Origin: a virus
Virus record (IMG/VR): IMGVR_UViG_3300025162_000052
Location: 3,309 to 67,308 of that record
DNA length: 64,000 nt
Reading direction: 5' to 3' (one strand)
Shown: in pieces, positions 1-64,000 of the stretch
How the letters are laid out: every line of letters begins with the position of its first letter
How positions within the stretch are numbered: position 1 is the first letter of the stretch
The notes under the pieces: model-generated
Databases searched by the model: none
The model's input: only the letters and a program-made list of their open reading frames with translations
What the model was told of the DNA's origin: nothing
Made by a program: the position numbers and the translations under genes

Positions 1-545
1 TCACAATGTTTATAGCCTGCTATGAAAGCATCTGAAATAGTATCTTTTAAATAATACCTTGTTTCTTGATTACAACATGAAATTTCAACATCTTCATATT
101 GTTTAGCAACTTCTTCTAATGTTTCATTAATTGAAGTTTTTTTTGAAATAGGTTTTAGAATAACTGTATCTACATAATGAGTAGTGAAATTCATTAGTTC
201 TAATTCATAAGCATAATCATCTCTTTTTTGAATACTTTTGAATTTATCTATTTTAGTATCACTTGCTCTGTAATAACTATGTATTTCATAAATAAACTCA
301 ACTTCAACTTCTTTACCTACCATATCATCACTTGCATTAGTGATTTGTGGTAGTGGTAATGAGGGATTAGTAGAACAAATGATTTTATCTCTATTAAGAT
401 TAACATCATGTCTTAATAATGTACCTTCACATGAATATACTTTATTTACATAAATATTATTCTCAATTAACCAATCATTTTTTCTTATTTCTGCTTTATC
501 ATCTATTACATAGTAATAGTCTGATATTTTAATTAGTTTCTTCAT
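1..545 (-). CDS. hypothetical phage protein (partial, runs off window start)
   Basis: Not in the ORF track. Open frame from ATG at 545: MKKLIKISDYYYVIDDKAEIRKNDW...ETLEEVAKQY...DAFIAGYKHC, with no stop before position 1. Confidence 0.8.
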   Translation of the reverse strand, partial: MKKLIKISDYYYVIDDKAEIRKNDWLIENNIYVNKVYSCEGTLLRHDVNLNRDKIICSTNPSLPLPQITNASDDMVGKEVEVEFIYEIHSYYRASDTKIDKFKSIQKRDDYAYELELMNFTTHYVDTVILKPISKKTSINETLEEVAKQYEDVEISCCNQETRYYLKDTISDAFIAGYKHC

Positions 546-654
546 ATCTATATATATATTTATAAGTTTATATTCATTTTAACTATAACAATTTAGTACT
601 ATTTCTAGTAGTCTCTTATACTACTTAAAAGTATGTTATTTTATAAGAGATTTT

Positions 655-773
655 GTGTGTTTAAATTTTAACATTAATAATAACTTTTACTAACTGGTAG
701 GCTCTTATCCCTACTAAGATATTTCAGTCATTATTACCAAGCTACTAACTTAATAGTTTTCTATTAAACACAC
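655..773 (-). ncRNA. intergenic multibranch RNA structure
   Basis: Perfect 10-bp inverted repeat GTGTGTTTAA 655-664 / TTAAACACAC 764-773. It encloses an 11-bp stem (with a G-U pair on the minus strand) and a GTAGG/CCTAC hairpin. Confidence 0.45.
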
Positions 774-789
774 TGGGATTTCAACCAAT

Positions 790-996
790 TTATTTACTTT
801 CAGGAACTAAATAAAAATCACTTTCTCTTATTGCTAATAAGACATTATTGTATTTTGTAGTATCTATTTCATGTATATTATTTGTATCCCAAGCATAACT
901 ATCAGCTATTTTAATAGCTTCTTCTTTTGTATTAGCATATACAATACATGCTCCTAAATTATAATTTGTTTGATAACCGAATATAAACGTTTTCAT
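790..996 (-). CDS. small hypothetical protein
   Basis: ORF track 790..1041; the likely start is MKTFIFGY at 996. Contains an IVYANTKEEA motif typical of small phage proteins. Confidence 0.75.
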   Translation of the reverse strand: MKTFIFGYQTNYNLGACIVYANTKEEAIKIADSYAWDTNNIHEIDTTKYNNVLLAIRESDFYLVPESK

Positions 997-1015
997 TGTA
1001 TATAATTTTATAAGG

Positions 1016-1129
1016 TTATTTACTATAATCAATACTACCACTTTTTCCTTTAGTAGTATTAGCTGTCTCTTTAACAGCTTTTTTGATTTTCTTTTTTTGT
1101 ATTAGTTTTGATGTCTCTCGTGTTGGCAT
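1016..1129 (-). CDS. 37-aa basic peptide
   Basis: MPTRETSKLIQKKKIKKAVKETANTTKGKSGSIDYSK*. AT-rich leader; fills the gap between neighbouring genes. Confidence 0.5.
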   Translation of the reverse strand: MPTRETSKLIQKKKIKKAVKETANTTKGKSGSIDYSK

Positions 1130-1159
1130 ATTAATTTAATTATTAATTGTTAATAATAG

Positions 1160-1257
1160 TGGCATATAGTAGAATCGAACTACCTATACATTTAAGTTTT
1201 CCTGTATCCAATGTCATAAAACTATTAGCTATTTAGTTCTCTATTGGAATATATGCC
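1160..1257 (-). ncRNA. tRNA-like element (acceptor stem plus T-arm, non-tRNA core)
   Basis: Minus strand: GGCATAT/ATATGCC 7-bp acceptor stem with discriminator A; T-arm GGTAG-TTCGATT-CTACT. The interior is a long TCCAAT...ATTGGA stem plus a TACA/TGTA hairpin instead of D and anticodon arms. Confidence 0.65.
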
Positions 1258-1267
1258 GAATTAAGCT

Positions 1268-1540
1268 TTATTTTACTATTAAATTATACCATTGTAATTC
1301 TTTTATGTTTTTATTCCAATATTCAGAATCTTTTCTTGTAACTAATCCTATTTTATTATCGTACATATATTCGTATAAAGGAATAGTTATAATTTGTTCT
1401 GTAGATTCTTTTGTTTCTTCTATAAAATAACTATTATAATGTATTATACAAGGAACTCCTTTATATAATCCAATAGTCTTACTGTTTATTGGTGGTAATA
1501 ATTTAGTACATTTTACTAAGTTTTTCTTTAAAAGTCTCAT
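1268..1540 (-). CDS. hypothetical protein
   Basis: ORF track 1268..1576; the likely start is MRLLKK at 1540. Confidence 0.65.
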   Translation of the reverse strand: MRLLKKNLVKCTKLLPPINSKTIGLYKGVPCIIHYNSYFIEETKESTEQIITIPLYEYMYDNKIGLVTRKDSEYWNKNIKELQWYNLIVK

Positions 1541-1571
1541 ATTATATAAATTTAAATTGTTAATATTAAAA

Positions 1572-1932
1572 AACAAACTCTTCTACCTTCTAAGTAAGGT
1601 AGTAGTGATATGAACTGACTTTTCACAACTCTATGGTTGGTATAACATCCAGTTTGCATGCTGCCTTCTCACATGGCATATCACTATCATTTTAAAACAA
1701 CAACTATCTTAGTAGTTTGATTAATTATAAGAATCTCTTCTTGTAAGTCTAATTGACTGTAATTTCTACAGGTTTTCTTACCTAATTATTAATCAAACTT
1801 AGTTGTAAATGTTTAACATTTAGATATTACTCTATCTCTATAGAGTGTACATGGTTGAGAATGGCTAATATAGCTATACTTACATCTCCTTGCTCCATTA
1901 GTAATATCTGTTTTAATTTGAAAGAGTTTGTT
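1572..1932. ncRNA. large (~360 nt) structured non-coding RNA candidate
   Basis: Closing stem 1572-1582/1922-1932 (11 bp). Nested perfect stems: 1583-1589/1596-1602, 1603-1612/1677-1686, 1714-1725/1788-1799, 1822-1831/1900-1909. No ORF in the track. Confidence 0.6.
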
Positions 1933-2049
1933 ATATTATTATTAAACATAGGCGATACTCAGACTATAGAATCATGTGCGCACATTATCTAATTTCTATC
2001 AGTATGTAGTCTGTGTATAACTTTTACCTATGTAAATAGATATTTTATT

Positions 2050-2126
2050 TAACGATATACGGAATCAACCGTTATCCTTACTCTTATTAGGAGTACGAGC
2101 TAAAGTTATATATGCTCCCTATCGTG
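2050..2126 (-). tRNA. degenerate tRNA / tRNA mimic, anticodon AAT (Ile)
   Basis: Cloverleaf on the minus strand: acceptor ACGATA/TATCGT, D-stem GAGC/GCTC, anticodon arm TACTC-CTAATAA-GAGTA, T-arm ACGG-TTGATT-CCGT. It lacks the D-loop GG, the T-loop C56 and an encoded CCA. Confidence 0.6.
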
Positions 2127-2282
2127 TTTATATATCTATTATATAAATTAATATGATAAATTTCAGCTCTCTATATAAGGATTAACCTTTGTTATCTGTT
2201 CACATGAACATTACTTGTGGTAATAACAGCAGCACTTTATTATCATATTATAGTATTAATTATATGCATTGGTAGAGGAATA

Positions 2283-2314
2283 CAAAATTAATAAATTATA
2301 TTTAATCTACCAAA
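2283..2314 (-). promoter_or_regulatory. Bacteroidota primary-sigma promoter (leftward)
   Basis: Minus strand TTTG-N20-TAATTTTG matches the -33/-7 consensus TTTG-N19-21-TAnnTTTG. Confidence 0.65.
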
Positions 2315-2542
2315 TTAGTGGTATAGAAATTAGTAGTAAAGTTAAATTGATAATATGTCCGATAATGGAAATATCGAGATTACCAAATTAATATACTACA
2401 ATTTATAAAATAATGATTAATAGTTAATTAGAAGGACAAATGTATAATGTAGTTTACAATGTAAGTAAGTAAACTTGACATTATAAGTAACACATAATTG
2501 ACATAGATTCTTGGTGATGTAAATAATACTTTACTATGACTG

Positions 2543-2695
2543 CTGTAACTATCTGATACTGCTAAAGAGAGTCCTTCTCTTTATAATTTTTCAACTCTCA
2601 GTGAAGTTTACGTAACGTTGAGAGTTTTCGAATGAAAATGAGAATATTTCGTCTTAATTTTCAAAGACTCGTCAGAGGTTTTAGTTTATATTAGC
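2543..2695 (-). ncRNA. hammerhead ribozyme candidate (type I topology, large stem III insertion)
   Basis: CUGACGA (2675-2669), then stem II GUCUU/AAGAC, then GAAA (2650-2647). Stem III AUAUU pairs with AGUAU, giving an AUC cleavage triplet at 2557-2555. Stem I is AG..UAGUU paired with AACUA..CU. Confidence 0.6.
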
Positions 2696-2958
2696 TATTA
2701 TTAATTAATTTGTTAAAATTCATAGTTGTTTTAATAGTTGGAATAGTAGTGTAGGAGTAATAGTCATTTATTACCTTTATCTCATCACTAAACTTAACCC
2801 TTATATTATATATATATTATCTACTATATATAATATACACCTTCGCCTTATAATTGTGTAACGTTATAACTTAAACCCTTTCAAGATCAAGCCATTACAT
2901 AAATTGTCCAACTATGACAACTCTGTCACTCAATTATTTAGCACTATTTTGTCCAATT

Positions 2959-3026
2959 GCTTAATTAACCCTAACCCTTCCCACTTACAACTGTCTGTAC
3001 TTATTCAAATGTTAGGGTAATTAAGC
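2959..3026. repeat. long inverted repeat / hairpin
   Basis: GCTTAATTAACCCTAAC 2959-2975 pairs with GTTAGGGTAATTAAGC 3011-3026 (one bulge). Confidence 0.6.
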
Positions 3027-3030
3027 TTTT

Positions 3031-3068
3031 AAAAGATACACTCCAACTTATAGTGTTAGAGTGTATCT
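3031..3068 (-). terminator. intrinsic terminator candidate after 3075..3473
   Basis: AGATACACTC/GAGTGTATCT 10-bp stem followed by a short T run on the minus strand, just after the stop codon. Confidence 0.55.
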
Positions 3069-3074
3069 AATTTT

Positions 3075-3473
3075 TTAATGTACTAAAGACAAGTCTTCAA
3101 TTGCCTGTTCGGTAGTTTTGGTAACCGGAGTAGCAATTTCATCAATGTTGAATATTTCAGCTTTACCTAATAAGGTTGAGCCTTGTAATACGTCCATTAC
3201 TGAAGCTTCTGCAATTTTACTCCAATTAATTCTTCTTCCGAATGCATCAGCTTCAGCTTCATTGTAGTTAAGTAAATAAGTTTTACCAACTACTAATCCT
3301 GTACGTTGTGCAATTGTACCACTCAAGAATAAACGATTTGGTGCTTTACCCGAAATCACTTTAAGCATTACATTTTGGGCATTGTTTTTATCTGTAGCAG
3401 AGTGTACTTTACCTGCTTTGTCTGTAAACTGGCTACGATTTTCAACTGTAGCTAATACCATTCCTGTTACCAT
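3075..3473 (-). CDS. hypothetical beta-rich protein, first gene of the leftward unit
   Basis: 132-aa ORF with a protein-like composition, followed by a terminator. Confidence 0.8.
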   Translation of the reverse strand: MVTGMVLATVENRSQFTDKAGKVHSATDKNNAQNVMLKVISGKAPNRLFLSGTIAQRTGLVVGKTYLLNYNEAEADAFGRRINWSKIAEASVMDVLQGSTLLGKAEIFNIDEIATPVTKTTEQAIEDLSLVH

Positions 3474-3918
3474 TGTATTTACGGTTTTAATAATTTATTA
3501 ATATAACAGCGTTATTTCATACGCAGAACTTGTCCATAGTTCATCAGAACTTTAGGTATCTTACACAATTGTTATAGGACTGATAACAACTGCTTGCAGA
3601 ACTACCTACATAAAGTCCGGTAATTCATGGGGATTATTGTACTTAGTAAATATATTACTATATTCACTATTCGCGACCCAGTCCCCTGTTTGGTCGTCAA
3701 TGTTGAGGAGTGGTATTTTGTCTAGGTGGTACTTGCTCTCAATAACATATAATTTTATAAAATTTTAAAAATTAATACTATATCATTACTTACAAAATTT
3801 TATAAAAAATTTTTATAGCTACATTACTACTATCTCATCATATACCTTACCACTATCTACATTACTCTATAACACTCAATACTTTCTCATTTTTATAATT
3901 ATAATTGTAGGAAAATTA

Positions 3919-3950
3919 TTTGGTAGTCTCACTTTTTTTAATTATATTTG
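3919..3950 (+). promoter_or_regulatory. Bacteroidota primary-sigma promoter of the rightward operon
   Basis: TTTG(3919-3922)-N20-TATATTTG(3943-3950). Confidence 0.75.
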
Positions 3951-3989
3951 CACATAATTTAAATGATATGTTTAATTAATTTGTTGAAT

Positions 3990-4172
3990 ATGAGGAAATT
4001 GATTATTACGGTTGGCGTGATTAGTATATTTGTAGTTATGTTGTATGGTGTGGCTATTATGATGATAGATAGGGTTAATACTAGGATAGATCATCGTATA
4101 GATAGTTTACAAAAGAGTATAGATAGTGTATTATACATACGTAAATTAGACAGTTTGACACATGGAAAGTAA
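3990..4172 (+). CDS. small membrane-anchored protein
   Basis: Likely start is MRKL at 3990. N-terminal hydrophobic helix followed by a short coiled coil (IDSLQKSIDS). Confidence 0.6.
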   Translation: MRKLIITVGVISIFVVMLYGVAIMMIDRVNTRIDHRIDSLQKSIDSVLYIRKLDSLTHGK

Positions 4173-4220
4173 ATATTATGTACCGGAAATAGATGAATTT
4201 TGTACTGATATTCCACTAAA

Positions 4221-5009
4221 ATGAAAGGTACATTGAAACATAATAACCCACATAAAAAGTCTATAGAATTAGATAAAGAAGGTAAACATTATATAATAGA
4301 GGGTGTTTCATTAGAAAGAGTTACACATTGGTTAGAGCAATATACTAAACCATTTGAGCCTATGAATACAGCTATAGGAGTACGACATTCTCATAAGACA
4401 AAAGGAGAACCATCATTATCTCCAGATAAGTTAGTCCACTACTGGAACTTAAATAGTAAGCGTAGTAATTCTTACGGTACAGGAACACATTGTTTTGCAG
4501 AAATGTATATAATGGATAATGAAAATACTATACCTGATTTACCACGAGAAAAAGCAGTAGTATTATTCTTACAAGATATATTGAAAGATTATAAAGTAAT
4601 AGGTGTTGAGTTAAGAGTGTATTCTAAAAAGTATAAATTAGCAGGTACTATTGATCTACTATTACAACATTCCAGTACAGGAAAATATTTAATAGTAGAT
4701 TGGAAAACATCTAGTAATATAGATAAGACTTATAATAAGTTAAAAGAACCATTTAAATTATTCCCACAGAGTAAGAGAATGGAGTATGAATTACAACTAG
4801 GGGCTTATAAGTTATTGGGTTTCATTGAGTTACCAAACCATCTGATTCTACGAGTTAAACCTGATGAGTTTGAAACATCAAAACTAGTTATATTGAATGG
4901 TAATGGAACATATTCAATAGAATTAGTAAATCATATTCCTGAACAATTGATACAGGAAGAACTTGAAAAACGCGCTGATTATGAAGAAGAAATTAAAGGA
5001 TTACTATAA
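4221..5009 (+). CDS. PD-(D/E)XK exonuclease (RecB/Cas4-like)
   Basis: Motifs GTGTH, E-L-R-V, LAGTIDLL, IVDWKT and QLGAY. Confidence 0.9.
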   Translation: MKGTLKHNNPHKKSIELDKEGKHYIIEGVSLERVTHWLEQYTKPFEPMNTAIGVRHSHKTKGEPSLSPDKLVHYWNLNSKRSNSYGTGTHCFAEMYIMDNENTIPDLPREKAVVLFLQDILKDYKVIGVELRVYSKKYKLAGTIDLLLQHSSTGKYLIVDWKTSSNIDKTYNKLKEPFKLFPQSKRMEYELQLGAYKLLGFIELPNHLILRVKPDEFETSKLVILNGNGTYSIELVNHIPEQLIQEELEKRADYEEEIKGLL

Positions 5010-5392
5010 TGAGTAAAATATTTGATAACCTATCAATAATAAATAAACCATATACATTTGAAGAGTTTAAAACTGTTATGTATAAGAAATATAATAAACC
5101 ACGTAAATTAGGAGGGTTAATAGATGGTAATGGACAAGTTATTGATATTTTTGAAGTCCCAATTAGATACCCTTTATTATTACGAAATAAAGGAATACTT
5201 GAATTAACTAATGATAATTGGTTAGAGTTATATGAACAGTATTTAAGAGAATGGGATCTACAATATAAAACTGTAGAATATTTAAAATGGAGAGACAGTA
5301 TGTTAGATATACCAGCTATAATACAACCAGAGTATTTAGAAATAGATTTACAATACGAAGATCCAAATAATAGACGTAATGGATTATGGTAA
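5009..5392 (+). CDS. hypothetical protein
   Basis: 127-aa ORF, translationally coupled to the nuclease gene. Confidence 0.7.
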   Translation: MSKIFDNLSIINKPYTFEEFKTVMYKKYNKPRKLGGLIDGNGQVIDIFEVPIRYPLLLRNKGILELTNDNWLELYEQYLREWDLQYKTVEYLKWRDSMLDIPAIIQPEYLEIDLQYEDPNNRRNGLW

Positions 5393-5499
5393 ATGAAATA
5401 GATTTAGAAAAAAAAGAATACGAAGGATGTTTATTTATATTAATAGTAATACTAACTATATCATGTTTAATCGGATTAATATATGGATACTTCTTTTAA
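5386..5499 (+). CDS. 37-aa single-TM peptide
   Basis: MVNEIDLEKKEYEGCLFILIVILTISCLIGLIYGYFF*; overlaps both neighbouring genes. Confidence 0.55.
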   Translation: MVNEIDLEKKEYEGCLFILIVILTISCLIGLIYGYFF

Positions 5500-6535
5500 T
5501 TCTAAATTCCTGGTACTCAGTTATTTACCACGCACTGCTTGTCCATTGTATAGACTAATTAATCCATACTCTAAGTTATCATCAATGGGTGTAGGAACAA
5601 AGATATTAGAGTGTGATGGTGATATAAAGATGAGAAAGAGTGATTTTAATGAGTATAAATATATAGTACTACATACAGGATTTTGTAGTTTAGAGTTAAT
5701 TAAACAACTCCATAGTATAGGTAAAATTGTAATAGTAGATAGTGATGATTATCATATATTGCCAGAATATCATGTATTACATAAGTTTTATAAAACATCC
5801 AATACAGATAGAATAAGTAGTGTACTACGAGCAGCAGATATAATAACAACTACTAATGAGTTTTTAGCGGATAAATTAAAAGAGTATAATAAAAATGTAT
5901 TTGTAATACCTAACTTTATACATCAAAGTGAGTATATGTATTTTCCACAAGTACAGGAAAAGGATTATAGTAAATTAAAAATTGCATATACTGGTGGTAC
6001 TTGTCATCGTCAAGATATAGATGTAATTAAAGGATTAAATAGAGAATTAATGAAAAACAGTATAAACTATGAACTACATCTATATGGTAAAGGAAAAAAT
6101 AAAGAGTTTGACCATTATTTTAATTTACTCACAGATAATGGAAAATATGTAGATAATTTAGTATATCATGATTTTGTGGAAACTAAAGATTATTATTCTA
6201 TATTCAATGATTTTAATATAGTATTAGCACCTTTAAAAATTGATACATTCAATAAATGTAAAAGTAATTTAAAATATTTAGAAGCTACATATTTTAAATG
6301 TATACTAGCTGCAAGTAATATAAGTACATATAGTAAGGACATCAATAATGGGCATAATGGAATATTATTTAGTAATATAAAGGAATTAGTGAGTAAATTA
6401 CAATTAATAGAGCATAGACTTAAATTAGTATTACCAGAAATAATAAATTTAGCTGAAGAACAAATAGAAGAAGAATATAATATTAACCAGATAATGGAAA
6501 ATTTTTTAAAACAACTTAACACATGGAGAGTATAA
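5483..6535 (+). CDS. glycosyltransferase, GT-B fold (GT4-like)
   Basis: Motifs YRL..P, DSDD, ADIITTT..L, VIPNF, YTGG..H..D and PL..FNKCKSNLKYLEA. Confidence 0.85.
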   Translation: MDTSFNSKFLVLSYLPRTACPLYRLINPYSKLSSMGVGTKILECDGDIKMRKSDFNEYKYIVLHTGFCSLELIKQLHSIGKIVIVDSDDYHILPEYHVLHKFYKTSNTDRISSVLRAADIITTTNEFLADKLKEYNKNVFVIPNFIHQSEYMYFPQVQEKDYSKLKIAYTGGTCHRQDIDVIKGLNRELMKNSINYELHLYGKGKNKEFDHYFNLLTDNGKYVDNLVYHDFVETKDYYSIFNDFNIVLAPLKIDTFNKCKSNLKYLEATYFKCILAASNISTYSKDINNGHNGILFSNIKELVSKLQLIEHRLKLVLPEIINLAEEQIEEEYNINQIMENFLKQLNTWRV

Positions 6536-7167
6536 ATCCATATATTGCTATTTATACACACAAGGTAAAGGAATATTGTGACAAAGAGTTTTTTGAACAA
6601 CCTGAATTAAAAAAGTATAAGTATTATATAGTAGATAATACCAATGATAATTTAGAGTATTTTAATAAGTTAAAAACATTATATACTAATAATATAACTC
6701 ATATTGATATACCTATTACACCTAAAGAATCATTATTTAGAAGGAATGTAGTAGAATCAGTAAATTATTTACGTAATGATTTTATTAGTAAACCTGAGTA
6801 TGATAATTTTATTATAATAGAAAGTGATTTAATACTTCCTGATAACGGAATAGAAATGTTATATAATAGTATAAGTAAAACTGTTAATTGGGGAATTATA
6901 GGAGGACTATATTATAAAGGATTTCATGATTATAATAAAATAGGAGTACAGCAAACTCATCATGTATTAAGTGGTTGTTCATTGTATAATAGAAAATTAA
7001 TAGAAGATACTGTATTTAGAATAGATGATAGTAATAAAGGAGCATTTCCAGATGCATGGATGAGTGTAGATGCTGGGGATAAAGGTTATAATTTATATAA
7101 TAATCATGATATTAAATGTAAACATTTACATGCTAAAGATGGACATAGAGGATGGAACAAACTATAA
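6523..7167 (+). CDS. glycosyltransferase, GT-A fold (GT2-like)
   Basis: Motifs IVDN, N.LR, IIIESD (DxD-like), GGLY, GCSL, FPD and a C-terminal C.H. Confidence 0.75.
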   Translation: MESINPYIAIYTHKVKEYCDKEFFEQPELKKYKYYIVDNTNDNLEYFNKLKTLYTNNITHIDIPITPKESLFRRNVVESVNYLRNDFISKPEYDNFIIIESDLILPDNGIEMLYNSISKTVNWGIIGGLYYKGFHDYNKIGVQQTHHVLSGCSLYNRKLIEDTVFRIDDSNKGAFPDAWMSVDAGDKGYNLYNNHDIKCKHLHAKDGHRGWNKL

Positions 7168-7709
7168 TTGAGTATAAACCAACAATATTTAATACACCTA
7201 AAAAGTTAATAAAATTAGGTACTGCGTGGGTAGGATTAGAATCTATAATATATGATATACTTGTTAGGTTTAATATAAATACAAATATTGCATTAGAATT
7301 TGGAGTAGAGTGGGGGTTTTCTACAGCAGCATTTGCAAATTATTTTACTCAAGTAGTAGGTGTAGATACTTTTACAGGAGATATACATAGTGGGGTAAAA
7401 CAATGTCATTTAAATAGTACAAAAGAAAATTTAAAAGATTTTGATAATATAGTACTAATAAAAAGTGATTATAAAGAGTTTATAAAAAATAATAAAAATC
7501 GTTATAATTTAATACATGTAGATATAGTTCATGATTATGAACATACTTATGAATGTGGGTTATGGTCAGTTAATCATAGTGATGTGACATTGTTTCATGA
7601 TACAGTATCTTTTAATGATGTTAATAATGCTGTGAAAGATATATGTAAATTAATTGGTAAAACTTATTATAATTATCCAAAACATTATGGATTGGGAATA
7701 ATAGTATGA
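7152..7709 (+). CDS. class I SAM-dependent methyltransferase (Methyltransf_24-like)
   Basis: Motifs LEFGVEWGFST, GVDTF.GD, LIHVD..HDYE and LFHD. Confidence 0.85.
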   Translation: MEQTIIEYKPTIFNTPKKLIKLGTAWVGLESIIYDILVRFNINTNIALEFGVEWGFSTAAFANYFTQVVGVDTFTGDIHSGVKQCHLNSTKENLKDFDNIVLIKSDYKEFIKNNKNRYNLIHVDIVHDYEHTYECGLWSVNHSDVTLFHDTVSFNDVNNAVKDICKLIGKTYYNYPKHYGLGIIV

Positions 7710-8407
7710 TAGATTTATTTACATTTTGTTATAACGAAGAGTTTATGATACCATTTTTTATAAGGCACTATAGTACTATAGTAGATAGTATAACAGTATA
7801 TGATAATAAAAGTACTGATAGATCATGTGAAATATTAATATACGAATGTCTTAAATATAGAATTCCATTAACTATTATAAAATATGATACGGAAAATCAG
7901 CAAGATGAATTCAAATTAATAGAATTAAAAAGTACAGTGTGGAAAGATTCTAAAGCTGATTATGTAATAGTATGTGATATGGATGAATTTATAGATTTAT
8001 GTAACTTTGAAAATGAATTAGAAAAAAGATATAGTATTTATAAATTAGAAGGGTATCAAATGTATAGTAAATTAGAAGAATTAGAATATTTAAAACCTAT
8101 AACGGAACAAATTAGAACAGGAATAAAAGATACATTATATGATAAATGTATATTATTCAAACCTACTATAAATGAAATAAAATATAGTGTAGGCGCACAC
8201 GTATGTTATAATGATAATATATACAATAGTAATATAAAATTATTACATTATAAAAATATAGGAATTAATAGAACTTTAAAATTATTTAAAGAACGTCAAT
8301 TTAGAACTAATAAAATGTTTGAATTAAATATGGATTGGCATTATAGATTACCACAACAAGAAATAATAGATAAATTTGAAATTGGAACTAAACAACAAAT
8401 AATTTAA
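7706..8407 (+). CDS. glycosyltransferase family 2-like
   Basis: Motifs CYNEE..IPFFIRHY, VYDNKSTD, ADYVIVCDMDEF, GAH and LLHYK. Confidence 0.85.
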   Translation: MIDLFTFCYNEEFMIPFFIRHYSTIVDSITVYDNKSTDRSCEILIYECLKYRIPLTIIKYDTENQQDEFKLIELKSTVWKDSKADYVIVCDMDEFIDLCNFENELEKRYSIYKLEGYQMYSKLEELEYLKPITEQIRTGIKDTLYDKCILFKPTINEIKYSVGAHVCYNDNIYNSNIKLLHYKNIGINRTLKLFKERQFRTNKMFELNMDWHYRLPQQEIIDKFEIGTKQQII

Positions 8408-8408
8408 T

Positions 8409-8579
8409 ATGCCAGTAACAACATATCCTATTAACGGAAAAGGTGAAAATGAATATTGTGTAGATGAAATTATACAATATACAGATGATGTAGATTATCA
8501 AAAAAGTTCACCAACAATATTTGAAACTAATTTTGAACAAAAACTATTTGGAATAAATGAGCAAACTGAAAAAGACTAA
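8409..8579 (+). CDS. small acidic hypothetical protein
   Basis: 56-aa ORF MPVTTYPINGKG...EKD*; starts 1 nt after the upstream stop. Confidence 0.5.
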   Translation: MPVTTYPINGKGENEYCVDEIIQYTDDVDYQKSSPTIFETNFEQKLFGINEQTEKD

Positions 8580-8988
8580 AATAATTGATGAAGATTTAAT
8601 CACAATTGAAAGTGATTTTAAAAAAGCTATAATTAATCAATCTCATAGTTTATATAAACCTAAATATTATAAAGCAGGAGAATTTGATGTAATAGAATTC
8701 TGTAATAGACATGAATTAGGGTTTAGTGAAGGTAATATAATTAAATATATAACACGTGCTGGAAAGAAAGATAGTAAGACTAAATTAGAAGATTTAAATA
8801 AAGCTAAAGAATATTTAGATAGATTAATTAAATGGAATAACACTAATATAATAAGTATTGATTTAGCAAGTAAAGAATATGGAGACACATATAAACAACT
8901 ACAAAAAGAAGTACCTGATATGGATGAAGATTATTATTTAAGAAATACTATAAATATAATTAAAAATAAACGTTTGAATAATGAATGA
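8557..8988 (+). CDS. DUF3310 (T7 gp1.7 nucleotide kinase-like) protein
   Basis: P.YY..G...VI.F......F..GNIIKY..RAGKK.....EDL.KA..YL signature. Confidence 0.85.
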   Translation: MSKLKKTKIIDEDLITIESDFKKAIINQSHSLYKPKYYKAGEFDVIEFCNRHELGFSEGNIIKYITRAGKKDSKTKLEDLNKAKEYLDRLIKWNNTNIISIDLASKEYGDTYKQLQKEVPDMDEDYYLRNTINIIKNKRLNNE

Positions 8989-9256
8989 ACAAAAACAACA
9001 AGAATTACAACTTAAAGTCGAGAAAGCACAAAAAGAAGGATTAATGTTATATCCATTTGATATAGTTACTAATCAAGAGACTGGAGAATATGAGAGAGTA
9101 GTATTATTTGAAGAAGAATTAACAGATGAACATAAACAATATTTACTACAGAACTTAACTCAATTATTTAGAACATTACCAAAAGATGTACAAGATAAGT
9201 TTGTACAAATAGTTAGTAAAACTAAATTAACTGATAAATTAATAATTACAAATTAA
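8981..9256 (+). CDS. hypothetical protein
   Basis: Coupled ORF within the operon. Confidence 0.7.
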   Translation: MNEQKQQELQLKVEKAQKEGLMLYPFDIVTNQETGEYERVVLFEEELTDEHKQYLLQNLTQLFRTLPKDVQDKFVQIVSKTKLTDKLIITN

Positions 9257-9261
9257 ATAAT

Positions 9262-9609
9262 ATGCAAATAGAAAATTTTGATAAATTACAAGAATTAAGT
9301 GAAGATTATAAAACCTATTCTGAAGTAGTAAAAGAATATGAGAAGTATTTAGAAATAGGTGAAGTAGGAATGATTAAAATTGATTTAGTAGCTAAAGATA
9401 ATTTATGTGTAGAAGATCATAAATTAGTAGTTGAAAATCCATTAACACAAGGATCAATACATAGAGCTTTTAGTAAAGGAAAAAGAATATATACTATAGG
9501 TAGTAAAGATAAAGAAATGGGTGAAACAATGTGGAAATTTATGATAAATTTCTATAAAGAAAAAGCTAATAAAATTAAAGAAGAATTTGAGTCAATTAAA
9601 ATTAAATAA
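9262..9609 (+). CDS. hypothetical protein
   Basis: Coupled ORF within the operon. Confidence 0.7.
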   Translation: MQIENFDKLQELSEDYKTYSEVVKEYEKYLEIGEVGMIKIDLVAKDNLCVEDHKLVVENPLTQGSIHRAFSKGKRIYTIGSKDKEMGETMWKFMINFYKEKANKIKEEFESIKIK

Positions 9610-9611
9610 CT

Positions 9612-10118
9612 ATGGAACTTAAAAAGAGAATATCAGAAGAAGTAGAAAAACTACTTAATGAACGAATTAAAGGTGAATATCAATCAGCATACATTTATTG
9701 GGCTATGTCTAATTGGTGTGATTGTTATGGATTCTTTAAAGCTAAAGATAAATATCGTAAGTATGGTGATGAAGAAATTAGTCATGCTAGAAAATTAGAA
9801 GATTATATTAATGATAGGAATGGTAAAGTAGTGTTACAAGTTATTCCTGTACCACAACAAGAATTTAAATCATTACTAGATGTTATTACTAAATCTTATG
9901 AGCATGAACAAGTAGTAACAGATAATTATACTAAATTAGCAAGTGCAATATTTAATACTGATAAAGTAACGTTTGCAGAATTACAATGGTTTGTTACTGA
10001 ACAAATAGAAGAAGAAGCTAAGTTTGCTGATGCTATTATATTTGCTAACAGATTAGGTATTACAGATGAAACAACTGGTGTAGAGTTAGCAGAATTAGAA
10101 GATTTTCTTACTAAATAA
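9612..10118 (+). CDS. ftnA: non-heme ferritin
   Basis: LLNE.I..E..SAY.Y.AM..W, EE..HA, EHE..VT and LQWFV.EQ.EEE ferroxidase-centre pattern; 168 aa. Confidence 0.88.
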   Translation: MELKKRISEEVEKLLNERIKGEYQSAYIYWAMSNWCDCYGFFKAKDKYRKYGDEEISHARKLEDYINDRNGKVVLQVIPVPQQEFKSLLDVITKSYEHEQVVTDNYTKLASAIFNTDKVTFAELQWFVTEQIEEEAKFADAIIFANRLGITDETTGVELAELEDFLTK

Positions 10119-10120
10119 AT

Positions 10121-10321
10121 GTGGTTTTAACATTAGATCAAGTTAAAGTACTAGCAGATAGACTATGTAACCGTACAGGAATAAAATATATAGTCTATTT
10201 ATGCAGTACTGGAACTTACGAATTAACTGAAATTAATAATAGAAGTAAGTTGAAAAAAGAACAAATAAAATACATAACTGGAGAAAATAATGGTAAAACA
10301 AGTACGATTAGGAGTAAATGA
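10121..10321 (+). CDS. hypothetical protein
   Basis: 66-aa ORF with GTG start, within the operon. Confidence 0.55.
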   Translation: MVLTLDQVKVLADRLCNRTGIKYIVYLCSTGTYELTEINNRSKLKKEQIKYITGENNGKTSTIRSK

Positions 10322-10688
10322 ACTTACCTTCTATAAATCATATATAGGAATAATAAATATTTTATATAAGTTAGAACTTACTAGACAACAACAATATATG
10401 TTTGCTGAATTGTTATATCAGAATAATAAGTATAAAGATTTAACTAGAGAAGAACGAAATGTAATTATATTTAGTACTGTTATTCGAAAGGAAATGATGG
10501 ATAGATTAAAAGTAGATGTAGGTACATTTAATAATAATATAAGTTTATTTAGAAAACAAAAGGGATTACAAGGAAGTATTATACAAGGTAAAGAGTTAAA
10601 TGAAAATTATATAGTATATCCAGATAAAGATAATCAAATTAATATTAATTTACAAATAAACTATGGTACAACTCCAGGTATTAAATGA
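10290..10688 (+). CDS. winged-helix DNA-binding protein (RepL-like)
   Basis: LT.....F.ELL...IFS..IRKEM...L......FNN.IS..RK pattern; resembles 61711..62226. Confidence 0.6.
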   Translation: MVKQVRLGVNELTFYKSYIGIINILYKLELTRQQQYMFAELLYQNNKYKDLTREERNVIIFSTVIRKEMMDRLKVDVGTFNNNISLFRKQKGLQGSIIQGKELNENYIVYPDKDNQININLQINYGTTPGIK

Positions 10689-10935
10689 TATAGTTAGAAA
10701 TAAAAAAGATGGTACTCAAAAGTTAATAGCTAAAAATATTAAATGTAGAATATGGGTTAGACCAGATAGAATATTAAGTGTTGGTGAAATAATACGAAAT
10801 AAGAATAATATATATAAAACTAGATGTGAAGTTAGTGTTGAGAATGTTGGTAATCTTATAGTTAATATTAATGTTGATAAGTTAATAGATTTGTTAAGTA
10901 AAAATAAACCATTGGTAGGATATGTCAGACGTTAA
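10663..10935 (+). CDS. hypothetical beta-rich protein
   Basis: 90-aa ORF, coupled. Confidence 0.65.
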   Translation: MVQLQVLNDIVRNKKDGTQKLIAKNIKCRIWVRPDRILSVGEIIRNKNNIYKTRCEVSVENVGNLIVNINVDKLIDLLSKNKPLVGYVRR

Positions 10936-11206
10936 CAGAATACAGGAACAGGAAGGGGTTATTAAGTTATATAGAGAATTAGCACAAGTACATAATATTC
11001 CTATAGCAGAAATTAGAATAATAGTTCGTAGTCAATTTGCATTAATAGCAGATAATATTAGAAATACTAATTTAGAAGATAGTACTACTTATGATTATGC
11101 AAGATTAGTTAATTTTGGAGTATTTTGTATAGATAAATCTGCAATAAATAAATATTTTAGATACAAAAAAATCAATGACAAATTACATAGTGAGTCTTTG
11201 GGGTAG
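10922..11206 (+). CDS. IHF/HU-like DNA-binding protein
   Basis: Two N-terminal helices (LYRELAQ..NIP...I..IVRSQF..I) followed by RLVNFGVF; typical crAss-like IHF upstream of terL. Confidence 0.7.
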   Translation: MSDVNRIQEQEGVIKLYRELAQVHNIPIAEIRIIVRSQFALIADNIRNTNLEDSTTYDYARLVNFGVFCIDKSAINKYFRYKKINDKLHSESLG

Positions 11207-11642
11207 AGAGTATAATATTAAAGAAACTACATCTATAGAATGTATGACTGAAGATACATTATATGAATGTAAATGTGGTAATAAATTTATATGTAAACGG
11301 GGATATAAACCACAATATAAGTATGATAATGATGATATAAAGAAAATGGTTAAAAATAACCCTATACTATATTATGGTAATCAAAAAAATATGGATGAAG
11401 ACTTTAAAACATGTGAGTGTGGTAATAGATTTAACAATATGAAATTATTATATCCTAAATATATCCCATCTATAGCTCCTACAATTAGAATTAGAACTGA
11501 ACCGGATTTAGATATTAGTTATCATGAAGATGAAAGAAAACAAACTAATTGGTGGGAATTAGGTGGTGGTGTAGAAGAGTATAAAGATATACATCATGGG
11601 GATGACCCACATAATAATGATAGAGTAATAAGACAAACATGA
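11175..11642 (+). CDS. zinc-ribbon protein (FmdB-like)
   Basis: YECKCGNKF and CECG cysteine pairs. Confidence 0.6.
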   Translation: MTNYIVSLWGREYNIKETTSIECMTEDTLYECKCGNKFICKRGYKPQYKYDNDDIKKMVKNNPILYYGNQKNMDEDFKTCECGNRFNNMKLLYPKYIPSIAPTIRIRTEPDLDISYHEDERKQTNWWELGGGVEEYKDIHHGDDPHNNDRVIRQT

Positions 11643-12217
11643 ATAAATTAATAGAACTTAATAGTGAAAATAATTTAGTTATACAACCAGAAGCATTAGT
11701 TATAGATGCTTATGCTGTTGTATGGAATAGAGATAAAAGTAAAGATAAAAAGTTGGCGATCAAAGAATTAACATTTGTATATTTTATGTGTAGTTTAGAT
11801 AGATTAAATGTATATAAAGAATATGTACCAGAAGAACGGTTAAAAATGATAAAAGAAGACATGATGCCTAAAGATTGGAAAGTAGATAAAATAATAAAAG
11901 ATGCTATAGAACAATATAAAAAACATAATTATTCAGCTACTACAGAATTAGTAATTGCTGCACAAAAAGCTGCTGATAATTTAAAGAAGTTCTTTGAGGA
12001 AATAGATTTAAATGAACGAGATACTGATACAGGAAAACCTATTCATAAGGCAACAGACTTAATGCGAAATTTAAAAGAGATGGCAGGAGTACGTAAAGGG
12101 TTACAAGAGTTACTACAAATGGAAGAAGAAGAAAAGACAGACAAAGGTAAAGTTAGAGGTGGTGGTAGAATAGGATTATTTGAAAATCATAAAATGGACA
12201 AACAAATAAATATTTAA
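11639..12217 (+). CDS. putative terminase small subunit / conserved crAss-like helical protein
   Basis: Helical protein with a C-terminal KVRGGG, located upstream of terL. The function is inferred from position. Confidence 0.55.
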   Translation: MNKLIELNSENNLVIQPEALVIDAYAVVWNRDKSKDKKLAIKELTFVYFMCSLDRLNVYKEYVPEERLKMIKEDMMPKDWKVDKIIKDAIEQYKKHNYSATTELVIAAQKAADNLKKFFEEIDLNERDTDTGKPIHKATDLMRNLKEMAGVRKGLQELLQMEEEEKTDKGKVRGGGRIGLFENHKMDKQINI

Positions 12218-12218
12218 T

Positions 12219-12539
12219 ATGAGTAATAAATATTACCCAATAGACTTTGCTTATGAAAGAGTAGGAGGAGGAATTGATTTTGTAGGAATACATAATCAAA
12301 TGCCTGGTATAAATTATGGATATTTTTATATAGATTTTGAATGTGACGACAAAGAATATTTTAGAAAAGGTAATGTATTAGTTGATAATACAGGAAAATA
12401 TCAAATAGAGTTAATAGATGAGCCTATTAATTTTAAATATAGAATAAATAGATATAAATGTAGAGTTAATAGTACTAATCCTAATAGTTATATTCCTGTA
12501 GAAAGATTACAGAAAGGGGTACTATGGAAAAAGTTATAA
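12219..12539 (+). CDS. stand-alone paralog of the major capsid insertion domain
   Basis: Aligns end to end with MCP residues ~82-178 (see findings). Confidence 0.7.
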   Translation: MSNKYYPIDFAYERVGGGIDFVGIHNQMPGINYGYFYIDFECDDKEYFRKGNVLVDNTGKYQIELIDEPINFKYRINRYKCRVNSTNPNSYIPVERLQKGVLWKKL

Positions 12540-14764
12540 AGAAATATGATATACCAGAAAATATAATAGAATTTAATATCCCTATACCAATAGATGATAA
12601 TGAGTTATCAACTACATTAGGGCAGTCATATCCACCAGATAGTTTTGAATATAAAATAGTACAGCATTTTTGTAATGGAGAAAAGTTACCAGACTTCTCT
12701 CCATTTTTGCTTACTAGACAATTCTTTCAAGAAAATGGATATTATACTAATTTACGATATAATGGACACCCAGATAGTGCATATTTTAAATTTTGGGAGT
12801 CAGAACAACGTAAATGTATAGATGGTATAGATTGTGATATAGATAGACAAATATGGAAAATAACAGGATATTATTATTGGTATTTAACATTTAGTCCAAT
12901 ACATAGAGTAAAAGAAATAGGTAAAAATCCTATAACTGGTAAAGTAATGTCAGAACGTACTTATGCATTACCTGATATATATGATATAGACTATTTTTGG
13001 TTTTTATATGTAGATGAAGCTAGAAATCGTGGGCAACATGCTAGTTGTTTAAAGAAAAGAGGTATTGGTTTTTCATTTAAAGCTATGAGTATGTTAACTC
13101 GTAATTTTTATATGATACCAAAGAGTAAAGGATATGCTGTGGCGGAATCATGGGATTATCTAACTAAAAAAGATGGTTTAATTAATAAGGTATCGGAACA
13201 TTTAGCATTTATAGATGAATTTACAGCATTTGGTAAAAGGCGTCAAGTAAAAGATACTGATGAGTTAAGAAGAACATCATATTGGGAAACTGATCCTGAA
13301 ACTGGTAATAAAATACAAAAAGGTTATATGTCAGAAATGATAGCTATAACACTAGAAGGTAAGCCAGATAAAATGAGAGGGCTTAGGGGTCAATTAATAT
13401 TATACGAAGAGTCAGGTAATAATGCATGTATACAACAAGCATGGGAGATTAGTAGGAGTTCTGTAGAAGCTGGAGACTATGTGTATGGACAGTTAATATC
13501 GTTTGGAACTGGTGGCACAATTGGTAGTGGGTTTGAGGGGTTAGAGCGTATGACTAGAGATCCTAATAGTTTTAATATATATGGAATACCTAATATATGG
13601 GAACGAAATAGGATACGACAACGAATAGGATTTTTTGTACCAGATTATATATGTAGAGAAGGTAATATAGATAAACATGGTAATTCAGACATATGTACTG
13701 CACTACAATCTGAGTTAAAAGAAAGAGAGACTAAAAAAGGTAATCCATTAGTATTAAGACAAAGAATGGCAGAGCATCCATTTACTATAGATGATGCTAT
13801 TATGCGAACTGATGGTAGTCCATTTGATCTACAAATGATACGTGAACAAAAAGCAGAGTTAATGGTTAATCCTATATATAAAGGGAGTGCTTATGTAGGA
13901 GAGATGATAATTAAAACTGATGGTATAGTAGACTTTAAAGTAAACCCCATATTAAAACCTATAATGGAATTTGATACTAAAAAGGGTAAACGACTAGAGG
14001 AACAAGATGGGTGTATAGTTATTTATGAAATGCCTGTACCAGATAGTAAAGGAAAAATAGGTTTTGGATGGTATGTAGCAGGAACAGATCCTATTAATCT
14101 TGATAGAGATGATGTGAAGGATAATTTTTCATTAGCTAGTACATTTATATTAAATAGATTTACTAGACGTATAGTAGCTGAATATACAGGTAGACCAAGA
14201 TTAGCTGCTACATTTTATGAACAATTACGTAGATTATTACTATTTTATAATTGTCAAACACTATTAGAAGTAAATATAGTAGGTGTATTTGAACATTTTA
14301 ATAAATATAATTGTACACATTTATTAGCTGAAACTCCATCATTATTTAGGGATATGAATATAGGTGCTAGGGGAATGGGTAATAATATAGGTGTTAAATC
14401 TGACCCACGTGGGCAAGTTAAAGCATTAGGTAGACAATATATAATAAAATGGATGGAAGAAGTTATAGAGAATGAAGTAACGGAAAATGGAGAAGTAAAG
14501 ACACGATTCATGTGTAACACTATCAGAAGTATTCCATTACTACAAGAAATGGAACAGTGGTGTAAAGAAGGTAATTATGATAGAATAGACGCATTAAGTT
14601 ATGCATTATTACATTTAGAGGAAAAAGTTAAGATAGTTCAGGATAGAACAAATACTCATAAAAGTGTATTAAATGATCCATTTTGGCATAAATTATCTGG
14701 TAATAGAACTAAACAACCTGCTATAACTATAGATAGAAATGGTATGATAAAAGTACATAATTAA
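12524..14764 (+). CDS. terL: terminase large subunit
   Basis: Walker A-like LKKRGIGFS, MRG.RG, Walker B ILYEESG, FGTGG, nuclease GTDP, LEVN and NYDRIDA. Confidence 0.95.
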   Translation: MEKVIKKYDIPENIIEFNIPIPIDDNELSTTLGQSYPPDSFEYKIVQHFCNGEKLPDFSPFLLTRQFFQENGYYTNLRYNGHPDSAYFKFWESEQRKCIDGIDCDIDRQIWKITGYYYWYLTFSPIHRVKEIGKNPITGKVMSERTYALPDIYDIDYFWFLYVDEARNRGQHASCLKKRGIGFSFKAMSMLTRNFYMIPKSKGYAVAESWDYLTKKDGLINKVSEHLAFIDEFTAFGKRRQVKDTDELRRTSYWETDPETGNKIQKGYMSEMIAITLEGKPDKMRGLRGQLILYEESGNNACIQQAWEISRSSVEAGDYVYGQLISFGTGGTIGSGFEGLERMTRDPNSFNIYGIPNIWERNRIRQRIGFFVPDYICREGNIDKHGNSDICTALQSELKERETKKGNPLVLRQRMAEHPFTIDDAIMRTDGSPFDLQMIREQKAELMVNPIYKGSAYVGEMIIKTDGIVDFKVNPILKPIMEFDTKKGKRLEEQDGCIVIYEMPVPDSKGKIGFGWYVAGTDPINLDRDDVKDNFSLASTFILNRFTRRIVAEYTGRPRLAATFYEQLRRLLLFYNCQTLLEVNIVGVFEHFNKYNCTHLLAETPSLFRDMNIGARGMGNNIGVKSDPRGQVKALGRQYIIKWMEEVIENEVTENGEVKTRFMCNTIRSIPLLQEMEQWCKEGNYDRIDALSYALLHLEEKVKIVQDRTNTHKSVLNDPFWHKLSGNRTKQPAITIDRNGMIKVHN

Positions 14765-14806
14765 AAAAATTATCTATACCAATTTTTTTTTATGAGAATT
14801 TATAAT

Positions 14807-14814
14807 TATCTTTG
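14807..14814 (+). promoter_or_regulatory. -7 promoter element upstream of the portal gene
   Basis: TATCTTTG in an intergenic gap; no clear -33 TTTG. Confidence 0.45.
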
Positions 14815-14843
14815 CTGGTAATTGAAATTTAATAATTAAAATA

Positions 14844-17309
14844 ATGATAACAGGTTTAAGTATTACATCTAGTGTATTCCCAAGTCAATTAGTTGATACT
14901 GAGAAGAAACAAGATGAAAAATGGCAAAAAGATTGTGTAGATGGCGGTATTAATAAAGTACTCTACACAAATGATTATATGAGAAAGAGTAAGCAAGATA
15001 AAGTAGAGAACTATAGTATAGTTCATGGCAAATTTGATAGGAAAAAATTACTAGCACATCTTAATCCATTAATGTTGGAACAGGATGATATGGATGATGA
15101 TGTATATGAATTATTTGGAGATTCAGATGGGTATGCTATTATATTAGCACCATTAAAGACATTATTTGGTGAAGAATTAAAACGTAATTTTGATCCTAGA
15201 GCTTATGTAGTAAATGCAGATGCAGTAAGTGAGAAGGAAAGACTTATTAAAGATAAAGTTAATAAATTTTTAGATGAATTATTACAAGAGCAATTAAGTG
15301 AAGATGAAGTAAAGAAACGAACTGAGCAACTATTACAATGGAAAAATAAAGATGCTCAGACTATACATGAAACAATGGCTAATAATACATTAAAACATTT
15401 TCTACCTAAACAACAGTTTAAATGGAAGATGAATGATTGTTGGAAAGATTTATGTATAGCTGCTGAAGAATCTGTATATATAGGAGATGCTAACGGTGAG
15501 CCTTATATAAGAAAAACTAATCCATTACAAATAATGTGGTATGGTAATGGGCAGTCTAATAAAATACAAGATGCTACTATTATAGTAGAATGGGGATACT
15601 ATAGTATATCTGCTATATTAACAGAATTTGGTAAAAAGATAAAAGAAGAAGATTTAATTAAATTAGAAAATTATCTTAATTATGGGACAACATCTAGTGG
15701 TAGTTTAATTAAAACTGCACAAGTAGCACCATTTGTAAATATACACAATGTAATGTTACCATTAGATGATATGTCATATTCTGAAACAGGATTTTCCCCA
15801 TTTGGTTATACATGGTATGATAGACAAGGTAATATTCTAGTAGTAAGAGTAAATTGGTTGTCTCAACGTAAAATTGGTGATTTAAGTTATCCAGATGAAT
15901 TTGGAGAGACTCAGCATAAATTTGTACCTGAATGGTATAAAGTTAATAAAGATGTTGGAGAAACTGTAGATTGGTTTTGGATAAATGAGTGGATGTCTGG
16001 TATTAAAATAGGATATGATATTTATGCTGATATTAAAGTTAATGAAGTTCAGTATAGAAGTATAACTAATCCAGCAATATGTAGACCACCTTATGTAGGT
16101 ATAGTATCTAATATTAATAGTGGTAGAGCATATAGTATAGTAGATTCTATTAAAGAATTTGCTTATGAATATATAGTATATGCTAAAAAGTTAAAACACC
16201 TATGGTTAACTAACTTAGGTAGAATTGCCAATATAGATACTGCTAGTATTCCTACAGGTATGATGGAAGATGGTAGTAAATGGGATTTAAAACGTTGGTT
16301 TAATTTTATAAAAACACATCGTATAGCACTACGTAATAGTTTTCAAGAAGATAATAAAGGACATGCTGTAGGTAATATGCAGTCTCAAACTGGTTATATA
16401 GATATGACTGCTACTACTGAGATTGACCAAATAATAAGATATTTAGAGTATATAGAATCTAAAATAGATAAACTTAGTGGAGTTAGCCCACAAAGACAAG
16501 GTGATATAGCACCTTCTCAAGGATTAGGTACAAGTAATCAAGCTGTAGCGTATTCAGCAACTCAAACAGAGGATTTGTTTAATATGCATGAGGAATTTAA
16601 ACTAGATGTATTAAGATTCTTTTTAGAACAAGCTAAATGGTGTTTAAAAGATAAAAAAGTATTAGTACAAAATATACTAGATGACCAACAAATAAAACTA
16701 ATAGAGATTGATGGTGCATTATTTTCAGAAGCAGAATATGATATACAAATAACTAATTCGTATAAATTACAAGAATTTGAACGTATATTAAAAGGTGATA
16801 TATTAAGTAGAGCTGTACAAAATGGGTCAGTACAAATATCTGATGTAGCTGAAATGATGTTGTCAAATAGTCCAACTGATATGATTAATAGATTAAAAGT
16901 TGGAGAAAATAAAAAGATAGAAATGGAACAACAAAATCAGCAACAACAATTACAAATGCAACAAAAACAATTAGATGTACAAAGAGAAATGTTAGCATTA
17001 CAGCATAAAAATAAATTAGAAGAAATGGCTTTCCAAAGAGAAACTGATATGATGAAATTACAATTGCAATTACAAGATAAAGCTAATGCTGATGTATTTG
17101 GTCAATATTATAAAGATACTAATTTAAATGGTATAGATGATAATATAGAATTAAAAAAACAAGAATTAGTTAATACTGATAAAGAAAAACAAAGAACACA
17201 TGATGCAACACAATCAGAAAAAGATCGTAAACTACAGTTAGACTTGACTGAAAAAGATAATCAGACTAAATTAAAGATAGCTCATAGTAAAAAAAGTACA
17301 ACTAATTAA
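14844..17309 (+). CDS. portal protein
   Basis: 821 aa, follows terL. L.GEE.KR, W.WINEW..G.KIG, SGVSPQRQG and a Q-rich C-terminal coiled coil as in crAss-like portals. Confidence 0.92.
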   Translation: MITGLSITSSVFPSQLVDTEKKQDEKWQKDCVDGGINKVLYTNDYMRKSKQDKVENYSIVHGKFDRKKLLAHLNPLMLEQDDMDDDVYELFGDSDGYAIILAPLKTLFGEELKRNFDPRAYVVNADAVSEKERLIKDKVNKFLDELLQEQLSEDEVKKRTEQLLQWKNKDAQTIHETMANNTLKHFLPKQQFKWKMNDCWKDLCIAAEESVYIGDANGEPYIRKTNPLQIMWYGNGQSNKIQDATIIVEWGYYSISAILTEFGKKIKEEDLIKLENYLNYGTTSSGSLIKTAQVAPFVNIHNVMLPLDDMSYSETGFSPFGYTWYDRQGNILVVRVNWLSQRKIGDLSYPDEFGETQHKFVPEWYKVNKDVGETVDWFWINEWMSGIKIGYDIYADIKVNEVQYRSITNPAICRPPYVGIVSNINSGRAYSIVDSIKEFAYEYIVYAKKLKHLWLTNLGRIANIDTASIPTGMMEDGSKWDLKRWFNFIKTHRIALRNSFQEDNKGHAVGNMQSQTGYIDMTATTEIDQIIRYLEYIESKIDKLSGVSPQRQGDIAPSQGLGTSNQAVAYSATQTEDLFNMHEEFKLDVLRFFLEQAKWCLKDKKVLVQNILDDQQIKLIEIDGALFSEAEYDIQITNSYKLQEFERILKGDILSRAVQNGSVQISDVAEMMLSNSPTDMINRLKVGENKKIEMEQQNQQQQLQMQQKQLDVQREMLALQHKNKLEEMAFQRETDMMKLQLQLQDKANADVFGQYYKDTNLNGIDDNIELKKQELVNTDKEKQRTHDATQSEKDRKLQLDLTEKDNQTKLKIAHSKKSTTN

Positions 17310-17377
17310 TAGTTATCTATTTGTAATAAAAATATAGTGTCAATAGCTATAATTAAAGTTTATTTTGACTCTAAAAA

Positions 17378-17410
17378 TTTGTAAAATGACAATTAATATA
17401 ATTAAATTTG
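17378..17410 (+). promoter_or_regulatory. Bacteroidota promoter for the scaffold/capsid genes
   Basis: TTTG(17378-81)-N21-TAAATTTG(17403-10). Confidence 0.7.
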
Positions 17411-17425
17411 TGAGATTTAAAAAAA

Positions 17426-18661
17426 ATGGCAAAATCTATTTATGATGATGACGACCAAGTAACATTGGTTATTCCAGATGATGATGATATATTTAATCTA
17501 CCTAAAATGTTTGAAGGAGATGGAACTGATATATCTAGTGTTCCTAAAGGTGGTGAAATTATAGATAAAACAGCAGAAATAGAAAAGACTATTAAAGCTA
17601 CATCTAAAAAGAAACCTATAGAAAAAGAAGAAGTTCTTTTATCTACAGAAGATGATGATGATGTTATAAAACCAGAGAATGATGATGAAGATGAACAAGA
17701 AGAACCCAAGTCTACATCTAAAGATAAAAAGACTAAACAATCTGAGAAAAAAGTAGAAACTAAAAAGGATAATAAAAAAGCAGAAGTAGAAGCTCCTACT
17801 TATGAATTAGATTATAATCCTATACTCCAAAGGTTAAAAGAGAAAGAAGTACTTACTATAGATTTACCAGAAAATGTAGAATCTGATGAAGATTTGTTAA
17901 ATGTATTTGAACAAGAAGCTATCGCATATAAAAATGATTATCATAATTATATGGATAGTAAATATAATGGTTTACTTACGTATTTAGAAGAAGGAGGGGA
18001 CGCATTAAATTTCTTTAAAACAGTTAAAGAAAATAATTATGATGAAATAGAATTTGATAAAATTAGAGAAGATCAAACAGCTAAAGAAAAAGCATATATT
18101 GATTTTTATAAAACTAAAGATATGGACGATGAAGATATTATGCGTAATATGAAACGTGCAAAAGATTTAGAAGAATTTAATATTGAAGTAGAAAAAATAT
18201 ATCCTAAACTTCAAAAACAAAGTAAACAACAAAAAGAAACGTTAAAAAAGGAAGCTAAAGAAAAAGAACAAAAAAGAGTAGATCAAGAAAAGATATTATA
18301 CCATAATATTTCTAGTACTATTCTAAAATCTGAAGAACTTATTCCTACGATTAAACTTAAAGAAAGTGACAAAAAAGCAATTACTAAATTAGCAGTATCT
18401 AATGATGTATTTAATAAATTATCACAAGACCCAGTAAAAAGTAGAATATTATTATCTGCATTAGCACATTATGGTATTTTAGATGGAAATTGGGATAAAA
18501 TTATAAAGAATATTGAAACAGGTAAAGTTAAGGAGTTAAAGTCACAGTTCTTAAAGAATCCTAGTAAAGGTAGTGAGACTAATGTTGATTTAACTAATAA
18601 TGATGATGACATTGGTGGAAGTATCGCTAAGAGTTACATGAAAACGTTTGCTAAACGGTAA
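17426..18661 (+). CDS. putative scaffolding protein
   Basis: Acidic low-complexity N-terminus and coiled-coil C-terminus; lies between portal and MCP. Confidence 0.7.
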   Translation: MAKSIYDDDDQVTLVIPDDDDIFNLPKMFEGDGTDISSVPKGGEIIDKTAEIEKTIKATSKKKPIEKEEVLLSTEDDDDVIKPENDDEDEQEEPKSTSKDKKTKQSEKKVETKKDNKKAEVEAPTYELDYNPILQRLKEKEVLTIDLPENVESDEDLLNVFEQEAIAYKNDYHNYMDSKYNGLLTYLEEGGDALNFFKTVKENNYDEIEFDKIREDQTAKEKAYIDFYKTKDMDDEDIMRNMKRAKDLEEFNIEVEKIYPKLQKQSKQQKETLKKEAKEKEQKRVDQEKILYHNISSTILKSEELIPTIKLKESDKKAITKLAVSNDVFNKLSQDPVKSRILLSALAHYGILDGNWDKIIKNIETGKVKELKSQFLKNPSKGSETNVDLTNNDDDIGGSIAKSYMKTFAKR

Positions 18662-18688
18662 AATTTTAAACTCAATAAATAAATAACA

Positions 18689-20227
18689 ATGGCAGTACAA
18701 AAAGGTCAAGTTCGACCCTTTCAATTATATGAGGGTCAATGGCATACTGGGTTAACAATGGAAACCCACTTAGCCAATATGTATAAAAAGATGCCTTATT
18801 ATGCATCTGATATGGTAGAGAAAATGTTCGAATCTACTTTTGGAGACGATATTATTTCTCATGTAAATCAATATCCTGTATTTAAAGCTAAAGATAGAGT
18901 ATATCGTTGGTTAGGTGTTGGTATGACAGAGAAGAATATTCCTTTAATTCAAGCATGGGAAGATAAATCAGGTAGTATTCCTGTAGGTACATCTACACCT
19001 TATATTGGTGCAAACTCTACAGATTTCTTCTTAGATTTTGGAGAAAAGTTGTTTGGTAGTAAACAACATATCGTAGGTATGAAACCTGATCTATATAGAT
19101 TATGGATTCTTGAAGAACCTACAATGATTGAAGCTGGACGTTGGAGATACAGGTGTCAATTAACTGGTTCTGATGGGGTATATATTCCTAAAGAAGAGTT
19201 AAAAGCTGGAACAAGATGGTCAGGTGATGGTGGTTTGGTTGCAAATGACTTTTCACGTGATGGTTATCAACCTACATTTACTAGTCCATTTGAATTTGAG
19301 AATAGAATGTCTCAATTCCGTACTATGATTAAAGTACCTGGTTCAGTTTATCGTGAAGGTAAATATGGTGATAATGTTTATATGTTCAAATTCTTAGATT
19401 CTGATGGTAATCAACACAAAATTTGGTTTGATGCATATTGGTACACATTTTTAAAAATGAACAGAGTTGATAGAGCTAAAAAATTCTTGTATGACAAATC
19501 TAACAAATTAGCTGATGGAACAACTGCTAACGTAGATTCACAAACAGGTATGCCAGCAGATGAAGGTTCAGGATTATATGAACTTATGTCAGCAGGTAAT
19601 ATTCACCCATACTATCCAGGTGGTTTATCAGTAGATTATATCACTAAAGTTATTTTGGATGCATCTGTAACTAAAGTGCCTGAAGATAAACGTGCTATTA
19701 CAATTATGGCAGGTGAATATGGTCTAGTAGATTTGCATAAAATGTTACGTAGAGATTTGATTTCTACATATACAACTCCAGCTTATATGGGGGATACTAC
19801 TGGTCGTGCTTATCAATGGTCAGGTAATAAAGTTCATGTAAACTTAGGTCAGATTACTGGTTATGCTGATGTTAATGGTGTTAAAGTAACATTCATGCAT
19901 GCTCCACATAAAGATAATCCAACTCGTAATAAATTGTTATATCAAAATGGTGGTCGTGCTAGTTCATACGAATATGATATTTTAGACTTTGGTACTACTA
20001 ATGGTCGTCCAAATATCCAACGTGTAGAATTAGAAGGTGAGAATGATATTTACGCATTACAATTAGGTATTAGATCAGCATTTGGATCTCGTGGTTCTGA
20101 AAAGATGCCAGCTATAGTATCAACTGAAACAGATATGGATGTTATCCATTATATGTCTTGGATTGGTTCTATTATTTGGAATCCTACTAAGGTTATTAGA
20201 TTAATACCTGCTGTTCTTTACAGATAA
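18689..20227 (+). CDS. major capsid protein (HK97 fold, crAss-like)
   Basis: 512 aa; W.GLT..HL, YRW, GSGL.E, GEYG, NG.KVTF.H.P..D; codon choice typical of a highly expressed gene; synteny. Confidence 0.93.
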   Translation: MAVQKGQVRPFQLYEGQWHTGLTMETHLANMYKKMPYYASDMVEKMFESTFGDDIISHVNQYPVFKAKDRVYRWLGVGMTEKNIPLIQAWEDKSGSIPVGTSTPYIGANSTDFFLDFGEKLFGSKQHIVGMKPDLYRLWILEEPTMIEAGRWRYRCQLTGSDGVYIPKEELKAGTRWSGDGGLVANDFSRDGYQPTFTSPFEFENRMSQFRTMIKVPGSVYREGKYGDNVYMFKFLDSDGNQHKIWFDAYWYTFLKMNRVDRAKKFLYDKSNKLADGTTANVDSQTGMPADEGSGLYELMSAGNIHPYYPGGLSVDYITKVILDASVTKVPEDKRAITIMAGEYGLVDLHKMLRRDLISTYTTPAYMGDTTGRAYQWSGNKVHVNLGQITGYADVNGVKVTFMHAPHKDNPTRNKLLYQNGGRASSYEYDILDFGTTNGRPNIQRVELEGENDIYALQLGIRSAFGSRGSEKMPAIVSTETDMDVIHYMSWIGSIIWNPTKVIRLIPAVLYR

Positions 20228-20264
20228 TAAAAACATAGTATAATAAATACAAAAAGAAAAAGTC

Positions 20265-21218
20265 ATGACAAATTCGAGTGCTAGTGGAAAAGGTGTAGTA
20301 GAAAATACTACACCTAAATCCTGTTTAATACCTGGAAAAATAGTAAAAGTACGTCCTGTACCTGTGAGAAAAACTCCTTTTATTGTAGGAACTGATAGAG
20401 ATAGAATCAAGAGTGAACAAATAATGCTAACTGGGACATCAAGAAGTATTATATGCCCTAAATATGACAATGGTAGATTTGTAGAGCCATTAACATGGGA
20501 AGAACGAGAGTATCTTGAAAAAGCATTAGGAGTTAATTTGGATATAAATAAACCAAATGATAACTACTTAAATGAAGTACGAATTCAAGTTAGTAAAAAT
20601 TCAGATGATATTGGTGATGTTTTTACAGAATTAGATTTAGGTACTCCAGATGGTTTCTTAGCATGGAGAGTGTGTTTAGTTGCACCAGAAGTAGCTAGTG
20701 AAAAAAATCCAGAAGGACATTATAAAGCAGAACATTGGTTTTATTTAGATGATGATGAAGTACAAGAAACATCTGATAGAGATGGTAATAAAGTTGAAGA
20801 TGATTGTCTTAAATTCCTTTACACTATTGAAGATAATAAAGAAAAATTATATAATTTCTTACGTACATTTAATTTAATCTTTAAAACTAATAAACGAATA
20901 GATAAACAATCTGCTAGTTCAGATTGGATTTATAATGAAATAAAAGGTTTGATTAAATCAAGAGAAAGTAGAACTAGGGTACATCAATTAGTAGAAATGG
21001 TTAAAAAAGATTTAGCTAGTTACGAATTAAAATTGGTTATTCAAGATGCACTTTCAATTGGGGAGATTAAATACAATAGTTCATTGAACGAATATACTAA
21101 TTCAGTAAATGAAGTAATAGGTAAGAGTTTAAAAGATGTTGAAGATTTTTTACGTAATCCGGCTAATCAAATTAAACGAGAGCATATTAAAGCACAAATA
21201 AAGTTACAATTAAAATAA
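20265..21218 (+). CDS. conserved crAss-like protein downstream of MCP
   Basis: PLT.EE...LEK.LG..L and LDL.TP motifs; position is conserved in Crassvirales. Confidence 0.7.
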   Translation: MTNSSASGKGVVENTTPKSCLIPGKIVKVRPVPVRKTPFIVGTDRDRIKSEQIMLTGTSRSIICPKYDNGRFVEPLTWEEREYLEKALGVNLDINKPNDNYLNEVRIQVSKNSDDIGDVFTELDLGTPDGFLAWRVCLVAPEVASEKNPEGHYKAEHWFYLDDDEVQETSDRDGNKVEDDCLKFLYTIEDNKEKLYNFLRTFNLIFKTNKRIDKQSASSDWIYNEIKGLIKSRESRTRVHQLVEMVKKDLASYELKLVIQDALSIGEIKYNSSLNEYTNSVNEVIGKSLKDVEDFLRNPANQIKREHIKAQIKLQLK

Positions 21219-21221
21219 GAT

Positions 21222-22178
21222 ATGACAGCTAACTCAATGGGTGATAGTTTACAACTATTATTCGAAGCTAGTACTGGAACAAATCGACAGTTTAATAGTA
21301 GAGAAAAGTCATTCTTTTTAAATATGGGAATGACTGACTTTATTAATAAACGTACATTTCCTGATGGAAATACTAAACAAAAAGGTTTAGAAAGTGATAA
21401 TAAACGAATATTAGACTTAGCACCATTATTAGGCACTACATCTGACTTGTATTTTAAAATACGAGATATAGGTGGTACTAATTATGGAGACTTCGTAAGA
21501 GGTACTTATGTTAATGGAGCTATGAGAAATCCTGATAAAGACGCTGATGGTATAACAGATAATGAAACTACGTATGGTACAATCACAGATGCAGAGGACA
21601 TGAAATACGGTGTATTAGTTGAGCTTCGTGATGAAGTCTTATTCATAGTATCTCAGAACTGTGATTTATCATACGGTACAGGAACAAATAAACAATGGCG
21701 ATACAATGTTAGAGTAGATAATATTCCTAACGAATTGTACAATGACCAAATCTATAATTCGTTTAAGCAACCTTATTTTGATTTAGTATGGAAGAAAGAA
21801 TTTGGTAAATCATTACCAACATCTCTATTATCATATAGGAATACTAATGAATTTCGTTCAAGCACTGCTGCGCGTAATAGTAGTACAACAACCCCTTTAA
21901 TTAACCCAGACTGGTATTTTAATGGTACTAGAAGTAGGATATTACAACTATTACCTGGTAAAGGTTGGGAAGTAGAGAAGTATAATGTTACTTATATAAA
22001 GAAACCAAATGAAATAGTGGTGGATTATGTAAGACCAGACAAGCAAGTTCATTGCGAATTGCATCCACAAGTTCATTATGAAGTGATACAATTAGCATTA
22101 AGATTTGCGGCAGAAGCTATTATCCCAAGTATACAGAAATATCAAGTTGTAGATAAAGAGAATAAAGAAAACGAATAA
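21222..22178 (+). CDS. tail ring / head-tail connector protein
   Basis: EKS.FLN, Y.K.P..I and CELHP..H.E.I..A motifs of crAss ring proteins. Confidence 0.75.
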   Translation: MTANSMGDSLQLLFEASTGTNRQFNSREKSFFLNMGMTDFINKRTFPDGNTKQKGLESDNKRILDLAPLLGTTSDLYFKIRDIGGTNYGDFVRGTYVNGAMRNPDKDADGITDNETTYGTITDAEDMKYGVLVELRDEVLFIVSQNCDLSYGTGTNKQWRYNVRVDNIPNELYNDQIYNSFKQPYFDLVWKKEFGKSLPTSLLSYRNTNEFRSSTAARNSSTTTPLINPDWYFNGTRSRILQLLPGKGWEVEKYNVTYIKKPNEIVVDYVRPDKQVHCELHPQVHYEVIQLALRFAAEAIIPSIQKYQVVDKENKENE

Positions 22179-22204
22179 ATAGACTAACAATAACAATTAA
22201 ATAA

Positions 22205-23668
22205 ATGGATTCAAATTTAAAAACTGTATTTGTACAACGTAGTACTATGACTGCTCCTGATGGAACAGCTAACTCTCAAATTTGGGATGCTACTACTACA
22301 GCTACATACATTGAAGATGGTGCAATTGTAGTTACTAATGAATTAGGATTAGTCCTTAATGCTAGTGATACTGCTGATACTATCGTTATTAGAGCACGAC
22401 AAGATGGTTCAGTATATAAATCAGTGTCAATTCCTGTTGCAGATGTTACTAACTATAAAGTATCAACTTATAGACCTGCATTAGAACAATCTACATTTGT
22501 AGGTTATAATGGAACTGATAGTACATTTACTAGTACTTTGACATCTACTGGAACATATCAAGTAAGTATTTGGAGAAACGATGATCCTTTCTATATGGGA
22601 GTAGATCGACCAAAAACTGCATCTTATGTACAAGGTAGTAATAGTCAATTAGCTTTAGGTTTATCTTCTACAGGTGTATCTCAAGCTGAAATCGTAATGG
22701 CACTACAAGATATTATTTATAAATCTTTTGTAAAAACTATTACTGGGTATTCACATGTTGATATTCCAATTAAAATTGAAGTAATCAGTGATTGTGGGGC
22801 TGGTAGTAAAACTGCATTAAATACAACTATCGCAGTTACTAATGAAAGTACATATTTTGTATTAGGTGGTGCAGCAGATGCATCTATGGTTGCTGGAGTT
22901 ATTTTAAGTATTGCTGGTAAATTATATGTTGTAAAAGATTATGATTCTACTGCACATACTGGTAACTTAATGTGCCCATATCAAGGTACAACAGCTACAG
23001 TATATAGTGGCACAAGTGCAACAACTTGTTTTACTTATGTAGGAACAGTTGCTAACTATAATACTGCTAAATTTGGTTTACAAATAACTGGTTTATCTAA
23101 GATATTTGCTACTAATTTGTGGCTATATAGAAAAACTAGATTTGATGTTCAAACTAATACTAATGTAACTGGTCAAGTACGAACTTATGCAGTTGGTAAT
23201 ATAGGCATTGATAAAAAAGGTTTAACTACTACAACTACTACTTATGTTAAAGCAGGTACAATTATACCTGATTTTGGAGCATTTGAAGGAGTAGGTACTT
23301 ATGAACGAGTTAGTGAAATTGAACATGAAAACTTAGGATTTCATGGAGTTGAGAAACAATATCGTGAAAGTATCGCAACTGAAAAACTACATCGTCAATT
23401 AGTATCTGATTTGAATGGTAGTTCCTGTGTATATTCTATACTTAACATGGAAATCAGAAAACAGTATAAAGATAACCCTATCAATGTAATTAATGATAGT
23501 AATAATGTTATTATAGCTATTCCTGTAACTTATACAGATAATGGTTCTTCTGCCGTTAGTTTAGCAGAAACTAAAGCTACTGCTACTGGTTATGGTTATG
23601 TAACAGTTTTAGATGCTATTCTGCCTAGTACTTTAGCAGATCAAGCCACCGCTGTAACTACATATTAA
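22205..23668 (+). CDS. auxiliary capsid (decoration) protein
   Basis: T/S-rich beta protein with GLQITG and G.G.YE.V..IE. Synteny with the crAss capsid module; followed by a strong terminator. Confidence 0.65.
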   Translation: MDSNLKTVFVQRSTMTAPDGTANSQIWDATTTATYIEDGAIVVTNELGLVLNASDTADTIVIRARQDGSVYKSVSIPVADVTNYKVSTYRPALEQSTFVGYNGTDSTFTSTLTSTGTYQVSIWRNDDPFYMGVDRPKTASYVQGSNSQLALGLSSTGVSQAEIVMALQDIIYKSFVKTITGYSHVDIPIKIEVISDCGAGSKTALNTTIAVTNESTYFVLGGAADASMVAGVILSIAGKLYVVKDYDSTAHTGNLMCPYQGTTATVYSGTSATTCFTYVGTVANYNTAKFGLQITGLSKIFATNLWLYRKTRFDVQTNTNVTGQVRTYAVGNIGIDKKGLTTTTTTYVKAGTIIPDFGAFEGVGTYERVSEIEHENLGFHGVEKQYRESIATEKLHRQLVSDLNGSSCVYSILNMEIRKQYKDNPINVINDSNNVIIAIPVTYTDNGSSAVSLAETKATATGYGYVTVLDAILPSTLADQATAVTTY

Positions 23669-23688
23669 TAGTATATAACTTAATTTTC

Positions 23689-23726
23689 AAAGGGTAGTTT
23701 AACTTATAGTTGGGCTACCCTTTTTT
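23689..23726 (+). terminator. intrinsic terminator
   Basis: AGGGTAGTTTAAC-ttata-GTTGGGCTACCCT followed by a T tract. Confidence 0.85.
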
Positions 23727-23732
23727 AATATT

Positions 23733-24287
23733 ATGGAACTAGACTTTTATTTAGAGCAAATCGACAATTATACTATAAAGGTATTTGATAATACACTATC
23801 TACACAAGTTGATACTATAGGAGATATATATCAAATGTCGTTAGATGTAGTATGTAGTAAAATACCAAATGAACAAGTCTTAGGATTAGATTGTTTAAAT
23901 CATGTATTAACTTATCATAGAGATAAAGAAATATATGAGATTACTAGTGATGTATTAGGATTAGGAAATTCGCAAATATTACCAGATGGAATGTATACTT
24001 TAACTTGGACTATTAATAATATTATTAGTAAAGAACATAAATTTTGTGTATATTCTACTATTGAATCACAAATTAATGACTTAATAACTAGTACAGGATA
24101 TAATGTTCAAGTTGGTAACTATGATATTACTTTTACAGGAGATACGTGTGATGGAGATGTAGAGCAAGTAAGAATAGCAATTACTCTAATGGACTATTTA
24201 AGACAAGTTGCAGCAGAAGGTAATGAAGTTGAATGTAATAATACATTAGATAAATTGAATAGAATATTATTAATAATTAATAAATAA
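23733..24287 (+). CDS. tail hub-like structural protein
   Basis: LPDG.Y.LTW motif plus a helical C-terminus; position matches crAss hub proteins. Confidence 0.6.
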   Translation: MELDFYLEQIDNYTIKVFDNTLSTQVDTIGDIYQMSLDVVCSKIPNEQVLGLDCLNHVLTYHRDKEIYEITSDVLGLGNSQILPDGMYTLTWTINNIISKEHKFCVYSTIESQINDLITSTGYNVQVGNYDITFTGDTCDGDVEQVRIAITLMDYLRQVAAEGNEVECNNTLDKLNRILLIINK

Positions 24288-26431
24288 TGGCAAACCAAAT
24301 ATCAAACGATAAAGGAATTTTTAGATTATATGATGGGACTATAGTATATATTGAAGAAATATTATATAGTGCTGATGGTCAAACTAATTTCGAAGTATCA
24401 TTTAATCCTAATGAACATTTAAATACTATTACAGGAGTAGGTACATTAGCAGGACATAAATATAGAAAAGTACGTCATGCTGGAGATACTAAATGGCAAA
24501 TCCCTGAATATATTGTAGCTGAAAATGGTAAAAATATAGAATTACAAACTACTGATGAGTATTTACAGTGGAGAGTAGTAGGCTCAACTACATGGACTAA
24601 TTTAATATTATTAGATTCCATTAGAGGAAATAATGGTATTCAAGGTATACCCGGATCTGGTATAACAATAGATAGAACTGGTGCATTTGATACTAAACCT
24701 AGTTGCTCAACTACTACTGGAACAACTGGTACAACATTAGGATGTGGATGTACAGGAGTATCTTCTATAGGTGCTAGTGGACTAACTACATTCTTATCAT
24801 TAGGTAATCATATATTAAACGATACTGATGATACAGGAACATATTGGGCTAATGAAGGAGATCTACCTACATTTAAAGCTTATGTAAGTGCAACAGATAA
24901 AGGATTAACTGCTAAATATTGGAATGCTAGTGCTACAATTGGTACAGGTGCATATACATATTTAGGTATTAATTTAGCACAAGGTTTATCTGGTGGTACT
25001 GACACTACTGGTAAATTATATACTTGTATTAACGGATCTTATATAGAAATTTTATCAATTGCTGCTAATGACCATAGAATCGCTGAAACTAGTGGTAGTA
25101 CTAATATAGGTTATTTAGATAATTTTGTAACAGATTATGGAAACGCTAATATTACTGGTATAGGAACAATTGGTATAGATGGTGGTAAATTAGAAATTAT
25201 AGATGAATCTATTACAACTGATAAATTTGATACTACTATATTTAATGATGGATTAACTAATACAGGAACAGAAATTGACGTTAATGCTAGTGAATTAATT
25301 GGGTATGGGTTAAAAGTATATACTAGTGCATCAGATTCATATAATAATATTCAAGTATATGTTAGAGATATTATATCAGATGGATTAACTTATGAAAGTG
25401 ACAATACTTTTGATGGAGAAACAAGGGATAAAATTATAGTTCATGTTGATGATATTGTATCACCTACTACAGGAACGGATTTTACAGGGTTAGAAACATC
25501 GGCTGATAGAGGAATAACTGAAACTGATGGATATGAAAATATCTATGTTAAAGAAGGAGACTGTATATCTACAGATGTTAATGGTGTTAATGTTGTAGCA
25601 GATGAACTTAGTTTAACTGCTAATAATTTAACAGCAATTAAAGTAAAACCGTATACTACAGGTAATGATGGTATATGTGCTATACATTTAAACCCTACAG
25701 TAGTAAATACTAATAAAGGTATAGATGTAGATAATAGTACTGGATTAGAAGTAATAGTCGATGCGTCTACAATTGGATTTAATGCTAGTGGTGGATTAGA
25801 AATTCCTGATAATGGAGTAACTGGTAATAAACTTAATGATAATACTTGTAATAATTTAGCAGGTGTTGAGATATTAAATGATACTATTAATGTTAAAGTA
25901 GATGATATTACTATAGAATTTAATGGTAGTGGAGAACTAACTGTTAAAGATTTAGCTAATAGTGTAGTTACTGGAATTACTGATAGTGATACTAGTCCTA
26001 TATTAGCAGGACAAGTTAATATGTTTGGTACTAGTGCAGGAAATGGAGTTAATTGTATAACAGTACAAGTAATTGCAAATGCTATAGGAAATAAAATTAC
26101 TACTAGTGCAACTATAGATCAAGCTAAATTTGATACTTTTATAACAGGATTAGGATATTTAAAAAGTGCTAGTAATGCTTCCGCTACATGGGGTGATATT
26201 ACTGGAAATATAAGTGCTCAATCTGATTTACAAACCGCACTAAATAGTAAAGTAGATGAGAATACTTCGTATGATAATATTATTATAAGTAATGGTGGTA
26301 CTATATCAGGAGAAAGTACAACTGAAGGTATCTATATTAAATTAGGAAGTACTAGTTATGGTGCTAAACTTATGGCAGATGATAATGGTAATTTATATGT
26401 AGATACCCCAAATAAAAAGAAAATATTTTAA
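24287..26431 (+). CDS. tail fibre protein
   Basis: IELQ....LQWR module, short collagen stretch, repeated VD..TI.FN.SG.L.I units, and WGDITG.IS.Q.DL..AL..K motif. Confidence 0.75.
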   Translation: MANQISNDKGIFRLYDGTIVYIEEILYSADGQTNFEVSFNPNEHLNTITGVGTLAGHKYRKVRHAGDTKWQIPEYIVAENGKNIELQTTDEYLQWRVVGSTTWTNLILLDSIRGNNGIQGIPGSGITIDRTGAFDTKPSCSTTTGTTGTTLGCGCTGVSSIGASGLTTFLSLGNHILNDTDDTGTYWANEGDLPTFKAYVSATDKGLTAKYWNASATIGTGAYTYLGINLAQGLSGGTDTTGKLYTCINGSYIEILSIAANDHRIAETSGSTNIGYLDNFVTDYGNANITGIGTIGIDGGKLEIIDESITTDKFDTTIFNDGLTNTGTEIDVNASELIGYGLKVYTSASDSYNNIQVYVRDIISDGLTYESDNTFDGETRDKIIVHVDDIVSPTTGTDFTGLETSADRGITETDGYENIYVKEGDCISTDVNGVNVVADELSLTANNLTAIKVKPYTTGNDGICAIHLNPTVVNTNKGIDVDNSTGLEVIVDASTIGFNASGGLEIPDNGVTGNKLNDNTCNNLAGVEILNDTINVKVDDITIEFNGSGELTVKDLANSVVTGITDSDTSPILAGQVNMFGTSAGNGVNCITVQVIANAIGNKITTSATIDQAKFDTFITGLGYLKSASNASATWGDITGNISAQSDLQTALNSKVDENTSYDNIIISNGGTISGESTTEGIYIKLGSTSYGAKLMADDNGNLYVDTPNKKKIF

Positions 26432-26907
26432 TGGATGAGTTTAAGTTAATTAAATATAAAGATAAACCAGAAGATTCGAGTACTGTATCAAGCAGTACTC
26501 TTTTTTCAGGTTTAATTAAAGAATTAATACGACAAATAAAAGAAGCGTATAATATAGAAAAGGAAAAAGAGTATCCTACAACAGAAAATATAGTAGAACT
26601 TATTCATCAAGTAGTACAAACTATAACTGATATTAAAAATAATTTACTAAAAGAACTTGATGAGAAGGTTAGTAAAGAATTATTAGATGTTGTAATGGAA
26701 GATATACGAGATTTAGGTAGAGATAGTGTGGATAGGGCACTATTATTAAAAGGTGTATATAGAATACAATACCCATTAGATTTAGGAGTTAATGGTACAG
26801 TATATAAAAATAATACTGAACCTGGTATTTGTTATTATGACAAATTAAATGACGAATGGGTATTTAATACTAAAAGTGGAAAAACAAAGTTAAAACATAA
26901 TGGCTGA
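26431..26907 (+). CDS. hypothetical fibre-associated protein
   Basis: Coiled coil plus a C-terminal G..YYD motif. Confidence 0.6.
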   Translation: MDEFKLIKYKDKPEDSSTVSSSTLFSGLIKELIRQIKEAYNIEKEKEYPTTENIVELIHQVVQTITDIKNNLLKELDEKVSKELLDVVMEDIRDLGRDSVDRALLLKGVYRIQYPLDLGVNGTVYKNNTEPGICYYDKLNDEWVFNTKSGKTKLKHNG

Positions 26908-27202
26908 AACATATTCTGATAATAATCCATATAATATAGAAAGTAGTCATAAATTATATGTACAATGGAGTCATGGTGATGTACCAGCTTCATATTTTGA
27001 AAATGGTAAATATCCTAATGGTAATGAGTCTGTATGGGTATGGGAAAATATATATATTCCAGTCGATCATACAGTAAATGGAGTTACATTAACTGGACAT
27101 AGATATAGACGTGAGAAAGTAGGATTAAGTGGTAAATGGACAGTTCCTATTCCACTAGTACCACAGTCACAAATTTTAACAATTGAATTAATACAAATTT
27201 GA
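26900..27202 (+). CDS. fibre N-terminal-like domain protein
   Basis: GHRYRREKVG..GKW.VP resembles GHKYRKVRH.G..KW.IP of 24287..26431. Confidence 0.6.
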   Translation: MAETYSDNNPYNIESSHKLYVQWSHGDVPASYFENGKYPNGNESVWVWENIYIPVDHTVNGVTLTGHRYRREKVGLSGKWTVPIPLVPQSQILTIELIQI

Positions 27203-27203
27203 T

Positions 27204-28502
27204 ATGGGTAATTATAAATTAAGATTTACATTAGCAGATGGTAGTATTATAGATACTGATCCATTTACTATAGTTAATGGAAATAATGGAACTAATGGTG
27301 CGAATGGTAATGATGGAGTAGATGGTACTAATGGTGCAGATGGTATAAGTATTATATCTGGTTCTGTTAATATAGATGGAGAATTAGTATTAATTAAAAG
27401 TGATTTATCAACTATAAATGTAGGAGTAGTAAAAGGTGCTACAGGTGCTAATGGGCAAGCATTTCAAGTTAATAGTACAGGGGATGTTAGTACAGATAGT
27501 GGCTATTTATTATTAGATAATAATTCTGGTAAAATACCTTCTGTAATAGAACCATATTTCCATGTAGTAATGACAGATAATAGAACTGCATCTGATAATC
27601 CTAATGTATATTTAATAGGTACTACTACAAAAGTAGAAAATTTAGCTGGACATTTAATAATGACAGTTAATGATAGTGAGCCTAAAACATATTATTCTTA
27701 TGGAGTATTTACTGGAGTAGCAGGACAACAAGGACAAAAAGGAGATACTGGTGATAAAGGTTGGAGTCCAATATTTCAAGTTGTAATTAAAAGTGCTACA
27801 GAAGAAGTACTTAAATTTAAACAATGGACTGGTGGTGCTGGTTTACCTCCTATTAGTCCTATAGAACCAAATACATATTTAGGAACGTCTGGTTATACTA
27901 GTATAACTAATGCAGTAAATATTAGAGGTACTAATGGAGCAAATGGAGTTGATGGTGTTAATGGTACAAATGGAACTAATGGTACTGATGGAGTTAATGG
28001 TAGTGATGGAGCAAATGGATCTGATGGTAGAGAAGTAGAGCTACAAAAAAGTTCAACTTATATACAATGGAGATATGTAGGAGATATAGTTTGGAATGAT
28101 CTAGTATTACTTAGTGATTTAAAAGGAGATAAAGGTGATATAGGACAAGGATGTTATTTATTTTATAATAACATATCTGTTAGTTATATGTCATCAGATA
28201 CATATAGTGATAAATTTATAATTAATGGTGGACTAGATGGTACTTCTATTACTAATATTGTCTACAAAGGTAATACTGATACATATTATGTAACATGGAC
28301 TTTATATATTAATATAAATGGAGTGGATACATTAGTAGGAATTTTACCTGATTATCCTAATAGTGGTTATTTTTATGGTAGTTTTGATTGTAATATACCA
28401 TTAACTTATTTAGATATAGTACGACTACATTTTGTACCTACGTCAATAGGGATTGTTTTAGGAAGTTATACTTTTGATGCTATAACAGTAACAATATCAT
28501 AA
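27204..28502 (+). CDS. collagen-like fibre protein
   Basis: G-X-N/D triplet runs (~27277-27345 and ~27927-28028), GDKGD repeats and a VELQ....IQWR module. Confidence 0.8.
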   Translation: MGNYKLRFTLADGSIIDTDPFTIVNGNNGTNGANGNDGVDGTNGADGISIISGSVNIDGELVLIKSDLSTINVGVVKGATGANGQAFQVNSTGDVSTDSGYLLLDNNSGKIPSVIEPYFHVVMTDNRTASDNPNVYLIGTTTKVENLAGHLIMTVNDSEPKTYYSYGVFTGVAGQQGQKGDTGDKGWSPIFQVVIKSATEEVLKFKQWTGGAGLPPISPIEPNTYLGTSGYTSITNAVNIRGTNGANGVDGVNGTNGTNGTDGVNGSDGANGSDGREVELQKSSTYIQWRYVGDIVWNDLVLLSDLKGDKGDIGQGCYLFYNNISVSYMSSDTYSDKFIINGGLDGTSITNIVYKGNTDTYYVTWTLYININGVDTLVGILPDYPNSGYFYGSFDCNIPLTYLDIVRLHFVPTSIGIVLGSYTFDAITVTIS

Positions 28503-28503
28503 T

Positions 28504-29067
28504 ATGTTAATAAAAGATATAACACAATGGGATCATAATTATGTAATTAGAAGTTTACCATCTATTACAGGAATTAGACAATATTTTGTTGCTGATGACT
28601 ATAATATAGCTTTGACTATATCATTAGATGCTATTTATTTACAAAATAATGCACCTCCTAGTACTTTAAAAAAGATAAATACAGTTACCGCAGAATTAAG
28701 AACATATAGTGGAACATTAGTATCTCAAGTTAGTGTAAGTCAAACTCCAACAATTGATGGTAAAATTACTACTAGTACTGATTTAGAAGCATTCGGTGCT
28801 AATAATATAGAAGTTAATTTTAATTATACAGGATTAGTACAAGGAGATGTTTATTATGTAACTATGTTATTAACTAGTGTTGATTCCCCTGTAAATGTGA
28901 TACATACAGGAAGTACATCTACTACTATAAATAATGCTATAATGTATTATGATTCTAGTTGGCATTATTATACTTATTTAGGAAATTACATGATAATAGC
29001 TGGATCAATTGTAGTAGGTAAAAATGAATTTACTAAAGTATTAAGACCTATTATACAAATACAATAA
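28504..29067 (+). CDS. hypothetical beta-rich structural protein
   Basis: ORF within the fibre locus. Confidence 0.65.
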   Translation: MLIKDITQWDHNYVIRSLPSITGIRQYFVADDYNIALTISLDAIYLQNNAPPSTLKKINTVTAELRTYSGTLVSQVSVSQTPTIDGKITTSTDLEAFGANNIEVNFNYTGLVQGDVYYVTMLLTSVDSPVNVIHTGSTSTTINNAIMYYDSSWHYYTYLGNYMIIAGSIVVGKNEFTKVLRPIIQIQ

Positions 29068-29085
29068 TTTAAATAATATCTAAAC

Positions 29086-30033
29086 ATGGATGAATTTTCA
29101 AGAATAAGTGATAATACAGCTAGAACTGCTGATGAACTTAAAAAGATAAATACAGATGGATTAATTATAACTGGAGTTACTATTACTGGTGGTAGTATGA
29201 CTACTACTGAAGTTAATAGTGCTGATATAGAAAATGAGATAATCTCATTAAATGGTAAAATAGATAGTGTGATTAATGCAAGTGATAATAGTTTAAGTAC
29301 ACAATTATATATATTAAAAGATGGTACTAAAACGCCAGTACAATTAGATACTATTGCTCCTTATGCAAATGTTCCTATACCTGTTGTATTAACTGATATT
29401 ACAGGACAAGCTGTAGTAAATGTCAATATAACAGATTCTACATTAAATGTAGATAGTATTATAAAAGATAAAGATTTAAATGCCTTTAGTTCTACTTCTA
29501 ATATAGCAGGACAACGTGGATTAGATGTTGAAGTTAAAAATGCTAGTGGTATTAATGCTGTTAATATACAAGATGGTGGTAATACTATTACAGTTGATGG
29601 TAGTGTTAGTGTATCTAATATGATTAATGTATCAAATTTAGCTACATCTGCTAAACAACTTGCAGATAATCATAATGTAAAAGTTAATAGTAGTACAGAA
29701 GCTATTACATCAACATCTGGAGCAATAGATGTTAATTTAAAGTCTTCATCTGGAAATATTCCTACAACTATTACTCATATTTCAAACACAAGTATTAGTA
29801 ATGTTACTGCTACACAAATAAGTAATGCGTCTAATTCTTGTAAAAAAGTTATAGTAACAGCTTTAGAAACAAATACAAGTTGGATTAGAATAGGTGGTAG
29901 TACATTAACAACGACTAGCGGAATTCTATTATATCCTACAGATAGTATAGAATTAACTATATCTAATACTAATCTACTTTATGCTCTAGCTGGAGTTAAT
30001 GGAGAAGATATAACAGTAACATATTTCAATTAG
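29086..30033 (+). CDS. fibre/spike-like structural protein
   Basis: V.IQDGGNTITVDGSV and ATSAKQ motifs; C-terminal jelly-roll-like N...I.IG....T...G..L.P. Confidence 0.65.
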   Translation: MDEFSRISDNTARTADELKKINTDGLIITGVTITGGSMTTTEVNSADIENEIISLNGKIDSVINASDNSLSTQLYILKDGTKTPVQLDTIAPYANVPIPVVLTDITGQAVVNVNITDSTLNVDSIIKDKDLNAFSSTSNIAGQRGLDVEVKNASGINAVNIQDGGNTITVDGSVSVSNMINVSNLATSAKQLADNHNVKVNSSTEAITSTSGAIDVNLKSSSGNIPTTITHISNTSISNVTATQISNASNSCKKVIVTALETNTSWIRIGGSTLTTTSGILLYPTDSIELTISNTNLLYALAGVNGEDITVTYFN

Positions 30034-30042
30034 GAGGTAACT

Positions 30043-31269
30043 ATGAGTAGATTTTTTCCGAGTGGTAATTCACTTATTCCTAAAGTAAGTACTTGGAAAG
30101 TTAGAATTCCAAGTATTTTAAGTAAATGGTTAATGACAGATAGTAATGGTGATCCTATTGCTGCTACATTAACAAGTGGTACTGTATTAATTGGTAATGT
30201 GTCTAATGCCCCAACTGAAATTTTAACACAGGTATCTAATTATACAATTGGAGATTTTACAAGCACATATCTACCATTTGCGACTGAAAGTAATTGGCAA
30301 GGTAAAATATATGTTGGAACTGTAATAGCCGGTACAAGTGGAGACATACATTTTGGCACATTTCAAAATGGTACAACTGGATTTGTTGTATATACCGGAA
30401 GTTCTTGGATAAGATATTTTGCATTTGAATTTATAGATTCTGGCGGAACACTTGGTGGACTTATTAGATCCGCGTTGGTTACAACTGCAAATTGGTCAAG
30501 TAGTGGCGATTATACGATTACTAATGCTGGGTATGGTGATGTAGGAATGTCTTTCGAAGAAGGTGACTATTATTATTTATGTACATCAAATACAGCTTCA
30601 AATGTTCATAAATGGATAAGATTAAGAAAATCAATTGGCGCAGAAGTAATTATATCTGATGTAACATATATACCTTATTATACAAGTCAAATAGTTACTA
30701 ATGGTTCAACTTTTACTATACCTGCTAAATTTAAAATAAAAAGCATTATTAGTGAAACTCAAAATACTACTGGAGGAAATATACAAGCTGGTAGTACTGC
30801 AACCGCTGAAGTATCTCAATTATTTATAACAGGAGGTAGTGATTCTGACGGTGGAACGTTAAACATTGTTTTAAATGGTGTAACTTTTCCGATATATGTT
30901 GCAGGAAGCCAATCAACAACAAGTGTTGCAAGTACTATAAGAATTAGTGGTTTCACTGGGTATGTGACAGGTGGCTCAGGAACAACAATAACATTTACTT
31001 CAATTTATTTTAGAAGTGAAACTGATGCTACATTTGCAGATGTTAATAGTGGAGTAACAGCTACTATGACAACAACAATTCAGGGCGTTGATGCTGGAAG
31101 TGATATAATTGCTGCTTATAATGTTGGTACTGTTGCTAATGTATATCATGATTTAACATATATACAATTAGACTCAATGATAAGTACAGCAGCAAAAACA
31201 GTATATTTTTATGTGAGCACCACAACAAGTATAAAATTACATATTATTCTACAAAAGATAATATCTTAA
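30043..31269 (+). CDS. fibre/receptor-binding-like protein (mosaic)
   Basis: T/G/S-rich; YYYLCT.N...W.R motif; inserted beta domain; preceded by AGGAGGT. Confidence 0.65.
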   Translation: MSRFFPSGNSLIPKVSTWKVRIPSILSKWLMTDSNGDPIAATLTSGTVLIGNVSNAPTEILTQVSNYTIGDFTSTYLPFATESNWQGKIYVGTVIAGTSGDIHFGTFQNGTTGFVVYTGSSWIRYFAFEFIDSGGTLGGLIRSALVTTANWSSSGDYTITNAGYGDVGMSFEEGDYYYLCTSNTASNVHKWIRLRKSIGAEVIISDVTYIPYYTSQIVTNGSTFTIPAKFKIKSIISETQNTTGGNIQAGSTATAEVSQLFITGGSDSDGGTLNIVLNGVTFPIYVAGSQSTTSVASTIRISGFTGYVTGGSGTTITFTSIYFRSETDATFADVNSGVTATMTTTIQGVDAGSDIIAAYNVGTVANVYHDLTYIQLDSMISTAAKTVYFYVSTTTSIKLHIILQKIIS

Positions 31270-31273
31270 AAAT

Positions 31274-31918
31274 ATGTTAAAATCAATTAAGCAAGCAACT
31301 GGAGAACAATTTATAGATGGTTCAGGTAAACAGATATTATCAAGACCTGTTGCAGAACTTGTATATAAGAATGGTCTTATATATGACTACGACACTGATA
31401 ATATACAGAATGTTGGCGGTTATTGTAAAACTATGTACAACTATACAACTGGTGGATTGGGAGATTTAGTTCAAAATACGGTTGCATCTCAACCTTTAAT
31501 TGTTCCTAATTTTATTGGTAGTAAAAAAGCGTTATTAGGAGGTAGTTTTTCAACAACTATTAATCTTAGTGCTTATACAGTTTTTATGGTAATTAACACT
31601 GGAAGTAATGCTTTTGCAGGACTCACTATAAATGGAGCTAATGTATTTGGAACTCCTTACGGCAATTATTCTGGAGGAAGTTCTGCAACATATTATAGAA
31701 ATAATCTTTATGTTGCAAGTGGAAATTTATCAGCTTCTCAAAATGTTGTCTTATGTGTATATTGCACATGGTCTAAAAATTTTAATGTTACTTATAATGG
31801 CGGAACGTCTATGTATTTAATGGCTATTAAGATTTATAATAGATATGTCAACGCTTATGAACGTAGGGATATAAATACAGCTCTTGGTAGTGCTTTTTCA
31901 ATTGCGATGGAGGCTTAA
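31274..31918 (+). CDS. LamG/ConA-like domain protein, paralog A
   Basis: GLIYD, Q.TV..QP, YTVFMV and AIKIYNR..ER motifs. Confidence 0.65.
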   Translation: MLKSIKQATGEQFIDGSGKQILSRPVAELVYKNGLIYDYDTDNIQNVGGYCKTMYNYTTGGLGDLVQNTVASQPLIVPNFIGSKKALLGGSFSTTINLSAYTVFMVINTGSNAFAGLTINGANVFGTPYGNYSGGSSATYYRNNLYVASGNLSASQNVVLCVYCTWSKNFNVTYNGGTSMYLMAIKIYNRYVNAYERRDINTALGSAFSIAMEA

Positions 31919-31921
31919 TAT

Positions 31922-32572
31922 ATGACAAAGATATTAAAAACAAGTACACCAGCAATAATTTTAAATAATAGTGGTGACAAGATATTTACAACACGAGATA
32001 TAAGTACTAATCCTATTACTTCAGGTCTTATTTACGATATGACTGCTGAAAGTATTGAGAATGTTAGTAGCCATTGTAGGACTATGTATAATCAAACAGG
32101 TGGCACTAATTGGGTGCAGACAACCGTTGGTAATCAACCTTTAGTGGTTAATAATTACTTGAATGGCAAAGTTGCATTACAAGGTGGTAGTTTTGAAACT
32201 ACAATGGTATTTGGTCTTTATACTATATTTATGGTTATTGGAACTTCAACAAGTGGTAATTGTTATCTAACTATAAATGGACTTACTAATTATATTGGGT
32301 ATCCAAAGGGGTTTGTATATGGTAGTGAAAATCAAGTTTATTACAGAAATAACAAAATTATTGCTGCTGGTACAGTTTTACCAAATTCAACTAATCTTAT
32401 CGTATGTGTAAACTTACCCTATGCAGTTAGCAATAATTGGACTTTTTCAAATTTAGCAAACACACATAAAATGATGGCTGTAAAGATATATAATAGAACT
32501 CTTACACCTTTTGAACGCTCTCAAGTTAATTATGGACTTGGAAGTATTTATAATATTTCAATGGAAGCTTAA
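31922..32572 (+). CDS. LamG/ConA-like domain protein, paralog B
   Basis: Same motif order as 31274..31918; both proteins end in MEA. Confidence 0.65.
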   Translation: MTKILKTSTPAIILNNSGDKIFTTRDISTNPITSGLIYDMTAESIENVSSHCRTMYNQTGGTNWVQTTVGNQPLVVNNYLNGKVALQGGSFETTMVFGLYTIFMVIGTSTSGNCYLTINGLTNYIGYPKGFVYGSENQVYYRNNKIIAAGTVLPNSTNLIVCVNLPYAVSNNWTFSNLANTHKMMAVKIYNRTLTPFERSQVNYGLGSIYNISMEA

Positions 32573-32584
32573 AAAATAAACATT

Positions 32585-33061
32585 ATGTATAAACAATATA
32601 ATAATTTTGAACAATATTATAATGATCTTGCATATTTAGATCAAAAGTGTATTGAAAAAAATATAGGTGATAAATACCAAGATATAATTAAACATCCAAT
32701 ACAAGATGTTTGGTATATTAGTTTTTGTAGGATAAATGAATTTGAAGATGACTATATTAATCAAGAATGGTTAAGTACTGATATAATATCAGACTTACCA
32801 AGTGATTTTTATTGGTTTGATTCCAATCGTAATTATAGACTTGTTTGTGCGACTTCACTTGTTTTAAGTGAAATTGTAAAAAAGTCTGAAATAGGTAATT
32901 TATTATATACATTAATAGATGATTTCAAAGCCCAAATACAAACAATAGGTGAAAATACTTATATATATTTAGCGACTTTGGATGATTACAAAGGAATAAG
33001 TATTGATTATTTATTAAGTACTTATCCAGATATATTTTTAAGAACTGAACAAAAACAATAG
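32585..33061 (+). CDS. hypothetical protein (fibre chaperone-like)
   Basis: IIKHP...W motif; follows the receptor-binding-like genes. Confidence 0.55.
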   Translation: MYKQYNNFEQYYNDLAYLDQKCIEKNIGDKYQDIIKHPIQDVWYISFCRINEFEDDYINQEWLSTDIISDLPSDFYWFDSNRNYRLVCATSLVLSEIVKKSEIGNLLYTLIDDFKAQIQTIGENTYIYLATLDDYKGISIDYLLSTYPDIFLRTEQKQ

Positions 33062-33064
33062 ACT

Positions 33065-33415
33065 ATGGTATTATCACAAGAAATTTTCAACAAAATAAAT
33101 CCTATTTATAGTAGTAATACAACTATATTATTAACAGATAGCAATGAAAGTGAAGGAGTAGGGAGTTATATAGATATTACTACATCTAAATCTGGTATAG
33201 GAATTTTAATATTTGGCAATGGAGTAGGATATGCTATATTTATGTTTTCTACTGATGGTATAGTAACATTTATTATTAACAGTGCCAATGTTTTTTCTAC
33301 TATACAAACAAATACTAATCATGTAATAATAAAGGATAATGGGTCAAATGTTAGAATTACGAATGAATTAGGGTCAACTATTGCATTTACATTAATAATT
33401 AATTATACTAATTGA
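33065..33415 (+). CDS. hypothetical beta-rich structural protein
   Basis: C-terminal I.D.G..VRI.NELGS motif. Confidence 0.6.
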   Translation: MVLSQEIFNKINPIYSSNTTILLTDSNESEGVGSYIDITTSKSGIGILIFGNGVGYAIFMFSTDGIVTFIINSANVFSTIQTNTNHVIIKDNGSNVRITNELGSTIAFTLIINYTN

Positions 33416-33416
33416 T

Positions 33417-33971
33417 ATGATAGGACAACGATTTTCACAAGCTTATACAGATGTGCACGTAGAAGTAACAAGTGCAACAAGTGGAGGGACTGCGTGGGTA
33501 TATGAAACTATAAGTGGTACACCATTTTTATGTGGAAAATTACTTAATAATAGTACTGATATGTTTCAATTTAAAGCTGAAATGCCACATACTAGAAACA
33601 TAGGAAGTGTATTAGCTGATATACATTATCATTATATTATAGATGCTAATGCAACAGGAGCAGATCAAACTGTTATTTGGGATATAAGTTATTGTTGGTT
33701 AAAAGCAGGAGATGTAATGCCTGCAACTGCAAGTTGGACAGTTATACCAACAATAACACAAGTATTAACTGGTACACCAGTTGCAAGAACTTATGGGTTA
33801 TACCAATTTTCAGTTAATTTACCATGTCCTGTTGGAGAAACTTATGGGTCAATGTTATTTGTTCAAGCAATTCGTGGGAATGGAACATATACTGGAAAAA
33901 TAGCAATTATTGATGCTGGTGCACATTGTGCAATGGATAGAAATGGAAGTATTAATGTAACAACAGATTAA
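33417..33971 (+). CDS. beta-sandwich structural protein (head-fibre/spike-like)
   Basis: F..EMPH, H.H, V.W...Y.W and H...DR.GS pattern. Confidence 0.55.
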   Translation: MIGQRFSQAYTDVHVEVTSATSGGTAWVYETISGTPFLCGKLLNNSTDMFQFKAEMPHTRNIGSVLADIHYHYIIDANATGADQTVIWDISYCWLKAGDVMPATASWTVIPTITQVLTGTPVARTYGLYQFSVNLPCPVGETYGSMLFVQAIRGNGTYTGKIAIIDAGAHCAMDRNGSINVTTD

Positions 33972-33978
33972 CTAATTT

Positions 33979-34890
33979 ATGTACAGTACTTCTGATATAA
34001 TATTTCACATAATTACAATGATTAGTTTTATAGTTATAATAATAATGTTCCTGTATCTTACAGTTAAACTGAGTAAAGTTGAATATATAATTAAGAATAG
34101 ACTATTAAATAATACATACAAAGATTTATTAGAAGTAATGTACAAAAGGATGAGAGATATAGGTACAGGAACATTAGCTGAGTCTATATTAATAGATTAT
34201 ATTAAATATAAAGTCAATAATATATATAATGGGTATAAACAAATTAAATTAAATGGATTTAAATTACTTAAAGACCCGCAATTTGTTAGAACATTCCTTA
34301 GTGATGGTAGAATGTTATTAGAACAAAAATATGACAAATTTCCAGAAGAGTTTTTAAATAAAATTAATAGTATTAATCAAACTAACTTTAATGAATTTGT
34401 TAATGTACTAGAAGGAGAGGTACTAGATGATAAAATTACTAGGAAATTTGAATTTTTAGAGTTATTGAAAACACATACTATAGGGGTTACAGATAAAAAT
34501 ATATATTCTATTGTTAAGTTATTTAATGATACAAAACATTTAATAGAAGATGATAATTTTTTAGTAATGTACCCTGAGTTTAAAAATAAAGTGGTTTTAA
34601 AAGAAAATATAAAGACAGAATATATTAGATATAAAGATATAGCTCAATTAGATATATCTCAAATTAAAGGAATGATTGGTACAGGAAAAAGTGAATTAAT
34701 AGAAGAAGCTATACATTTACTAAATATGTTTGTTAAATTAAAAAATAATAATCAGTTGAGTAATGTATTATATGTACTATCGTCAAGGTTTAATGAATGG
34801 TATAGGAAATCTTTAACTGGTGTTAATAATGATGAAGAAATTATTAATATTAAAACATCTATATTAGAAATAATCGACAAATTAAAATGA
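33979..34890 (+). CDS. membrane-anchored protein with C-terminal EAD11-like domain
   Basis: N-terminal TM helix; C-terminal IKGMI..G....EAI..L...L..LSSRFN...R..L.G......I.IK.SILEIIDKL. Confidence 0.65.
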   Translation: MYSTSDIIFHIITMISFIVIIIMFLYLTVKLSKVEYIIKNRLLNNTYKDLLEVMYKRMRDIGTGTLAESILIDYIKYKVNNIYNGYKQIKLNGFKLLKDPQFVRTFLSDGRMLLEQKYDKFPEEFLNKINSINQTNFNEFVNVLEGEVLDDKITRKFEFLELLKTHTIGVTDKNIYSIVKLFNDTKHLIEDDNFLVMYPEFKNKVVLKENIKTEYIRYKDIAQLDISQIKGMIGTGKSELIEEAIHLLNMFVKLKNNNQLSNVLYVLSSRFNEWYRKSLTGVNNDEEIINIKTSILEIIDKLK

Positions 34891-35267
34891 GTACAATGAT
34901 AATTATACAATTTGTAATAAAGTTTTGGGGAACAATTGTAAAAATACTTCTCTGGATAAAAAGTAAATTTATTAAAAATAAAACTATGGATGAGATAGTA
35001 AAATTTGTTAATACTGTAGATAATGATAATAAAGTATTAAACAAACAAAATATAAAAAATCTTATAACTTATGGAGAAATTGGCACAATGGATGCCATTA
35101 ACGAATTATTAAGTTTAGTAAAAGATGAACAAATATTGAATATTTTATATACAATGAAAGGGGAATTAAATACATTAACATTACGAAAGTTGTCTGGAGC
35201 TACACAAGCAGTAGAACAAATTAATGATTTACGTTTAAGACTATCATCACTAATTGATAAATTATAA
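34887..35267 (+). CDS. membrane-associated protein with EAD11-like domain
   Basis: Hydrophobic/amphipathic N-terminus; IKNLI..G....AI..L...L..M.G.LN.L....L.G......IN.LR..L.SLIDKL. Confidence 0.6.
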   Translation: MSTMIIIQFVIKFWGTIVKILLWIKSKFIKNKTMDEIVKFVNTVDNDNKVLNKQNIKNLITYGEIGTMDAINELLSLVKDEQILNILYTMKGELNTLTLRKLSGATQAVEQINDLRLRLSSLIDKL

Positions 35268-35959
35268 TGCGAACAATATCATCTTATTTAGATGAGTTAA
35301 GAGTCGAAATTGGTAGATTAGATAAGGTTGACTTAAAGTTTTTAGACAATAGAATGTTATATCAACTGATAAATAATCAAAGGAATATATTCTTAAAGAA
35401 TGAATATAATAAAGGAAGATCTGTTGAAGATAATACTAAACAGATAATTAATGGAATAGAGTTGGAAGTAGTAAGTACTTCCACATTCTTTCCAGTTAAA
35501 GCGGATACTAGAATATTAAAAAGTAAACAACTTATTCCTTTACCAATAGAACTTACACACTCATTAATGATTACTAATATACGTAATAGTAGTATGATTA
35601 GTATACCATATAATTACGTACATCGAGATAGGTTTATTTATGCAGGTAATGGAAAATTTAATACCAAAGATATATATGTTACCTTATATGATAAACACTT
35701 ATATATTAAACTTAGAAAGGATAATCCTAAAATAGCAATGTTAACTCATATTTCTATAGAAGAAGTTGCTGAAAATCCTGTTGAAGTTTATATGATGGGT
35801 AATACAGGAACACGAATGGATTATGATCCTTTTGATGAAGTTTATCCTATAGGCGAAGCTATGTGGACATATATAAAGGGATATATATTACAAGTAGATA
35901 GTCTTTCAATGACTAATATAAAATCAGCAGGTACAACTGCAAATTCAGACTTACAATAA
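35267..35959 (+). CDS. tail ring protein
   Basis: L.S...IP.P, Y.GNGK, LY.K, AENP and D..YPI motifs of crAss ring proteins. Confidence 0.75.
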   Translation: MRTISSYLDELRVEIGRLDKVDLKFLDNRMLYQLINNQRNIFLKNEYNKGRSVEDNTKQIINGIELEVVSTSTFFPVKADTRILKSKQLIPLPIELTHSLMITNIRNSSMISIPYNYVHRDRFIYAGNGKFNTKDIYVTLYDKHLYIKLRKDNPKIAMLTHISIEEVAENPVEVYMMGNTGTRMDYDPFDEVYPIGEAMWTYIKGYILQVDSLSMTNIKSAGTTANSDLQ

Positions 35960-36462
35960 TGAGTAACGTACCAGCTAAAACAAATCTTATAGAATGTTAT
36001 AATAAGTATAATACTATGAGTAGTAACCCTATAGATAAACAATTATATTTTAAAATAGTAAAAGACTTTAATGAACGAATCATTAATAAGATAGTAGAAG
36101 GTGGGTATGAGTTTATAATGCCATACAATTTAGGTAGTGTATTCATAAAGAAAAGAAAGATAGAATTTAAATTTGATGAGAATGGTAATTTTTTAAGTAA
36201 GTTCACTAAAGCAGGAGTTAATTGGAAAGCTACTAAAGATTTATGGATACTAGATAACAATGCTAAAGAAAATAAAACTTTAGTATGGAATGATAATAGT
36301 CATACTGATGGGTTCAAATATAGATTTTTTTGGGATAGAGGAAAAACAGGTAACGGAATTAAAAATATTCTAAGTTATAAATTTATGGCTAATCGTGTAC
36401 ATGGTAAACGCAACTTAGCTAAAGTATTAAAACAAGGTACTAACATTAGTTATTATTTATGA
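35959..36462 (+). CDS. IHF/HU-like protein (crAss gene53-like)
   Basis: MP.NLG...IKK, VNWKAT..LW, N.HTDG.KYRF.W and F..NR..KR.LAK motifs. Confidence 0.8.
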   Translation: MSNVPAKTNLIECYNKYNTMSSNPIDKQLYFKIVKDFNERIINKIVEGGYEFIMPYNLGSVFIKKRKIEFKFDENGNFLSKFTKAGVNWKATKDLWILDNNAKENKTLVWNDNSHTDGFKYRFFWDRGKTGNGIKNILSYKFMANRVHGKRNLAKVLKQGTNISYYL

Positions 36463-37184
36463 TAGGCAATTATGTTTCTTTATTCGATATTATAGAAAGA
36501 GTACAGAGGTTATTACCTACATTTGTACAGATAAATATTTCAGATGCTAAAGAATGGACTTATGAAGCAATAAGAACAATAGGTGGAAGATACACTAATA
36601 TTCCAGAAGTATTGGAATTAACTGTTGAAAATGGTAGATGTAAAGTACCATCGTATGTAGAAGCTGTTAGAGGGGTATCGTGTAATAATATTCCATTAAC
36701 TTATACTCCCATACTTAATCCTGCATTAATGTATCAATATACAATAGTACAAGGTTATATTTATTCAGATATTCAAAGTGGTACAATATTAGTATATATT
36801 TCAATATTTCCAATGGATAATGATGGTAATCCATTAATACCAGACTTAGGGTATTATGTAAAAGCAGTTACTCATTATATTGCAGAAAGATTAGCTTTTA
36901 AATTATATTTAGAAGATAAACTCACAGAACGTAAATATAATTTATTACAACAAGAATGGATATTCTATTGTGGTAGTGCTAAAGCTTCTAGTTTAATGCT
37001 TAGTGAAAGTGAAGAAGCGGACTTTACTAATCATACTATGAGAGTAATCCCTAAAATGCATAGAGGAATACAAGTAGTTAAAACTACTAGAAATATACCG
37101 AAGACTGATATGAGTAATTTAAATGATTTAATAGTAACACAACAACCAGTAGGATATGGACTCCCTTCAACAAACAACGATTAA
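36459..37184 (+). CDS. tail tubular / adaptor ring protein (P22 gp4-like)
   Basis: EW..EA...IG, P.D..G.PLIPD...Y..A...YI and W.FYC..A motifs; lies upstream of the muzzle. Confidence 0.8.
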   Translation: MIGNYVSLFDIIERVQRLLPTFVQINISDAKEWTYEAIRTIGGRYTNIPEVLELTVENGRCKVPSYVEAVRGVSCNNIPLTYTPILNPALMYQYTIVQGYIYSDIQSGTILVYISIFPMDNDGNPLIPDLGYYVKAVTHYIAERLAFKLYLEDKLTERKYNLLQQEWIFYCGSAKASSLMLSESEEADFTNHTMRVIPKMHRGIQVVKTTRNIPKTDMSNLNDLIVTQQPVGYGLPSTNND

Positions 37185-40100
37185 CCAATATTTCGAAGGA
37201 CTAGATAGGGATACTAATAAACATGAATACAAAAGTACTAAATACTTTAATTTAGAAAATGGTAAGATAGTTAGTCAAGATGGATTATCTAGTGTTACTA
37301 TATCTAATGTAAAAGGTACTATTCCAATACTAGACAGTAATGGTAATCATATAACTAGTATAACTGGTTATACATTAGTAGGATGGTGTAACTTAGGGGC
37401 AGATATTATATTATTTTATTCTAGTGATACAACAGATAAAGGACAAATTTATAAACTAGTTCAAAATACAGAATTAACTTTTAGTATAACTTTAATATAT
37501 GAAGATGATAATTTAAATTTTGGTAATGTATTACAGGCTATAGGAAGATATGAAAATGAGTATATCCAAAAAGTATATTGGATAGATGATTTTAATAATA
37601 TGATAAGGAGTTTAAATATAGTATCTAATAGTTATCCTATAACACTTGATGTAGAAAAATTAAATATTGTACAAACTACTGACTTTTCAACTCCACAATT
37701 TAGTTCCTTTACTAGTGGAGAATTACAATCTGGTGTAATACAATATGCATATAGATACTATAATTTGAATGGTATAGAAACTATGTTTAGTCCATGTTCT
37801 GCTATAATACCATTAACTGCGGAACGAGAGACAATAGGAGTATCTTTGTATAAAGGAACTGCACCTAGTATTAATACTCAAAAAGGAGTAATTGGTACTA
37901 TAAGTAATTTAGATTCTAGTTTTGATAGAGTAGAAATTGTATCAATATGGTATGGCTCACTTAATGGAACACCTAGCATTAATGTTGTTAGTAGACAACC
38001 TTTTTCAAGTACTGTTACATTTACTGATACAGGAACATATATTGCAAGTTTAACATTAGATGAGTTTACATTATTAAGTAATCCATTATATGCTAAAAGT
38101 ATTGCAATAAAAGATCAACGTATGTTTTTAGGTAATATACAAGAAGACGTATTTTGGTCACAAGCTATACAAAATTGGGACGCTAGAGCTTATAGATTTG
38201 CAGATAGTTCTAATGATGTATATCTTTCACATAATGGAACATTAACATTGTATAGTGATATTGCTGATGTACCTGATGATAATGATGCTATAAATCTTAC
38301 TAATATTATATCTAATGATGGTAATATGAGTGATGAATATAGACAATTTTATCAACAGGGTAGTAGTGTATTAGGGGGTACAGGAATAAATATAAGTTAT
38401 ACTTTTAATGCTAGTGATTATTTAATAGATGATGATAGTACAAACGCTTGCCACAAAGCTACTATAGATGCTAATAATATTAATGAACAATTAGGGTTAA
38501 AGAGAAGTTGGCAACGTGACGAGATTTATAGATTTGGAATAGTATTTTATGATAAATATGGTAGAAGTAGTTTTGTTAAATGGATAGGTGATATACGTAT
38601 ACCACATTGGGATGGCAATAATAAATATGTTAATTATACTAATTCATTATTATATGGGCGACATATATATCCTATATTTACAGTATCAAATTTACCAACT
38701 GATGTAATATCATGGCAAATAGTATATGTTAATAGAGGTGTATATGATAAAACTGTTGTTGCTACTGGATTGGGGTTAGGGTTAGAAGATAGTTATGATG
38801 TAGATGGTAATTTTGCATGTACTATATGGGTTAATAATCCTAATACTACTACAGCTAATAGTATTACAGATAGAAGAAATGGAGATCTTAATTGGGCTAA
38901 ATATTATAATATATTAGAGTTTGATTCTCCAGAAATAGTATATGGTACACAAGAAGTATCTGGAGATTATATAGACTTAATAGGTTATTTTACATTAGGC
39001 ACTAGAACTGTTGCATTACGAGATATTTTAGATCCAGTATTTAGACAAACTAAATATAGAGAATTTATAGGGAATCCTAATATAGATTATAGTTATAGAA
39101 GACGTAATATACAAGATTTACAATTTTTACATCCAGGACAAAATACTAATGTCAATGGACACCCATTTACTAATGTAGGAGATAATGATGGAACTCATAA
39201 TTCGTTTCCCCCTTTAGTAGATTATGAAGAAACTTGTTCTCATTGTACTAAATGGATAGTAGGAATAGATAATGAATATGGAGTAACTAACCCATATTTT
39301 AATCTTGTTACTAATATTGGAGTATTTTCAGTTAGAAAAAATGTAATAGGTTACGGTGGAAATACTTTTAATGATAGATATAATAATAGTTATATATCAG
39401 CTAGTGACAGAATAAATGTAAATACTAATATAGCGATATGTTATTATGGAGATACATATATCAATATGATAGAGGAATTAAGGTGTATATGGCAAGATAC
39501 ACTACATCCATCTCAAGAATGGATGTATTATCCTTGTGAGAGTAGTGTTAATCCAGTATTTGATTATGGGTATTCTCAATCTAAAAGTCTATCAATAAGT
39601 GCACCTACACCTAAAGGATTGTTATTAGATACATATTGGTTTACAGATTATGTATGGCAAACTGAAGATAGATTATATATATATAATAAAACATATTCAC
39701 AACAATATAATATTCATACATTTTTTCCTGTACCATTAGATATACAGTTAACCACTAAATATCCTTATCAAGTACGGTATAGTGACGCAAAGTATGATGG
39801 TGAAGAAATAGATTCATGGTTAAAATTTAGACCATTAAATAGTAATAATGTAGTAGGAAACTATGGAGAAGTTACATCTATAGTAGAACAGACTAATCAA
39901 TTATATTGTTTTCAAGAACATGGAGTATCTGCTATATCATCAAATAGACAGGAGTTATCATCTGCAAGTAGTGGAATTCCTGTAGTATTAGGTAAAGGTG
40001 GGGTACTTGATAGATTTGATTATCTTAGTACTGAAATAGGTAATCAATTTGGAGATTATATTGTAACAACAGCGTCTAATATATATTGGTTAGATAGAAG

Positions 40101-41532
40101 TTTACAAAAGATGTATCGTATAGGAACAAGTGGTATGGAGACATTAAGTGATACTAAATCTGTTGGTAGTATATTTAAAAATGTAGTAGATTTATATACA
40201 ACATTTGATGGTATATACGATATTAAGAATAATAGATGTTACTTTACAGTACATAATACATATCCTAATTATCTAGCTACTGTTACTTATATTAGTACAG
40301 GAATATATAGGTTATCATTAGATTTAACTAGTATAATCACTAGAGGAACAAGTAATAATACCTTATTACAATTAGGTAATACTTATGAATTTTCCTATAA
40401 TGGAATAGTAGGTACATTCAGAGTTAATAGTATTGATTATGTTAATTGGACTATAACTGTTGAAGATTTAGATAATGTAATTAATGATGTTACACCTAAT
40501 TATACAATAGATTTATCAGAGTATATAGACTATAAGAATCAATATACATTATCATATAATGAGTTTGTAGATGGTTATGAATCATTCCATTCGTTTATAC
40601 CGGATTGGTATTTAACTAATAACAATTCATTAATGACATATAAAGATACAGAAAAAGAAATATTCCTACATAATACAGGAATATATGGTAATTATTATAA
40701 TGCATCTGATATATATCCTATGAGATTAGATATTATAGTTAATAATAATGGTAAAGCTATACGAGAATTCAATAATATAAATTGGAGATCAGAATGTACA
40801 GTTGGTAATCAAGATTTAAAAGATGAAACGATAAAGTATATATTAGCAGAAAATAACTATCAACAAACTGATAAGATTAAATTATACCAAATGTTAGACG
40901 ATGATTATATATTCTTTTCAGAGTCTATAAATCTACCTAGTACTAGTTGGTCTGCTAGTGGAACATATACTGAAAACTCAGTAGTTCGATATACAGATGA
41001 TAAATTATATATAGGTATAGGAACACCGATTAATGCTAGTGATACTCCTAGTATAAGTTCTAAATGGGATGAGTATAAATTATGTAATTTACGTAGAGTA
41101 AAAAGACAATGGAATACAGGAATTCCTAGAGATGAAGATAATTATCTTAATGTACCAACATATAGTGTAACATTATATCAAGTAGGAGATGCAGTACAAT
41201 ACAAATATAAGCGGTATATATGTAAAGTAAAGGTACAAACATATAGTGTTAGTCAATGGTTTAATACAGATGAATGTGTATTATATAGTGGCGCGATATA
41301 TAAAAGTAAAACATCTCAAAAGGGAGTAACTCCAACAGGAGCTAGTTGGGCTAATATAACAAGTTCATTTATACCTAGTGGAACTGATGATGACACAATT
41401 TACTGGGAATATAGTCCATTATATAATCGGATGTTAGATACTTATGTAAGGGTAAATTTATGGTATATTAATAAAGATAATCATAAATTTGTATTACATG
41501 ATATGCAAACAACATGTGAAATACAACCATAA
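37156..41532 (+). CDS. muzzle / tail stabilization protein (P22 gp10-like)
   Basis: 1458 aa; F..GL.RD, K.YW.D, QYAYR, R.F.GN, RDEIYRFGIVF, GDTYI, GEEIDSW..F and SF.PD.Y motifs. Confidence 0.88.
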   Translation: MDSLQQTTINQYFEGLDRDTNKHEYKSTKYFNLENGKIVSQDGLSSVTISNVKGTIPILDSNGNHITSITGYTLVGWCNLGADIILFYSSDTTDKGQIYKLVQNTELTFSITLIYEDDNLNFGNVLQAIGRYENEYIQKVYWIDDFNNMIRSLNIVSNSYPITLDVEKLNIVQTTDFSTPQFSSFTSGELQSGVIQYAYRYYNLNGIETMFSPCSAIIPLTAERETIGVSLYKGTAPSINTQKGVIGTISNLDSSFDRVEIVSIWYGSLNGTPSINVVSRQPFSSTVTFTDTGTYIASLTLDEFTLLSNPLYAKSIAIKDQRMFLGNIQEDVFWSQAIQNWDARAYRFADSSNDVYLSHNGTLTLYSDIADVPDDNDAINLTNIISNDGNMSDEYRQFYQQGSSVLGGTGINISYTFNASDYLIDDDSTNACHKATIDANNINEQLGLKRSWQRDEIYRFGIVFYDKYGRSSFVKWIGDIRIPHWDGNNKYVNYTNSLLYGRHIYPIFTVSNLPTDVISWQIVYVNRGVYDKTVVATGLGLGLEDSYDVDGNFACTIWVNNPNTTTANSITDRRNGDLNWAKYYNILEFDSPEIVYGTQEVSGDYIDLIGYFTLGTRTVALRDILDPVFRQTKYREFIGNPNIDYSYRRRNIQDLQFLHPGQNTNVNGHPFTNVGDNDGTHNSFPPLVDYEETCSHCTKWIVGIDNEYGVTNPYFNLVTNIGVFSVRKNVIGYGGNTFNDRYNNSYISASDRINVNTNIAICYYGDTYINMIEELRCIWQDTLHPSQEWMYYPCESSVNPVFDYGYSQSKSLSISAPTPKGLLLDTYWFTDYVWQTEDRLYIYNKTYSQQYNIHTFFPVPLDIQLTTKYPYQVRYSDAKYDGEEIDSWLKFRPLNSNNVVGNYGEVTSIVEQTNQLYCFQEHGVSAISSNRQELSSASSGIPVVLGKGGVLDRFDYLSTEIGNQFGDYIVTTASNIYWLDRSLQKMYRIGTSGMETLSDTKSVGSIFKNVVDLYTTFDGIYDIKNNRCYFTVHNTYPNYLATVTYISTGIYRLSLDLTSIITRGTSNNTLLQLGNTYEFSYNGIVGTFRVNSIDYVNWTITVEDLDNVINDVTPNYTIDLSEYIDYKNQYTLSYNEFVDGYESFHSFIPDWYLTNNNSLMTYKDTEKEIFLHNTGIYGNYYNASDIYPMRLDIIVNNNGKAIREFNNINWRSECTVGNQDLKDETIKYILAENNYQQTDKIKLYQMLDDDYIFFSESINLPSTSWSASGTYTENSVVRYTDDKLYIGIGTPINASDTPSISSKWDEYKLCNLRRVKRQWNTGIPRDEDNYLNVPTYSVTLYQVGDAVQYKYKRYICKVKVQTYSVSQWFNTDECVLYSGAIYKSKTSQKGVTPTGASWANITSSFIPSGTDDDTIYWEYSPLYNRMLDTYVRVNLWYINKDNHKFVLHDMQTTCEIQP

Positions 41533-41554
41533 TTAAAAAAATTAGATAAAATAA

Positions 41555-41586
41555 TTTGGAAATTTAGAAATTTCTAGCTAACTTAG
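41555..41586 (+). promoter_or_regulatory. near-consensus promoter for the cargo genes
   Basis: TTTG(41555-58)-N20-TAACTTAG (one mismatch). Confidence 0.5.
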
Positions 41587-41631
41587 CGGTGCTATCATTG
41601 ACAAAATTATGTCATAGAGTACCGCTTTTTT
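41585..41631 (+). terminator. intrinsic terminator after the muzzle gene
   Basis: AGCGGTGCT...AGTACCGCT stem with an inner TGACA/TGTCA hairpin, followed by T6. Confidence 0.7.
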
Positions 41632-41632
41632 A

Positions 41633-44600
41633 ATGGAAAATTCAAACATAATAAATAATAATATGGCAAACAATAGATTGTCGAAATACAAAAAAGACAG
41701 TACTATACGAAAAAAAGTATTAGATGAATACGGATTAGGAGATTATACAGATGAACAGTTATATGGACTAGGTGGAATATTAGGAACTGTAGCTGGTGGA
41801 GTTGGTGGAGCATTATTAGGTAATCCTGTATTAGGAGCTAGTGTAGGCGGATCAATAGGTGGTTTATTAGATGATAATAAAGATAAACAACAAGTACCAC
41901 AATTTAAACCACAATATGTAGAACCAGATACTCAGTTATTTAAATCTGGCGGAACTATACATATTAAACCTGAGAATAAAGGAAAATTTACAGAAATTAA
42001 AAAAAGAACTGGTAAATCTACTGAAGAATTAACTCATAGTAACAATCATTTAACTAGAAAAAGAGCAATCTTTGCTCAAAATACTAAGAAGTGGAAACAT
42101 GAAGATGGTGGTATATTAAAAGAAGGTAAGATGAATATTAATGGAGAGATTGATGATTTACAAGATAATGGGGACTTTGTTAATAAATTTGGTAATAGAG
42201 AACAATACAGACAAGGTGGACAAGTTAATCAACAACAAAATACACAATTAACACCACAACAAGCTAAACAAATATTACAACAAGGTAATATTAACGGCAA
42301 ACCTTTATCAGCACAACAAAAAATGTATCTTACTCAAATCATTCAAGGTAAAGGAATTCAACAAAATAATAATATATCACAAGAGCAACAAACTTCGCAG
42401 TATCAAAATGGGGGAGATATAGATGGAGATGATAGTGGTACTGATGCTAATTTAGGATTAGGAGACATAGGAAGTACTTTAGGCAAAGGATTATTTGGAG
42501 CAGCTATGACTAGTATAGGATTAGATATGTTAAATTCGCACAAAAAAGAAAAGAGTTTGACACCTGCACAAAAACGTAAACAAAAATTAGTAGAAAAATG
42601 GTATAGACGTGGAATGTCTGAAGATGATGCTAATCAATGGGCTAGTGCTGAAAATAAAGAAGTTAAATATGGTGGAGAAGTACAATATAAACCGGGTGGT
42701 GAAATAGAAACCAATGGAGTAATGAGTATGACTAATCAACCTACTGAAGAAGAGATACGTGGTTATTATAAACGACATCTTAAAAAAGGTGGACAATTAG
42801 GTGATGGTAGTGATAATTCTATTAATAGAATATTATTACAACAGGTAAAGGAACATGGTTTAAATGCTAGACAAAATAGTAGAGCATTAGCTGGATGGAG
42901 AAAAGATATGGTAAAAGCTACTCATAATAAATATGAAGATGGTAGTGAATTAGCAACATATAATGGAGCAAAACATGAAGATGGTGGAGTTACATTACCA
43001 ATTGGACAAGGACAACAACAAAATGAAGTAGAAGGTGGAGAAACTGGAGTACCAACAAAAGTTACAGGAAAACAAAATACTTATATATTAAATGATACAA
43101 CGCCAATAGATGCTGAACAAGCAAAAATGTTTAATATAGATAAAAAGTATATTGGTAAAACACCTGCTAATGTTAGTAAAAGATTAGAAAAATTTTATGG
43201 ATTTAGAAAGAATAGTCCTATAGATATTGATGATTTTAAAGAACAAATGAATAAGTTAACACAAGTTAATGAACTTCAATTATATAATAAACAATTAGAT
43301 GAAATGAGAAATAATCCAGAAGCATTACAGCAAATGGTATCTCAAAAAGCTAATGAAGAAGTACAACAAAATCAACAAGAGCAAGTACAACAACCAATAC
43401 AGGAACAAACTGGAATGGAGCAACAACTTGAACAATCACAGCAACAAATGAAGTATGGTGGTAAGTTGAAATATGAAGATGGAAAACAATTAGGAGACCC
43501 ACCTGATAATAATGGAAAAGGATTATTAGGAGTAACATCGCGAAATATTATTAAACCAATAAATAATAGTCAAGTTTATAATACTGATAAAGGTAGTTCA
43601 GATATAGGTAAAATAGATAAATTTGGTAGTAACGCTTTAACGAATAGAGACGGATTTGTAATGTTTAAAGAATATGGAAATAATACAGATGTACAGAATA
43701 CTAATTTAAAAGTAAATCCTAACATTACTACTAATACAGTTAATACTAATAACAATCAAGTACAAACTAATAATATACCTGTAAATAAAAATAATATATC
43801 TAATATTGCTTCTACAGAATTGTTTGATAATAATATTAGTAATAATGAAAAAGAAACTAGTAATATTCCATTAGGGCAATCTAAAACATACGATTATACA
43901 TTAGGTATAAATAATACAGGAAAAGATGAGTTATCTGTAATTAACAGAAATAATGACAATAATTATAATGATATAATTAAAATAGATCCTAATAAAGTAC
44001 AAGTAAATAATATAGGAGTTAAACAAGATTTAGTATTACCTAATAACCAACAAAATAATAAATCTACTAGAGGTAATTGGATGAGCGAAAGTGGTAATTT
44101 CTTAGCTCAAAATGCAGGTAGTTTATTTGATATAGGACGTGGATTAGTTGGTAGTTTATTTCCAGAAAAGGAAAGTTATGGTAAAGTAATACCTACACCA
44201 GTTAGTTTACAGAAAGTAAATCCTAATCAAGCAATATTAAATACTAAAAACACATTTCAAAATGCTGCTGAAGATGCTAAAAGAGCAGGTATTCCATTAT
44301 CACAATATATGAATGTTAGACGTGGAATAGCTAATCAAGAATCTGGACAAATTGGTAATATACAATCACAGTATGATAATCAAAATGTAGGTATAGCTAA
44401 CCAACAAGCAAGTACTAATGCTGAAAATGCTAATAGAACTGCTATGATGAACCAACAAATAGGACAACAAGAGACTATAGCTAATGCACAGAATAAAGCT
44501 CAAAATGAAAATATATTACAAGCAGGATTAAGTAATTTAGGACAAAATTATGGTATATATACTAGAGATCAAAAAGCTATGGGTATGGAGAAATGGATAT

Positions 44601-44782
44601 TATCTAACGGACTTTTAAATAGTAAAGATTTTGGTATAATGGAAGGGTTAACAGATAAAGATGGTAAAGTATTAGATCCTACATTTGTAAGTATAGTTAC
44701 TACTAAAGATGGTAAAAAATATTATAAAACTAGAGAAGGTAAAGTATTTGATATTAATAATAAAACACGAATATTAGAATAA
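41633..44782 (+). CDS. virion cargo/ejection protein 1
   Basis: Glycine-zipper TM near the N-terminus, IHIKPENKGKFT..AIFAQN module, repeated (Y/K)xxGG motifs, G..HE.GG..EVEGGET domain and Q/N-rich tail. The start may be 41663. Confidence 0.8.
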   Translation: MENSNIINNNMANNRLSKYKKDSTIRKKVLDEYGLGDYTDEQLYGLGGILGTVAGGVGGALLGNPVLGASVGGSIGGLLDDNKDKQQVPQFKPQYVEPDTQLFKSGGTIHIKPENKGKFTEIKKRTGKSTEELTHSNNHLTRKRAIFAQNTKKWKHEDGGILKEGKMNINGEIDDLQDNGDFVNKFGNREQYRQGGQVNQQQNTQLTPQQAKQILQQGNINGKPLSAQQKMYLTQIIQGKGIQQNNNISQEQQTSQYQNGGDIDGDDSGTDANLGLGDIGSTLGKGLFGAAMTSIGLDMLNSHKKEKSLTPAQKRKQKLVEKWYRRGMSEDDANQWASAENKEVKYGGEVQYKPGGEIETNGVMSMTNQPTEEEIRGYYKRHLKKGGQLGDGSDNSINRILLQQVKEHGLNARQNSRALAGWRKDMVKATHNKYEDGSELATYNGAKHEDGGVTLPIGQGQQQNEVEGGETGVPTKVTGKQNTYILNDTTPIDAEQAKMFNIDKKYIGKTPANVSKRLEKFYGFRKNSPIDIDDFKEQMNKLTQVNELQLYNKQLDEMRNNPEALQQMVSQKANEEVQQNQQEQVQQPIQEQTGMEQQLEQSQQQMKYGGKLKYEDGKQLGDPPDNNGKGLLGVTSRNIIKPINNSQVYNTDKGSSDIGKIDKFGSNALTNRDGFVMFKEYGNNTDVQNTNLKVNPNITTNTVNTNNNQVQTNNIPVNKNNISNIASTELFDNNISNNEKETSNIPLGQSKTYDYTLGINNTGKDELSVINRNNDNNYNDIIKIDPNKVQVNNIGVKQDLVLPNNQQNNKSTRGNWMSESGNFLAQNAGSLFDIGRGLVGSLFPEKESYGKVIPTPVSLQKVNPNQAILNTKNTFQNAAEDAKRAGIPLSQYMNVRRGIANQESGQIGNIQSQYDNQNVGIANQQASTNAENANRTAMMNQQIGQQETIANAQNKAQNENILQAGLSNLGQNYGIYTRDQKAMGMEKWILSNGLLNSKDFGIMEGLTDKDGKVLDPTFVSIVTTKDGKKYYKTREGKVFDINNKTRILE

Positions 44783-44783
44783 T

Positions 44784-47291
44784 ATGAGTAGATTTTGGAC
44801 AAGGCGAGATAATCAAGGTACATCACAATATGTACCTTTACCTCTTGATTTTATAGCAGGTAAAATACAACAAGAACAACAAGGATTAGATGTAAGTAGA
44901 GATGCTGTAACTAATGCTATATTAAAGAGTGGGTACATAAATGCACAAACAGGGGATTATAGAAATTTAGATCAAACTCAATTATATTTACAAAAACAAA
45001 AAGAAGTACAACAAAAGAAAGAAGCACTTATAGATGAATTAAATAAAGACCCTTATGCATGGAAAGATGTGTATAATAAAACTAATAGAATGAAACAAGA
45101 ATATTATACTGACCCTGATATAATAAGAATGGAAGATGCATCTAAACATTATGATGCGTTATTAAAAGAACGTAATAAATTAGGTAAAGACTATAGAAAT
45201 TATAGAGACCCTTATACTGAAATGAAAGGAGTTACTACTAATGAAAAGGGAGTTATAACAAATGCAAATTCATTTGAATTTACCGGATTAAAAGGGTACT
45301 CAGATAGACATATAGAAGGTAGTAAAATAATGGAAGGATTTAAAGCTAGTGGAGAGAAAACAGGATATAGTTTTGTAAATCCAATTACCGGAATGATAGA
45401 ACATCATACAGGAGGTAGTGAACAAATAAGTCCACAACAAATTGCACAATTTGTAGGAATTAAACCTTATATTGATGTAGATGAAAAAACAGGTAAATCT
45501 ATTATGAAGTTTAATGTGGATGGAACAATGAATGAAACAGTTAATAATTTTTTAACTAGCAATGGAGGACAAGATTTTATAGATGAAATGGCATTTAATT
45601 ATAAAAAAGCAGGTAAAGAATTAACTAATGATGATATTATAAAAAAAGCCAAATTATTCTTATATGAAATAGGTAGTAAACAAATTTTTAATAAATCAGA
45701 AAATGATTTTACTATGAAAAATGATGCTGTTCATGCAGGAAAAGAAATAGAAAAATTTAAAAGAAGTCTGAACGCTGAAGTTCCAATATATGCCCCAGTA
45801 GATAATACATTAAAAACTCCAGAAGATTATAATAAAAAGAAAGTAGATTTACAAAAAAGTAAAACAGGATTAGTTAGTATAGAAAATACATTAAATACTA
45901 ATTATAATGATATTGGTACAGAAATGGGTGTACAAAATGATAAAGATATTATACCAAATGGAGTAAACATTTATTTAGGTAAAGATAAAATATCTACAAC
46001 TAAAAAATTAGTACAACAAGCTAATCAAGCTATCAATCCTGATAGTAATACAATTGACCTTGAAAAATTAGCTAAAATAAATAGTAATCACCCTATATTA
46101 AAATATAAGAATGATAAAGATAAAATAACTAATATTACACAGGGTATATTATTAGTAAATGGACAACAACAGGAGTATAATAATGTTAGAAACAAAGTTG
46201 TTGAAGTAGAAAATCATATTAATGCTATAGATAATGAGATAAATAAACAATATAATTTAGAAAATGAATATAATAAATTAGAAGATAAAGATAAAAAATT
46301 ATTTAAAACTAAAGATGATTTTATTAATTACATTAAAACAAACGACATTAAATATGCAGATTTAAGTAATCAAGAACAACGTATTGGTAATTATACAACA
46401 TCTGAAGATTATTTAAGACAGTTTGATAAAATTAAAAATAAATATAGTGAAGTTAAAAATGAAATATTAAAATTTAATCCTTCATTAGGTATAGAAGGTA
46501 TGACTTATGAACCCGGTAAAAATAGTACACAAGATAAATATTTAGACCAAATAAATAGATTGTTTAAAGGAAATAAAGATGCTGTAGGTAAATTGAAAGT
46601 ACTTAATAGTTCAGAAAATATAAATGATAAAATAGCTAATGGTGAAATTAAAGACCTAGATGCAAGCAATATTAAATTAGTACCGCATACAGATAATAAT
46701 ACAGGTAAAACTAGTTTTATAATGTATTATAATAATTTAAAACCAGATAAAGATGGTAATTTAATACCTACTAAAGAGTCTAAATCTATTAAAATAGAAG
46801 CAGACGAAAGTACTGTTAAAGCATGGAGAGATGGTATATTACAAGGAGAAACAGAAAATAATGTTAAACATCAAAATGGTTCTATGAGTAGTACAAGACA
46901 TAATCAAGTTAAAAATCAATTAGGTATAGGATTTGCAGAAACTATGTTTAAAGATCCAGAAGTAATTAATGAAGGCACTTTAACTAATCTTAAAATAGGT
47001 GACGCTGTTACTCAACAAGCTGATAATATATATATACCTAATACAGAATTTACTGTGATAGGTGGTAAAGGTACAGGAAAAGATAGATTGTACACTATTA
47101 AAATAACTAATACATCTACAGGGGAAGTATTAGAAAAACAAGCAAAAATATCTGCTATAAAACAAATTATAGGTAGAGTAGGTATAAGAGCAAGTGAACA
47201 TTTAAATAGTAGTAATTTAGAAGTAAATCAAGGACTTACTTTACAAAACAAGATAAAGGAAGAGTTTAATAAAACTGATAAGAATGAGTAA
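44784..47291 (+). CDS. virion cargo protein 2
   Basis: N-terminal SQYVPLP.D motif; helical; lies between cargo 1 and the RNAP. Confidence 0.7.
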   Translation: MSRFWTRRDNQGTSQYVPLPLDFIAGKIQQEQQGLDVSRDAVTNAILKSGYINAQTGDYRNLDQTQLYLQKQKEVQQKKEALIDELNKDPYAWKDVYNKTNRMKQEYYTDPDIIRMEDASKHYDALLKERNKLGKDYRNYRDPYTEMKGVTTNEKGVITNANSFEFTGLKGYSDRHIEGSKIMEGFKASGEKTGYSFVNPITGMIEHHTGGSEQISPQQIAQFVGIKPYIDVDEKTGKSIMKFNVDGTMNETVNNFLTSNGGQDFIDEMAFNYKKAGKELTNDDIIKKAKLFLYEIGSKQIFNKSENDFTMKNDAVHAGKEIEKFKRSLNAEVPIYAPVDNTLKTPEDYNKKKVDLQKSKTGLVSIENTLNTNYNDIGTEMGVQNDKDIIPNGVNIYLGKDKISTTKKLVQQANQAINPDSNTIDLEKLAKINSNHPILKYKNDKDKITNITQGILLVNGQQQEYNNVRNKVVEVENHINAIDNEINKQYNLENEYNKLEDKDKKLFKTKDDFINYIKTNDIKYADLSNQEQRIGNYTTSEDYLRQFDKIKNKYSEVKNEILKFNPSLGIEGMTYEPGKNSTQDKYLDQINRLFKGNKDAVGKLKVLNSSENINDKIANGEIKDLDASNIKLVPHTDNNTGKTSFIMYYNNLKPDKDGNLIPTKESKSIKIEADESTVKAWRDGILQGETENNVKHQNGSMSSTRHNQVKNQLGIGFAETMFKDPEVINEGTLTNLKIGDAVTQQADNIYIPNTEFTVIGGKGTGKDRLYTIKITNTSTGEVLEKQAKISAIKQIIGRVGIRASEHLNSSNLEVNQGLTLQNKIKEEFNKTDKNE

Positions 47292-50200
47292 TACAAATGA
47301 TTTATATAATTATTTAAATCCATCTGATAATTCTGATAAAGAAATAGATGAGTTCTTGAAGCGGGCTATAAAAGCCCCTTCTTCTACTCCATATTTACCA
47401 ACAGGTGTTGAAGGTGAAAGTAGAATATATGAAATACCAGAAAATGTAAAAAACTTTGAAGGTTATGTAGATTTAACTAAAACTAATTTAGGTGATTGGA
47501 ATAATGTATTAGAACAACGAGCTAAGAATCAAAGTTCATGGGAAGTAGCAGGAAATGCTGCGAAACGATTTGGAGCTACTACACTAACTAAATTTGGACA
47601 AGGTGTAGGATTTATAGGTGGATTTTTAGATTGGGCATCTGGAGGATTTGGTATAGATAATATATCTAAGATGACTGATAATGGAGTTAGTAAGATGTTT
47701 GAAGGATTAGAAAACTGGGCAAAAGAACAATTACCTATATACCACACTAAAGCATATACAGAGGGTAATGTACTACAAAAAATGGGTACATTAGGATTTT
47801 GGGCTGATGATGCAGTAGATGGATTTGCATTTATGGCTAGTGCTATGTTACCAGGTGGTATATTAAAAGGTATAGGAACAGGTACTAAATTTGGAGTTAA
47901 AGGATTACAATTAGGTAGTAAAATATCAGAAGGTGTTGAAGGATTATTTAATACTGCTAAACAAGAAGGTAAAATATTTACTAATTTAGTTACTAGAGGT
48001 GCAGCAGGGGATAAAGCATTAGAAGGTAGTAAAGTTTATAACTGGGTTAAAAATGCATTTGGTGCAAATAATATAGACCGTAATTTAATTACTACTTGGA
48101 ACACTATAGCTGAATCTGCTATGGAGGCTAGAGATGCTAAAAGACAGACGTTTGAACAACTAGTTAAACAAACTGGTAAAACTGAAGATGAATTAACTCC
48201 ACAAGAAAAACAAGATTTAAATTTAAGAGCTAGTAAAGTAGCATTAAATACATTCGGGGCTAACTTATTTATAGTAGGGTTAAGTGAACATTTTATGAAT
48301 AAGATGTGGGGTACATTAAAACCTGAAGAAAAAGCTATACAAAAGGAATCTAAAAATATATTAGAACCAGTATTAACACCATCTATTAAAGATTATGGTA
48401 AAATGATAAAACGTAATGTATTAAGTAATATGTTACGTGAAGGTGTATGGGAAGAAAATAGTCAATTAGCAGTAAGTGACTTTTTCAGAGAAAGCGAATT
48501 AGGTAAGGATAATAGAGATTTTGTATCTGGGTCATTTGGTAATATGATTAAAAACTTTACTACTGATGAAGGGCAACAAAATATTATATTAGGAGCAATA
48601 ACAGGTATATTACCTGGAGTATATCATGGTTATCATCAAGTTAAAGCTGATAATAAGTTTAGTAAAAGCATGCGTGATAATTTAGTTTATCATTTTAATA
48701 ATATTAAACAAGGTATTACTTATGCTTATGAAAAAGATGAACAAGGTAAACCTATATTAGCTAAACCTGAAGATATTTATCAAATAGATGGTATTAAATT
48801 AAATCCAACTAAATTAGACGAACTACATAAAGGATTAGCAGATTGGTTTGAGAAAACTGGTATAGTTGCTCAAATAGATCCCAAAGGTGTGGGTAGTCAA
48901 ATTAGAGATTTATTAGATTCTAAAGCAATGTATTATTATTTAAATCAAGATGGTGGGTTAGATGTACTAAAAGGACATGTTAAACTTGCTACAGAACAGA
49001 ATTTAAGAGATGCTGAAAAAAATGGTATATTAACTCCAGAATATGAAAAAGAACAAAGAGAGTTAGCAGATAATAGAATAGCACAAGCTGAAAAGTTTAA
49101 CGCATTAAATAAGCACTTACAACAAGGTAGAATAACTAATATTGATTTAGGTAAAGAGAATGATGAAGTTAGAAGTTTCAGAGAAGTTATGTTAATGAAA
49201 CAATATGATAAACTTACTGATGTTCTAGCATATAGACAATCATCTAATAAACAAGGTGAAGACACTTATCATAATTATGATGGTTCACAGGTACAGGAAC
49301 AAAAGAAAATACAAAGTACTATAAACTTAATTAATCAAGACAAATTAAGTGAAATAGATGATAAATATTTGCAACAAATTGGTATAACTAAACAAGCTTT
49401 AACTAATTTACCTAGTAATGAAATTATATCAGTTAAAGAAAAACTATTAAATAGTCTTAATAAACAAAATGATAATTTAAATAAATCTGTAGAAAAAGAT
49501 AGAACTAGCTTAAAAGATGCTAATAAAGAGTATGAAAGACTTACTAGTGAAAAAGGAATAAAAGAAGAATTTGAACTTTATAAAAAAAGTAAAGTAGAAC
49601 ATGAAGTAAAGGAAAAAGAAATTAAAGATACTATTAAAAAAGATAGAGAGTCTTATAAAAGTAATACAGCATTTGATATATTAGGTAATGATTTATTTAA
49701 TACTGAAGATAATACTAATACTTTATATGGTAAATTTGTAGATGAAAGTAATATACACCCTGACCATAAAGAAAAACATAAAAAAGAATATAGAGTTAAA
49801 GAAGATTTTACAGATAGTTTAAAAAATGCTGAACAAGTTATTAATGATAATATAGAAAAGTTCTATAATAAAGATGGTGAAATAGATAATAATGCTGTAC
49901 AACAATATGCAGCAGAAGCTAATATACTAAAATCTTTATCACCAGAAAATGCAGTTAAAGTTATTAATCAAGTACTACAAGAAGATAAAAGTATAGAAAA
50001 TAAACAACAAGTATTAGATAAAAATAATAAGGTATTAAATACTTTAGGTAAAGATGGAGAAGAACTTTTTCCATTATCTGATGATATTAAAGATATTAAA
50101 GATAAAGATAAAGTTACATTATCAGAACAAGAATCAACTAGATTAGAGAATACTGAAAAATCTATAATAGATAATTTAGGGGTTAATAGAATTAAAGTAG

Positions 50201-53200
50201 TTAATAATACTAATCTAAATGATGTTAAATATTTTGAAACTACTGATAACATAACTGATTTAGTAAAGGAATTTGATAGATTAGGCTTAAAAGATTATTC
50301 ATATTTTAGAGTAGAAAATAGTTCTATAGAAGCTTTAGAAAATAATCTTAAACAATATATAGAACATATACCAGAATCAATAACTAAGTTATTTACTCAA
50401 TTAAAAAAACAATTAGAAGATTTAAAACGTGTACAATCTAAAGGTAAAATAACTAAGTTAATTGCTAATAATTTAAAACGTATAGATGAAAGTTTAGCTA
50501 AATTAAATAAAGAATTAGAAAAACTTACATCTGAAAATACTAATGTTAAAAGTTCGGTATTATATTCAGTACTAGAACGTGGTAATAGAATAGGTGCAGG
50601 AGTACATGAAAAAGTTTCCTATATGCCATTTGCAGAAGGTGAATATCAAGATAAAATTCCTGGACATGATTATAGTGGGGAGGTACTTGATAATTATGCT
50701 AAAATATTAGATGAAAAAGTATGTGAATTTCATGTAAGACCAGATAGTAATCAATCATATAGTCAAGATAATGCTGCTGAAAAATATATTAATAATGAAT
50801 TTGCTAAAGGTAAAGGATTAAAACAAATATTAGTAGAACTTAGAAAAAATGTATTTTTATTAGGAGAGTTAAAAACTGCAATGAATAGTTTAGATTATAC
50901 AGATGTAGATGATATAGGACAACAAGAATTAGCAATGTACGATTTGGTTAATATTAAGTTAGTAGACGAAGATAAAACTAGAAATCCTGATACTATAGAA
51001 TTATGGATACATAAACCACGTGTATTGATATATGAACGAGAGAAATTAAATAAAGAGTTAAAAGATGTAGAAGATGAGCAAGAGATTAAACGTGGAGAAA
51101 ATATACTAGAATCTACTGATGAATCTTTAGATAATCTACGAGAACGGCGAAAAATATTAATAAATAATATACGTAATAATCCTATCATTAAAATTGATAG
51201 AAAAATAGGTGGTAGAATATTTGTAGGAAATACTAAAGTTGGATATGATAAATTTGCAGGTCAATTATCAGGTAAAATAGAGGGTATTTATATAAAGACT
51301 GAATCTGGTAAGTTTGAAGGGATAGATGGAAAAGTATTAGATACTAAAATATCAGATAGTTTTAATGACTACACTTCAAATGGTAATGTAATAGTAGCTG
51401 TAAAAGATGGTGATAATATTAGACTTATTTTATTAAATGTAGATAACATAGGAGAAGAAACTATTCCGTTAATACTACAGATATTACAACATAAAGTTAA
51501 TAATGAACCACATACTCAAGAAATCACAGTAGATGGTCATATTAATGGTAAGTCTATAAAACTAACAGGACAATTAGGTGATGTATTTGATACATTCTTA
51601 AAGTGGAATCCTTATGTTAGATTAGATAGGGATGGTAATGTAGTTAGAGAATTATCTGATAATAAAACACCATACAGATTTGAATTAGGTAATAAAGAAG
51701 GTAAATATGGTATATTATTTGGTAAAGATGGGTTTATTAGTAAAGATGCTATTAATGACTTAACTAATCCTATATATAAAGATCAATTAAATAATTTTAC
51801 TAAATGGCTACAAACTACTAAGAGATATAATATTGATAAAAGTAAGTTAGGTAAAATTAGTAATGTATTATTAAATAAACAGAAACTAGATTATAATAAC
51901 TTTATAACAAACTTCTTATCTACTAAAGTTCAAGTATCTGGTAAAGGAAAATCTGCCAGCGTGTCTAGTTTTCCTACATTAATATTAGACTACGATGGTA
52001 TAAAATATGAGAAAACATTAGAAGTTGTATCTAAATATGAAGATGTATTAGATAAGGAATTAACATTCGAAGAATTTGTTAATAAAACAGGTGTAGATAA
52101 TAAAGCATTAGTAAATGTATTAAAACAGACTATAAAATCTGTACAGGATAAGACTGGTAAAGAGATAAAGATCGTTATAAAAAGAATGGATGATTATGGA
52201 TTCATTACTGATAATACTATCACTCTGTCTACCAATACTTTAGAAAACCATACATCTAGTTCTATATTATCTACTATAGCTCATGAGATATTACATGCTT
52301 ATATAAATAATAATATAACGTCTAAACAACGTATTGAATTAGCACAAGAATTTAGTAATATATTAACTGCTGTAGTTAAGAATAGTATATTAGATGATAA
52401 TACTGTAAATAGTCTATTAATTAATTGGATTACTAGAAGTAGAGAATTACCTAAAAGTGACCCTACTAATAAAGATAGATTAACTATAGAAAATGAAATA
52501 GCAGAATATGTTAGAAAAACTGTTAATAAAAATAATTTTACTGAATATAAGATTAAAAGTATTGCTAAAACATTAGTAATATTATGTAATCAAACTGATG
52601 TAACAGATGAATTAATAACTTATACTAGCACTAATCCTATATTCGCTAAGTTTCTACAAAGTATTAATGTTGAAACTACTAATGAAAAGGGAGTAACTGT
52701 TAGTAAGAGTTTATATGCAAGAATAATGGAACTAATTCATAATATAGTTGATGCTATTATACCTAAGTCATCATTTACTAAAATATACGATATATTAGCT
52801 GAAAATGAGATAGAGAATAAAGAAAAGATAAGTGTTCAATTTGTAACGGAAAAAGTTGATACTAAATCTATAGTTAAAGAAACTGAATTAGAAAAGATTG
52901 ATAGAGAAGAACAACTAAAAAAAATAAATAAAGACTTAGAAAAAGAATTAGATAGAAATGAAGTATTTGGAATAGATAATAGAATTTATTTACCTAATAA
53001 TGAAATAACAGTTTATGATAAAGAAGGAAATAAGCACATTTTAGATGGTAGAGTTGTAGAAAGTGGTGCTGGAATGGGAGTAAAAACAAAATGGATATAT
53101 GATGGTAAATTAGGAGATAGACTAAAAGGAAATATTCCAGACTTATATTATAAACCTATACAAGAAATACAACAAAAATATCAACAAAAAAGAGATGAGT

Positions 53201-56200
53201 TAAATAAAGAAGTTCCAGTACAAGAAGAAACTATATCTATTTCAGAAGATGTTAAAAAAGACATTAATAATGATGCAGAACAGTTTATAGAACAAATAGT
53301 AGATGGAACAATAATAACTTCTAAAGAATCATTAACACAGGAAGATTTAAAAGTAGCTGCTGATGGTATATTTGCATGGTTAGTAGATGAACAACATATA
53401 GGATTAAAAGGTGAAACTATAGAAATACCATTTAAAAAAGATACTAAAACACAAGGTTCAGTATTAAGTAAATTAAATAAAGTTATAGAATTACAGAAAG
53501 AAGTTAATCCGGTATGGGCTGCTAACTTAAAACTACTTACTGAAAATATAGATGAATTAGAAACTATATTTAAAGCACAATTAAATAAATATAAACTTAG
53601 GTTTGATGAGAATAGAGAAGTAAAAGATGAAGATAGAAGTAAATCTGATACTAAAGATGAAGAGTCTACTAATATGGCAGGTATACAGGAACATATTAGA
53701 AAACCATACGAGAATGATTATCGTGATAGTGCTAATGGAAATATACGATTTTTAGTAGATAAATTAGCAGATGTAGAAAATAAATTAGATAGTAATGGAA
53801 AAGTAGTGTATAAACGAGATAAGACTTTTGGATTTAAAAAGTTAGCTGATAGTAATACTACTTGGAAAACACTAATGCAGAACTTACATGATGCTAGTAA
53901 TACTGATGATATATTTGGTAAGTATGATAACTATGGTGAACTGATACAGGAAGGTAAATTAGCTAAGTTAGTTAAAAGATTTCCAGTATTTAAAGAGTTT
54001 GCAGATAAGTTTAAAATAGAATGGAAAGACGGTAAAATAGTTAAAACTGGAGTTCCTAAAGAAAGATACGTGCAATTATTTAACGTATTTGAAAAGTGGG
54101 AACATATATTCTACAAAACTAGTATAAACAACACAGATAAAGGAATATTTTATAAGAGTCTAAACCAAACTAAAATGGAGACTCAAACTAGTATAATGGA
54201 ACAATGGACTAATAGTTTTATTAATTCAGACTTGTTCGACTATACTGATAATAAATATAATAAAGTAGAGTTTGGTAAAGTAAAAGCTAAATTTGATGAG
54301 TTATATAAAGACCTTATAAGTAATAGTGATTTCCAGAATACATATCCGGGAGAAACTAGAGCAGATATAGATACAAGGTCTAAAAAGTATAATACAAATA
54401 TAGAGTTTGAGAAAGCTAAACAAACTATATTAGATATAGTTAATAAATTAGGTATTAAAATAGATATGCCTACAATTGAGTTTATTATAGAAAAAATTAC
54501 TAATTCTTCCAATAGTGGAATGATTAAACTTAATGCACTTATAGGGAGTAAAGGATTAGGATTAAACTATATGATTAATAATATAGATAAAGTGGTTAAA
54601 GGCACTAGTAAAGTGAATGAGAATAACTTAGAAAAGAATAATCATATTAGTGATATTAATAAAGGTGATATTAAGAGAATAGTAAATTTCTTCATACAAC
54701 AACATCCTGAATTTATAGAAACTAATATATCAAGTGTAGAAGATGCAGATTATCATACTATGACATTGCACCATCATATAACTAGAATTGTACAAGATTT
54801 AAAGAATGGTAATTTTAGTTACTTAGATGTATTAAAATCAATGCCACAGTTTTCCAATAGTAGGTGGATTAAACAGATAGACGAGAATAGAAATAATAAA
54901 GAGTTTATAGAGAAGTTAAATGTTATAACGTTTAACTATATGAAAAATGAAAATACAGGTGATATAGGAAAGCAATATACAGATTTATCACAACTAGAAC
55001 AATCAGTACAAGTAATGACTGATTTAATGAGTGTAATTAAGGATAAAGATAATAAGGCTATTTTTACACCTATGACATTCAGTAGTAGAACTAGTTGGTA
55101 TAAATTAACTGGATTTGAACCTATTGATATTGTATTAAGTATAAATAATAAAGGTAACTTTGAGATACTAGATAATACTAGAGATACATTTATAGGGTAT
55201 TTACAAGATGAGTTAAATCGTATAGAACAAGTACAAAAGCAAGTATCAGGTGATTTACCAGAGTCAGATTGGATAGAAAAGTTCCATTATTACACATCAG
55301 CTAAAGAAGCTATTGAACGATGGGGTAAATTAGGTATAAAAATATTAGAGACAGACTTAGAGTGGAATGAAAGTAAAACTAAAGTTGTAGGTTATAATAA
55401 AGGGAATAAAGTTATTCCTATAGGTATGGGAGCAGAACTAAGATTATTTCCAGGATTACAAGAGTACTTATCACCTACTGATACAGGAACATTTGAAGTT
55501 AAGACTGATTTAAATAAATATATAGATAATATTTTACATAGTAGAATTAACGATATAATAAAACGATTTACAGAATTAGGTATAATAAGTAAACTATCAA
55601 ATGGATTATATAAGAATAGTTTAATAGATGGTAATTTATTAGAGAAACATAAAGATTATTATAAAGTTAATGATACAGGATTAACAGAAGAACAGAAAAT
55701 ATTAGTTAATAATTCAATAACTAGTAAAGCTATTCAAAATATAATAACTAATGTAGCAGTTAATCATATATCATCAGGTATAGAATTTGAGAAGTTATTA
55801 GGAATAGAACCGAGTATATGGAAAAGTAGGGGTGATGAAACTAAACGATCAAGTGTTTGGAGTTCTACTAAAGAAACCCAAGATGATAGTACATTATTAG
55901 ATAAAATGTACGAAGGTCAGGTAACTAACAATAAGAGTGAAAAAGGTGAAAGAGTTTATAATGTAGCTATAATAAAAGACATTAAACGACCTAGTTCAGT
56001 ATTTAACGATATATTTAAAATATATAAAGAACAGTATAAAAAAGAGAATCCTACTATAAATGATAAGGATGTAGATAAAATAGTAGCAAGTATATTAAAA
56101 CCATTCGGAGCAAATAATGTAACAGATGGTCAGACTTGGGCTAATCCATACAAGATGATGGATATGATGATTAGGACTGGTAGATGGTCAGATAATCACC

Positions 56201-59200
56201 AAGAAGTATTTGATTACTTAGAAATGAAAGGTAAATGGAATAAACCTATCAATGAAATTCCTATAAGTGATTTAGAGCGTATAAGTGAGTTAGCTCATAC
56301 TATTCAGTTTAATCCAATGAAAACTTTATATTTAGGGTATAAAGAATTAAAAGGTAAGAATAGTAATATATTAGCACAAGTAGTAATGAAACATTCTGAA
56401 GCTACTTTATTTAAACGATTTGTTCAAGATAAAGAGTCTCAGGAATTATATGATAGAATGACCGGTACAGGAATATATCAGGGTATGAACTCTATAGATA
56501 TGATAAGTGCTGAAAGTGTGTTTAAAGGGGCTTTACCAAATAATATTAGTTTATATCAAAAAGGTGAAGATTTAATACATGATAATAATGGAGAGAGTAA
56601 AGTTATACAAACACAGATAACAGATTTAAAGAATATTTATACTTTTCCTTTATTAGCTAAGAATATGGGAGTACAGTTAGAAGTTCCTATACATAAAGCT
56701 GAATTTACTAAATTAGGTACACAAGCTAAAAAGATAGTAATGTCTAATATAGAATATAACACAGAATATACATTAGGTGGTGTAACTATTACAGGAAAAG
56801 AATTACTACCACATCTTAATAATGTGTTATCAATGTTATCTAATAAAGGGTTAGATGATGTTATAAAGGAATTAGAATATAATCCTAAAACTGGTAAAAT
56901 AAATGAACAAAAAGTATTAGATAAAATAGTAGATAATCTTAAACGAAACCAAGTAGGTGAAGAGTTCATAAATGCAGTCAAAAGTGGTATAATGTTAGAT
57001 GCATTTGGTGGATTACGTAATAAGATAGTACAATCACTAAATAAATATATTCAAGATAGAACTGTAGATATTAAGTTAAACGGTGCACCTTTAGTACAGG
57101 TTTCCAGTATGGGAGTATATAAAGGACTTAAAGGATTATCAGAATTAGGAGTTAAAAATTATAAAGAATATAGTGATAAAGTAGGTAAATTACAAATTAA
57201 CTTTAATACAGATGGTAGTTTAAAAAGTTATGATACTATAGTTAATATTGGTATATTTAGAACATTAATACCAGATTATAGTAAGAATACTTTTGAACAG
57301 AATAAAGAGTGGTTAATGAAGAATAAAGAAGTATTAGAGTTATTAGCACATAGGATACCTACACAAGGAGATGCTAGTATAGTAATAGCACAAGTAGTAG
57401 ATGTAGTTCCAGATGGTAGTGGAGATATTATAATATTACCAGATGAAATAACTACTAGTACAGGTAGTGACTTTGATATAGATAAACTATTTGTATTTAA
57501 ATATAATTATAAAGAAGAAAATGGTGAGTTATCTAAAATAGATTATGATGCTGACTCTAGAGAACGTTATATTAGATATGTTAATGAGAAGATAGGTAAA
57601 GAAGTAATTACTGATAAATTTGACGAAGAGACTGAAAAAGGTTTAGTTAAACGTGATAAAGTTATATCATATAAAGAGTTTCAAAAACTTCCATTAGAAC
57701 AGCAACAAACTAAAGAATCATTACAGAATAGACTTATAGATGTATTTAAAAGTATATTACAAAATAAAGCACATACTTTAGAAACATTAACACCACTAGA
57801 TAATAATGATTTAAAAGACCATTCTAATAAGATTGGAGTATTAACAGGTAATACTAGAGATTTGGATGATTTAGAGTTTTATGGATTAGATAATACTATT
57901 AAAATTAAACAGAATTTACTAGGTGGTAAAAGTAATGTAGGTAGTGCAGCATTAAATAGAGTTGATATTCCTATAGCACAACAATTAGGGTACACTATTA
58001 AAGGAATATCTAAAATTGGTGGTAAATTGGGAATAATAATAGATAATGGAAAAGTTATTCCTATAGGTAGATTAAAAGATCAAGTAGAGAATGATAATTA
58101 TTATGATTTATCATTAAGAGATACTAACTTCAAAGATAATGATGGAGTATTAGTAGCAGATAGATTTAATAGATTGTTATCAGCATTTGTAGATATAGAG
58201 AAAGATGACTACATTACTAACCTTAATATGAGTGATTATGTAATTAATATCGCATCATTAATGTATAGATTAGGTATGGGTAATTATACAGAAGTGTATA
58301 CAGCTCAACCATTTATGAAGATGTTAGATGAATGGAAAAGTAATTATGATAATGAATTAGTAAAAAAACCTAGTTATCAAGAGTTTCAATGGAGTGATGA
58401 AATTAATGGTTACAAAAATAAGTTTAATCCATTAGGTAAAGACTTTGATTTCTATATAAAAACTGAAAAGTATTTCAGAGATATATTAGCAGCTAATACT
58501 ATAGAAGATATAGTTAATGGTAAAACTAAAAATGCAGGAGTTAGTAATAAACATGAAACTCAAACATTTGATGAGTATAGATGGTCTCCAGCTCATTATA
58601 ATATGGATTCATTAGCATTTACATATAAACCGTTAGAAGATAGAATGTATGGAACTAATGAAATGTATGAATTTATGAGAATACAACGATGGTTAAATAA
58701 TCCTACTAAAGATAATTTAATACACGCTGATAATTTTAAAGATGGTAGTAAATTTGTAGAAAAAGAAGTAACTTTAGAGATGTTACAAAATTATGCAATG
58801 AAACAACTAGATATGTTGTATCATTATAAATTGTTAGAAAAAGTTGCTAATAAATTACGTGGAGTAACTCTAGCAGGTAGGGCTGATACAGGAAGTATTG
58901 GAAATAACATATATTCTATAGAAGCTCAAACTAATAAAATAAATGAGCTAAAAGACAGCAATGATGTTAGAGAATTTAAATATAAAATAGAACCTTATGA
59001 TAGTACTAATCCAGAAAAAGATAGTATGTTTATAGGTACTAATTTAGATAATCATATAGGAACATTAACTGATATACTTTCAGGTCAGATGTTATGGTAT
59101 AATAATGATTATAAAAATTCCATTGTAAATACAATGTATAGAATGTTACCTACAGGAACAAATACTAGTGAAGAGAAGATTAAGAAGATAGGTAATGAAT

Positions 59201-61311
59201 TATATGCTAGTATAGGAATAGATTATATATTGAATACATATATGAAAGATAATGGAATAACTACAGAGAATAAGAATAGTTACGCTAAAGGACTATTTTT
59301 AGGTAAAGATACGTTATCTAAACAATTGACTAAGTTAAAAGCAACAGTAGATACATTAGATATATCTGGTGATACTAAAGACTTTATAAAACACCACTTA
59401 AGAGAACAACCCTCTAAGAATAGTAGAGAATTACCAGAATTTATAAAAGCTACTTCTAAACTAGATGAATCAGGTAAGACTAAATATAGAACTGCATGGG
59501 TGACACTAATTAATAGTAGTATACCAGAGGTTTCTAAATTCGGTAAAGATTTACTAAGTTATACATTTCTAACTACAGGAACAAATAATAGTAGATTTGG
59601 TATATCAGATATTATACCTTATAATTACTTAATAGAACATGGTTATAAAGACCATTGGGATAGTTATACAAACCCTGATAATGTAGACACAATGAGTATG
59701 ATATATGATGTAATATTAAATAATTTTAAAAATAAAGATATAGCACCTAGAGTTAATCCTAGAAATATAGATACTTATATTATTAAAAACGATAAAGGAC
59801 AAACATTTGAGATATTAGATTTTTTTAGAAAGAATTATAAAGGAGTTAAACAAGAAGTTAGTAATGAGAATTTTAAAAAATATTATAAAGCTAAAACTAA
59901 TAGTGGAGAAACTAGTATATTAATAGGAGAAGTTGGTAATAATAGAAAGATATACTTACCGTTTATAACAAATGAAGTACCTATATTAGACCAATACGGT
60001 ATGCCTACTGAAAAGACTGAAGTTAAATTGTACGCATTATATAATAAAGGAGATATAGATTATAATCAACCACCTATATATATTAGAGTAAAAACTAAAG
60101 GATACTACGAAAAAGGATTTGGTATTAAAGAATATGGTGGTATAGAGTTAAATTTAAATAAGAGTATTAATAGTGCTAATTTAATTAAGAGTAAGTCTGT
60201 AAATAAAATAGTAGAATTAAATACTGTAGGTAGATTAAAAAGTGAAATGTCTTTAAATGAAGTCTTAAAAGCTGAAGAAGAAGTAATAAATGAAAGTGTT
60301 AATTCTGTACAGGAACAAAATATATATAATCAGTTAGGTAATAAAACACAATCAGAAAATGTACAAATTGTATCTTGGGGTAAATTAAAAGAAGCTAAAG
60401 AAAGTATTTTACCAAATTATATAATATCTACCAGAATGCAAGGAACTAATAAGCATTTTGGTAATCTTTATAGTCATGATTTACAAGGTAAAACACAAGG
60501 TTTAATTAAGACAGAGACTATAAAAGAAGCTGTTGAAAAATATATTGATTGGATTATCAATTCACAAGATGAAAGAGCAAGTTGGATTAGAGAACAACTT
60601 AAATCAGGTGAGTTGAAAGGATTATCTATCTTATATTATAAAGAATTAAATGAACCTTCGCATGCTACAGCATTAGATTATTTAATTAATAAGTACGATT
60701 GGAACAATATACAGGAACAAGTTCAACAGAATAAACCTATAATAGAAGAAAAAAAGAAGACTACTTATTTAGATAGAGTTAATAATATAGATAAAATAAG
60801 TAAAATATTTAATGCTGTAATCGAGTTAAACAATAGCGAAAGTCATAGATATAAAGATCTATCTGTATTTAAAGGTTTTATTGTAACTTTTAGTATAGTA
60901 AGTAAAGATGAGATTACTATTTATATAAAAAGTATAAAGAAAGAAGATAATAATTATAGAATAATAAGTAGAGGTGCTGAAGGAAGTAAAGCAGGACAAT
61001 ATAATTTTTTAGTTGATGAAAATGGGGATGTATTAAGTGTGACATCACAAAAAGGTAAAACATTTACAGGCGATACAGGTGCAAATATAATATATGATGT
61101 ATTTAAAGAAGATATGTATACAGCACAAGCCATAGATAATCATTTAGATTATACAAACAATAAACAAAATATAGAACAATTATCAAGTATAGAACAAAAA
61201 GATAATAATTTAGGTAAGATAGTAGATTTTATGAAAGAACTTACAACTGAACAAAGAAATACGTTTAGAAAATTGAGAGACTTAGGTAAATTTGATATAG
61301 ATTGTAAATAA
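47284..61311 (+). CDS. giant virion RNA polymerase polyprotein (TM cargo + zincin + two-barrel RNAP + accessory domains)
   Basis: Catalytic GSDFDIDK (DFDID at 57469-57483), TDGQ, P.K, RIPTQG and SAFVD..KD; HEILH at 52282-52296; hydrophobic Gly-rich N-terminal segments. Confidence 0.93.
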   Translation: MSNTNDLYNYLNPSDNSDKEIDEFLKRAIKAPSSTPYLPTGVEGESRIYEIPENVKNFEGYVDLTKTNLGDWNNVLEQRAKNQSSWEVAGNAAKRFGATTLTKFGQGVGFIGGFLDWASGGFGIDNISKMTDNGVSKMFEGLENWAKEQLPIYHTKAYTEGNVLQKMGTLGFWADDAVDGFAFMASAMLPGGILKGIGTGTKFGVKGLQLGSKISEGVEGLFNTAKQEGKIFTNLVTRGAAGDKALEGSKVYNWVKNAFGANNIDRNLITTWNTIAESAMEARDAKRQTFEQLVKQTGKTEDELTPQEKQDLNLRASKVALNTFGANLFIVGLSEHFMNKMWGTLKPEEKAIQKESKNILEPVLTPSIKDYGKMIKRNVLSNMLREGVWEENSQLAVSDFFRESELGKDNRDFVSGSFGNMIKNFTTDEGQQNIILGAITGILPGVYHGYHQVKADNKFSKSMRDNLVYHFNNIKQGITYAYEKDEQGKPILAKPEDIYQIDGIKLNPTKLDELHKGLADWFEKTGIVAQIDPKGVGSQIRDLLDSKAMYYYLNQDGGLDVLKGHVKLATEQNLRDAEKNGILTPEYEKEQRELADNRIAQAEKFNALNKHLQQGRITNIDLGKENDEVRSFREVMLMKQYDKLTDVLAYRQSSNKQGEDTYHNYDGSQVQEQKKIQSTINLINQDKLSEIDDKYLQQIGITKQALTNLPSNEIISVKEKLLNSLNKQNDNLNKSVEKDRTSLKDANKEYERLTSEKGIKEEFELYKKSKVEHEVKEKEIKDTIKKDRESYKSNTAFDILGNDLFNTEDNTNTLYGKFVDESNIHPDHKEKHKKEYRVKEDFTDSLKNAEQVINDNIEKFYNKDGEIDNNAVQQYAAEANILKSLSPENAVKVINQVLQEDKSIENKQQVLDKNNKVLNTLGKDGEELFPLSDDIKDIKDKDKVTLSEQESTRLENTEKSIIDNLGVNRIKVVNNTNLNDVKYFETTDNITDLVKEFDRLGLKDYSYFRVENSSIEALENNLKQYIEHIPESITKLFTQLKKQLEDLKRVQSKGKITKLIANNLKRIDESLAKLNKELEKLTSENTNVKSSVLYSVLERGNRIGAGVHEKVSYMPFAEGEYQDKIPGHDYSGEVLDNYAKILDEKVCEFHVRPDSNQSYSQDNAAEKYINNEFAKGKGLKQILVELRKNVFLLGELKTAMNSLDYTDVDDIGQQELAMYDLVNIKLVDEDKTRNPDTIELWIHKPRVLIYEREKLNKELKDVEDEQEIKRGENILESTDESLDNLRERRKILINNIRNNPIIKIDRKIGGRIFVGNTKVGYDKFAGQLSGKIEGIYIKTESGKFEGIDGKVLDTKISDSFNDYTSNGNVIVAVKDGDNIRLILLNVDNIGEETIPLILQILQHKVNNEPHTQEITVDGHINGKSIKLTGQLGDVFDTFLKWNPYVRLDRDGNVVRELSDNKTPYRFELGNKEGKYGILFGKDGFISKDAINDLTNPIYKDQLNNFTKWLQTTKRYNIDKSKLGKISNVLLNKQKLDYNNFITNFLSTKVQVSGKGKSASVSSFPTLILDYDGIKYEKTLEVVSKYEDVLDKELTFEEFVNKTGVDNKALVNVLKQTIKSVQDKTGKEIKIVIKRMDDYGFITDNTITLSTNTLENHTSSSILSTIAHEILHAYINNNITSKQRIELAQEFSNILTAVVKNSILDDNTVNSLLINWITRSRELPKSDPTNKDRLTIENEIAEYVRKTVNKNNFTEYKIKSIAKTLVILCNQTDVTDELITYTSTNPIFAKFLQSINVETTNEKGVTVSKSLYARIMELIHNIVDAIIPKSSFTKIYDILAENEIENKEKISVQFVTEKVDTKSIVKETELEKIDREEQLKKINKDLEKELDRNEVFGIDNRIYLPNNEITVYDKEGNKHILDGRVVESGAGMGVKTKWIYDGKLGDRLKGNIPDLYYKPIQEIQQKYQQKRDELNKEVPVQEETISISEDVKKDINNDAEQFIEQIVDGTIITSKESLTQEDLKVAADGIFAWLVDEQHIGLKGETIEIPFKKDTKTQGSVLSKLNKVIELQKEVNPVWAANLKLLTENIDELETIFKAQLNKYKLRFDENREVKDEDRSKSDTKDEESTNMAGIQEHIRKPYENDYRDSANGNIRFLVDKLADVENKLDSNGKVVYKRDKTFGFKKLADSNTTWKTLMQNLHDASNTDDIFGKYDNYGELIQEGKLAKLVKRFPVFKEFADKFKIEWKDGKIVKTGVPKERYVQLFNVFEKWEHIFYKTSINNTDKGIFYKSLNQTKMETQTSIMEQWTNSFINSDLFDYTDNKYNKVEFGKVKAKFDELYKDLISNSDFQNTYPGETRADIDTRSKKYNTNIEFEKAKQTILDIVNKLGIKIDMPTIEFIIEKITNSSNSGMIKLNALIGSKGLGLNYMINNIDKVVKGTSKVNENNLEKNNHISDINKGDIKRIVNFFIQQHPEFIETNISSVEDADYHTMTLHHHITRIVQDLKNGNFSYLDVLKSMPQFSNSRWIKQIDENRNNKEFIEKLNVITFNYMKNENTGDIGKQYTDLSQLEQSVQVMTDLMSVIKDKDNKAIFTPMTFSSRTSWYKLTGFEPIDIVLSINNKGNFEILDNTRDTFIGYLQDELNRIEQVQKQVSGDLPESDWIEKFHYYTSAKEAIERWGKLGIKILETDLEWNESKTKVVGYNKGNKVIPIGMGAELRLFPGLQEYLSPTDTGTFEVKTDLNKYIDNILHSRINDIIKRFTELGIISKLSNGLYKNSLIDGNLLEKHKDYYKVNDTGLTEEQKILVNNSITSKAIQNIITNVAVNHISSGIEFEKLLGIEPSIWKSRGDETKRSSVWSSTKETQDDSTLLDKMYEGQVTNNKSEKGERVYNVAIIKDIKRPSSVFNDIFKIYKEQYKKENPTINDKDVDKIVASILKPFGANNVTDGQTWANPYKMMDMMIRTGRWSDNHQEVFDYLEMKGKWNKPINEIPISDLERISELAHTIQFNPMKTLYLGYKELKGKNSNILAQVVMKHSEATLFKRFVQDKESQELYDRMTGTGIYQGMNSIDMISAESVFKGALPNNISLYQKGEDLIHDNNGESKVIQTQITDLKNIYTFPLLAKNMGVQLEVPIHKAEFTKLGTQAKKIVMSNIEYNTEYTLGGVTITGKELLPHLNNVLSMLSNKGLDDVIKELEYNPKTGKINEQKVLDKIVDNLKRNQVGEEFINAVKSGIMLDAFGGLRNKIVQSLNKYIQDRTVDIKLNGAPLVQVSSMGVYKGLKGLSELGVKNYKEYSDKVGKLQINFNTDGSLKSYDTIVNIGIFRTLIPDYSKNTFEQNKEWLMKNKEVLELLAHRIPTQGDASIVIAQVVDVVPDGSGDIIILPDEITTSTGSDFDIDKLFVFKYNYKEENGELSKIDYDADSRERYIRYVNEKIGKEVITDKFDEETEKGLVKRDKVISYKEFQKLPLEQQQTKESLQNRLIDVFKSILQNKAHTLETLTPLDNNDLKDHSNKIGVLTGNTRDLDDLEFYGLDNTIKIKQNLLGGKSNVGSAALNRVDIPIAQQLGYTIKGISKIGGKLGIIIDNGKVIPIGRLKDQVENDNYYDLSLRDTNFKDNDGVLVADRFNRLLSAFVDIEKDDYITNLNMSDYVINIASLMYRLGMGNYTEVYTAQPFMKMLDEWKSNYDNELVKKPSYQEFQWSDEINGYKNKFNPLGKDFDFYIKTEKYFRDILAANTIEDIVNGKTKNAGVSNKHETQTFDEYRWSPAHYNMDSLAFTYKPLEDRMYGTNEMYEFMRIQRWLNNPTKDNLIHADNFKDGSKFVEKEVTLEMLQNYAMKQLDMLYHYKLLEKVANKLRGVTLAGRADTGSIGNNIYSIEAQTNKINELKDSNDVREFKYKIEPYDSTNPEKDSMFIGTNLDNHIGTLTDILSGQMLWYNNDYKNSIVNTMYRMLPTGTNTSEEKIKKIGNELYASIGIDYILNTYMKDNGITTENKNSYAKGLFLGKDTLSKQLTKLKATVDTLDISGDTKDFIKHHLREQPSKNSRELPEFIKATSKLDESGKTKYRTAWVTLINSSIPEVSKFGKDLLSYTFLTTGTNNSRFGISDIIPYNYLIEHGYKDHWDSYTNPDNVDTMSMIYDVILNNFKNKDIAPRVNPRNIDTYIIKNDKGQTFEILDFFRKNYKGVKQEVSNENFKKYYKAKTNSGETSILIGEVGNNRKIYLPFITNEVPILDQYGMPTEKTEVKLYALYNKGDIDYNQPPIYIRVKTKGYYEKGFGIKEYGGIELNLNKSINSANLIKSKSVNKIVELNTVGRLKSEMSLNEVLKAEEEVINESVNSVQEQNIYNQLGNKTQSENVQIVSWGKLKEAKESILPNYIISTRMQGTNKHFGNLYSHDLQGKTQGLIKTETIKEAVEKYIDWIINSQDERASWIREQLKSGELKGLSILYYKELNEPSHATALDYLINKYDWNNIQEQVQQNKPIIEEKKKTTYLDRVNNIDKISKIFNAVIELNNSESHRYKDLSVFKGFIVTFSIVSKDEITIYIKSIKKEDNNYRIISRGAEGSKAGQYNFLVDENGDVLSVTSQKGKTFTGDTGANIIYDVFKEDMYTAQAIDNHLDYTNNKQNIEQLSSIEQKDNNLGKIVDFMKELTTEQRNTFRKLRDLGKFDIDCK

Positions 61312-61314
61312 AAA

Positions 61315-61370
61315 AATAACCCACTACAATCCTATATGGAAAGTAGTGGGTTTATTTCTTTGAATTAAGT
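61315..61370 (+). terminator. intrinsic terminator after the RNAP gene (possibly bidirectional)
   Basis: CCCACTAC/GTAGTGGG stem flanked by an A tract and a T-rich tract. Confidence 0.75.
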
Positions 61371-61649
61371 CAATCTCCTTAAAGTGTATGTACAATTGTT
61401 CGGATAAAATTTTTATACTCAACTCTCAAAAAGTTAATTTATCAATTCTATAAAAAATAAATACAAAGGTTTTTCCTTTGGAGTTTTGTAAAATTAAAAT
61501 ACAATAAATGTTATATAAGATAAGATATAGATTTTGATACATTCTACTGATTTTAAATTAATTATAGAGATTTAAATACATTGTACACATTAGGTTTTAC
61601 ACTCATAAGTGTAAAGAATAATCTCAGGAGTGAATTAGTAGTATAAAAA

Positions 61650-61681
61650 TTTGGAAATTACATAAAGTTTTGTTTACTTTG
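61650..61681 (+). promoter_or_regulatory. near-consensus Bacteroidota promoter
   Basis: TTTG(61650-53)-N20-TTACTTTG. Confidence 0.55.
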
Positions 61682-61710
61682 TACATAAATTTAATTTAAA
61701 ACTAAAAAAT

Positions 61711-62226
61711 ATGAGTATTATCTTACAAAATGAGTACACAAAATTTAATTCAGCAACAGGAGAAGTTGTTACTACTAATAAAAGATTTAAAATAAAAGTA
61801 GAACAAGATAGTTTTTATATGACTTATATAGAAAGTATATCAGGTATTTTCAAATTAACATCAGCTGTAGATATTAAAATATTAATAAAATTATGTACAT
61901 TAGCTACATTTGATACAGGAGATGTACAACTTAGTCCACATATTAGATTAGAAATATTAAAATCAGTAGGACTAAGTACACAACAATTAACTAACTCGTT
62001 AAATAATTTAAAAAAGAAACATCTTATTACTGGAATAAGGGGAGATTATAAACTTAATCCATTAGTATTTTGGAAAGGGAGTAATGAAACAAGAAATAAC
62101 ATGTTAAAGGGAGATGGTAAATTAAAACTAGAATTAGAATTTGGTTATAAAATAGAAAAGGAAATAGATAATGACACTAATTTACAAATTACTATGTTTG
62201 AACAACAAATTAATAATAAAGAATAA
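61711..62226 (+). CDS. RepL-like winged-helix protein
   Basis: GEV, F.M.Y, R.EI....G.S...L.NSL..LKKK.LI....G.Y.LNP.VFWKG motif. Confidence 0.8.
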   Translation: MSIILQNEYTKFNSATGEVVTTNKRFKIKVEQDSFYMTYIESISGIFKLTSAVDIKILIKLCTLATFDTGDVQLSPHIRLEILKSVGLSTQQLTNSLNNLKKKHLITGIRGDYKLNPLVFWKGSNETRNNMLKGDGKLKLELEFGYKIEKEIDNDTNLQITMFEQQINNKE

Positions 62227-64000
62227 ATGGCTTGTACAACAATCAATATAAAAGACCCACATTTACAACAACTGATAAATAAACTAGGTCAAAAAGAAGG
62301 TATGATTAAGTATCTTAAAAGTATTGAATTTGCTTATAAGAATTTTAATATACCTAGAGAGTTTAAAGAATCTTATGATAAATTATATAAAGAATATAAA
62401 CAATATGCTGATAAAGCTATTAGTTATCCTACTGAAAATCAAGCAAAATTAAATGCTGAAAATTTAGAGAAAATATTTGGTAAAGGTAATGTAAGTATAG
62501 TAAATAAAGGAGATAGAAATACATCATGGTTAGTAGTACCTATTGCTCCAAAATTAGAGAGTGAAAAAGAGTTTGAAATAAGATGGAATAAAGAATTAAG
62601 TCCAGAAGATAGATTTAGTAATGAGATATTAGAAAATAATCTACAGTATATAGAACAATTACCAGATATAGATTATAATAATAAAGGTGAAGTATTAGCA
62701 CCTAATGGTAATGTAAGTAAGTTGTATAAAGATATTGAGAAGTTAGAAGGAGTTACAAGTAAACAACAAACACTACAACTATACAAACAAACAAGAAGTA
62801 AAGAGTTTAAAGAGTGGTTTGGTGATAGTAAGGTAGTAGATGAGAATGGTGAACCTTTAATAGTTTATCATAATAGTAATGCTAAATTTAATACTTTTAA
62901 TTCTAATAGGAAACATAATAATATAGGTATATATTTTACTCCTAATAAAGAATATAAAGAAGAATTTAAACAATTCGGTGGAAATACAGGTATTGAGTAT
63001 GCTGTATTTTTACGAATAACTAATCCAGATTATAACTATAATAAATCTAGCGAATATATTAATAAAGATGAATACAAAGAAATACTAAGTGATAATAAAG
63101 ATGGTGTAATAGGGCATAGTATTAATAAATATAAAATTATTGATAGTATTGATATAAGCTATGATAACCAAATAGATTATAAAGAGGAACAAGTATTATT
63201 AAATAAAGGATATATTAAAACAGATGTAGATGAATCAGGTAGTTATTCTTTAGTCTTACAAGAGGAAATAAAACAAAACAGGTTAAATAGTGCAAGTGAA
63301 ATAATAGTCTTTGAACCAAATCAAATAAAATCAGTATTTAATCAAAGTACATTTAGTAAAGAGGATGATAATATATATTATGTAGAACAATTATCAAATA
63401 TTCCTATAGATTATCAAACACCTGAATATATAGCTAAAATTAAGTTAGACTTAATGAAACAACTTAAAAGAATACAATCATTATCTAACAAAACTAAAGG
63501 TGGAGTAATAGAAACTAGATTAGAGACTATATTAAAACAATTAGATAATGTAAACGATGCTGCTGGAATTGCATATCTTAAACATTATGCTATAGAAATG
63601 ATAGGTGGTAAAGAGATTCAAAAAGATGGTAATACTAAAGAGATAGAAGGTGCATTATATAGTAAACTACAGAAGTATCAATTAGAACAACAAGAAGTAT
63701 CTAGTCGTGGTACTAACACTGAAGAGTGGGATAAGTTTATGGCAAAGTACGCTAACTTCTTATTAACAACTCGTAGTATAATTAATGGATTTAAAGAGAT
63801 GAGAGAAATTGGTACTCAATCTTTACAGGCTATGGAGAATCCATTAAAGGTGCAAATAGTAGGATTAAGAGACGCATTAGGTGCTAGACTAGATGAAATG
63901 AATGTTAATATAGGATTAGCACAGGCTAAATTTTTTAGAGATAGATTTAAAGATTTAAGTACTGACCCTAAAGTATTGCAAGGTATATTAGATATATTTG
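62227..64000 (+). CDS. large virion cargo protein with ADP-ribosyltransferase-like (ART-PolyVal) domain, partial
   Basis: Open frame from MACTTINIK to the window end; APNG..S.L, FKEWFGDSKVVDENGEPLIVYH, GIYFT, VFL.I.NP, DGVI, EIIVFEPNQIKS..N..TFS..DDNIYY. Confidence 0.85.
   Translation, partial: MACTTINIKDPHLQQLINKLGQKEGMIKYLKSIEFAYKNFNIPREFKESYDKLYKEYKQYADKAISYPTENQAKLNAENLEKIFGKGNVSIVNKGDRNTSWLVVPIAPKLESEKEFEIRWNKELSPEDRFSNEILENNLQYIEQLPDIDYNNKGEVLAPNGNVSKLYKDIEKLEGVTSKQQTLQLYKQTRSKEFKEWFGDSKVVDENGEPLIVYHNSNAKFNTFNSNRKHNNIGIYFTPNKEYKEEFKQFGGNTGIEYAVFLRITNPDYNYNKSSEYINKDEYKEILSDNKDGVIGHSINKYKIIDSIDISYDNQIDYKEEQVLLNKGYIKTDVDESGSYSLVLQEEIKQNRLNSASEIIVFEPNQIKSVFNQSTFSKEDDNIYYVEQLSNIPIDYQTPEYIAKIKLDLMKQLKRIQSLSNKTKGGVIETRLETILKQLDNVNDAAGIAYLKHYAIEMIGGKEIQKDGNTKEIEGALYSKLQKYQLEQQEVSSRGTNTEEWDKFMAKYANFLLTTRSIINGFKEMREIGTQSLQAMENPLKVQIVGLRDALGARLDEMNVNIGLAQAKFFRDRFKDLSTDPKVLQGILDIF

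Follow-up and report, generated by a model that had tools for sequence, protein, structure and literature searches.

The window, that is, the whole stretch of 64,000 nucleotides that was analysed (IMGVR_UViG_3300025162_000052:3309-67308), comes from a freshwater crAss-like phage, and about 2.5 kb of mostly gene-free DNA lies in it within a leftward, minus-strand unit. The stretch is present in eight freshwater runs, one of which contains 54% of the sampled words, with no RNA run listed among them. Its features are given below from right to left, with z denoting the fold energy relative to dinucleotide shuffles.

3075-3473, minus strand: gene for a 132-aa protein, with its stop directly before the hairpin at 3034-3068
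3034-3068, minus strand: terminator-like 14-bp hairpin followed by UUUU (3033-3030); -19.6 kcal/mol, z -6.48, 0/200 shuffles
2959-3026, minus strand: long hairpin with a lower stem of 9+7 bp; z -4.1 to -5.2, 0/200 shuffles
2647-2675, minus strand: hammerhead catalytic core CUGACGA ... GAAA with the stem II hairpin, from direct reading and Rfam
2332-2399, minus strand: stable, near-continuous hairpin just upstream of the promoter candidate; z -4.87, 0/200 shuffles
2314-2283, minus strand: Bacteroidota-type promoter candidate, TTTGGTAG ... TAATTTTG, with a predicted leftward start near 2276
2149-2250, minus strand: module with an 11-bp A/T-rich closing stem; z -1.9 to -2.1, 3/200 shuffles
2051-2125, minus strand, inside the module 2035-2140: second tRNA-like element, a degenerate cloverleaf seen only by the metazoan-mitochondrial mode of ARAGORN
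1946-2033, minus strand: rod-like module with a closing stem of 7-8 bp; z -1.7 to -2.1
1572-1932, either strand: 361-nt multi-branched domain with a closing stem of 11-14 bp; z -6.2 (minus), -6.5 (plus)
1268-1540, minus strand: orphan 90-aa ORF, for which the protein search finds only itself, on 29 contigs
1161-1257, minus strand: first tRNA-like element, tRNA-derived, with a perfect 7-bp acceptor stem, a T arm and a discriminator A (1160)
1016-1129, minus strand: lysine-rich 37-aa ORF without a family match, of uncertain status as a gene
790-996, minus strand: 68-aa ORF with a weak match to phrog_10677 (E 0.0028)
655-773, minus strand: 119-nt module with a 10-bp closing stem, between the 68-aa ORF and a 225-aa ORF; z -3.5 to -4.2

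Read leftward, a terminator-like hairpin follows the 132-aa gene and is succeeded by about 0.7 kb holding the hammerhead core and stem II; then comes the promoter candidate, with some 0.7 kb of serial, independently closed modules, the degenerate cloverleaf among them, ending in a U-run; lastly, small ORFs are separated by the tRNA-derived acceptor/T-arm minihelix. The first-pass annotation had described this leftward unit as non-coding between its small genes, and 1577-3074 is non-coding: its longest ORF reaches at most 45 aa (table 11), and no credible frame was opened by TAG read as Q or by table 4. A gene recoded through TAA as Q was considered as well and gave only junk frames with 8-15 read-through codons each, and the search for pseudogene remains, with six-frame translations (stops as X) against PHROGs, returned 0 families. 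The protein database search found two relatives of the 132-aa protein (47-49% identity, on contigs shorter than 1 kb) and one relative of the exonuclease (49% identity, on an 8.4-kb contig). The predicted structure of the 132-aa protein has a pLDDT of 59.5, and Foldseek gave only weak OB-fold/SSB-like rows (E >= 0.06), which are not usable.

Nearly all of the intergenic sequence had been said to fold into closed modules arranged end to end, and the listed stems are indeed present (655-773, 1160-1257, 1572-1932, 1946-2033, 2035-2140, 2149-2250, 2543-2695 and 2959-3026). Nevertheless, tiling of the whole region by such modules with 7-9 bp stems is what chance would give, because shuffled A/T-rich sequence tiles alike: non-overlapping modules with perfect closing stems of at least 7 bp cover at most 0.95 of 545-3074 and 0.94 of the shuffles, and 72 of 200 shuffles attain the observed coverage. 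With regard to folding strength, the coding background (41 segments of 300 nt) has a mean z of -0.62 with an sd of 1.18 and a minimum of -3.77. The claim of folding better than shuffled sequence stood for 1572-1932, which exceeds all 41 coding controls, and for 655-773 and 2959-3026, but not for the other listed modules, which are weak (z -1.1 to -2.6 at 1160-1257, -2.4 to -3.2 at 2035-2140 and -1.3 to -1.7 at 2543-2695); for five of the eight, z never goes beyond -3.2 on either strand. The minus strand of 2251-2542 gave a z of -4.43. In fixed 150-nt windows on the minus strand (442 windows, first 33 kb), the region has a mean z of -1.24 against -0.61 for the rest (sd 1.34), a weak difference.

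Strand symmetry and perfect Watson-Crick pairing mark most closing stems, in the manner of DNA palindromes. Nine perfect inverted repeats of 10 bp or longer were counted; shuffles have 4.2 +/- 2.1, with 10 of 300 attaining nine, and one coding bin of equal size has 11. These perfect stems, together with the nearly equal folding of both strands, would favour a DNA-level element, in which the inverted repeats act in DNA and not in RNA, whether as an origin of replication, as hairpins for single-strand initiation or as palindromic sites for protein binding. The promoter candidate is bracketed by an 8-bp palindrome, and the region lies about 1-3 kb from a strand switch and cumulative GC-skew minimum near 3900. 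That minimum, however, falls together with the divergent gene units, outside the stretch under study; no iterons or tandem repeats were found in the region, and the absence of iterons speaks against an origin. The tRNA- and hammerhead-derived pieces, moreover, originate as RNA elements. A DNA-level role is regarded as the most improbable of the explanations considered.

The internal host-type promoter proposed by the first-pass annotation was recovered as the candidate at 2283-2314 (minus), which shares its -33 word and spacing with a site at 3919-3950 (plus), before the rightward unit. The Bacteroidota promoter pattern occurs 13 times in the window and 5.1 +/- 2.3 times in shuffled sequence, so that about 5 of the 13 are expected by chance. 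A sigma-70-type site (TTGACA-18-AATAAT, 2498-2527, plus) was rejected as not meaningful because the count in that scan, 37 sites, is near the shuffled 30.7 +/- 5.6.

The promoter candidate stands directly upstream, and a U-run (1571-1566, after the closing stem of 1572-1932 on the minus strand) directly downstream, of a string of modules which might be read as a single non-coding RNA, large and ornate, of about 0.7 kb (~2276-1566, minus) with its own host-type promoter and a tRNA-like module, in a context resembling, by analogy, that of GOLLD and ROOL. According to a preprint, these phage RNAs are often found near tRNA islands, and the GOLLD linker sometimes holds tRNAs (bioRxiv 10.1101/2024.12.08.627333). 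Moreover, the sub-range 1572-2250, chosen after inspection of the data, is alone in beating shuffles in tiling (stems of at least 9 bp, 2/200; at least 10 bp, 0/200), and the ensemble diversity of the ~0.7 kb string is below that of shuffles (1/12). On the other hand, the global fold of 1566-2276 consists of four independent serial modules with no long-range contacts, and the plus strand folds better than the minus strand (-166.7 vs -151.0 kcal/mol; z -5.5 vs -2.7, with 20 shuffles each; 22 vs 7 G-U pairs), for which reason a minus-strand RNA fits this string poorly. Within the 361-nt domain, three inner arms each have a perfect closing stem of 10-12 bp, with z values of -0.9, -3.6 and -0.9. 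The string likewise shares with GOLLD and ROOL a phage origin, a length of several hundred nucleotides, a high degree of structure and a position near tRNA-type elements; it differs from them in matching neither these nor any other Rfam family at gathering or at E<=10, in having no predicted pseudoknotted or long-range architecture and in having no known family of homologues. A single large RNA is considered unlikely. Only slightly better, and still low, is the chance that the host-type promoter drives a modular RNA of ~0.7 kb (~2276-1566) which, with the tRNA-derived elements, would form a new tRNA-like or ornate class with a non-decoding role; they might serve host enzymes that process or cleave tRNAs as substrates or decoys, or take part in a GOLLD/ROOL-like assembly, the hammerhead core having been recruited beyond self-cleavage.

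Two tRNA-shaped elements had been reported, and both exist on the minus strand, although neither passes the ARAGORN default, which finds 0 tRNA genes in the window, or the Rfam tRNA model (RF00005, threshold 29 bits), which, in 116-nt searches at E<=10, matched neither of them. In the first (1161-1257), the T arm reads GGUAG-UUCGAUU-CUACU with a 5-bp T stem, and the middle of 66 nt contains neither a D nor an anticodon arm, its candidate loops being of 9 and 12 nt. A strict acceptor/T-arm minihelix descriptor (7-bp acceptor, contiguous 5-bp T stem with G53-C61, T loop UUCRANY), which this element matches, has a counterpart in no more than 5 of 1000 shuffled genomes. Cutting by RNase P and RNase Z, as the earlier reading had supposed, is therefore plausible here, to judge from the perfect acceptor stem, the T arm and the rarity of the descriptor. 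In the second element (2051-2125; fold z -1.14), the acceptor stem counts 6 bp and the D stem 4 bp, the D loop being devoid of GG; an anticodon stem of 5 bp closes the 7-nt loop CUAAUAA (U33 and purine 37 present, A34 anticodon AAU), and a T stem of 4 bp closes a 6-nt loop, UUGAUU, in which C56 is absent. The elbow contact between D-loop G18-G19 and T-loop C56 is not seen in either element, the first having no recognisable D arm. Relaxed T-arm motifs number three on the minus strand and none on the plus strand, against 0.26 in shuffled sequence (1 of 500 shuffles reaches three), and mitochondrial-mode cloverleaf-like matches number five against 0.61 (0 of 100 reach five), at a density of 1.98 per kb here, compared with 0.34 per kb elsewhere on the contig. 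The ARAGORN options for a tmRNA or an intron-bearing tRNA gave nothing above noise. Two genuine tRNAs are encoded further left on the same strand (contig 127-196 and 282-355; 45.7 and 51.5 bits), the former with an abnormal anticodon loop.

The Rfam scan proposed along with the first-pass annotation returned 0 families in the region at the gathering thresholds, neither a tRNA nor any other; lax searches of 500-4000, 1560-1945, 2030-2145 and 1150-1265 gave noise apart from a weak hammerhead match. A short by-eye resemblance to RNase P RNA (GAAAAGUC) was dropped, its order being wrong and Rfam giving it no support. As regards the hammerhead, the pattern CUGANGA ... GAAA with a closed stem II is found at 2647-2675, and 29 of 29 bases of core and stem II are identical to the hammerhead in at least 118 IMG/VR stretches. 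The Rfam Hammerhead_3 model gives 16.5 bits (E 8.2) against a gathering score of 48.5, and the RAGATH-1-hammerhead model has no match at E<=10. The reported hammerhead is thus real in its core and stem II, but a complete one was not found: no partner for stem I or stem III occurs within 700 nt of the core. For stem III, which was taken to begin with the pair A15.1-U16.1 and to lead into a cleavage-site base other than G (H17), no type I partner lies within that distance, and the sole two type III-like candidates consist of A/U alone and do not exceed chance (with shuffled flanks, 280 of 500 runs give at least one); for stem I no partner of ...AAAACCU was found. The homologous 3' strand reads GAGAGUUGA here and GAGAGUGUC in the copy of the gut crAss-like phage cr131_1. 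When the fold is constrained to the core, no three-way junction forms; left unconstrained, the core pairs its UCUGA with a downstream UCAGA. Because stem I and a proper stem III are absent, this copy is probably inactive, and the proposed cutting by the ribozyme is not supported.

The supposed outcome of such cutting was that an active hammerhead, together with RNase P/Z, releases stable RNAs which would divert anticodon nucleases or RNA-sensing defences as decoys. There are tRNA-like shapes whose anticodon regions are odd, and the abnormal loop of the tRNA at contig 127-196 would be in keeping with them. Nonetheless, the hammerhead is short of the helices that cleavage requires, the search for a trans substrate yielded nothing plausible (a trans-acting hammerhead would have two weak target sites only, both antisense to coding genes), and PADLOC gave 0 matches on the neighbouring proteins. 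This combined model of an active ribozyme and decoys is held to be very unlikely. What holds of the earlier interpretation is the non-coding leftward unit, the hammerhead- and tRNA-derived elements and the promoter candidate; what does not hold is the cutting by the ribozyme and the novelty of the combination.

The best explanation appears to be a diverged, A/T-rich RNA-processing cluster of ribozyme/tRNA type, partly relic, of the kind which, by analogy, seems to punctuate small-gene units in other phages; it is put forward tentatively, at a little short of an even chance. Four pointers agree on the minus strand, namely the hammerhead core, the relaxed T-arm motifs, the promoter candidate and the U-run after the 361-nt domain. 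This reading is favoured by the non-coding character of the stretch, the genuine tRNAs on the same strand, the rarity of the minihelix, the density of cloverleaf-like matches, the folding of 1572-1932 and three hairpins beyond the coding minimum, and the precedent of cr131_1. Against it stand the better folding of the plus strand at 1566-2276, the strand symmetry of most closing stems, whole-region tiling and inverted-repeat density near chance, the failure of the tRNA models, the ~5 of 13 promoter-pattern matches expected by chance and the lack of relatives. In the mechanism that we propose, the minihelix 1161-1257, and perhaps also the cloverleaf 2051-2125, would be where host RNase P and RNase Z process the leftward RNA, in a manner similar to tRNA punctuation; the stable modules would shield the ends of RNAs or remain as small RNAs themselves, and the hammerhead would no longer cut. 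Punctuation of polycistronic RNA by tRNAs is a mitochondrial model.

The stretch could also be a functionless relic island, i.e., a decaying cassette of tRNAs, hammerhead and small genes in which residual helices lie among chance A/T-rich inverted repeats. This possibility, which we hold to be on the doubtful side but a serious one, would account for the missing stems I and III, all seven loci of the closest homologues (L124-L130) being complete, for the cloverleaf without D-loop GG and C56, for the first tRNA-like element without its anticodon arm, for the near-chance tiling and inverted-repeat counts and for the two of three inner arms of 1572-1932 that are unstructured inside (z -0.9). Yet the 29-nt core and the acceptor/T-arm minihelix are flawless, and random decay would not spare them; 361 nt at a z of about -6 exceed all 41 coding controls; the G+C content of 27-30% at 1651-2250 is not below the 21-25% of the adjoining genes; and no pseudogene trace was found in six frames against PHROGs. 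If instead, as in the RNA-processing cluster preferred here, the modules are made and processed as RNA, an environmental crAss-like phage would be punctuating or stabilising its leftward transcripts with tRNA-derived minihelices, in place of working tRNAs or ribozymes. If true, a freshwater case would join the phage islands of ribozymes, tRNAs and large RNAs, which are poorly understood.

Relatives of the region were not found in protein or DNA-pattern searches of IMG/VR (the latter giving only unrelated tRNA-Met genes), in metagenome contigs (only gut crAss-like hammerheads) or in GTDB genome contigs, and blastn against GenBank phages matched the hammerhead piece alone. As a single sequence of this kind, the locus is a lead and not a discovery. 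The literature searches gave nothing joining crAss-like phages with the hammerhead ribozyme and nothing relevant on structured RNAs in these phages. Theta (HDV-like) ribozymes are reported to adjoin phage tRNAs (Nat Commun 2024, PMC10879173); the notion that gut phages associate a small ribozyme with tRNAs would be common to both cases, whereas the ribozyme class here is a different one, with no HDV-like match. In comparison with phage tRNA arrays and tRNA punctuation, the locus likewise has an acceptor stem with T arm (1161-1257) and a cloverleaf (2051-2125), in modules of 85-105 nt set end to end on the strand of two genuine tRNAs, but both elements fail the tRNA models, the one without an anticodon arm and the other without D-loop GG and C56.

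Core and stem II are identical over 29 nt to phage type I/III hammerheads (RAGATH-1, RF03152; cr131_1), and 2631-2705 has 80-87% identity over 48-80 nt to copies on gut crAss-like contigs. Among 115 distinct copies, 102 are complete type I and seven clear type III, mostly located just upstream of a gene, while here stems I and III, the cleavage site and a gene downstream are all missing. The same 29-nt core and stem II is therefore used in both topologies across many phages and persists here without its helices. A tRNA lies within 300 nt in only 7 of 120 distinct copies elsewhere, and some 520 nt separate the relic from the closest of the tRNA-like elements here. The combination had not been recognised in the first-pass annotation, but there is a precedent in cr131_1 (NC_055902.1), which has four hammerhead-type matches, two above gathering (70.9 and 59.8 bits) and two below (43.8, cut by the record end, and 34.9), with tRNA-Met, tRNA-Gln and small CDSs on one strand with them. 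A weak sub-threshold RAGATH-12-like match occurs on the same strand of cr131_1. A cluster of the RAGATH type, defined by active hammerhead or twister ribozymes next to associated RNAs and genes, is present in cr131_1, whereas the locus described here has the hammerhead relic only and 0 RAGATH family matches; the two are alike in sharing a strand with small genes and tRNAs.

The phage lies on a single contig of 67,308 bases, of which the window takes bases 3309-67308, with a G+C content of about 24-32% all along. The window contains a 4675-aa ORF, and its portal-like protein (14844-17309) shows about 27-33% identity to portals of Crassvirales and of Cellulophaga and Flavobacterium phages (122 of 122 matched records are below 60% identity). 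The stretch occurs in eight public runs, drawn from three studies; each is a metagenome of freshwater, lake water or freshwater sediment, and there is no RNA run among them. The plus strand carries genes from 3963 on, while the non-coding stretch is part of a minus-strand, leftward unit reaching the contig start. This unit also encodes a 360-aa pentapeptide-repeat protein (contig coordinates 1666-2748, minus strand; Pfam PF00805, E 5.5e-69) with a C-terminal DUF5758 domain and no PADLOC match. The ORFs of the stretch are:

3075-3473, minus strand, 132-aa ORF
1268-1540, minus strand, 90-aa ORF
1016-1129, minus strand, 37-aa ORF
790-996, minus strand, 68-aa ORF
ending at 545, minus strand, 225-aa ORF

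The small ORFs are orphans, and the two relatives of the 132-aa protein (47-49% identity) both lie on tiny contigs; structure prediction gives this protein a largely beta-strand fold (pLDDT 59.5), for which structural comparison yields no better than weak OB-fold/SSB-like matches (E >= 0.06). The segment 1577-3074 is non-coding: with table 11 it has no open frame above 45 aa, and stop-to-stop frames reach at most 68 aa. Six-frame translations with stops read as X matched no PHROG family. A recoded gene was also considered and rejected: under TAG=Q or table 4 no credible frame appears, and TAA=Q gives only frames with many read-through codons, as in any A/T-rich DNA. Apart from the hammerhead piece, no relatives of the region were found among GenBank phages, IMG/VR, metagenome contigs and GTDB genome contigs. 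Our favoured, tentative reading is that the non-coding part of the leftward unit is a diverged processing cluster of the ribozyme/tRNA type, with a dead hammerhead, a tRNA-derived minihelix and a promoter-driven string of stable modules.

The hammerhead announced by the first-pass annotation stands as far as core and stem II are concerned (2675-2647, minus strand: CUGACGA and GAAA on either side of a 5-bp stem II capped by an 8-nt loop; Rfam score 16.5 bits), but not as a complete ribozyme. In the free fold a downstream UCAGA pairs with part of the core, and forcing the core open yields no three-way junction. Candidate stems are at chance level: shuffling the flanks gives at least one in 280 of 500 runs. 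A scripted tally of the copy as type III was discarded, since it rested solely on a 3-bp/4-bp candidate spanning 493 nt; a second type III-like candidate (5 bp/3 bp, in a TA-repeat) is likewise at chance level.

The 29-mer core, with C or U at its variable position, recurs in at least 118 IMG/VR stretches. Among the matches listed, 102 of 115 distinct copies are canonical type I, complete with stem I, an adjoining stem III and a cleavage base other than G, and are typically found in the gap separating one gene's stop codon from the start of the next; seven are clear type III with the same core, and five (L009, L020, L037, L059, L069) are neither. One core and stem II thus occur in two topologies across these loci (L003-L120). 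The type III copies, among the matches listed, are on contigs of about 96 kb, and some IMG/VR contigs have the motif two or three times, at intervals of about 400-600 nt.

The nearest homologues of the window copy, in the gut crAss-like phage cr131_1 and seven contigs (80-87% identity over 48-80 nt), are all complete ribozymes (...GAGAGUGUC/GGGAU), and the seven contigs share the same 5' strand of stem III. In the window copy about 45 nt are inserted, and GAGAGUUGA/AAAAU takes the place of the homologues' GAGAGUGUC/GGGAU. For a hammerhead to cleave, it needs three helices, the A15.1-U16.1 pair and a cleavage-site base other than G; by these rules the window copy, judged from its sequence, should not cleave. 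That the non-coding stretch is a non-functional relic is rather unlikely, in our estimate.

The combination of elements had been taken as unrecognised; in fact, cr131_1 (Suoliviridae, NC_055902.1) already joins them on one strand, with small CDSs, in about 2 kb wrapping the record ends:

L002 1-500 and L131 4089-5218 (loci of NC_055902.1), the cluster
RAGATH-1-hammerhead, four matches: 70.9 and 59.8 bits, above the gathering score of 56.3, and below it 43.8 (cut by the record end) and 34.9 bits
tRNA-Met and tRNA-Gln
RAGATH-12-like match, sub-threshold, 35.7 bits against a gathering score of 75

Between two of these hammerheads lies a non-coding segment of about 354 nt that would be released with ribozyme-made ends. 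The ribozyme-associated RNAs treated in PMC11061315 are mostly of unknown function. Together with the cr131_1 cluster, they make hammerheads, tRNAs and structured RNAs among small genes an existing pattern, from which the window differs in its incomplete ribozyme and non-canonical tRNAs. No paper on a hammerhead ribozyme in crAss-like phages was found in a literature search. GOLLD and ROOL, described in bioRxiv 10.1101/2024.12.08.627333 as large phage RNAs often near tRNA islands, resemble the locus in context only, and their Rfam models have no match there.

Two tRNA-shaped elements had been proposed as tRNA mimics:

1161-1257, minus strand, perfect acceptor stem GGCAUAU/AUAUGCC, discriminator A
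2051-2125, minus strand, cloverleaf with anticodon loop CUAAUAA, a 6-nt T loop and a D loop without GG

The shapes are present; however, ARAGORN in default mode and the Rfam tRNA model miss both, even at E<=10 in 116-nt Rfam searches, and they are therefore tRNA-derived or tRNA-like rather than tRNAs. The first has a canonical T arm (GGUAG-UUCGAUU-CUACU) and a 66-nt middle that folds without D or anticodon arm. A strict minihelix descriptor of its features matches in 5 of 1000 shuffled genomes and twice in the real contig, at 1161-1257 and at a genuine tRNA; a looser one matches shuffles too often to be significant (mean 0.67 per shuffle). Such a tRNA-derived minihelix could be cut by host RNase P/Z. 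The second is matched by ARAGORN in metazoan-mitochondrial mode only. The region is enriched for tRNA-like shapes: mitochondrial-mode matches on both strands number 5 against 0.61 +/- 0.72 in shuffles (0/100 reach 5), or 1.98 per kb against 0.34 per kb elsewhere, and relaxed T-arm motifs number three on the minus and none on the plus strand (0.26 expected; 1/500 shuffles). Two genuine tRNAs lie on the same strand past the window's left edge. One (contig 127-196, minus strand; Rfam 45.7 bits) has an anticodon loop of 6 nt, or of 8 nt with two wobble pairs open, and a 2-base ARAGORN anticodon 'cc'; it adjoins a normal tRNA-Met at contig 282-355.

Folding beyond chance was confirmed for some modules and not for others (z -1.1 to -6.5 for eight modules against dinucleotide shuffles, repeated with 200 shuffles). 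Compared with 41 segments of coding sequence, 300 nt each (mean -0.62, sd 1.18, minimum -3.77), we count as clearly outside the 361-nt domain 1572-1932 (-6.2 minus, -6.5 plus), 2959-3026 (-4.1 to -5.2) and 655-773 (-3.5 to -4.2); modules 1160-1257, 1946-2033, 2149-2250 and 2543-2695 lie inside the coding range. Within the 361-nt domain, two of three inner arms are 10-bp stems enclosing unstructured interiors (z -0.9). Two previously unlisted hairpins, both likewise outside the coding background, are 2332-2399 (z -4.87) and 3034-3068, 14 bp plus a U-run directly past the 132-aa gene (z -6.48). The intergenic region 61312-61710 also reaches -4.1, showing that a z near -4 can occur elsewhere too; on the plus strand, 3' of the 4675-aa ORF, it begins with a strong hairpin.

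The near-complete tiling of the stretch by closed modules carries no evidential weight: modules closed by perfect stems of 7 bp or more can cover 95% of 545-3074, against 94% in shuffles (72/200 reach the observed value). Tiling exceeds shuffles only in 1572-2250, a sub-range picked post hoc, with stems of at least 9 or at least 10 bp (2/200, 0/200). The region has 9 inverted repeats of 10 bp or longer, where shuffles average 4.2 +/- 2.1 (10/300 reach 9) and an equal-size coding bin has 11. The perfect Watson-Crick pairing of the closing stems would also suit a role at the DNA level, although iterons were not found.

For the proposed internal host-type promoter, the Bacteroidota-type candidate at 2314-2283 (minus strand) has the same TTTGGTAG word and spacing as 3919-3950 (plus strand), just ahead of the rightward unit. 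The pattern scanned, TTTG-N(15-23)-TAnnTTTG, follows the Bacteroidota-type consensus and has 13 matches in the window, where shuffles give 5.1 +/- 2.3 (0/100 reach 13); these lie at 3919-3950, 17378-17410 (plus strand) and 11 further sites; two matches are just upstream of gene starts. A sigma-70-type match at 2498-2527 (plus strand) was set aside as not meaningful (37 sites, 30.7 expected). The candidate promoter would start a minus-strand RNA near 2276, which would comprise modules 2250-2149, 2140-2035 (with the cloverleaf), 2033-1946 and 1932-1572; UUUUUU directly follows the closing stem of the last. The terminator-like hairpin 3034-3068 and the promoter candidate mark off two segments of the stretch, each about 0.7 kb long; the hammerhead relic is in the upstream segment, and the promoter-to-U-run module string makes up the downstream one.

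That the stretch encodes a new large RNA is improbable. Speaking against a minus-strand RNA, the plus strand of 1566-2276 has the more stable fold (-166.7 against -151.0 kcal/mol; z -5.5 against -2.7, 20 shuffles each), with 22 G-U pairs against 7. Conversely, 2251-2542 folds better on the minus strand (z -4.4 against -2.0), so the strand cannot be told from folding. An 8-bp inverted repeat, TTGGTAGA ... TCTACCAA (2265-2313), brackets the promoter candidate and could be an operator or a 5' hairpin.

Follow-up and report, generated by a model that had tools for sequence, protein, structure and literature searches.

CrAss-like phages rank among the most abundant of all known phages, and their early regions are mostly unannotated. 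To our knowledge, the transcriptome of the Cellulophaga phage phi14:2 is the only one of a crAss-like phage. According to the preprint (10.1101/2020.03.07.982082), transcription of two long early intergenic regions of phi14:2 exceeds that of most genes from the earliest time point and runs in the same direction as the early genes; the transcripts are stable and remain abundant, and have functions that "remain to be determined". In the genome of this phage (NC_021806, our L014), ARAGORN calls a tmRNA at 4031-4500 on the plus strand, with the tag GSSVQKLAMVA* and an Rfam score of 46 bits (gathering score 47). Since it sits in the ORF-free stretch before g006, it is probably one of the two abundant early long noncoding RNAs of the preprint, provided that our mapping of the gene numbers holds.

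Other described RNAs bear comparison as well. The pRNA of phi29, a structured RNA encoded by the phage, assembles into a ring through the pairing of complementary loops of different copies. GOLLD and ROOL, roughly 600-800 nt in size, are large, multi-domain, phage-associated RNAs found close to tRNA genes. Both are reported to form homo-oligomeric RNA-only complexes (abstract of PMC12286853). Among the open-access papers on crAss-like phages that were searched, no description of a structured RNA element of the kind presented below turned up.

The stretch of DNA analysed here (64,000 nt, referred to as the window) comprises bases 3309-67308 of a 67,308-nt virus contig (G000). With a probability of about 0.7, its positions 1572-1932 constitute a member of an undescribed family of large (361-445 nt) structured noncoding RNAs, encoded in the early-gene region of an environmental clade of crAss-like phages. 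By analogy, its nearest biological counterpart is the early noncoding transcription of phi14:2. The early noncoding RNAs of phi14:2 described in the preprint resemble the element in belonging to a crAss-like phage and in being encoded alongside small early genes, in long regions that lack ORFs and with the orientation of these genes. They differ in that their expression has been demonstrated while the element is known here from DNA alone, and a sequence profile of the element detects nothing in positions 1-9000 of phi14:2. A fold of phi14:2 2905-4030 revealed no recognisable comparable closed domain.

The likeness to GOLLD and ROOL is one of size class and build: the element is smaller (361-445 nt) and has no motif in common with them, although a complementarity between one of its loops and one of its bulges could serve a homo-oligomer role such as theirs. 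Like tmRNA, the element is a multi-domain RNA closed by end pairing in the early region of a crAss-like phage, but it lacks a T-arm, a tRNA-like domain and a tag reading frame and thus is not a tmRNA, in contrast to the RNA found in one ORF-free stretch of phi14:2 by ARAGORN and Rfam. One phage, G002, carries both, about 4 kb apart; its tmRNA is of the permuted (two-piece) type and lies ~4 kb downstream of the element (L012 2222-2580, minus strand; called by ARAGORN, Rfam 69.3 bits versus a gathering score of 47). The phi29 pRNA is much smaller, belongs to another phage group and has no sequence or Rfam relation to the element, for which no link to packaging was seen.

PHROG matches to the crAss-type large terminase, portal and major head protein, together with a terminase (TerL) whose best tblastn match is to gut crAss-like phages at 34-35% identity, place the contig in or near Crassvirales, far from any reference. 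Its DNA is present in eight freshwater runs from three studies, all eight of which are DNA runs. The plus strand carries the structural genes, which start at 4221, and the minus strand the small genes before 3473. An ORF-free stretch of ~1.5 kb (about 1577-3075) separates the minus-strand genes 3075-3473 and 1268-1540, and the element takes up its gene-proximal 361 nt. Within 1501-3150 no frame exceeds 81 codons from stop to stop, whether the standard code is applied or TAG and/or TGA are taken as sense codons.

About 2 kb away from the element, a divergent AT-rich region coincides with the cumulative GC-skew minimum near 3800-4000. This intergenic region (3700-4200, 21-26% GC) is a candidate origin or early promoter zone, and its counterpart in L012 (9498-10912) is full of short AT repeats. 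A likely terminator, consisting of a 10-14-bp hairpin and a subsequent T-run (3034-3068), comes immediately behind the stop codon of gene 3075-3473 and is adjoined by a 16-bp hairpin (2959-3026). A scan for sigma-70 promoters was uninformative, with 35 promoter-like sites versus 29.2 expected, and the 8-mer TTAACAAT was rejected as a general promoter, given only six occurrences in the contig.

Table 1. Positions of the candidate RNA and its parts in the window, and of the homologous elements in other phage records
Feature	Position	Strand	Description
Whole element, 361 nt	1572..1932	-	Candidate closed RNA with four-way junction; folds, homologues, full-length nhmmer matches in all four
P1 arm beside the downstream gene (3' arm of the minus-strand RNA)	1572..1582	-	Pairs with 1922-1932, 11 bp
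P1 far-end arm (5' arm of the minus-strand RNA)	1922..1932	-	Perfect 11-bp pairing with 1572-1582
A-run on plus (U-run on minus), directly after P1	1568..1571	-	With the P1 end reads UUGUUUUUU; in 4/4 homologues
P2 hairpin, 7 bp	1583..1602	-	Stem 1583-1589/1596-1602; loop 1590-1595 with CTAAG on plus, 4/4
P3 arm	1603..1686	-	10-bp closing stem 1603-1612/1677-1686; double compensatory changes in 8/10 columns
P4 long arm	1687..1921	-	Contains P5, bulge, P6 and P7; 6 columns with double changes
P5, bulge and P6	1700..1806	-	P5 1700-1706/1800-1806, 7 bp, invariant; P6 1714-1725/1788-1799, 12 bp
One-sided 7-nt bulge between P5 and P6	1707-1713		TCTTAGT on plus; CTTAG invariant
P7 small hairpin	1807..1821	-	1807-1812/1816-1821; kept in 3/4 homologues, not alignable in L012
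Homologue in L016	365-809		445 nt
Homologue in L012	6571-6947		377 nt; same sequence as L013:4435-4811 reversed
Homologue in L015	1443-1837		395 nt

The original prediction had described a branched structure in which an 11-bp terminal stem encloses perfect arms of 7-12 bp, with no ORF inside. Every one of these stems was recovered in place, and the absence of an ORF is borne out, recoded stops included. The closing stem of P4 consists of 8 bp (1692-1699/1909-1916), or of 13 positions (1687-1699/1909-1921) if two T.T mismatches are included. On the plus strand, 1572-1932 folds with a minimum free energy (MFE) of -95.1 kcal/mol, against a mean of -64.6 (sd 5.5) for 100 dinucleotide shuffles (z = -5.55); on the minus strand the MFE is -86.5 kcal/mol (z = -4.12). 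None of the 100 shuffles was as good in either case. The closed domain persists on both strands when the whole ORF-free stretch 1541-3080 is folded.

Taken by itself, this fold is only suggestive. The 67,308-nt contig contains 288 perfect inverted repeats of at least 9 bp within 400 nt. In a scan of 558 windows of 361 nt, restricted to the plus strand and with a grid anchored at the element, to its advantage, 1572-1932 comes second lowest in GC-corrected energy (the lowest belongs to a tandem-repeat gene), and its z of -3.06 is about the extreme to be expected from 558 overlapping windows of an AT-rich genome. What makes the element more than chance is the recurrence of its architecture, with compensatory changes, in three other phages.

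These homologues were found in IMG/VR. A pattern scan for the two P1 arms at a gap of 330-360 nt gave L012 and L013, which hold one and the same 377-nt element. Comparison of the window with L012 revealed a block conserved at 18 of 19 positions, made up of P5, the bulge and the start of P6, and a second scan with this block gave two further elements, L015 (395 nt) and L016 (445 nt). Hence four distinct elements are at hand (the window, L012 = L013, L015 and L016), all of them in crAss-like phages.

Their carriers are distant from the window phage to different degrees. G002, which carries L012, has 35% identity in TerL and 27% in the major capsid protein; G004, which carries L015, is collinear with the window phage from TerL to portal, where the best HSPs reach ~40-50%; G005, which carries L016, has one early gene in common with it (~61-64%). 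Among L012, G004 and G005 themselves, tblastx at 1e-8 gave no match. The interior of the element is only ~55-65% alike among distant phages while its termini are identical, and about 20 nt following P1 are identical between the window and L012.

An nhmmer profile built from the four elements matched each of them over its full length and nothing else, with one copy per record in G000, G004 and G005; in G002, exact matches to the 11-mer are the two P1 arms only. The profile, which sees sequence only, had no match in positions 1-33000 of the closer relative G001 (L007, L010, L011) or in positions 1-9000 of phi14:2. No related loci in viral contigs were obtained with the neighbouring proteins (132-aa protein, 90-aa protein, exonuclease, TerL). 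Against metagenome contigs, alignment of the 132-aa protein gave no related loci and the exonuclease only relatives at 27-42%. With blastn, positions 1100-3600 had only two trivial AT-rich matches among 50,697 phage records, and a search with a 19-mer of the left flank led back to L012 and L013 and to nothing else. The pattern of the conserved block occurred six times in 185,579 genomes of bacteria and archaea, in no case with any other block of the element; all six matches lie in unrelated, mostly coding contexts of higher G+C content. A further noncoding block common to L012 (7313-7336) and L015 (1859-1882), tens to hundreds of bases beyond the element, was not seen in the window.

The secondary structure is common to all four elements and is supported by compensatory changes in independent sequences. 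Each follows the same plan, with P1 to P4 around a four-way junction, an inner P5, the bulge and a P6 of 12-13 bp. The sequence of P1 (11 bp) is invariant except for one change each in L016 and L015, and that of P5 is invariant throughout. P2, P3, P4 and P6 differ in sequence while their place and length are kept; P4 has 13 positions in all four. At the junction, the numbers of unpaired bases are 0, 0, 0, 0 in both the window and L016 and 1-2 in L012 and L015. Shuffle z scores of the four elements on the plus and minus strand are -5.55/-4.12 (window), -5.92/-5.79, -6.13/-5.53 and -3.15/-3.50.

A helix alignment made by hand comprises 67 columns and 251 cells, 243 (96.8%) of which are standard pairs. 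Pair-keeping changes on both sides occur in 18 of the 24 variable helix columns (2 in P2, 8 in P3, 6 in P4 and 2 in P6, the latter being A-T to G-C double changes), counts that lean towards the structure because the alignment was fitted to it by hand and the four sequences amount to two lineages. As a control, the 3' partner was slid by 1-3 positions, whereupon 35-45% of the cells pair and 0-5 columns show double changes. RNAalifold arrives at the same helices without manual input: from the MAFFT pair alignment of the window and L016 it recovered P1-P7 (79 pairs, 10 with double changes), and from that of L012 and L015 it recovered P1, P4, P5 and P6 (55 pairs, 9 double).

No family in Rfam accounts for this structure. 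At the gathering score, Rfam 15 has no match anywhere in the 64-kb window, GOLLD, ROOL, group I and II introns, RNase P, 6S, tmRNA and riboswitches included. At E<=10, positions 1000-3700 give only Hammerhead_3 (16.5 bits, 2645-2690, E 6.3), which is outside the element, and SAM-SAH (14.2 bits, 1891-1929, E 7.3), which overlaps its end; the elements of L012, L015 and L016 have no match at E<=1. Neither ARAGORN with tmRNA search nor Rfam finds a tmRNA in the window contig, and this test has power because the same programs detect tmRNAs in L012 and phi14:2. Likewise, Rfam models of self-cleaving ribozymes (hammerhead, twister, hairpin and others) have no match inside 1572-1932, and the search works in this phage group, as a twister-P1-like match is seen in G001. 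The proposal of a large structured noncoding RNA without recognised family is therefore supported: the comparison with Rfam that it called for (group I intron, RNase P, GOLLD, ROOL) gave no match at the gathering score, and compensatory changes, whose lack was among the signs that would have spoken against it, are plentiful (the 18 double-change columns of the hand alignment of four sequences). Its assignment to the general class of GOLLD and ROOL, made without claiming a specific match, is apt as a likeness in kind only, since neither Rfam model matches at E<=10.

The strand from which the element is read is less evident from the helices themselves. Nearly all pairs are Watson-Crick (239 of 251 cells), so both strands fold. 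Among the cells with transition mismatches, four are wobble pairs on the plus strand only, five on the minus strand only (one of them common to L012 and L015) and three are broken on both; a split of 4 versus 5 has no strand bias, which is also what a two-strand or DNA-level constraint would give. The MFE favours the plus strand in the window (-95.1 vs -86.5) and the minus strand in L015 (plus -71.9 vs minus -82.1).

Several other features agree on the minus strand. The neighbouring ORFs lie on this strand, in the sense of the element, at all four loci. In L015, a tRNA (Rfam 41.9 bits, gathering score 29) starts 9 nt after P1 on the same minus strand, and since 9 nt cannot accommodate a promoter, transcription of this tRNA must pass through the element. 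In all four elements, P1 is followed on the minus strand by the U-run. A makes up 47-50% of the unpaired bases on the minus strand, again in 4/4, a richness in A that is usual for the loops of structured RNAs; on the plus strand, the unpaired bases are 43% U, 22% C and 5% G. For L012 and L015, RNAalifold recovers the P3 stem only on the minus strand, through G.U pairs, and consequently the four-way junction of this pair is recovered only there. Considering the neighbouring ORFs, the tRNA of L015, the U-run, the A-rich loops and the G.U pairs of P3, the element is most likely read from the minus strand, as RNA. The original prediction had read it on the plus strand, which the flanking genes, the L015 tRNA, the U-run and the loop composition make the less likely choice. 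In the early regions of related phages other RNA genes (tRNAs, tmRNAs, a twister-like motif) are found on the same strand.

An alternative that we consider unlikely is that the selected structure is one of folded single-stranded DNA, serving as a replication or priming signal or, in folded form, as the entry site or promoter of the injected virion RNA polymerase, with the P1 arms as an inverted-repeat protein site. The high share of Watson-Crick cells (239/251), the even distribution of wobble-only cells (4 plus, 5 minus) and the almost equal folding of both strands would suit such a function, as would an exact inverted repeat, formed by the P1 arms, that is conserved between phages at 27-35% protein identity. 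According to the phi14:2 preprint (10.1101/2020.03.07.982082), the virion polymerase transcribed denatured phage DNA and the early transcripts had no common upstream motif. The proximity of ~2 kb to the GC-skew-minimum region near 3800-4000 fits as well, but the element is not at the minimum itself and instead sits among tRNA, tmRNA and ribozyme-like genes. Moreover, arms that are 64-300 nt apart cannot extrude as cruciforms from duplex DNA, the strand asymmetry of the loops (A-rich on minus, 4/4) is typical of RNA, and the P3 stem of L012 and L015 forms on one strand only.

DNA could also be the relevant level if the element were a small, non-autonomous, MITE-like mobile element, bounded by terminal inverted repeats of 11 bp, that has moved from one crAss-like phage to another. 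With miniature inverted-repeat elements it has in common the short exact terminal repeats, a length of a few hundred bases, AT-richness and a strong fold. Identical termini in very distant phages around an interior that is ~55-65% alike, flanking genes that are different in every genome, and neighbouring proteins of L012, G004 and G005 without mutual tblastx match at 1e-8 agree with this idea, which we nevertheless regard as very unlikely: the element is single-copy (one per record in G000, G004 and G005, with only the two arms matching the 11-mer in G002), no target-site duplication was seen by eye in its flanks, none of the 185,579 bacterial and archaeal genomes has a copy (0/6 pattern matches), it is oriented alike with respect to its neighbouring genes in 4/4, and its interior stems are kept by compensatory changes that transposition does not require. 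Similarly small is the chance that the element is a cis-acting leader (riboswitch-like or attenuator) of the downstream ORF 1268..1540, an option raised alongside the original prediction. Its end lies 31 nt before the ATG at 1540, P1 and the U-run are terminator-like, and the window and L012 agree fully in the ~20 nt that follow P1. Yet each of the four homologues has something else downstream (a 90-aa ORF; a 719-aa ORF without Pfam family; a tRNA 9 nt away; 218 nt of noncoding DNA before a 41-aa ORF), which makes a leader function unlikely, and 361-445 nt is far above the size of known leaders. Least credible of all is a functionless chance cluster of inverted repeats in AT-rich spacer. The high background of 288 repeats in 67 kb and the unexceptional genome-wide z would allow for it, but not the same architecture in three other phages with 18 double-change columns, recovered independently by RNAalifold, in homologues whose 55-75% identity and different contexts argue against their being recent copies of one sequence.

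In the preferred reading, a structured RNA encoded on the minus strand, the molecule would be transcribed together with, or between, small early genes and tRNA genes. The pairing of its ends in P1, followed by the U-run, would close it and probably stabilises or ends the transcript, or leaves a protected 3' end. As a terminator stem, however, P1 would be weak, being AU-rich (3 G-C of 11 pairs); it closes a 340-nt multiloop, the terminator scan called none here, and in L015 the tRNA follows 9 nt later. RNase P cleavage at that tRNA would trim the candidate RNA. By analogy with the early transcripts of phi14:2, a stable, compact, trans-acting early RNA with a scaffold or decoy role can be envisaged.

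P1 to P4 would meet in the four-way junction with 0-2 unpaired bases. The P2 loop (CTAAG) and the P5/P6 bulge (CTTAG, both on the plus strand) are reverse complements in 4/4 and the only invariant unpaired blocks seen outside the helices; base counts give a chance of ~0.2% per register for complementarity of two given 5-mers of such composition. The loop may thus be placed for contact with the bulge, within one molecule or between copies. P2 has a length of 3-7 bp in the four elements and the bulge lies ~20 bp from the junction along P4-P5. Since P2 is much shorter than this distance, pairing between two copies seems no less likely than pairing inside a single one. Junction and complementarity together would point to a rigid three-dimensional structure or to an assembly of several copies, and the invariant sequences of P1 and P5 suggest a sequence-specific partner.

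One tentative and rather unlikely extension of the RNA reading is a self-assembling RNA in which P2 is too short to reach the bulge of its own molecule and its loop pairs with the bulge of another copy, such that a chained or closed RNA-only multimer is formed early in infection. If so, the multimer would be a smaller, unrelated counterpart of the ROOL and GOLLD assemblies and could act as a scaffold or as a decoy for host factors.

For early noncoding transcription of the phi14:2 type, the candidate would be the first unit that is defined, conserved and foldable. Its boundaries are clear, it is kept in deeply divergent phages, and it lends itself to direct tests: a length of 361-445 nt suits probing and cryo-EM, the closing stem is invariant, and the proposed loop-bulge contact is open to experiment. 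The long "empty" stretches of crAss-like genomes would then hold RNA genes, namely the candidate element, tRNA-like units, tmRNAs and ribozyme-like motifs, which matters for annotation and for the understanding of host takeover.

Further RNA-like features were seen in these stretches. In G001, the twister-P1-like match (54.9 bits, against a gathering score of 67.2; E 1.7e-10) lies at L011 2240-2304 on the plus strand, in an early stretch without ORFs, and there is a weak tRNA match at 4127-4191. G001 also has an ORF-free stretch of 1.1 kb at 3118-4230. In the window, positions 1157-1258 (minus strand) form a tRNA-like cloverleaf whose acceptor stem has 7 bp and whose T-arm looks canonical, but with a 40-nt hairpin in place of the D-arm and a 12-nt "anticodon" loop; its fold z is only -1.8, ARAGORN makes no call and Rfam has no match at E<=10. 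ARAGORN with lowered threshold called a tRNA-Ile with a 1562-nt intron at 1161-2817, whose acceptor would be an AT repeat; it was rejected for this reason and since 7 of 9 calls at that threshold are intron-bearing and mostly in coding DNA. The Hammerhead_3 match at 2645-2690 (minus strand) contains a type III core (CUGANGA, a 5-bp stem II, GAAA), while stems I and III were not found by eye.

A third exact copy of the P1 11-mer, in minus-strand sense, is located on the contig 454 nt before the window start (G000:C1:2854-2864). It closely follows the stop codon of a small minus-strand ORF and has no partner arm nearby; we estimate that ~0.1 copies would be expected by chance. Also outside the window, G000:C1:1666-2748 (minus strand) is a 360-aa ORF of 15-nt tandem repeats, pentapeptide-repeat-like by eye, and represents the most self-pairing stretch of the genome. 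The window itself further contains, at 47284-61311 on the plus strand, a single ORF of 4675 aa.

Follow-up and report, generated by a model that had tools for sequence, protein, structure and literature searches.

Does a hammerhead ribozyme whose catalytic strand is fully preserved still cleave when the strand that it should cut is not in its usual place? This question is raised by the minus strand of a viral genome, IMG/VR record IMGVR_UViG_3300025162_000052 (67,308 nt), of which a stretch of 64,000 nt, termed the window here, was analyzed. An earlier note had described positions 2543–2695 as a hammerhead with three hairpins inserted in stem III and a cleavage site between 2555 and 2554. The catalytic core, its relatives in other phages and the strands that might serve as its substrate are considered in turn below.

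The catalytic core and its genomic setting

The window is low in G+C (0.23–0.32), and from 4.2 kb onward nearly all of its genes lie on the plus strand. Matches in PHROGs include a portal protein, a major head protein and a large terminase. The closest relatives of the terminase in a set of 50,697 phage records (32–35% identity) are found in crAss-like phages of Bacteroides and Flavobacterium, and on the strength of this sequence similarity the virus is treated here as a distant crAss-like phage. It is present at freshwater sites, and DNA sequencing runs contain 72–99% of the sequence words. The minus strand contains an open reading frame (ORF) of 132 aa (3473–3075), followed by two very stable hairpins and then by about 1.4 kb free of ORFs, inside which the hammerhead core is located. 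With positions 1–4300 read, no ORF across 1577–3074 was opened with translation table 11, with TAG read as glutamine or with table 4, and the ORFs of at least 20 aa within 1577–3074 resemble noise. Measured from the locus, the nearest following ORF of 50 codons or more in the window begins 1,014 nt away.

All of the core nucleotides that the earlier note had listed are present in order on the minus strand. The motif CUGACGA (C3–A9, 2675–2669) is followed by a stem II hairpin, GUCUU-UGAAAAUU-AAGAC (2668–2651), in which GUCUU (2668–2664) pairs with AAGAC (2655–2651) to give five base pairs, with a G10.1–C11.1 closing pair and UGAAAAUU as the loop. GAAA (G12, A13, A14 and A15.1; 2650–2647) comes next, so that the order C3 U4 G5 A6 N7 G8 A9 and then G12 A13 A14 (GAA, 2650–2648) is complete, and an AUC is found at 2557–2555. 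On the 5′ side, CUGACGA is preceded by the 5′ strand of stem I, UAAACUAAAACCU (positions 2.13–2.1; 2688–2676), which carries the adenosines A2.6 (2681) and A2.7 (2682). Within the window, the pattern CTGANGA-N6-34-CGAAA has two matches compared to 0.12 expected, a count reached in none of 100 shuffles, and on both strands of the 67,308-nt record there is a single core whose stem II reaches 4 bp or more.

The 29-nt core (2675–2647, minus strand), CTGAYGAGTCTTTGAAAATTAAGACGAAA, is letter for letter that of a large phage family, and R1, a covariance model built from 50 aligned members of this family, scores it at 45.7 bits (E 2e-12). The remainder of the hammerhead that R1 aligns in the window is spurious, with two non-pairs in stem I. 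The exact 29-mer, the conserved A2.6 and A2.7 and the R1 score together assign the core, with its 5′ flank and stem II, at the level of sequence to a real and widespread hammerhead family. In this respect the hammerhead assignment made previously holds for the catalytic core, stem II and GAAA, which share ancestry with those of the family.

Rfam yields no match in the window at the gathering score. In local scans by E-value, Hammerhead_3 alone appears, at 16.5 bits, the gathering score being 48.5, and a scan of G000 (1–7600) returns two tRNAs and nothing else. In the family, too, the Rfam gathering thresholds recover the core in none of 18 loci tested.

The phage family that shares the core

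The family is defined in this analysis by its invariant stem II hairpin and falls within the broader class of prophage hammerheads described by Perreault et al. (2011). More than 118 IMG/VR contigs carry the exact 29-mer, as do 76 bacterial genome stretches, mostly metagenome-assembled genomes of Clostridia, with some from Bacteroidales, Elusimicrobia and other groups. A clean type I completion is present in 100 of the 116 distinct viral instances. Viral and genome loci with 250 nt of flank on each side give 151 distinct instances: 134 are short type I hammerheads, 11 are short type III forms (in which stem I is a hairpin of 5–6 bp just before CUGA), three are type I with a long stem III (L043, 123 nt; L061, 75 nt; L127, 51 nt) and two have no balanced site (L009, with an A–C mismatch, and L069, with GCC at the site). 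The remaining instance is the window.

A balanced and well-paired substrate strand is thus a nearly constant feature, found in 148 of the 151 instances. When adjacency is set at 45 nt for type I and 25 nt for type III, 145 of 151 have an adjacent substrate strand with at least 4–5 contiguous base pairs in stem I, and the window is without one. Stem I comprises 5–6 contiguous base pairs in 87 of 92 type I members. Of these 92, 90 have A at position 2.7 and 87 have A or G at position 2.6; the window agrees with the family at both. The stem II hairpin is invariant in all 50 aligned members, while stems I and III co-vary freely around the invariant core. The 50 rows were picked for pairing, which makes the percentage paired circular and leaves the variety of pair types unaffected. 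Type III stems co-vary as well: in the group formed by L018, L025 and L112, GUAUC/GAUAC alternates with GUGUC/GACAC, and CUAUC with GAAAUAG alternates with CUGUC with GAAACAG.

In 73 of 93 type I members, the cut lies within 60 nt of an ORF that starts with ATG, at a median distance of 40 nt. This position fits the role in mRNA processing that was proposed for prophage hammerheads in the available text of Perreault et al. (2011; PMC3088659), whose lists of hammerheads may already include this family. The window does not share this arrangement, given the distance of 1,014 nt noted above. Family cores are not always intact hammerheads: L020 (a deletion), L059 (GAA at the site) and L069 all carry the exact core with a broken cleavage site.

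Among crAss-like phages, the family core occurs in non-coding stretches alongside RAGATH-1 hammerheads, hatchet ribozymes and RAGATH-6, -7 and -14 RNAs. No literature was found that joins the terms “hammerhead” and “crAssphage”.

A displaced substrate strand

A homologue of the core in the crAss-like phage cr131_1 is itself a complete ribozyme. When window positions 1600–4200 were compared to the 50,697 phage records by blastn, the sole match was a 52-nt stretch of cr131_1, which aligns with window 2631–2682 and covers exactly the core. The cr131_1 hammerhead (NC_055902, 414–500, minus strand) is of type I and consists of AUCCC, CUGAUGA, the same stem II, GAAAC, the stem III arms AUUCUCA and UGAGAGU separated by 9 nt, and GUC followed across the cut by GGGAU. 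The window contains the same two stem III arms, including their G–U wobble: AUUCUCA at 2645–2639 and UGAGAGU at 2600–2594, 38 nt past it. On the minus strand of the 64-kb window, TGAGAGT has just three occurrences. The two arms are separated by 38 nt in the window compared to 9 nt in cr131_1, and this loop holds a near-copy of the 5′ arm. Moreover, where cr131_1 continues directly after the 3′ arm with GUC and GGGAU, the window continues with UGAAAAAU instead of an RUH site and a stem I strand. This means that the ancestral substrate strand is missing from its canonical place, either lost or displaced.

Other relatives in crAss-like phages lead to the same comparison. The flanks most similar to those of the window are found in L123 (AAAACCCU ... 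GAAAUAUUCU...), which shares its 15.x sequence AUAUUCU and its 2.x sequence AAAACC(C)U and then has AUC followed by AGGGUU. Like the window, cr131_1, L122, L123, L126 and L128 have the hammerhead directly behind the final gene of a minus-strand block, where a non-coding stretch begins. The cr131_1 hammerhead and its relatives are complete and score 66–71 bits with R1, compared to 45.7 for the window. In addition, a RAGATH-1 hammerhead lies 400–1,100 nt away in cr131_1, L122, L123, L128 and L009, whereas the window has no second hammerhead and no match to the RAGATH-1 model (Rfam RF03152) at E-values up to 10. RAGATH-1 hammerheads feature a minimal stem II and an upstream hairpin, and among Rfam models it is theirs that fits the cr131_1 homologue best (34.9 bits).

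Relatives of the locus as a whole were not recovered by pattern or protein searches. The core joined to AUUCUCA matched only cr131_1 itself and L122, and the core joined to UAU matched three viral and four metagenome stretches, every one another family member and none a relative of the locus. The 132-aa neighbor gave 32 pattern matches in IMG/VR and no relatives by tblastn there, had no match in the 50,697 phage records and is absent from the records of L009, L123, L043 and L061. An exonuclease pattern had no match in IMG/VR.

Potential substrate strands were ranked by a mismatch-penalized arm score over all 39,802 UH sites on both strands. The site at 2555/2554 scores 7.0 and ranks 643rd, and about 1.5 such sites are expected per 300 nt. 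For comparison, the second-best site within 170 nt of 90 family members, which represents chance, has a median score of 8.0, and the true sites have a median of 16.5. The proposed site is thus no better than a chance match, and the element is therefore probably a rearranged and largely disabled ribozyme. This is the most likely reading, held with roughly even confidence on the basis of these statistics and of folding energies: what remains is, by its sequence, the catalytic half of a phage hammerhead, comprising the 5′ strand of stem I with A2.6 and A2.7, CUGACGA, stem II with loop II, and GAAA, and it presumably no longer cleaves efficiently in cis at 2555/2554.

On this reading, the ancestor would have been an ordinary type I hammerhead like those of the crAss-like phages cr131_1 and L123, from which both stem III arms were retained. 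The piece lost would be the one right after the 3′ arm, namely an RUH cleavage site and a strand of 5–6 nt complementary to AACCU. A local rearrangement seems to be the cause, as judged by some 30 extra nucleotides in loop III and unrelated sequence past UGAGAGU, and the most likely outcome is a recently disabled or strongly impaired hammerhead in a non-coding stretch of 1.4 kb. Both the loss of activity and the recency of the rearrangement are inferred from these comparisons. The defective exact-core copies in L020, L059 and L069 show that such states exist in the family, and the missing RAGATH-1 partner and the distance to the nearest ORF of at least 50 codons point in the same direction. 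The last of these is tempered by the crAss-like subgroup (cr131_1 and L123), in which there is no nearby ORF either and the hammerhead opens a non-coding stretch.

Several observations do not sit easily with a disabled element. No change is seen in the 29-nt core, in A2.6 and A2.7 or in either stem III arm, while the periphery is heavily altered, and selection on an active ribozyme would give the same result. Furthermore, a substrate-like strand much better than chance lies upstream of the core, which a pure relic does not predict, and the site at 2555/2554 has features of its own that favor it. These observations lead to the alternatives below, in which the core is still in use.

Candidate substrate strands and their meaning

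Because the core occurs in type III form elsewhere in the family, both of its sides were scanned for a substrate strand. The best candidate of the whole minus strand, 127 nt upstream, reads AAUAU-A followed by AGGGUUAAGUUUA: AAUAU at 2807–2803 (16.5–16.1), A17 at 2802 and AGGGUUAAGUUUA at 2801–2789 (1.1–1.13), with a candidate cut between 2802 and 2801. Its arm score of 13.5 is the highest on the minus strand and is reached by only four of the 39,802 sites on both strands (0.009 per 300 nt), three of which have almost no stem I. Its energy of −3.2 kcal/mol is likewise the best on the minus strand and ranks fifth of 328 over both strands. Among 145 canonical family members, only two have a second balanced site scoring at least 13.5 within 250 nt, which gives an empirical p of about 0.014 for the upstream site; this value is optimistic because the site was spotted by eye before the scoring was written.

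If this strand is the substrate, the core would still be at work in a naturally permuted and discontinuous hammerhead, derived from a type I ancestor that became type III-like, with cleavage after A2802 (between UA and A). Such a reading is a serious rival, though less likely than a disabled hammerhead. Stem III would be formed by AAUAU (2807–2803) and AUAUU (2647–2643), giving five A–U pairs, and stem I by AGGGUUAAGUUUA (2801–2789) and UAAACUAAAACCU (2688–2676), paired at 11 of 13 positions and closed by an insert of about 100 nt (2788–2689). The cut would place the ribozyme body at the 5′ end of a downstream non-coding RNA. The minimum free energy (MFE) fold of 2815–2635 forms this stem I together with stem II, and A1.7, A1.8, A2.6 and A2.7 all match the family consensus. 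The family provides precedents for parts of this architecture, since the same core is found in the type III permutation in the 11 instances described above, with covariation in the group of L018, L025 and L112, and an AUA site is known in L043. A further precedent is found in the discontinuous hammerheads of mammalian Clec2 3′ UTRs (Martick et al. 2008, as described in the available text of PMC2950038), in which the strands are split by a large insert in loop 1 that is tolerated. These are eukaryotic mRNA elements with experimentally shown activity, and their sequence is unrelated to that of the window.

Several features count against the upstream strand. A long stem I insert is found in no other member, so that the permuted form would be the sole such architecture among the 151 instances. 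Stem I contains two mismatches or a bulged G. The five A–U pairs of stem III are of a kind that is common by chance here, as is the closure at 2557–2555 discussed below (for AUA 2804–2802 and AUC 2557–2555 alike, the candidate closure is 5 bp and A–U-rich). The 5′ strand of this stem III is moreover locked in a 12-bp hairpin made entirely of A and U (2836–2803, with 2836–2825 paired to 2814–2803), which ends exactly at U16.1 and competes with stem III. The active fold lies 3.0 kcal/mol above the MFE without this hairpin and 6.7 kcal/mol above it with the hairpin. Neither the region 2815–2635 nor the insert is more structured than shuffled sequences (z +0.99), AGGGUU-like motifs recur three times within 190 nt, and two very stable hairpins and a U-run separate the upstream gene from the site. 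In a bolder variant, which is possible, the 12-bp hairpin would itself replace stem III, with a backbone break between A14 and A15.1; the active fold is then 2.6 kcal/mol above the MFE. It is also possible that the two flanking strands compete for the core and thereby gate cleavage.

The motif AGGGTTWAAKTT is not enriched across the window (41 matches compared to 44.7 expected). The idea that the upstream strand belongs to a decayed second hammerhead that arose by tandem duplication upstream of 2836 was also considered and is unsupported. The best local alignment of 3030–2700 with 2690–2540 scores 28, compared to a mean of 30.3 for shuffles, and 200 of the 300 shuffles and 77 of the 167 natural decoys do at least as well. 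Upstream of 2836, R1 finds nothing above 5.6 bits.

The ribozyme described in the earlier note, an active type I hammerhead cut after C2555, fares less well and must be considered doubtful. Its substrate strand consists of AGUAU (16.5–16.1, 2560–2556), C17 (2555) and AGAUAGUU (1.x, 2554–2547), and AUAUU and AGUAU would close a stem III of about 80 nt by five base pairs, one of which is G–U. The three hairpins said to fill this stem (2638–2563) are each present where they had been placed: UUUUC/GAAAA pairs 2638–2634 with 2629–2625, AACUCUCA/UGAGAGUU pairs 2626–2619 with 2600–2593, and UAAAGAGA/UCUCUUUA pairs 2583–2576 with 2570–2563, the last two also being seen in the MFE fold. Their spans are 2638–2625, 2626–2593 and 2583–2563, so the first two share A2626 and A2625 and therefore cannot both form in full. 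The topology and polarity of this model are those of the ancestral type I form, and its AUC is the site expected with U15.2, a nucleotide shared with some family members. The hairpin arms resemble local duplications of the stem III arms, which fits a stem III that grew while the ribozyme was in use.

It had also been suggested that such a stem III would hide the hammerhead from covariance models, and there is precedent for this in L043, L061 and L127, whose multi-hairpin inserts a covariance model cannot bridge. The insert of L043 contains three inner hairpins, much like those pictured for the window. R1 scores L043 and L061 at only 46.3 and 46.9 bits, close to the window, while six of eight short type I members reach 61.7–78 bits (the other two, L007 and L119, score 52.3 and 49.9). 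In the window, by contrast, both the stem III closure and stem I at the proposed site are at chance level. L043 and L061 retain a stem I of 6 bp and stem III closures of 6–9 bp, and their MFE folds are hammerhead folds.

Stem I, already named as the weak point of the model, has two contiguous base pairs compared to 5–6 in the family, and the energy scan gives no negative stem I energy for the site. Five sites that are as good (stem I of at least 2 bp and stem III of at least 5 bp) exist in the 2,500 nt downstream. In the MFE fold of 2700–2530 (−28.2 kcal/mol, z −0.83 compared to shuffles), CUGA pairs with the UCAG of the proposed site, and forcing the hammerhead costs 11.2 kcal/mol, or 12.6 kcal/mol with a bulged stem I. 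The bulged form rests on AG[AUA]GUU, which can pair with all of 2.1–2.5 (AACCU) if three nucleotides bulge out; by a criterion that was drawn up post hoc, with the strand already seen, 128 kb contain 24 sites of this kind (0.056 per 300 nt). Support also comes from L009, a family member that has the same AUC followed by AGAUA, with an A–C mismatch at 1.3/2.3. Finally, there is no gene downstream of this cut. In sum, the features that the window has in common with the phage family are the 29-nt core, U15.2, an intergenic position and, in the 5′ flank, A2.6 and A2.7; the window has neither the adjacent substrate strand with its stem I of 5–6 bp nor the cut about 40 nt before a start codon.

It is very improbable that the core has its target in trans or at a distance, or that the upstream strand is a decoy which ties up stem I and thereby gates a weak cleavage downstream. 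Both flanks do carry a strand with a stem III of 5 bp or more and full pairing of 2.1–2.5 across a bulge of no more than 3 nt, two such strands being seen where about 0.056 are expected in 300 nt, and hammerheads cleave in trans in vitro according to the available text of PMC2950038. However, these limits were set with the data already seen, the family offers no precedent, and the window holds no better distant site: the next sites on the minus strand score at most 12.5 and lie inside coding regions of the opposite strand. A chance motif unrelated to hammerheads, for which it can be said that AT-rich sequence yields many short hairpins, is effectively refuted by the exact identity of the 29-mer with a co-varying ribozyme family and by the pattern count given above.

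As it stands, with a rearranged and impaired hammerhead as its preferred reading, the locus is a case of hammerhead decay or remodeling in which the catalytic strand survives intact and the substrate strand is out of place. An active upstream site would represent the circular permutation of a ribozyme caught as it happens, and a bacterial-virus counterpart of the discontinuous hammerheads of mammals. The comparison has also brought to light one invariant 29-nt hammerhead core that recurs, as type I and as type III, across hundreds of loci in phages and prophages. This spread of the family and the ribozyme clusters of crAss-like phages may prove more useful than the locus itself.

The 29-nt core family and its long stem III member

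The hammerhead family is defined by an invariant 29-nt core with the stem II sequence GUCUU-UGAAAAUU-AAGAC. This core is found in more than 190 loci (L003-L204), which were drawn from IMG/VR, metagenomes, and genomes, and it occurs in both type I and type III forms. At the gathering score, Rfam reported the family in none of the 18 loci tested. Residue A2.7 is nearly invariant (90 of 92 type I members), which suggests that it touches loop II by a tertiary contact.

The earlier note had proposed that the window contains a hammerhead with a long multi-hairpin insertion in stem III. A genuine instance of that architecture is family member L043 (core at 6932-6997, minus strand), in which a stem III of 123 nt encloses three inner hairpins, the cleavage site is AUA, and the predicted minimum free energy (MFE) structure is a complete hammerhead fold.

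Other features of the virus record

Upstream of the window, the full virus record encodes two tRNA genes (record positions 127-196 and 282-355, minus strand) and a 360-aa protein consisting mostly of A(N/D)LSG-type pentapeptide repeats (1666-2748, minus strand). Within the window, a single ORF of 4,675 aa occupies positions 47284-61311 on the plus strand, a length that giant virion proteins typically reach in crAss-like phages. This ORF contains a second CTGANGA...CGAAA match (51116-51152), which lacks a stem II and is regarded as a chance occurrence.

Hairpins and repeated motifs upstream of the core

The stop codon of the 132-aa ORF (window 3473-3075, minus strand) is immediately followed by two very stable hairpins at 2952-3068 on the minus strand. 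The first has a 14-bp stem (3068-3034) and is followed by UUUUAAAA, while the second, located within 3033-2952, has a stem of about 16 bp in which GCUUAAUUACCCUAAC is paired with GUUAGGGUUAAUUAAGC. The two-hairpin region folds with an MFE of -43.2 kcal/mol (z -6.5), and none of 200 shuffled sequences folded equally well. These hairpins may form a terminator or an RNA-stabilizing element upstream of the hammerhead region. In addition, a 190-nt stretch of the minus strand upstream of the core contains an AGGGUU(W)AAG-like motif three times (2790-2801, 2868-2879, and 2967-2978). One copy is part of GGGUUAGGGUUAA, and the motif is not enriched across the window as a whole.

Non-coding RNAs beside the hammerhead

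In crAss-like loci, a family hammerhead and a RAGATH-1 hammerhead lie on the same strand, 400-1,100 nt apart, with non-coding RNA between them. Such pairs are present in phage cr131_1 (L001, 1-500) and in loci L122 (1649-2174, followed by a tRNA), L123 (5359-5837), L128 (5140-6300), and L009 (685-1714). Comparison of cr131_1 with L122 shows conservation of the putatively excised RNA. Moreover, crAss-like contigs with a type III hammerhead of this family carry hatchet ribozymes, RAGATH-6, RAGATH-7, RAGATH-7-assoc, and RAGATH-14 clustered within about 1.5 kb (L018, 1-1041; L064, 498-1704). Window positions 1577-3074 (about 1.4-1.5 kb) contain no ORF of at least 60 aa under translation table 11, with TAG read as Q, or under table 4, and no Rfam match besides the hammerhead core. 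By analogy with other crAss-like phages, this stretch may harbor unknown RNAs.

Follow-up and report, generated by a model that had tools for sequence, protein, structure and literature searches.

A stand-alone copy of the capsid insertion domain between the putative small and large terminase genes of a freshwater crass-like phage

The locus and its genes

The window analysed here is a stretch of 64,000 nucleotides from the IMG/VR virus record IMGVR_UViG_3300025162_000052, which comprises 67,308 bases and is estimated to be 70% complete. Its source is a deep-branching freshwater crass-like virus; when its large terminase (terL) was compared with 122 matching phage records, identity did not exceed 35%. 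[quoted passage not shown] The features of the locus are as follows.

11639..12217, plus strand: likely crassvirus "gene 86", putative small terminase, 192 aa (phrog_16390, E 3.5e-16)
12219..12539, plus strand: the 106-aa ORF, a stand-alone paralogue of the MCP I-domain, predicted beta-barrel (BLASTP, profiles, predicted fold)
12524..12539, plus strand: 16-nt overlap of the 3' end of the ORF with the start of terL, which is read in the -1 frame with respect to the ORF
12524..14764, plus strand: large terminase subunit, terL, 746 aa (phrog_6681, E 2.4e-100; tblastn to Crassvirales terL, at most 35% identity)
14844..17309, plus strand: portal protein, 821 aa, in the same co-directional gene string (phrog_6547, E 1.3e-98)
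18689..20227, plus strand: complete MCP, 512 aa, homologue of crAss001 gp32 (PF23898, 248 bits; PDB 7qof_A, E 2.9e-52)
18923..19222, plus strand: resident I-domain of the MCP, residues 79-178, paralogous to the ORF (BLASTP, alignment)

The TAA of the 192-aa gene is followed, after a 1-nt spacer, by the start of the ORF, and the terL start (ATG at 12524) is consistent with the terL homologues in L004 and L006, two loci of related phages. A scan of positions 10000-15000 found no terminator-like site, and promoter-like sites occurred at background frequency (43 found, compared with 35.9 +/- 5 in shuffled sequences). The composition of the plus strand is skewed across the whole window (A 40.9%, T 31.4%, G 17.1%, C 10.6%; GC 27.7%), and between 20 and 35 kb all but one of the listed ORFs of at least 70 aa are on that strand. 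Residues 6-510 of the MCP align with residues 3-502 of 7qof_A. Following the MCP gene are a 317-aa gene (20265-21218) homologous to crAss001 Gp33 (E 2e-10) and a 318-aa gene (21222-22178) that matches the Pfam family CrAss_Ring_3_4 with 33.3 bits and, weakly, the ring protein gp34 in the PDB. Among the window genes scanned, none could be recognised as a homologue of the auxiliary capsid protein, gp36.

The 192-aa protein is probably the product of crassvirus gene 86, which has been proposed as the likely small terminase subunit, TerS (PMC7886860). It has no Pfam match, and the leads from the Atlas to the T5 and gpP terminase small-subunit families were weak (0.78-0.80); the adjacency of phrog_16390 genes to terL supports the published proposal. 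The ORF itself was considered as a candidate TerS and rejected, as the conserved candidate is the upstream 192-aa gene and phrog_16390 matches that gene and not the ORF.

Relationship of the ORF to the MCP insertion domain

BLASTP aligned residues 1-104 of the ORF with residues 79-178 of the MCP (29 of 104 positions identical, two short gaps, 42 bits, E 5e-10), which bears out the full-length correspondence proposed in a preliminary description of the locus; the matching blocks quoted there are present, and the MCP coordinates are right (nt ~18923-19222). The alignment is significant: its Smith-Waterman score of 100 was reached by none of 2000 shuffles of the ORF (mean 32.8, sd 4.9, maximum 55; z 13.6), and the next-best open frame of the whole window scored 58. 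Residues 26-101 of the ORF matched positions 100-172 of the Pfam profile Crass_capsid (PF23898) with 29.2 bits (gathering score 27), and phrog_11589, a major head protein family, matched the ORF with an E value of 1.2e-6 over positions 102-177. A hidden Markov model (HMM) built on the I-domain columns of 17 related MCPs, with the ORF left out, matched at E 4.8e-11 over model positions 3-102 of 104. Aligned with each of the 17 MCPs in turn, the ORF fell on the I-domain segment every time (Smith-Waterman scores 62-104), and the database entry for the ORF protein already bears an automatic Pfam annotation, Crass_capsid.

Residues 79-180 of crAss001 gp32 form a beta-barrel I-domain inserted in the E-loop (PMC10172136), and the MCP segment aligned to the ORF corresponds to gp32 residues 77-175 in a fold comparison. 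An AlphaFold2 model computed from a multiple alignment of the ORF and the 17 MCPs had a pLDDT of 83 and a pTM of 0.77; prediction from the ORF sequence singly gave a pLDDT of 38.8, and the confident model leans on the alignment of MCPs. When this model was searched with Foldseek, the top seven matches were all crAss001 gp32 chains (E 2.8e-6 to 6.1e-5; TM by query 0.74-0.75), with all other matches at E 0.027 or worse. The exhaustive aligner VIA-align superposed 96 residues on gp32 77-175 with a Z of 13.4 and an rmsd of 2.6, the next chain having a Z of 7.2. The ESM Atlas holds its own language-model structure of the ORF protein (pTM 0.71), the nearest neighbours of which are three Crass_capsid clusters (TM 0.74, 0.64, and 0.66). 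Two independent models thus give the fold of the gp32 I-domain, and the ORF is, as modelled, a stand-alone I-domain with that beta-barrel fold. The preliminary description had taken the segment to be the E-loop insertion domain and the copy to be diverged yet intact, with clean boundaries; the sequence statistics, the profiles, and the two structure predictions uphold both points.

With 106 aa, the ORF comprises the I-domain only, and the full HK97-fold MCP is a separate gene. Intron-split MCPs occur in some crass-like phages (PMC7886860), and the ORF was therefore also considered as a fragment or exon of a split MCP gene. This origin was rejected because the MCP of the window is complete, collinear with gp32, and in possession of its own I-domain.

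The boundaries of the ORF indicate how it may have been formed. Its Met1 lies opposite Met79 of the MCP, a residue invariant in the seven closest MCPs, so that an internal Met codon of the parent appears to have been reused as a start codon. At the other end, the ORF stops three residues past the Trp aligned with MCP Trp177 and thus encodes just the beta-barrel. Between these limits the sequence has changed extensively. Identity to the I-domain of its own MCP is 28%, and of the 27 positions that are invariant among the 17 MCP I-domains the ORF has kept only nine (E13, G23, G30, N32, F36, F40, Y61, P93, and W103). Only the Tyr survives of a block, G-x-K-P-D-L-Y-R-x-W, that is invariant in the 17 MCPs, so at least one conserved MCP surface or contact has been lost; the block is also not conserved in crAss001 gp32 and is therefore clade-specific. 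The product is mildly basic (pI 8.5), whereas the resident I-domain is acidic (pI 5.8), and the GC content of the ORF (0.25) is like that of the neighbouring small genes, compared with 0.34 for the MCP gene. MCP-invariant positions were not preferentially retained: 9 of 27 were kept, compared with 41 of 75 variable positions at which the ORF has a residue that occurs in any of the MCPs, a trend in the reverse sense (Fisher p 0.07). A version of this test restricted to the phage's own clade (18 of 43 compared with 19 of 59, p 0.40) likewise gave no support for an MCP-like constraint.

In a maximum-likelihood tree of 34 I-domains, the end branch of the ORF measures 3.86 changes per site, about 30 times the median of 0.12. 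The ORF falls within a clade with support of 93/87 that includes its own MCP clade, the members of which are nearest to it by path. The MCP gene of this lineage is most likely the source of the ORF, and the most economical reading is a duplication within the lineage, or an acquisition from a reasonably close relative, after which the copy diverged very rapidly; an ancient origin with repeated loss of the gene is possible.

These data indicate that the ORF is almost certainly a real protein-coding gene derived from the I-domain segment of a crassvirus MCP gene. In a genome of 28% GC, a random codon is a stop with a probability of 0.097, and a single one of 20000 mononucleotide shuffles of the ORF DNA stayed open. 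On the non-coding strand between 10 and 35 kb, 6 of 1778 stop-to-stop frames reach 106 codons. A frame that is still open, with few indels, after more than 70% of its residues were replaced argues for selection on the protein. The earlier impression that the copy looks selected is supported indirectly, by the open frame despite the long branch, the retention of fold-core residues, and the tight coupling to neighbouring genes.

An identical ORF protein is encoded on 47 contigs. Contigs from four DNA runs of three freshwater or lake studies (2016-2020), some of which may be the source of the record, carry the ORF without any difference. Across the 8.6 kb from 11639 to 20227, the four runs (X2, X3, X7, and X8) differ by two substitutions (17142 A>G and 19923 C>T) and one 3-nt deletion (17477), and the phage is almost clonal across these metagenomes. 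The deletion falls inside an acidic, Lys-rich 411-aa gene, which is located between the portal and MCP genes and may encode a scaffold. Some short contigs follow part of the 192-aa gene before departing from it, with loose ends at 12006 and 12135, which suggests that related phages are present in the same samples. No RNA run is listed among the sequencing runs that carry the sequence.

Distribution of the gene and the terS-terL junction

Homologues of the ORF were sought in several sequence collections. A word-indexed search of 5.8 billion clustered proteins returned, at near lengths, only the ORF protein itself; among longer proteins in the same set, 23 candidates for carriers of the domain were obtained, none of which matched at E values up to 10. 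A phmmer search of 1.84 billion representatives found nothing but the ORF protein, and tblastn against 50,697 phage records, IMG/VR contigs, and JGI metagenome contigs identified no further homologue. Close relatives of the phage were also sought: none was detected with the terL protein in IMG/VR, with a terL alignment in metagenome contigs, with an MCP alignment in GTDB genome contigs, or by megablast of 10.5 kb against phage records. Related MCPs with 83, 81, 74, 68, 64, and 63% identity were found, three of them on IMG/VR contigs; the one at 83% is encoded on a contig of 100,683 nt. The contig L004 (MCP identity 74%) has matches to four of five upstream genes at 34-45% identity with the gene order kept, and the locus L006 (63%), part of a complete 104.7-kb genome with terminal repeats, has matches among the upstream genes for the 90-aa and 192-aa genes only. 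Both keep the order of the upstream genes, and in both terL comes next after the 192-aa homologue, across gaps of 54 nt and 7 nt, respectively. The ORF is absent; its only match in L006 is to the MCP. Immediately before its phrog_16390 gene, L006 has an additional ORF of 140 aa (2974-3396), with no counterpart in the window or L004, which is a further sign of gene turnover near the terminase genes.

A survey of Crassvirales for the same gene before terL had been proposed in the preliminary description. A terL-anchored sweep of IMG/VR yielded 46 loci, two of which duplicate L004 and L006; together with L004-L006, these make 47 distinct other loci. The I-domain HMM matched the MCP in 21 of the 47 (E of 1.4e-5 or better) and a free-standing copy in none. 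Five short HMM matches (in L018, L019, L025, L029, and L034) are to MCPs truncated where the locus ends. Among ten long or complete crass-like genomes, three gave matches, each inside a frame of MCP length, with no free copy. The ORF is therefore not conserved at this position: with no occurrence in the 47 other loci, it is a singleton of this lineage in a variable slot, which lowers the odds of an essential structural role.

Of the 47 other loci, 44 have a phrog_16390 gene immediately before terL. The two genes overlap or are almost contiguous in 31 of these (gap of -56 to +84 nt), often with an overlap of exactly 23 nt, and are separated by 289-1321 nt in the remaining 13 (L009-L011, L033, L034, L036-L038, L040, L041, L044, L045, and L049). 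The enlarged gaps are occupied by ORFs on the plus strand, 78-134 aa in length and unrelated to the ORF of the window, and none of ten that were scanned against Pfam reached the gathering score. An H-E-x-x-H string is present in the occupant of L034 (5566-5925). Steigviridae have a homing endonuclease in the slot together with a small protein, for which there are two examples.

L053, 404-724: crAss001 Gp17, 106 aa
L003, 8514-8861: cr126_1 gp080, 115 aa

These two proteins occupy the same slot between phrog_16390 and terL and are similar in size to the ORF. They are related to each other (22% identity, E 9e-7), but neither is detectably related to the ORF, and cr126_1 gp080 has no Pfam match. 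Unrelated ORFs in 13 of 44 loci, together with the occupants in Steigviridae, identify the terS-terL junction as a hotspot at which genes have been gained repeatedly, the I-domain copy being one of them.

Possible functions of the product

The reading that we favour, tentatively and at rather less than even odds, is that the ORF product is a late-expressed, dispensable accessory head protein. With the I-domain segment copied into the variable slot that separates the putative terS from terL, the ORF would be translated from the late head-morphogenesis string along with the terminase, the portal, and the MCP. The soluble I-domain may then dock in trans on the outer layer of the capsid; sites that lack an I-domain, or irregular parts of the lattice such as the surroundings of the portal vertex, are candidates, and there it could add stability or alter the exposed surface. 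In crAss001, I-domains and the auxiliary protein gp36 build this layer around local three-fold axes, in assemblies that account for much of the exposed surface, and the portal vertex is served by gp57, a small protein dedicated to it (PMC10172136). I-domains and accessory proteins have also been reviewed as alternative capsid stabilisers (PMC7602432).

The location of the ORF within the head gene string speaks for such a role, and its absence from the 47 other loci, L004 and L006 among them, and from the ten long or complete genomes speaks against it. The loss of the clade-invariant MCP block and the shift in charge also weigh against it. Because relatives lack the gene, any structural role must be dispensable for this phage group. 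The long branch and the shift in pI suit a new function as well as a decoration role, and a slot with small ORFs and homing endonucleases is a pattern more typical of accessory or mobile genes. By analogy with gp57, the ORF product might fill a site made irregular by the portal; gp57 is, however, encoded far from terL in crAss001. A phmmer search of the ORF against PDB chains, gp57 included, gave no match at E values up to 10, and gp57 was not among the listed fold matches. The decoration or cement proteins lambda gpD, T4 Soc and Hoc, and phage L Dec are likewise small accessories of the head module, and the ORF product may share with them binding to the capsid exterior. No sequence or profile relation to these families was found in Pfam or PHROGs; the ORF is homologous to part of the MCP itself, and its binding is putative. 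No decoration protein was listed in the fold searches of the ORF, and Pfam and PHROGs gave capsid-protein matches only.

A second, rather unlikely explanation is that the soluble I-domain acts in counter-defence, as a decoy or sponge that binds a host sensor of the exposed domain of the MCP or another host factor. Capsid proteins can trigger bacterial defence, as when CapRel SJ46 senses an MCP (PMC13728456). The gene is lineage-specific and lies in a slot that turns over, with unrelated small ORFs in 13 of 44 other loci; its extremely long branch fits an arms race; and co-expression with the MCP follows from its position. The same divergence weighs against mimicry: with 28% identity to its own I-domain, retained residues that are mostly Gly, Pro, or aromatic, and the MCP-invariant block gone, the ORF product would be a poor mimic of the MCP surface. 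Furthermore, no capsid-sensing system is known for the host, probably a freshwater Bacteroidota, and no precedent for an MCP-derived decoy was found in the literature searched. PADLOC gave no match to the ORF, its library covering defence systems and not anti-defence proteins. That the phage deploys the exposed domain of its own capsid as a separate soluble decoy or sponge for a capsid sensor, or as another trans-acting mimic of a capsid domain, we consider improbable.

It is also unlikely that the product modulates assembly or packaging inside the cell without becoming part of the virion, either by chaperoning or capping the interfaces of the MCP or the auxiliary protein or by helping the terminase find the procapsid. 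The I-domain of phage P22 has roles in folding and assembly. The position of the gene, wedged between the putative terS and terL and coupled to each of them, would suit a modulator of this kind. The packaging machinery has no need of such a factor, however: 31 of 44 other loci have the upstream gene directly adjoining or overlapping terL. In a variant of this explanation, a -1 slip in the overlap would fuse the ORF to TerL, as the overlap contains a zero-frame AAA AAG (12528-12533, after G12527) at which a -1 shift enters the terL frame; the product of such a slip would be an I-domain::TerL fusion without the first three residues of TerL. RNA structure beyond the putative slip site does not exceed that of shuffled sequences (z -0.24), the A-rich string is explained by the Met-Glu-Lys start of terL itself, and, as weak evidence, no longer protein with this domain was found. 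The slip string at 12527-12533 is probably a coincidence.

Finally, a neutral or near-neutral duplicated fragment, or a relic of a recombination or mobile-element event in the hotspot, would account for a singleton with no homologue among billions of proteins and for a very long branch compatible with relaxed constraint, but this is very improbable, mainly because the frame is still open where stops are expected (28% GC, more than 70% of residues replaced, one open frame in 20000 shuffles), and also given the alignment with only two short gaps and no frame-breaking indels, the retention of the nine domain-wide invariant positions, the confident barrel from two predictors, the coincidence of ORF and domain boundaries, and the recurrence of the same sequence in runs of three studies from 2016-2020, which may include the source sample and in which the whole 8.6 kb is nearly invariant.

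The closest known system is the crassvirus MCP I-domain itself (gp32 79-180; PF23898), with which the ORF shares homologous sequence, the same predicted beta-barrel, and matching length and boundaries. It differs in being a gene of its own and not an insertion in an HK97 fold, in being mildly basic and not acidic, and in keeping only 9 of the 27 invariant positions. Duplication of a capsid gene to give a second gene is known from T4, where gp24, a full-length HK97-fold paralogue of gp23, takes up a special position in the shell; in the present case the duplication involved the accessory domain only. Although the domain family is known, no published stand-alone gene for it was found in the main texts of the open-access literature, in agreement with the preliminary description, and as far as these searches show a stand-alone gene for the crassvirus I-domain is undescribed.

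The weight of this finding is limited because it concerns a single lineage of uncultured freshwater phage that is known from sequence alone. I-domains and decoration proteins are two alternative ways to reinforce or functionalise HK97-fold shells, and conversion between them has not been documented. The ORF provides a clean natural case of an I-domain excised into its own gene, with an internal Met of the parent as the start, and it shows crass-like phages to have a hotspot of gene gain at the terS-terL junction. If the product is directed at the host, the duplication of structural domains would be a source of counter-defence genes. Should the decoy or mimic reading prove true, the ORF would encode the first anti-defence protein born from the duplication of a structural domain and would stand, as a living intermediate, between I-domains that are part of the capsid protein and accessory proteins encoded apart from it.

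Follow-up and report, generated by a model that had tools for sequence, protein, structure and literature searches.

A putative pair of membrane-tethered EAD11 adaptor proteins encoded in the tail operon of a divergent crass-type phage

Why should a phage carry, among the genes for its tail, two proteins that end in a bacterial immune adaptor domain and no effector for that domain to recruit? EADs are small terminal adaptors that occur in several copies per locus, and have been proposed to recruit effectors to NTPase cores through homotypic contacts (PMC7159879, PMC8195603). The main text of PMC8195603 counts 12 EADs, and the name EAD11 does not occur in the main text of either paper. EADs would connect bacterial immune sensors with suicide effectors much as Death-fold domains do in animal apoptosis, a proposal whose basis is almost wholly genomic. 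A phage family that has retained the adaptor without an effector would offer a direct experimental handle on these domains.

Here, we describe two such genes, P0001 and P0002, and discuss what they may do. The window, i.e. the whole stretch of 64,000 nucleotides that was analysed, covers bases 3309-67308 of an IMG/VR virus record, which is 67.3 kb long and ∼70% complete (CheckV).

Genomic setting and coupling of the gene pair

Judged from its gene content, the source of the window is a divergent crass-type phage (crassvirus) with a G+C content of ∼27%. PHROG matches in the window identify a large terminase, a portal and a major head protein, and the capsid protein is 21-30% identical to its counterparts in 112 GenBank records, mostly Crassvirales. 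Pfam matches comprise CrAss_Ring_3_4, CrAss_Ring_2, CrAss_Ring_1 and the crassvirus muzzle protein. Neither integrase nor repressor families were matched by the scanned ORFs of the record (Pfam, PHROGs), and no NTPase core was found in the record. The features of the locus and its surroundings are as follows.

33065..33971, + strand: two genes upstream of P0001 (116 aa and 184 aa) without assigned function, conserved in their linkage to P0001
33979..34890, + strand: P0001, 303 aa; N-terminal membrane helix, then a conserved middle domain that is all-helical, then EAD11 at the C-terminus
33997..34065, + strand: membrane helix of P0001, about residues 7-29, predicted N-out/C-in (Kyte-Doolittle, flank charge)
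34108..34575, + strand: middle helical domain of P0001, about residues 44-199, specific to the phage family (alignment A1, AlphaFold2)
34654..34884, + strand: EAD11 domain of P0001, residues 226-302, four helices (PF19964, family matches, AlphaFold2)
34887..35267, + strand: P0002, 126 aa; its N-terminal helix is weakly hydrophobic and is followed by a short linker helix and, at the C-terminus, a diverged EAD11 domain
35043..35264, + strand: EAD11-like domain of P0002, about residues 53-126 (hhalign, HMM of bacterial EAD11, AlphaFold2)
35267..41532, + strand: tail genes downstream of P0002, in the same coupled gene string (Pfam, PHROGs)
35267-35959, + strand: Ring protein 2 (Pfam CrAss_Ring_2, 1.9e-23)
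Between Ring protein 2 and Ring protein 1, + strand: 167-aa phrog_12177 protein (PHROG)
36459-37184, + strand: Ring protein 1 (Pfam CrAss_Ring_1, 3.1e-34)
37156-41532, + strand: muzzle protein (Pfam crAss_MUZ, 5.6e-161)

The stop codon of the preceding gene lies 7 nt upstream of the P0001 ATG, the start of P0002 shares 4 nt with the end of P0001 (ATGA), and the P0002 stop overlaps the start of the Ring-2 gene (TAATG). The P0001 and P0002 genes are translationally coupled and stitched into the late gene string, with the tail-fibre block on one side and the Ring-2, Ring-1 and muzzle genes on the other. An initial annotation of this stretch had placed two overlapping ORFs in a tail operon, and both the boundaries (33979-34890 and 34887-35267) and the Pfam and PHROG neighbours agree with it.

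The same annotation had proposed that the two C-termini are homologous to each other, which is confirmed by direct and by profile comparison. Residues 203-302 of P0001 align with residues 48-126 of P0002 at 27% identity (BLASTP, E 7e-5), and the profile of the P0001 family (alignment A1, described below) finds P0002 by hhalign with a probability of 93.2% and an E value of 3e-7 over 78 columns, exactly on the EAD11 part. The shared ending IDKL that had been reported is exact for P0002 and nearly so for P0001, which ends IDKLK. Among 43 EAD11 domains compared, the best non-self match of P0002 is P0001, by the small margin of 31.6 bits over 30.4 bits for the next, and a word search for relatives of P0002 returned only P0002 itself. 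Small partners of the P0002 type may be lineage-specific partial duplicates. A complex prediction for P0001 222-303 with P0002 45-126, run without controls, gave a score of 0.00 and is evidence neither way.

Domain architecture of the two proteins

By profile comparison, the C-terminus of P0001 is an EAD11 domain. In hmmscan it matches the Pfam EAD11 model (PF19964) with an E value of 1.2e-5 and 25.7 bits over profile positions 3-79 of 80, just below the 26-bit cut-off, and in a six-frame search of the phage record it reaches 28 bits, above that cut-off. The six-frame search found no EAD11 match besides P0001, and the Pfam model reports P0002 neither there nor in hmmscan at E ≤ 10. Several other comparisons support the C-terminus of P0002 being a diverged EAD11, namely the hhalign match above, an HMM of 15 bacterial EAD11 domains and the predicted fold. 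This HMM scores P0001 at 23.5 bits and P0002 at 14.1 bits (positions 4-79); none of 2000 shuffles scored as high as P0002 (top 11.3).

AlphaFold2 models P0001 (alignment A1; pLDDT 88.7) with helical parts at residues 4-42, 46-197 and 226-302, the last of which is predicted to comprise helices 226-234, 238-254, 258-279 and 285-302. The P0002 model (alignment A7) has C-terminal helices at residues 53-60, 64-77, 81-102 and 107-125, with pLDDT values of 95-98 there. The two C-termini thus have a predicted four-helix pattern in common; the P0002 model was guided by the family alignment, and hence is not independent of the homology call. EAD11 had been proposed for both proteins in the initial annotation: for the first protein the Pfam searches bear this out directly, and for the second it is upheld by hhalign, the bacterial HMM and the model while the Pfam model itself is silent.

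P0001 belongs to a family of 36 cluster representatives at E ≤ 0.001 (HMMER, 1.84 billion representatives searched). Most of its members are 250-340 aa long and align with P0001 over the full length, and the family has the architecture of a TM helix, a ∼150-aa helical domain and EAD11. Alignment A1 holds 26 of the 36; those left out (P0013, P0018, P0020, P0031, P0033, P0036, P0037, P0039-P0041) are mostly short or partial matches to the query. Pfam EAD11 is found at E ≤ 0.01 in 22 of the 26 aligned members, with a best E value of 1.5e-14. The best-conserved region of the alignment is the middle domain, above EAD11, and within A1 residues N44 and Y86 are invariant while residues L114 and N133 are nearly so. 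P0001 is therefore more than a tether with an adaptor, because some 150 of its residues form a conserved helical domain of their own; the description ‘membrane-tethered EAD11-like adaptor’ that it had been given was right about the tether and EAD11, and overlooked this domain.

Beyond EAD11, the remainder of P0001 and P0002 matched no Pfam, PHROG or PADLOC family at E ≤ 0.001. Pfam at E ≤ 10 returns only EAD11, Propeptide_C1, AI-2E_transport and CSTF2_hinge for the pair, and PHROGs at E ≤ 1 only weak rows of unknown function. In these three collections no enzyme, NTPase or known defence family was found in either protein, as had been claimed in stating that no effector is attached; the arrangement of the EAD principle, with one copy on a core NTPase and another on an effector or signalling enzyme, is likewise not seen in P0001 and P0002. 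The middle part of P0001 (profile positions 1-200) matched nothing in 401 Bacteroidota genomes. Structure comparisons gave generic helical proteins at best. Foldseek with the P0001 model found no match at E ≤ 0.001 in PDB and BFVD, and VIA-align wide reached a best Z of 9.8 with designed helical bundles, a range generic for helical proteins. The P0002 model had no Foldseek match at E ≤ 0.001 in PDB, where the top rows were bundles of the FliS and cytochrome b562 type. The ESM Atlas yielded no usable feature match, and its structure rows, obtained from a poor model, had TM ≤ 0.35. The best match of A1 among PDB sequences, 2kc7_A (E 0.003, 46 residues), was dropped; a genuine bacterial EAD11 protein found no PDB sequences.

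Both N-termini had been described as hydrophobic membrane tethers, and this holds for P0001 and is marginal for P0002. The Kyte-Doolittle (KD) maximum over 19-mers is 2.95 at residues 7-25 of P0001, a clear membrane helix, and 1.96 at residues 4-22 of P0002, where two lysines (K12 and K19) lie inside the segment. The P0001 helix is flanked by no K/R on its N side and three on its C side. Across the family, 31 of 36 members have an N-terminal hydrophobic helix (KD ≥ 1.6), and all 31 have an excess of K/R on the C-terminal flank. By the positive-inside rule, this charge bias suggests a cytoplasmic location for the middle and EAD11 domains. Of the five members without a helix, at least one is a short gene call, as P0017, in the provirus fragment described below, gains a hydrophobic N-terminal extension from an upstream ATG.

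Occurrence in phages and in Bacteroidota

The P0001 gene is accessory, and not part of the core equipment of crassviruses. Among 13 GenBank records picked from the capsid-protein matches (11 Crassvirales or crass-like records, Flavobacterium phage Fpv1 and Dulem virus 41), none matches the A1 family or PF19964 at E ≤ 0.01. The genes ahead of Ring 2 in Dulem virus 41 encode unrelated fibre-like proteins. No relatives of the region (DNA) or of P0001 (tblastn) were found in GenBank phages, and in IMG/VR none of the queries P0001, Ring 2, P0008, P0009, muzzle N-terminus, A5 and A6 led to a usable locus. Three genomic contexts were seen among the 36 family clusters. In a 2.65-kb metagenome contig (L015), homologues of both upstream genes directly precede the gene for P0008, which is 46% identical to P0001, and the contig ends ahead of the 3′ neighbour of this gene. 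Within the lineage, genes of the P0001 type are kept at the same place, as the context of P0008 attests.

The other context is an unrelated ‘provirus’ fragment of IMG/VR (L114), in which a family member with an EAD11 match of its own (E 2.5e-9) lies between a capsid-like gene and genes for DUF2586, tube-like and tape-measure proteins. No second EAD11 gene was found within 11.5 kb in this fragment. The lytic lifestyle that the initial annotation gave to the phage of the window is presumptive at most, and this family member lies in a provirus fragment. The large protein is thus an accessory and mobile gene that lands in virion gene blocks, since it is absent from the 13 GenBank records yet present in an unrelated provirus fragment, and its pairing with a P0002-type protein is not a general feature, as the fragment has a single member without a second EAD11 gene. 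A 90-aa ORF that follows the family member in the fragment was considered as an EAD11 partner and rejected (hhalign probability 0.2%).

On the host side, an even sample of 401 Bacteroidota genomes was surveyed. EAD11 is over the cut-off in five of these genomes and at E ≤ 0.001 in eight; the five carry from one to seven copies each, with adjacent pairs in three. The 15 bacterial EAD11 proteins over the cut-off combine the domain with SIR2_2 (four), CHAT (two), TIR_2 (one) or Roc-COR (one), and seven have no other Pfam domain. Inspection of their sequences shows that some of the latter have membrane segments, and three (L107, L108, L110) are membrane-anchored and enzyme-less. The bacterial EAD11 partners are cytoplasmic, the same side as is predicted for the soluble domains of P0001. 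The A1 profile reaches bacterial EAD11 proteins in four of the 401 genomes, all of them EAD11-positive, and only through its positions 201-289. The view of the initial annotation that EAD11 serves immune effectors of Bacteroidota as a fused adaptor agrees with these SIR2_2, CHAT and TIR_2 fusions and with the proposals for EADs in the main texts of PMC7159879 and PMC8195603.

The phage pair resembles bacterial EAD11 in its ∼80-aa, all-helical terminal domain with reciprocal profile matches (PF19964; PMC7159879, PMC8195603, as far as their main texts go). It also follows the EAD principle of these papers in that the domain is terminal, the neighbouring gene has a copy too and the two copies are mutually nearest, and it shares a membrane anchor and the lack of an enzyme with some of the bacterial proteins. 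Unlike these, the pair has no TIR, SIR2 or CHAT domain and no NTPase core on the proteins or in the record, is encoded within a phage tail operon, and combines EAD11 with a membrane helix and with a helical domain for which the 401 Bacteroidota genomes gave no match. Compared with the literature searched, which includes the main texts of both papers, the EAD11 domain itself is known, and what is not described there is the combination of a membrane helix, a phage-only helical domain and EAD11, with a small EAD11 partner, in a crassvirus tail operon. No paper on phage-encoded EADs was found in this literature; the supplements of PMC7159879 and PMC8195603 may list phage matches.

Candidate functions of the EAD11 pair

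The explanation that we favour, tentatively, is that P0001 and P0002 are cytoplasm-facing, membrane-tethered and effector-less EAD11 adaptors that would interfere with host EAD11 immune assemblies, in line with the decoy that the initial annotation had suggested. The pair would be made together with the virion proteins, and the N-terminal helix of each would keep it on the cytoplasmic side of the inner membrane, firmly in the case of P0001 and weakly in that of P0002, so that the C-terminal four-helix EAD11 domains would be presented to the cytoplasm. In the host, EAD11 would serve for homotypic docking, connecting TIR, SIR2 and CHAT effectors with NTPase cores such as Roc-COR. We infer that the phage copies could bind to host EAD11 proteins, which would be capped or sequestered at the membrane. 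The effect would be dominant negative, stopping the recruitment of effectors while late phage proteins build up. The two diverged paralogues (27% identical) might address two host EAD11 specificities, or form a heteromer.

Several observations support such interference with host EAD11 immunity. EAD11 is found in P0001 and its family, with profile searches that succeed in both directions, and a diverged copy in P0002; no enzyme family was matched by either protein, and the arrangement fits the EAD principle. Bacterial EAD11 is rare, clustered and fused to SIR2_2, CHAT, TIR_2 or Roc-COR, and the K/R bias of the C-terminal flank (31/31), the accessory status of the gene, its retention at the same place in a 46%-identical relative and its spread to the provirus fragment all point the same way. 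Against it count the low frequency of the presumed target, over the cut-off in only 5 of the 401 sampled Bacteroidota genomes, and the middle domain, which is better conserved, is unexplained and may carry the real activity. The failure of the Pfam EAD11 model to find P0002, its marginal anchor and the single family member of the provirus fragment, with no second EAD11 gene, also count against it. Moreover, anti-defence genes are more often early, whereas this pair belongs to the late tail genes. Terminase, portal or capsid proteins set off many bacterial STAND-type sensors, and since sensors of this kind often respond to late proteins, production alongside the late genes would be well timed for a blocker and the late position does not defeat the idea.

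Domain-only decoys are known from eukaryotic viruses and cells, and include the vFLIP death-effector-domain proteins, the poxvirus pyrin-only proteins and CARD-only proteins. As in these, a virus-encoded adaptor domain without an effector could cap homotypic immune assemblies; the phage proteins differ in fold family and host kingdom, in being anchored and in having an extra conserved domain, and their inhibitory action is hypothetical. If interference with host EAD11 immunity is correct, phages, like animal viruses, use adaptor-only decoys, and if the pair binds and disables host EAD11 proteins, the homotypic ‘EAD principle’ would be proven.

Other functions have to be weighed against this. 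Both contexts lie in virion gene blocks (between tail fibres and Ring 2 here, and between capsid and DUF2586, tube and tape-measure genes in the provirus fragment), the pair is translationally coupled to a ring protein gene, the middle domain is the best-conserved part of P0001, and the closest EAD11 relative of P0002 is its neighbour. These points would suit a purely phage-internal role in virion assembly or DNA delivery, in which P0001 would serve morphogenesis or ejection at the membrane, and its EAD11-type bundle would have no task beyond pairing it with P0002 or with itself, without any host immune protein. We consider this role rather unlikely, as none of the 13 crass-like records has the family or EAD11, which argues that no conserved crassvirus structure requires it; furthermore, reciprocal profile matches make the C-terminal domain a genuine member of a bacterial immune adaptor family, and the occurrence of the same gene in two unrelated virion types would be unusual for a structural part. 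Lysis timing, offered by the initial annotation as a holin/antiholin alternative, has lost ground and appears improbable. By analogy with T4 T/RI and P1 LydA/LydB, P0001 would be holin-like and P0002 an antiholin-like restraint acting through EAD11-EAD11 pairing. The likeness lies in a late-operon pair whose large protein spans the membrane once and whose small protein has a less hydrophobic N-terminus and a soluble domain that matches that of the first. In addition, among the ORFs scanned in the 67.3-kb record none had a match to a family named as a lysis protein; this record is ∼70% complete, however, and lysis genes may lie in the missing part. The T4 T/RI interaction is periplasmic, whereas the charge bias predicts cytoplasmic soluble domains here. 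Neither sequence nor profile matches link the pair to these systems, in that its Pfam, PHROG and PADLOC searches gave no family at E ≤ 0.001 and the weaker rows are not lysis families, and none of 26 P0001-family members matched a lysis PHROG. There is no adjacent endolysin or spanin gene, the neighbours being tail-fibre-block genes and Ring 2, and the family member of the provirus fragment has no small EAD11 partner.

Co-option of host effectors would turn the argument around: P0001, as a sensor or scaffold in the membrane, would recruit host TIR, SIR2 or CHAT effectors that carry EAD11. This might, for example, keep superinfecting phages out or, in proviruses, give the lysogen a further defence specificity. 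Bacteria do have enzyme-less, membrane-anchored EAD11 proteins (those noted above), one family member lies in a ‘provirus’ fragment, and the conserved middle domain could serve as the sensor. This is nevertheless quite improbable for a late operon of a virulent-looking crass-type genome, in which no integrase or repressor was matched among the scanned ORFs (Pfam, PHROGs) and no NTPase core is present, and the recruitment of suicide effectors in the late phase of the phage itself would be self-defeating. Far-fetched, and given the lowest probability of all, is that P0001 is packaged, ejected with the DNA and inserted into the inner membrane at the entry site, in likeness to the membrane-inserting internal proteins of other short-tailed phages. 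Its EAD11 domain would then be cytoplasmic from the first seconds of infection as the earliest possible blocker of the host suicide network in which EAD11 wires TIR, SIR2 and CHAT, with P0002 as a partner or chaperone. T4 IPI* and P1 DarA/DarB are virion-packaged anti-defence proteins that are encoded among late genes. The phage pair resembles them as a candidate counter-defence function in a late or structural gene block, and differs in having no homology to them; packaging of P0001 or P0002 is conjecture. An ejected P0001 would be the first phage adaptor decoy of a ‘death-fold type’, and would be delivered as virion cargo.

Finally, some minor observations concern the phage record as a whole. 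A ferritin gene was considered as a clue to the host and discarded as not diagnostic, its best relatives being 34-44% identical and scattered over many phyla, and an ORF-poor stretch (545-3075) stays closed under the alternative codes TAG=Q and TGA=W. Among contigs of four runs, a single difference was found across P0001 and P0002, a G>A change at the third codon position at 34233, which is too little for a selection test. The DNA of the two genes is near-identical in metagenome runs of freshwater, lake water and freshwater sediment from three studies, some of which may be the source of the record itself.

Bacterial membrane-anchored EAD11 proteins

The EAD11 proteins encoded at three Bacteroidota loci from the sample of 401 genomes (L107, L108 and L110) contain hydrophobic membrane segments, as judged by eye, and no other Pfam domains. 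In the L107 protein, EAD11 is combined with a coiled region and an anchor at the C-terminal end; in those of L108 and L110, it is accompanied by a membrane segment as well as an extracytoplasmic part. These proteins may be cellular counterparts of the membrane-anchored EAD11 form of the phage.

Capsid-related and giant ORFs

12219-12539, + strand: 106-aa ORF just upstream of the terminase gene (Crass_capsid, E 4.1e-7; phrog_11589)

This short ORF, distinct from the full capsid gene (18689-20227), looks like a capsid fragment. It matches the Crass_capsid model only at positions 100-172 of 496.

Downstream, the gene for the muzzle, a crassvirus tail protein, is followed by a pair of long ORFs without matches, 1049 aa and 835 aa in length, and then by a single ORF of 4675 aa (47284-61311, + strand), for which no Pfam or PHROG matches were found at E <= 0.001. 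Because of its position in this gene order, the 4675-aa ORF is suggested to encode a putative giant virion protein of crass type.

Further genes and an ORF-poor stretch

5483-8407, + strand: gene cluster encoding two glycosyltransferases and a methyltransferase-like protein
8557-8988: DUF3310/nucleotide-kinase-like ORF accompanying this cluster
9612-10118, + strand: phage-encoded ferritin-like protein (PF00210, E 6.8e-29)
61711-62226: RepL-like ORF of 171 aa, directly before the next gene (E 1.7e-4)
62227-63999, + strand, 3′ end open: ART-PolyVal ADP-ribosyltransferase domain protein (PF18760, E 8.9e-18)

The best cellular relatives of the ferritin-like protein share just 34-44% identity with it and are scattered across Bacteroidota, Lentisphaerota, archaea and others. 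With its open end, the ART-PolyVal protein is at least 591 aa long.

Under code 11, hardly any ORF in a stretch of about 2.5 kb (545-3075) reaches 45 aa, and reading TAG as Q or TGA as W opened none within it. This stretch, with which a change in the sign of the GC skew coincides, is a candidate divergent regulatory or origin region.

Upstream of the window, one further gene was recorded at locus L115 of the phage's own record:

L115 1666-2748 (G000:C1), - strand: 359-aa repeat protein with PHROG matches

Several stretches of it match many PHROGs of unknown function, including phrog_7713 with six stretches (E 7.7e-63).
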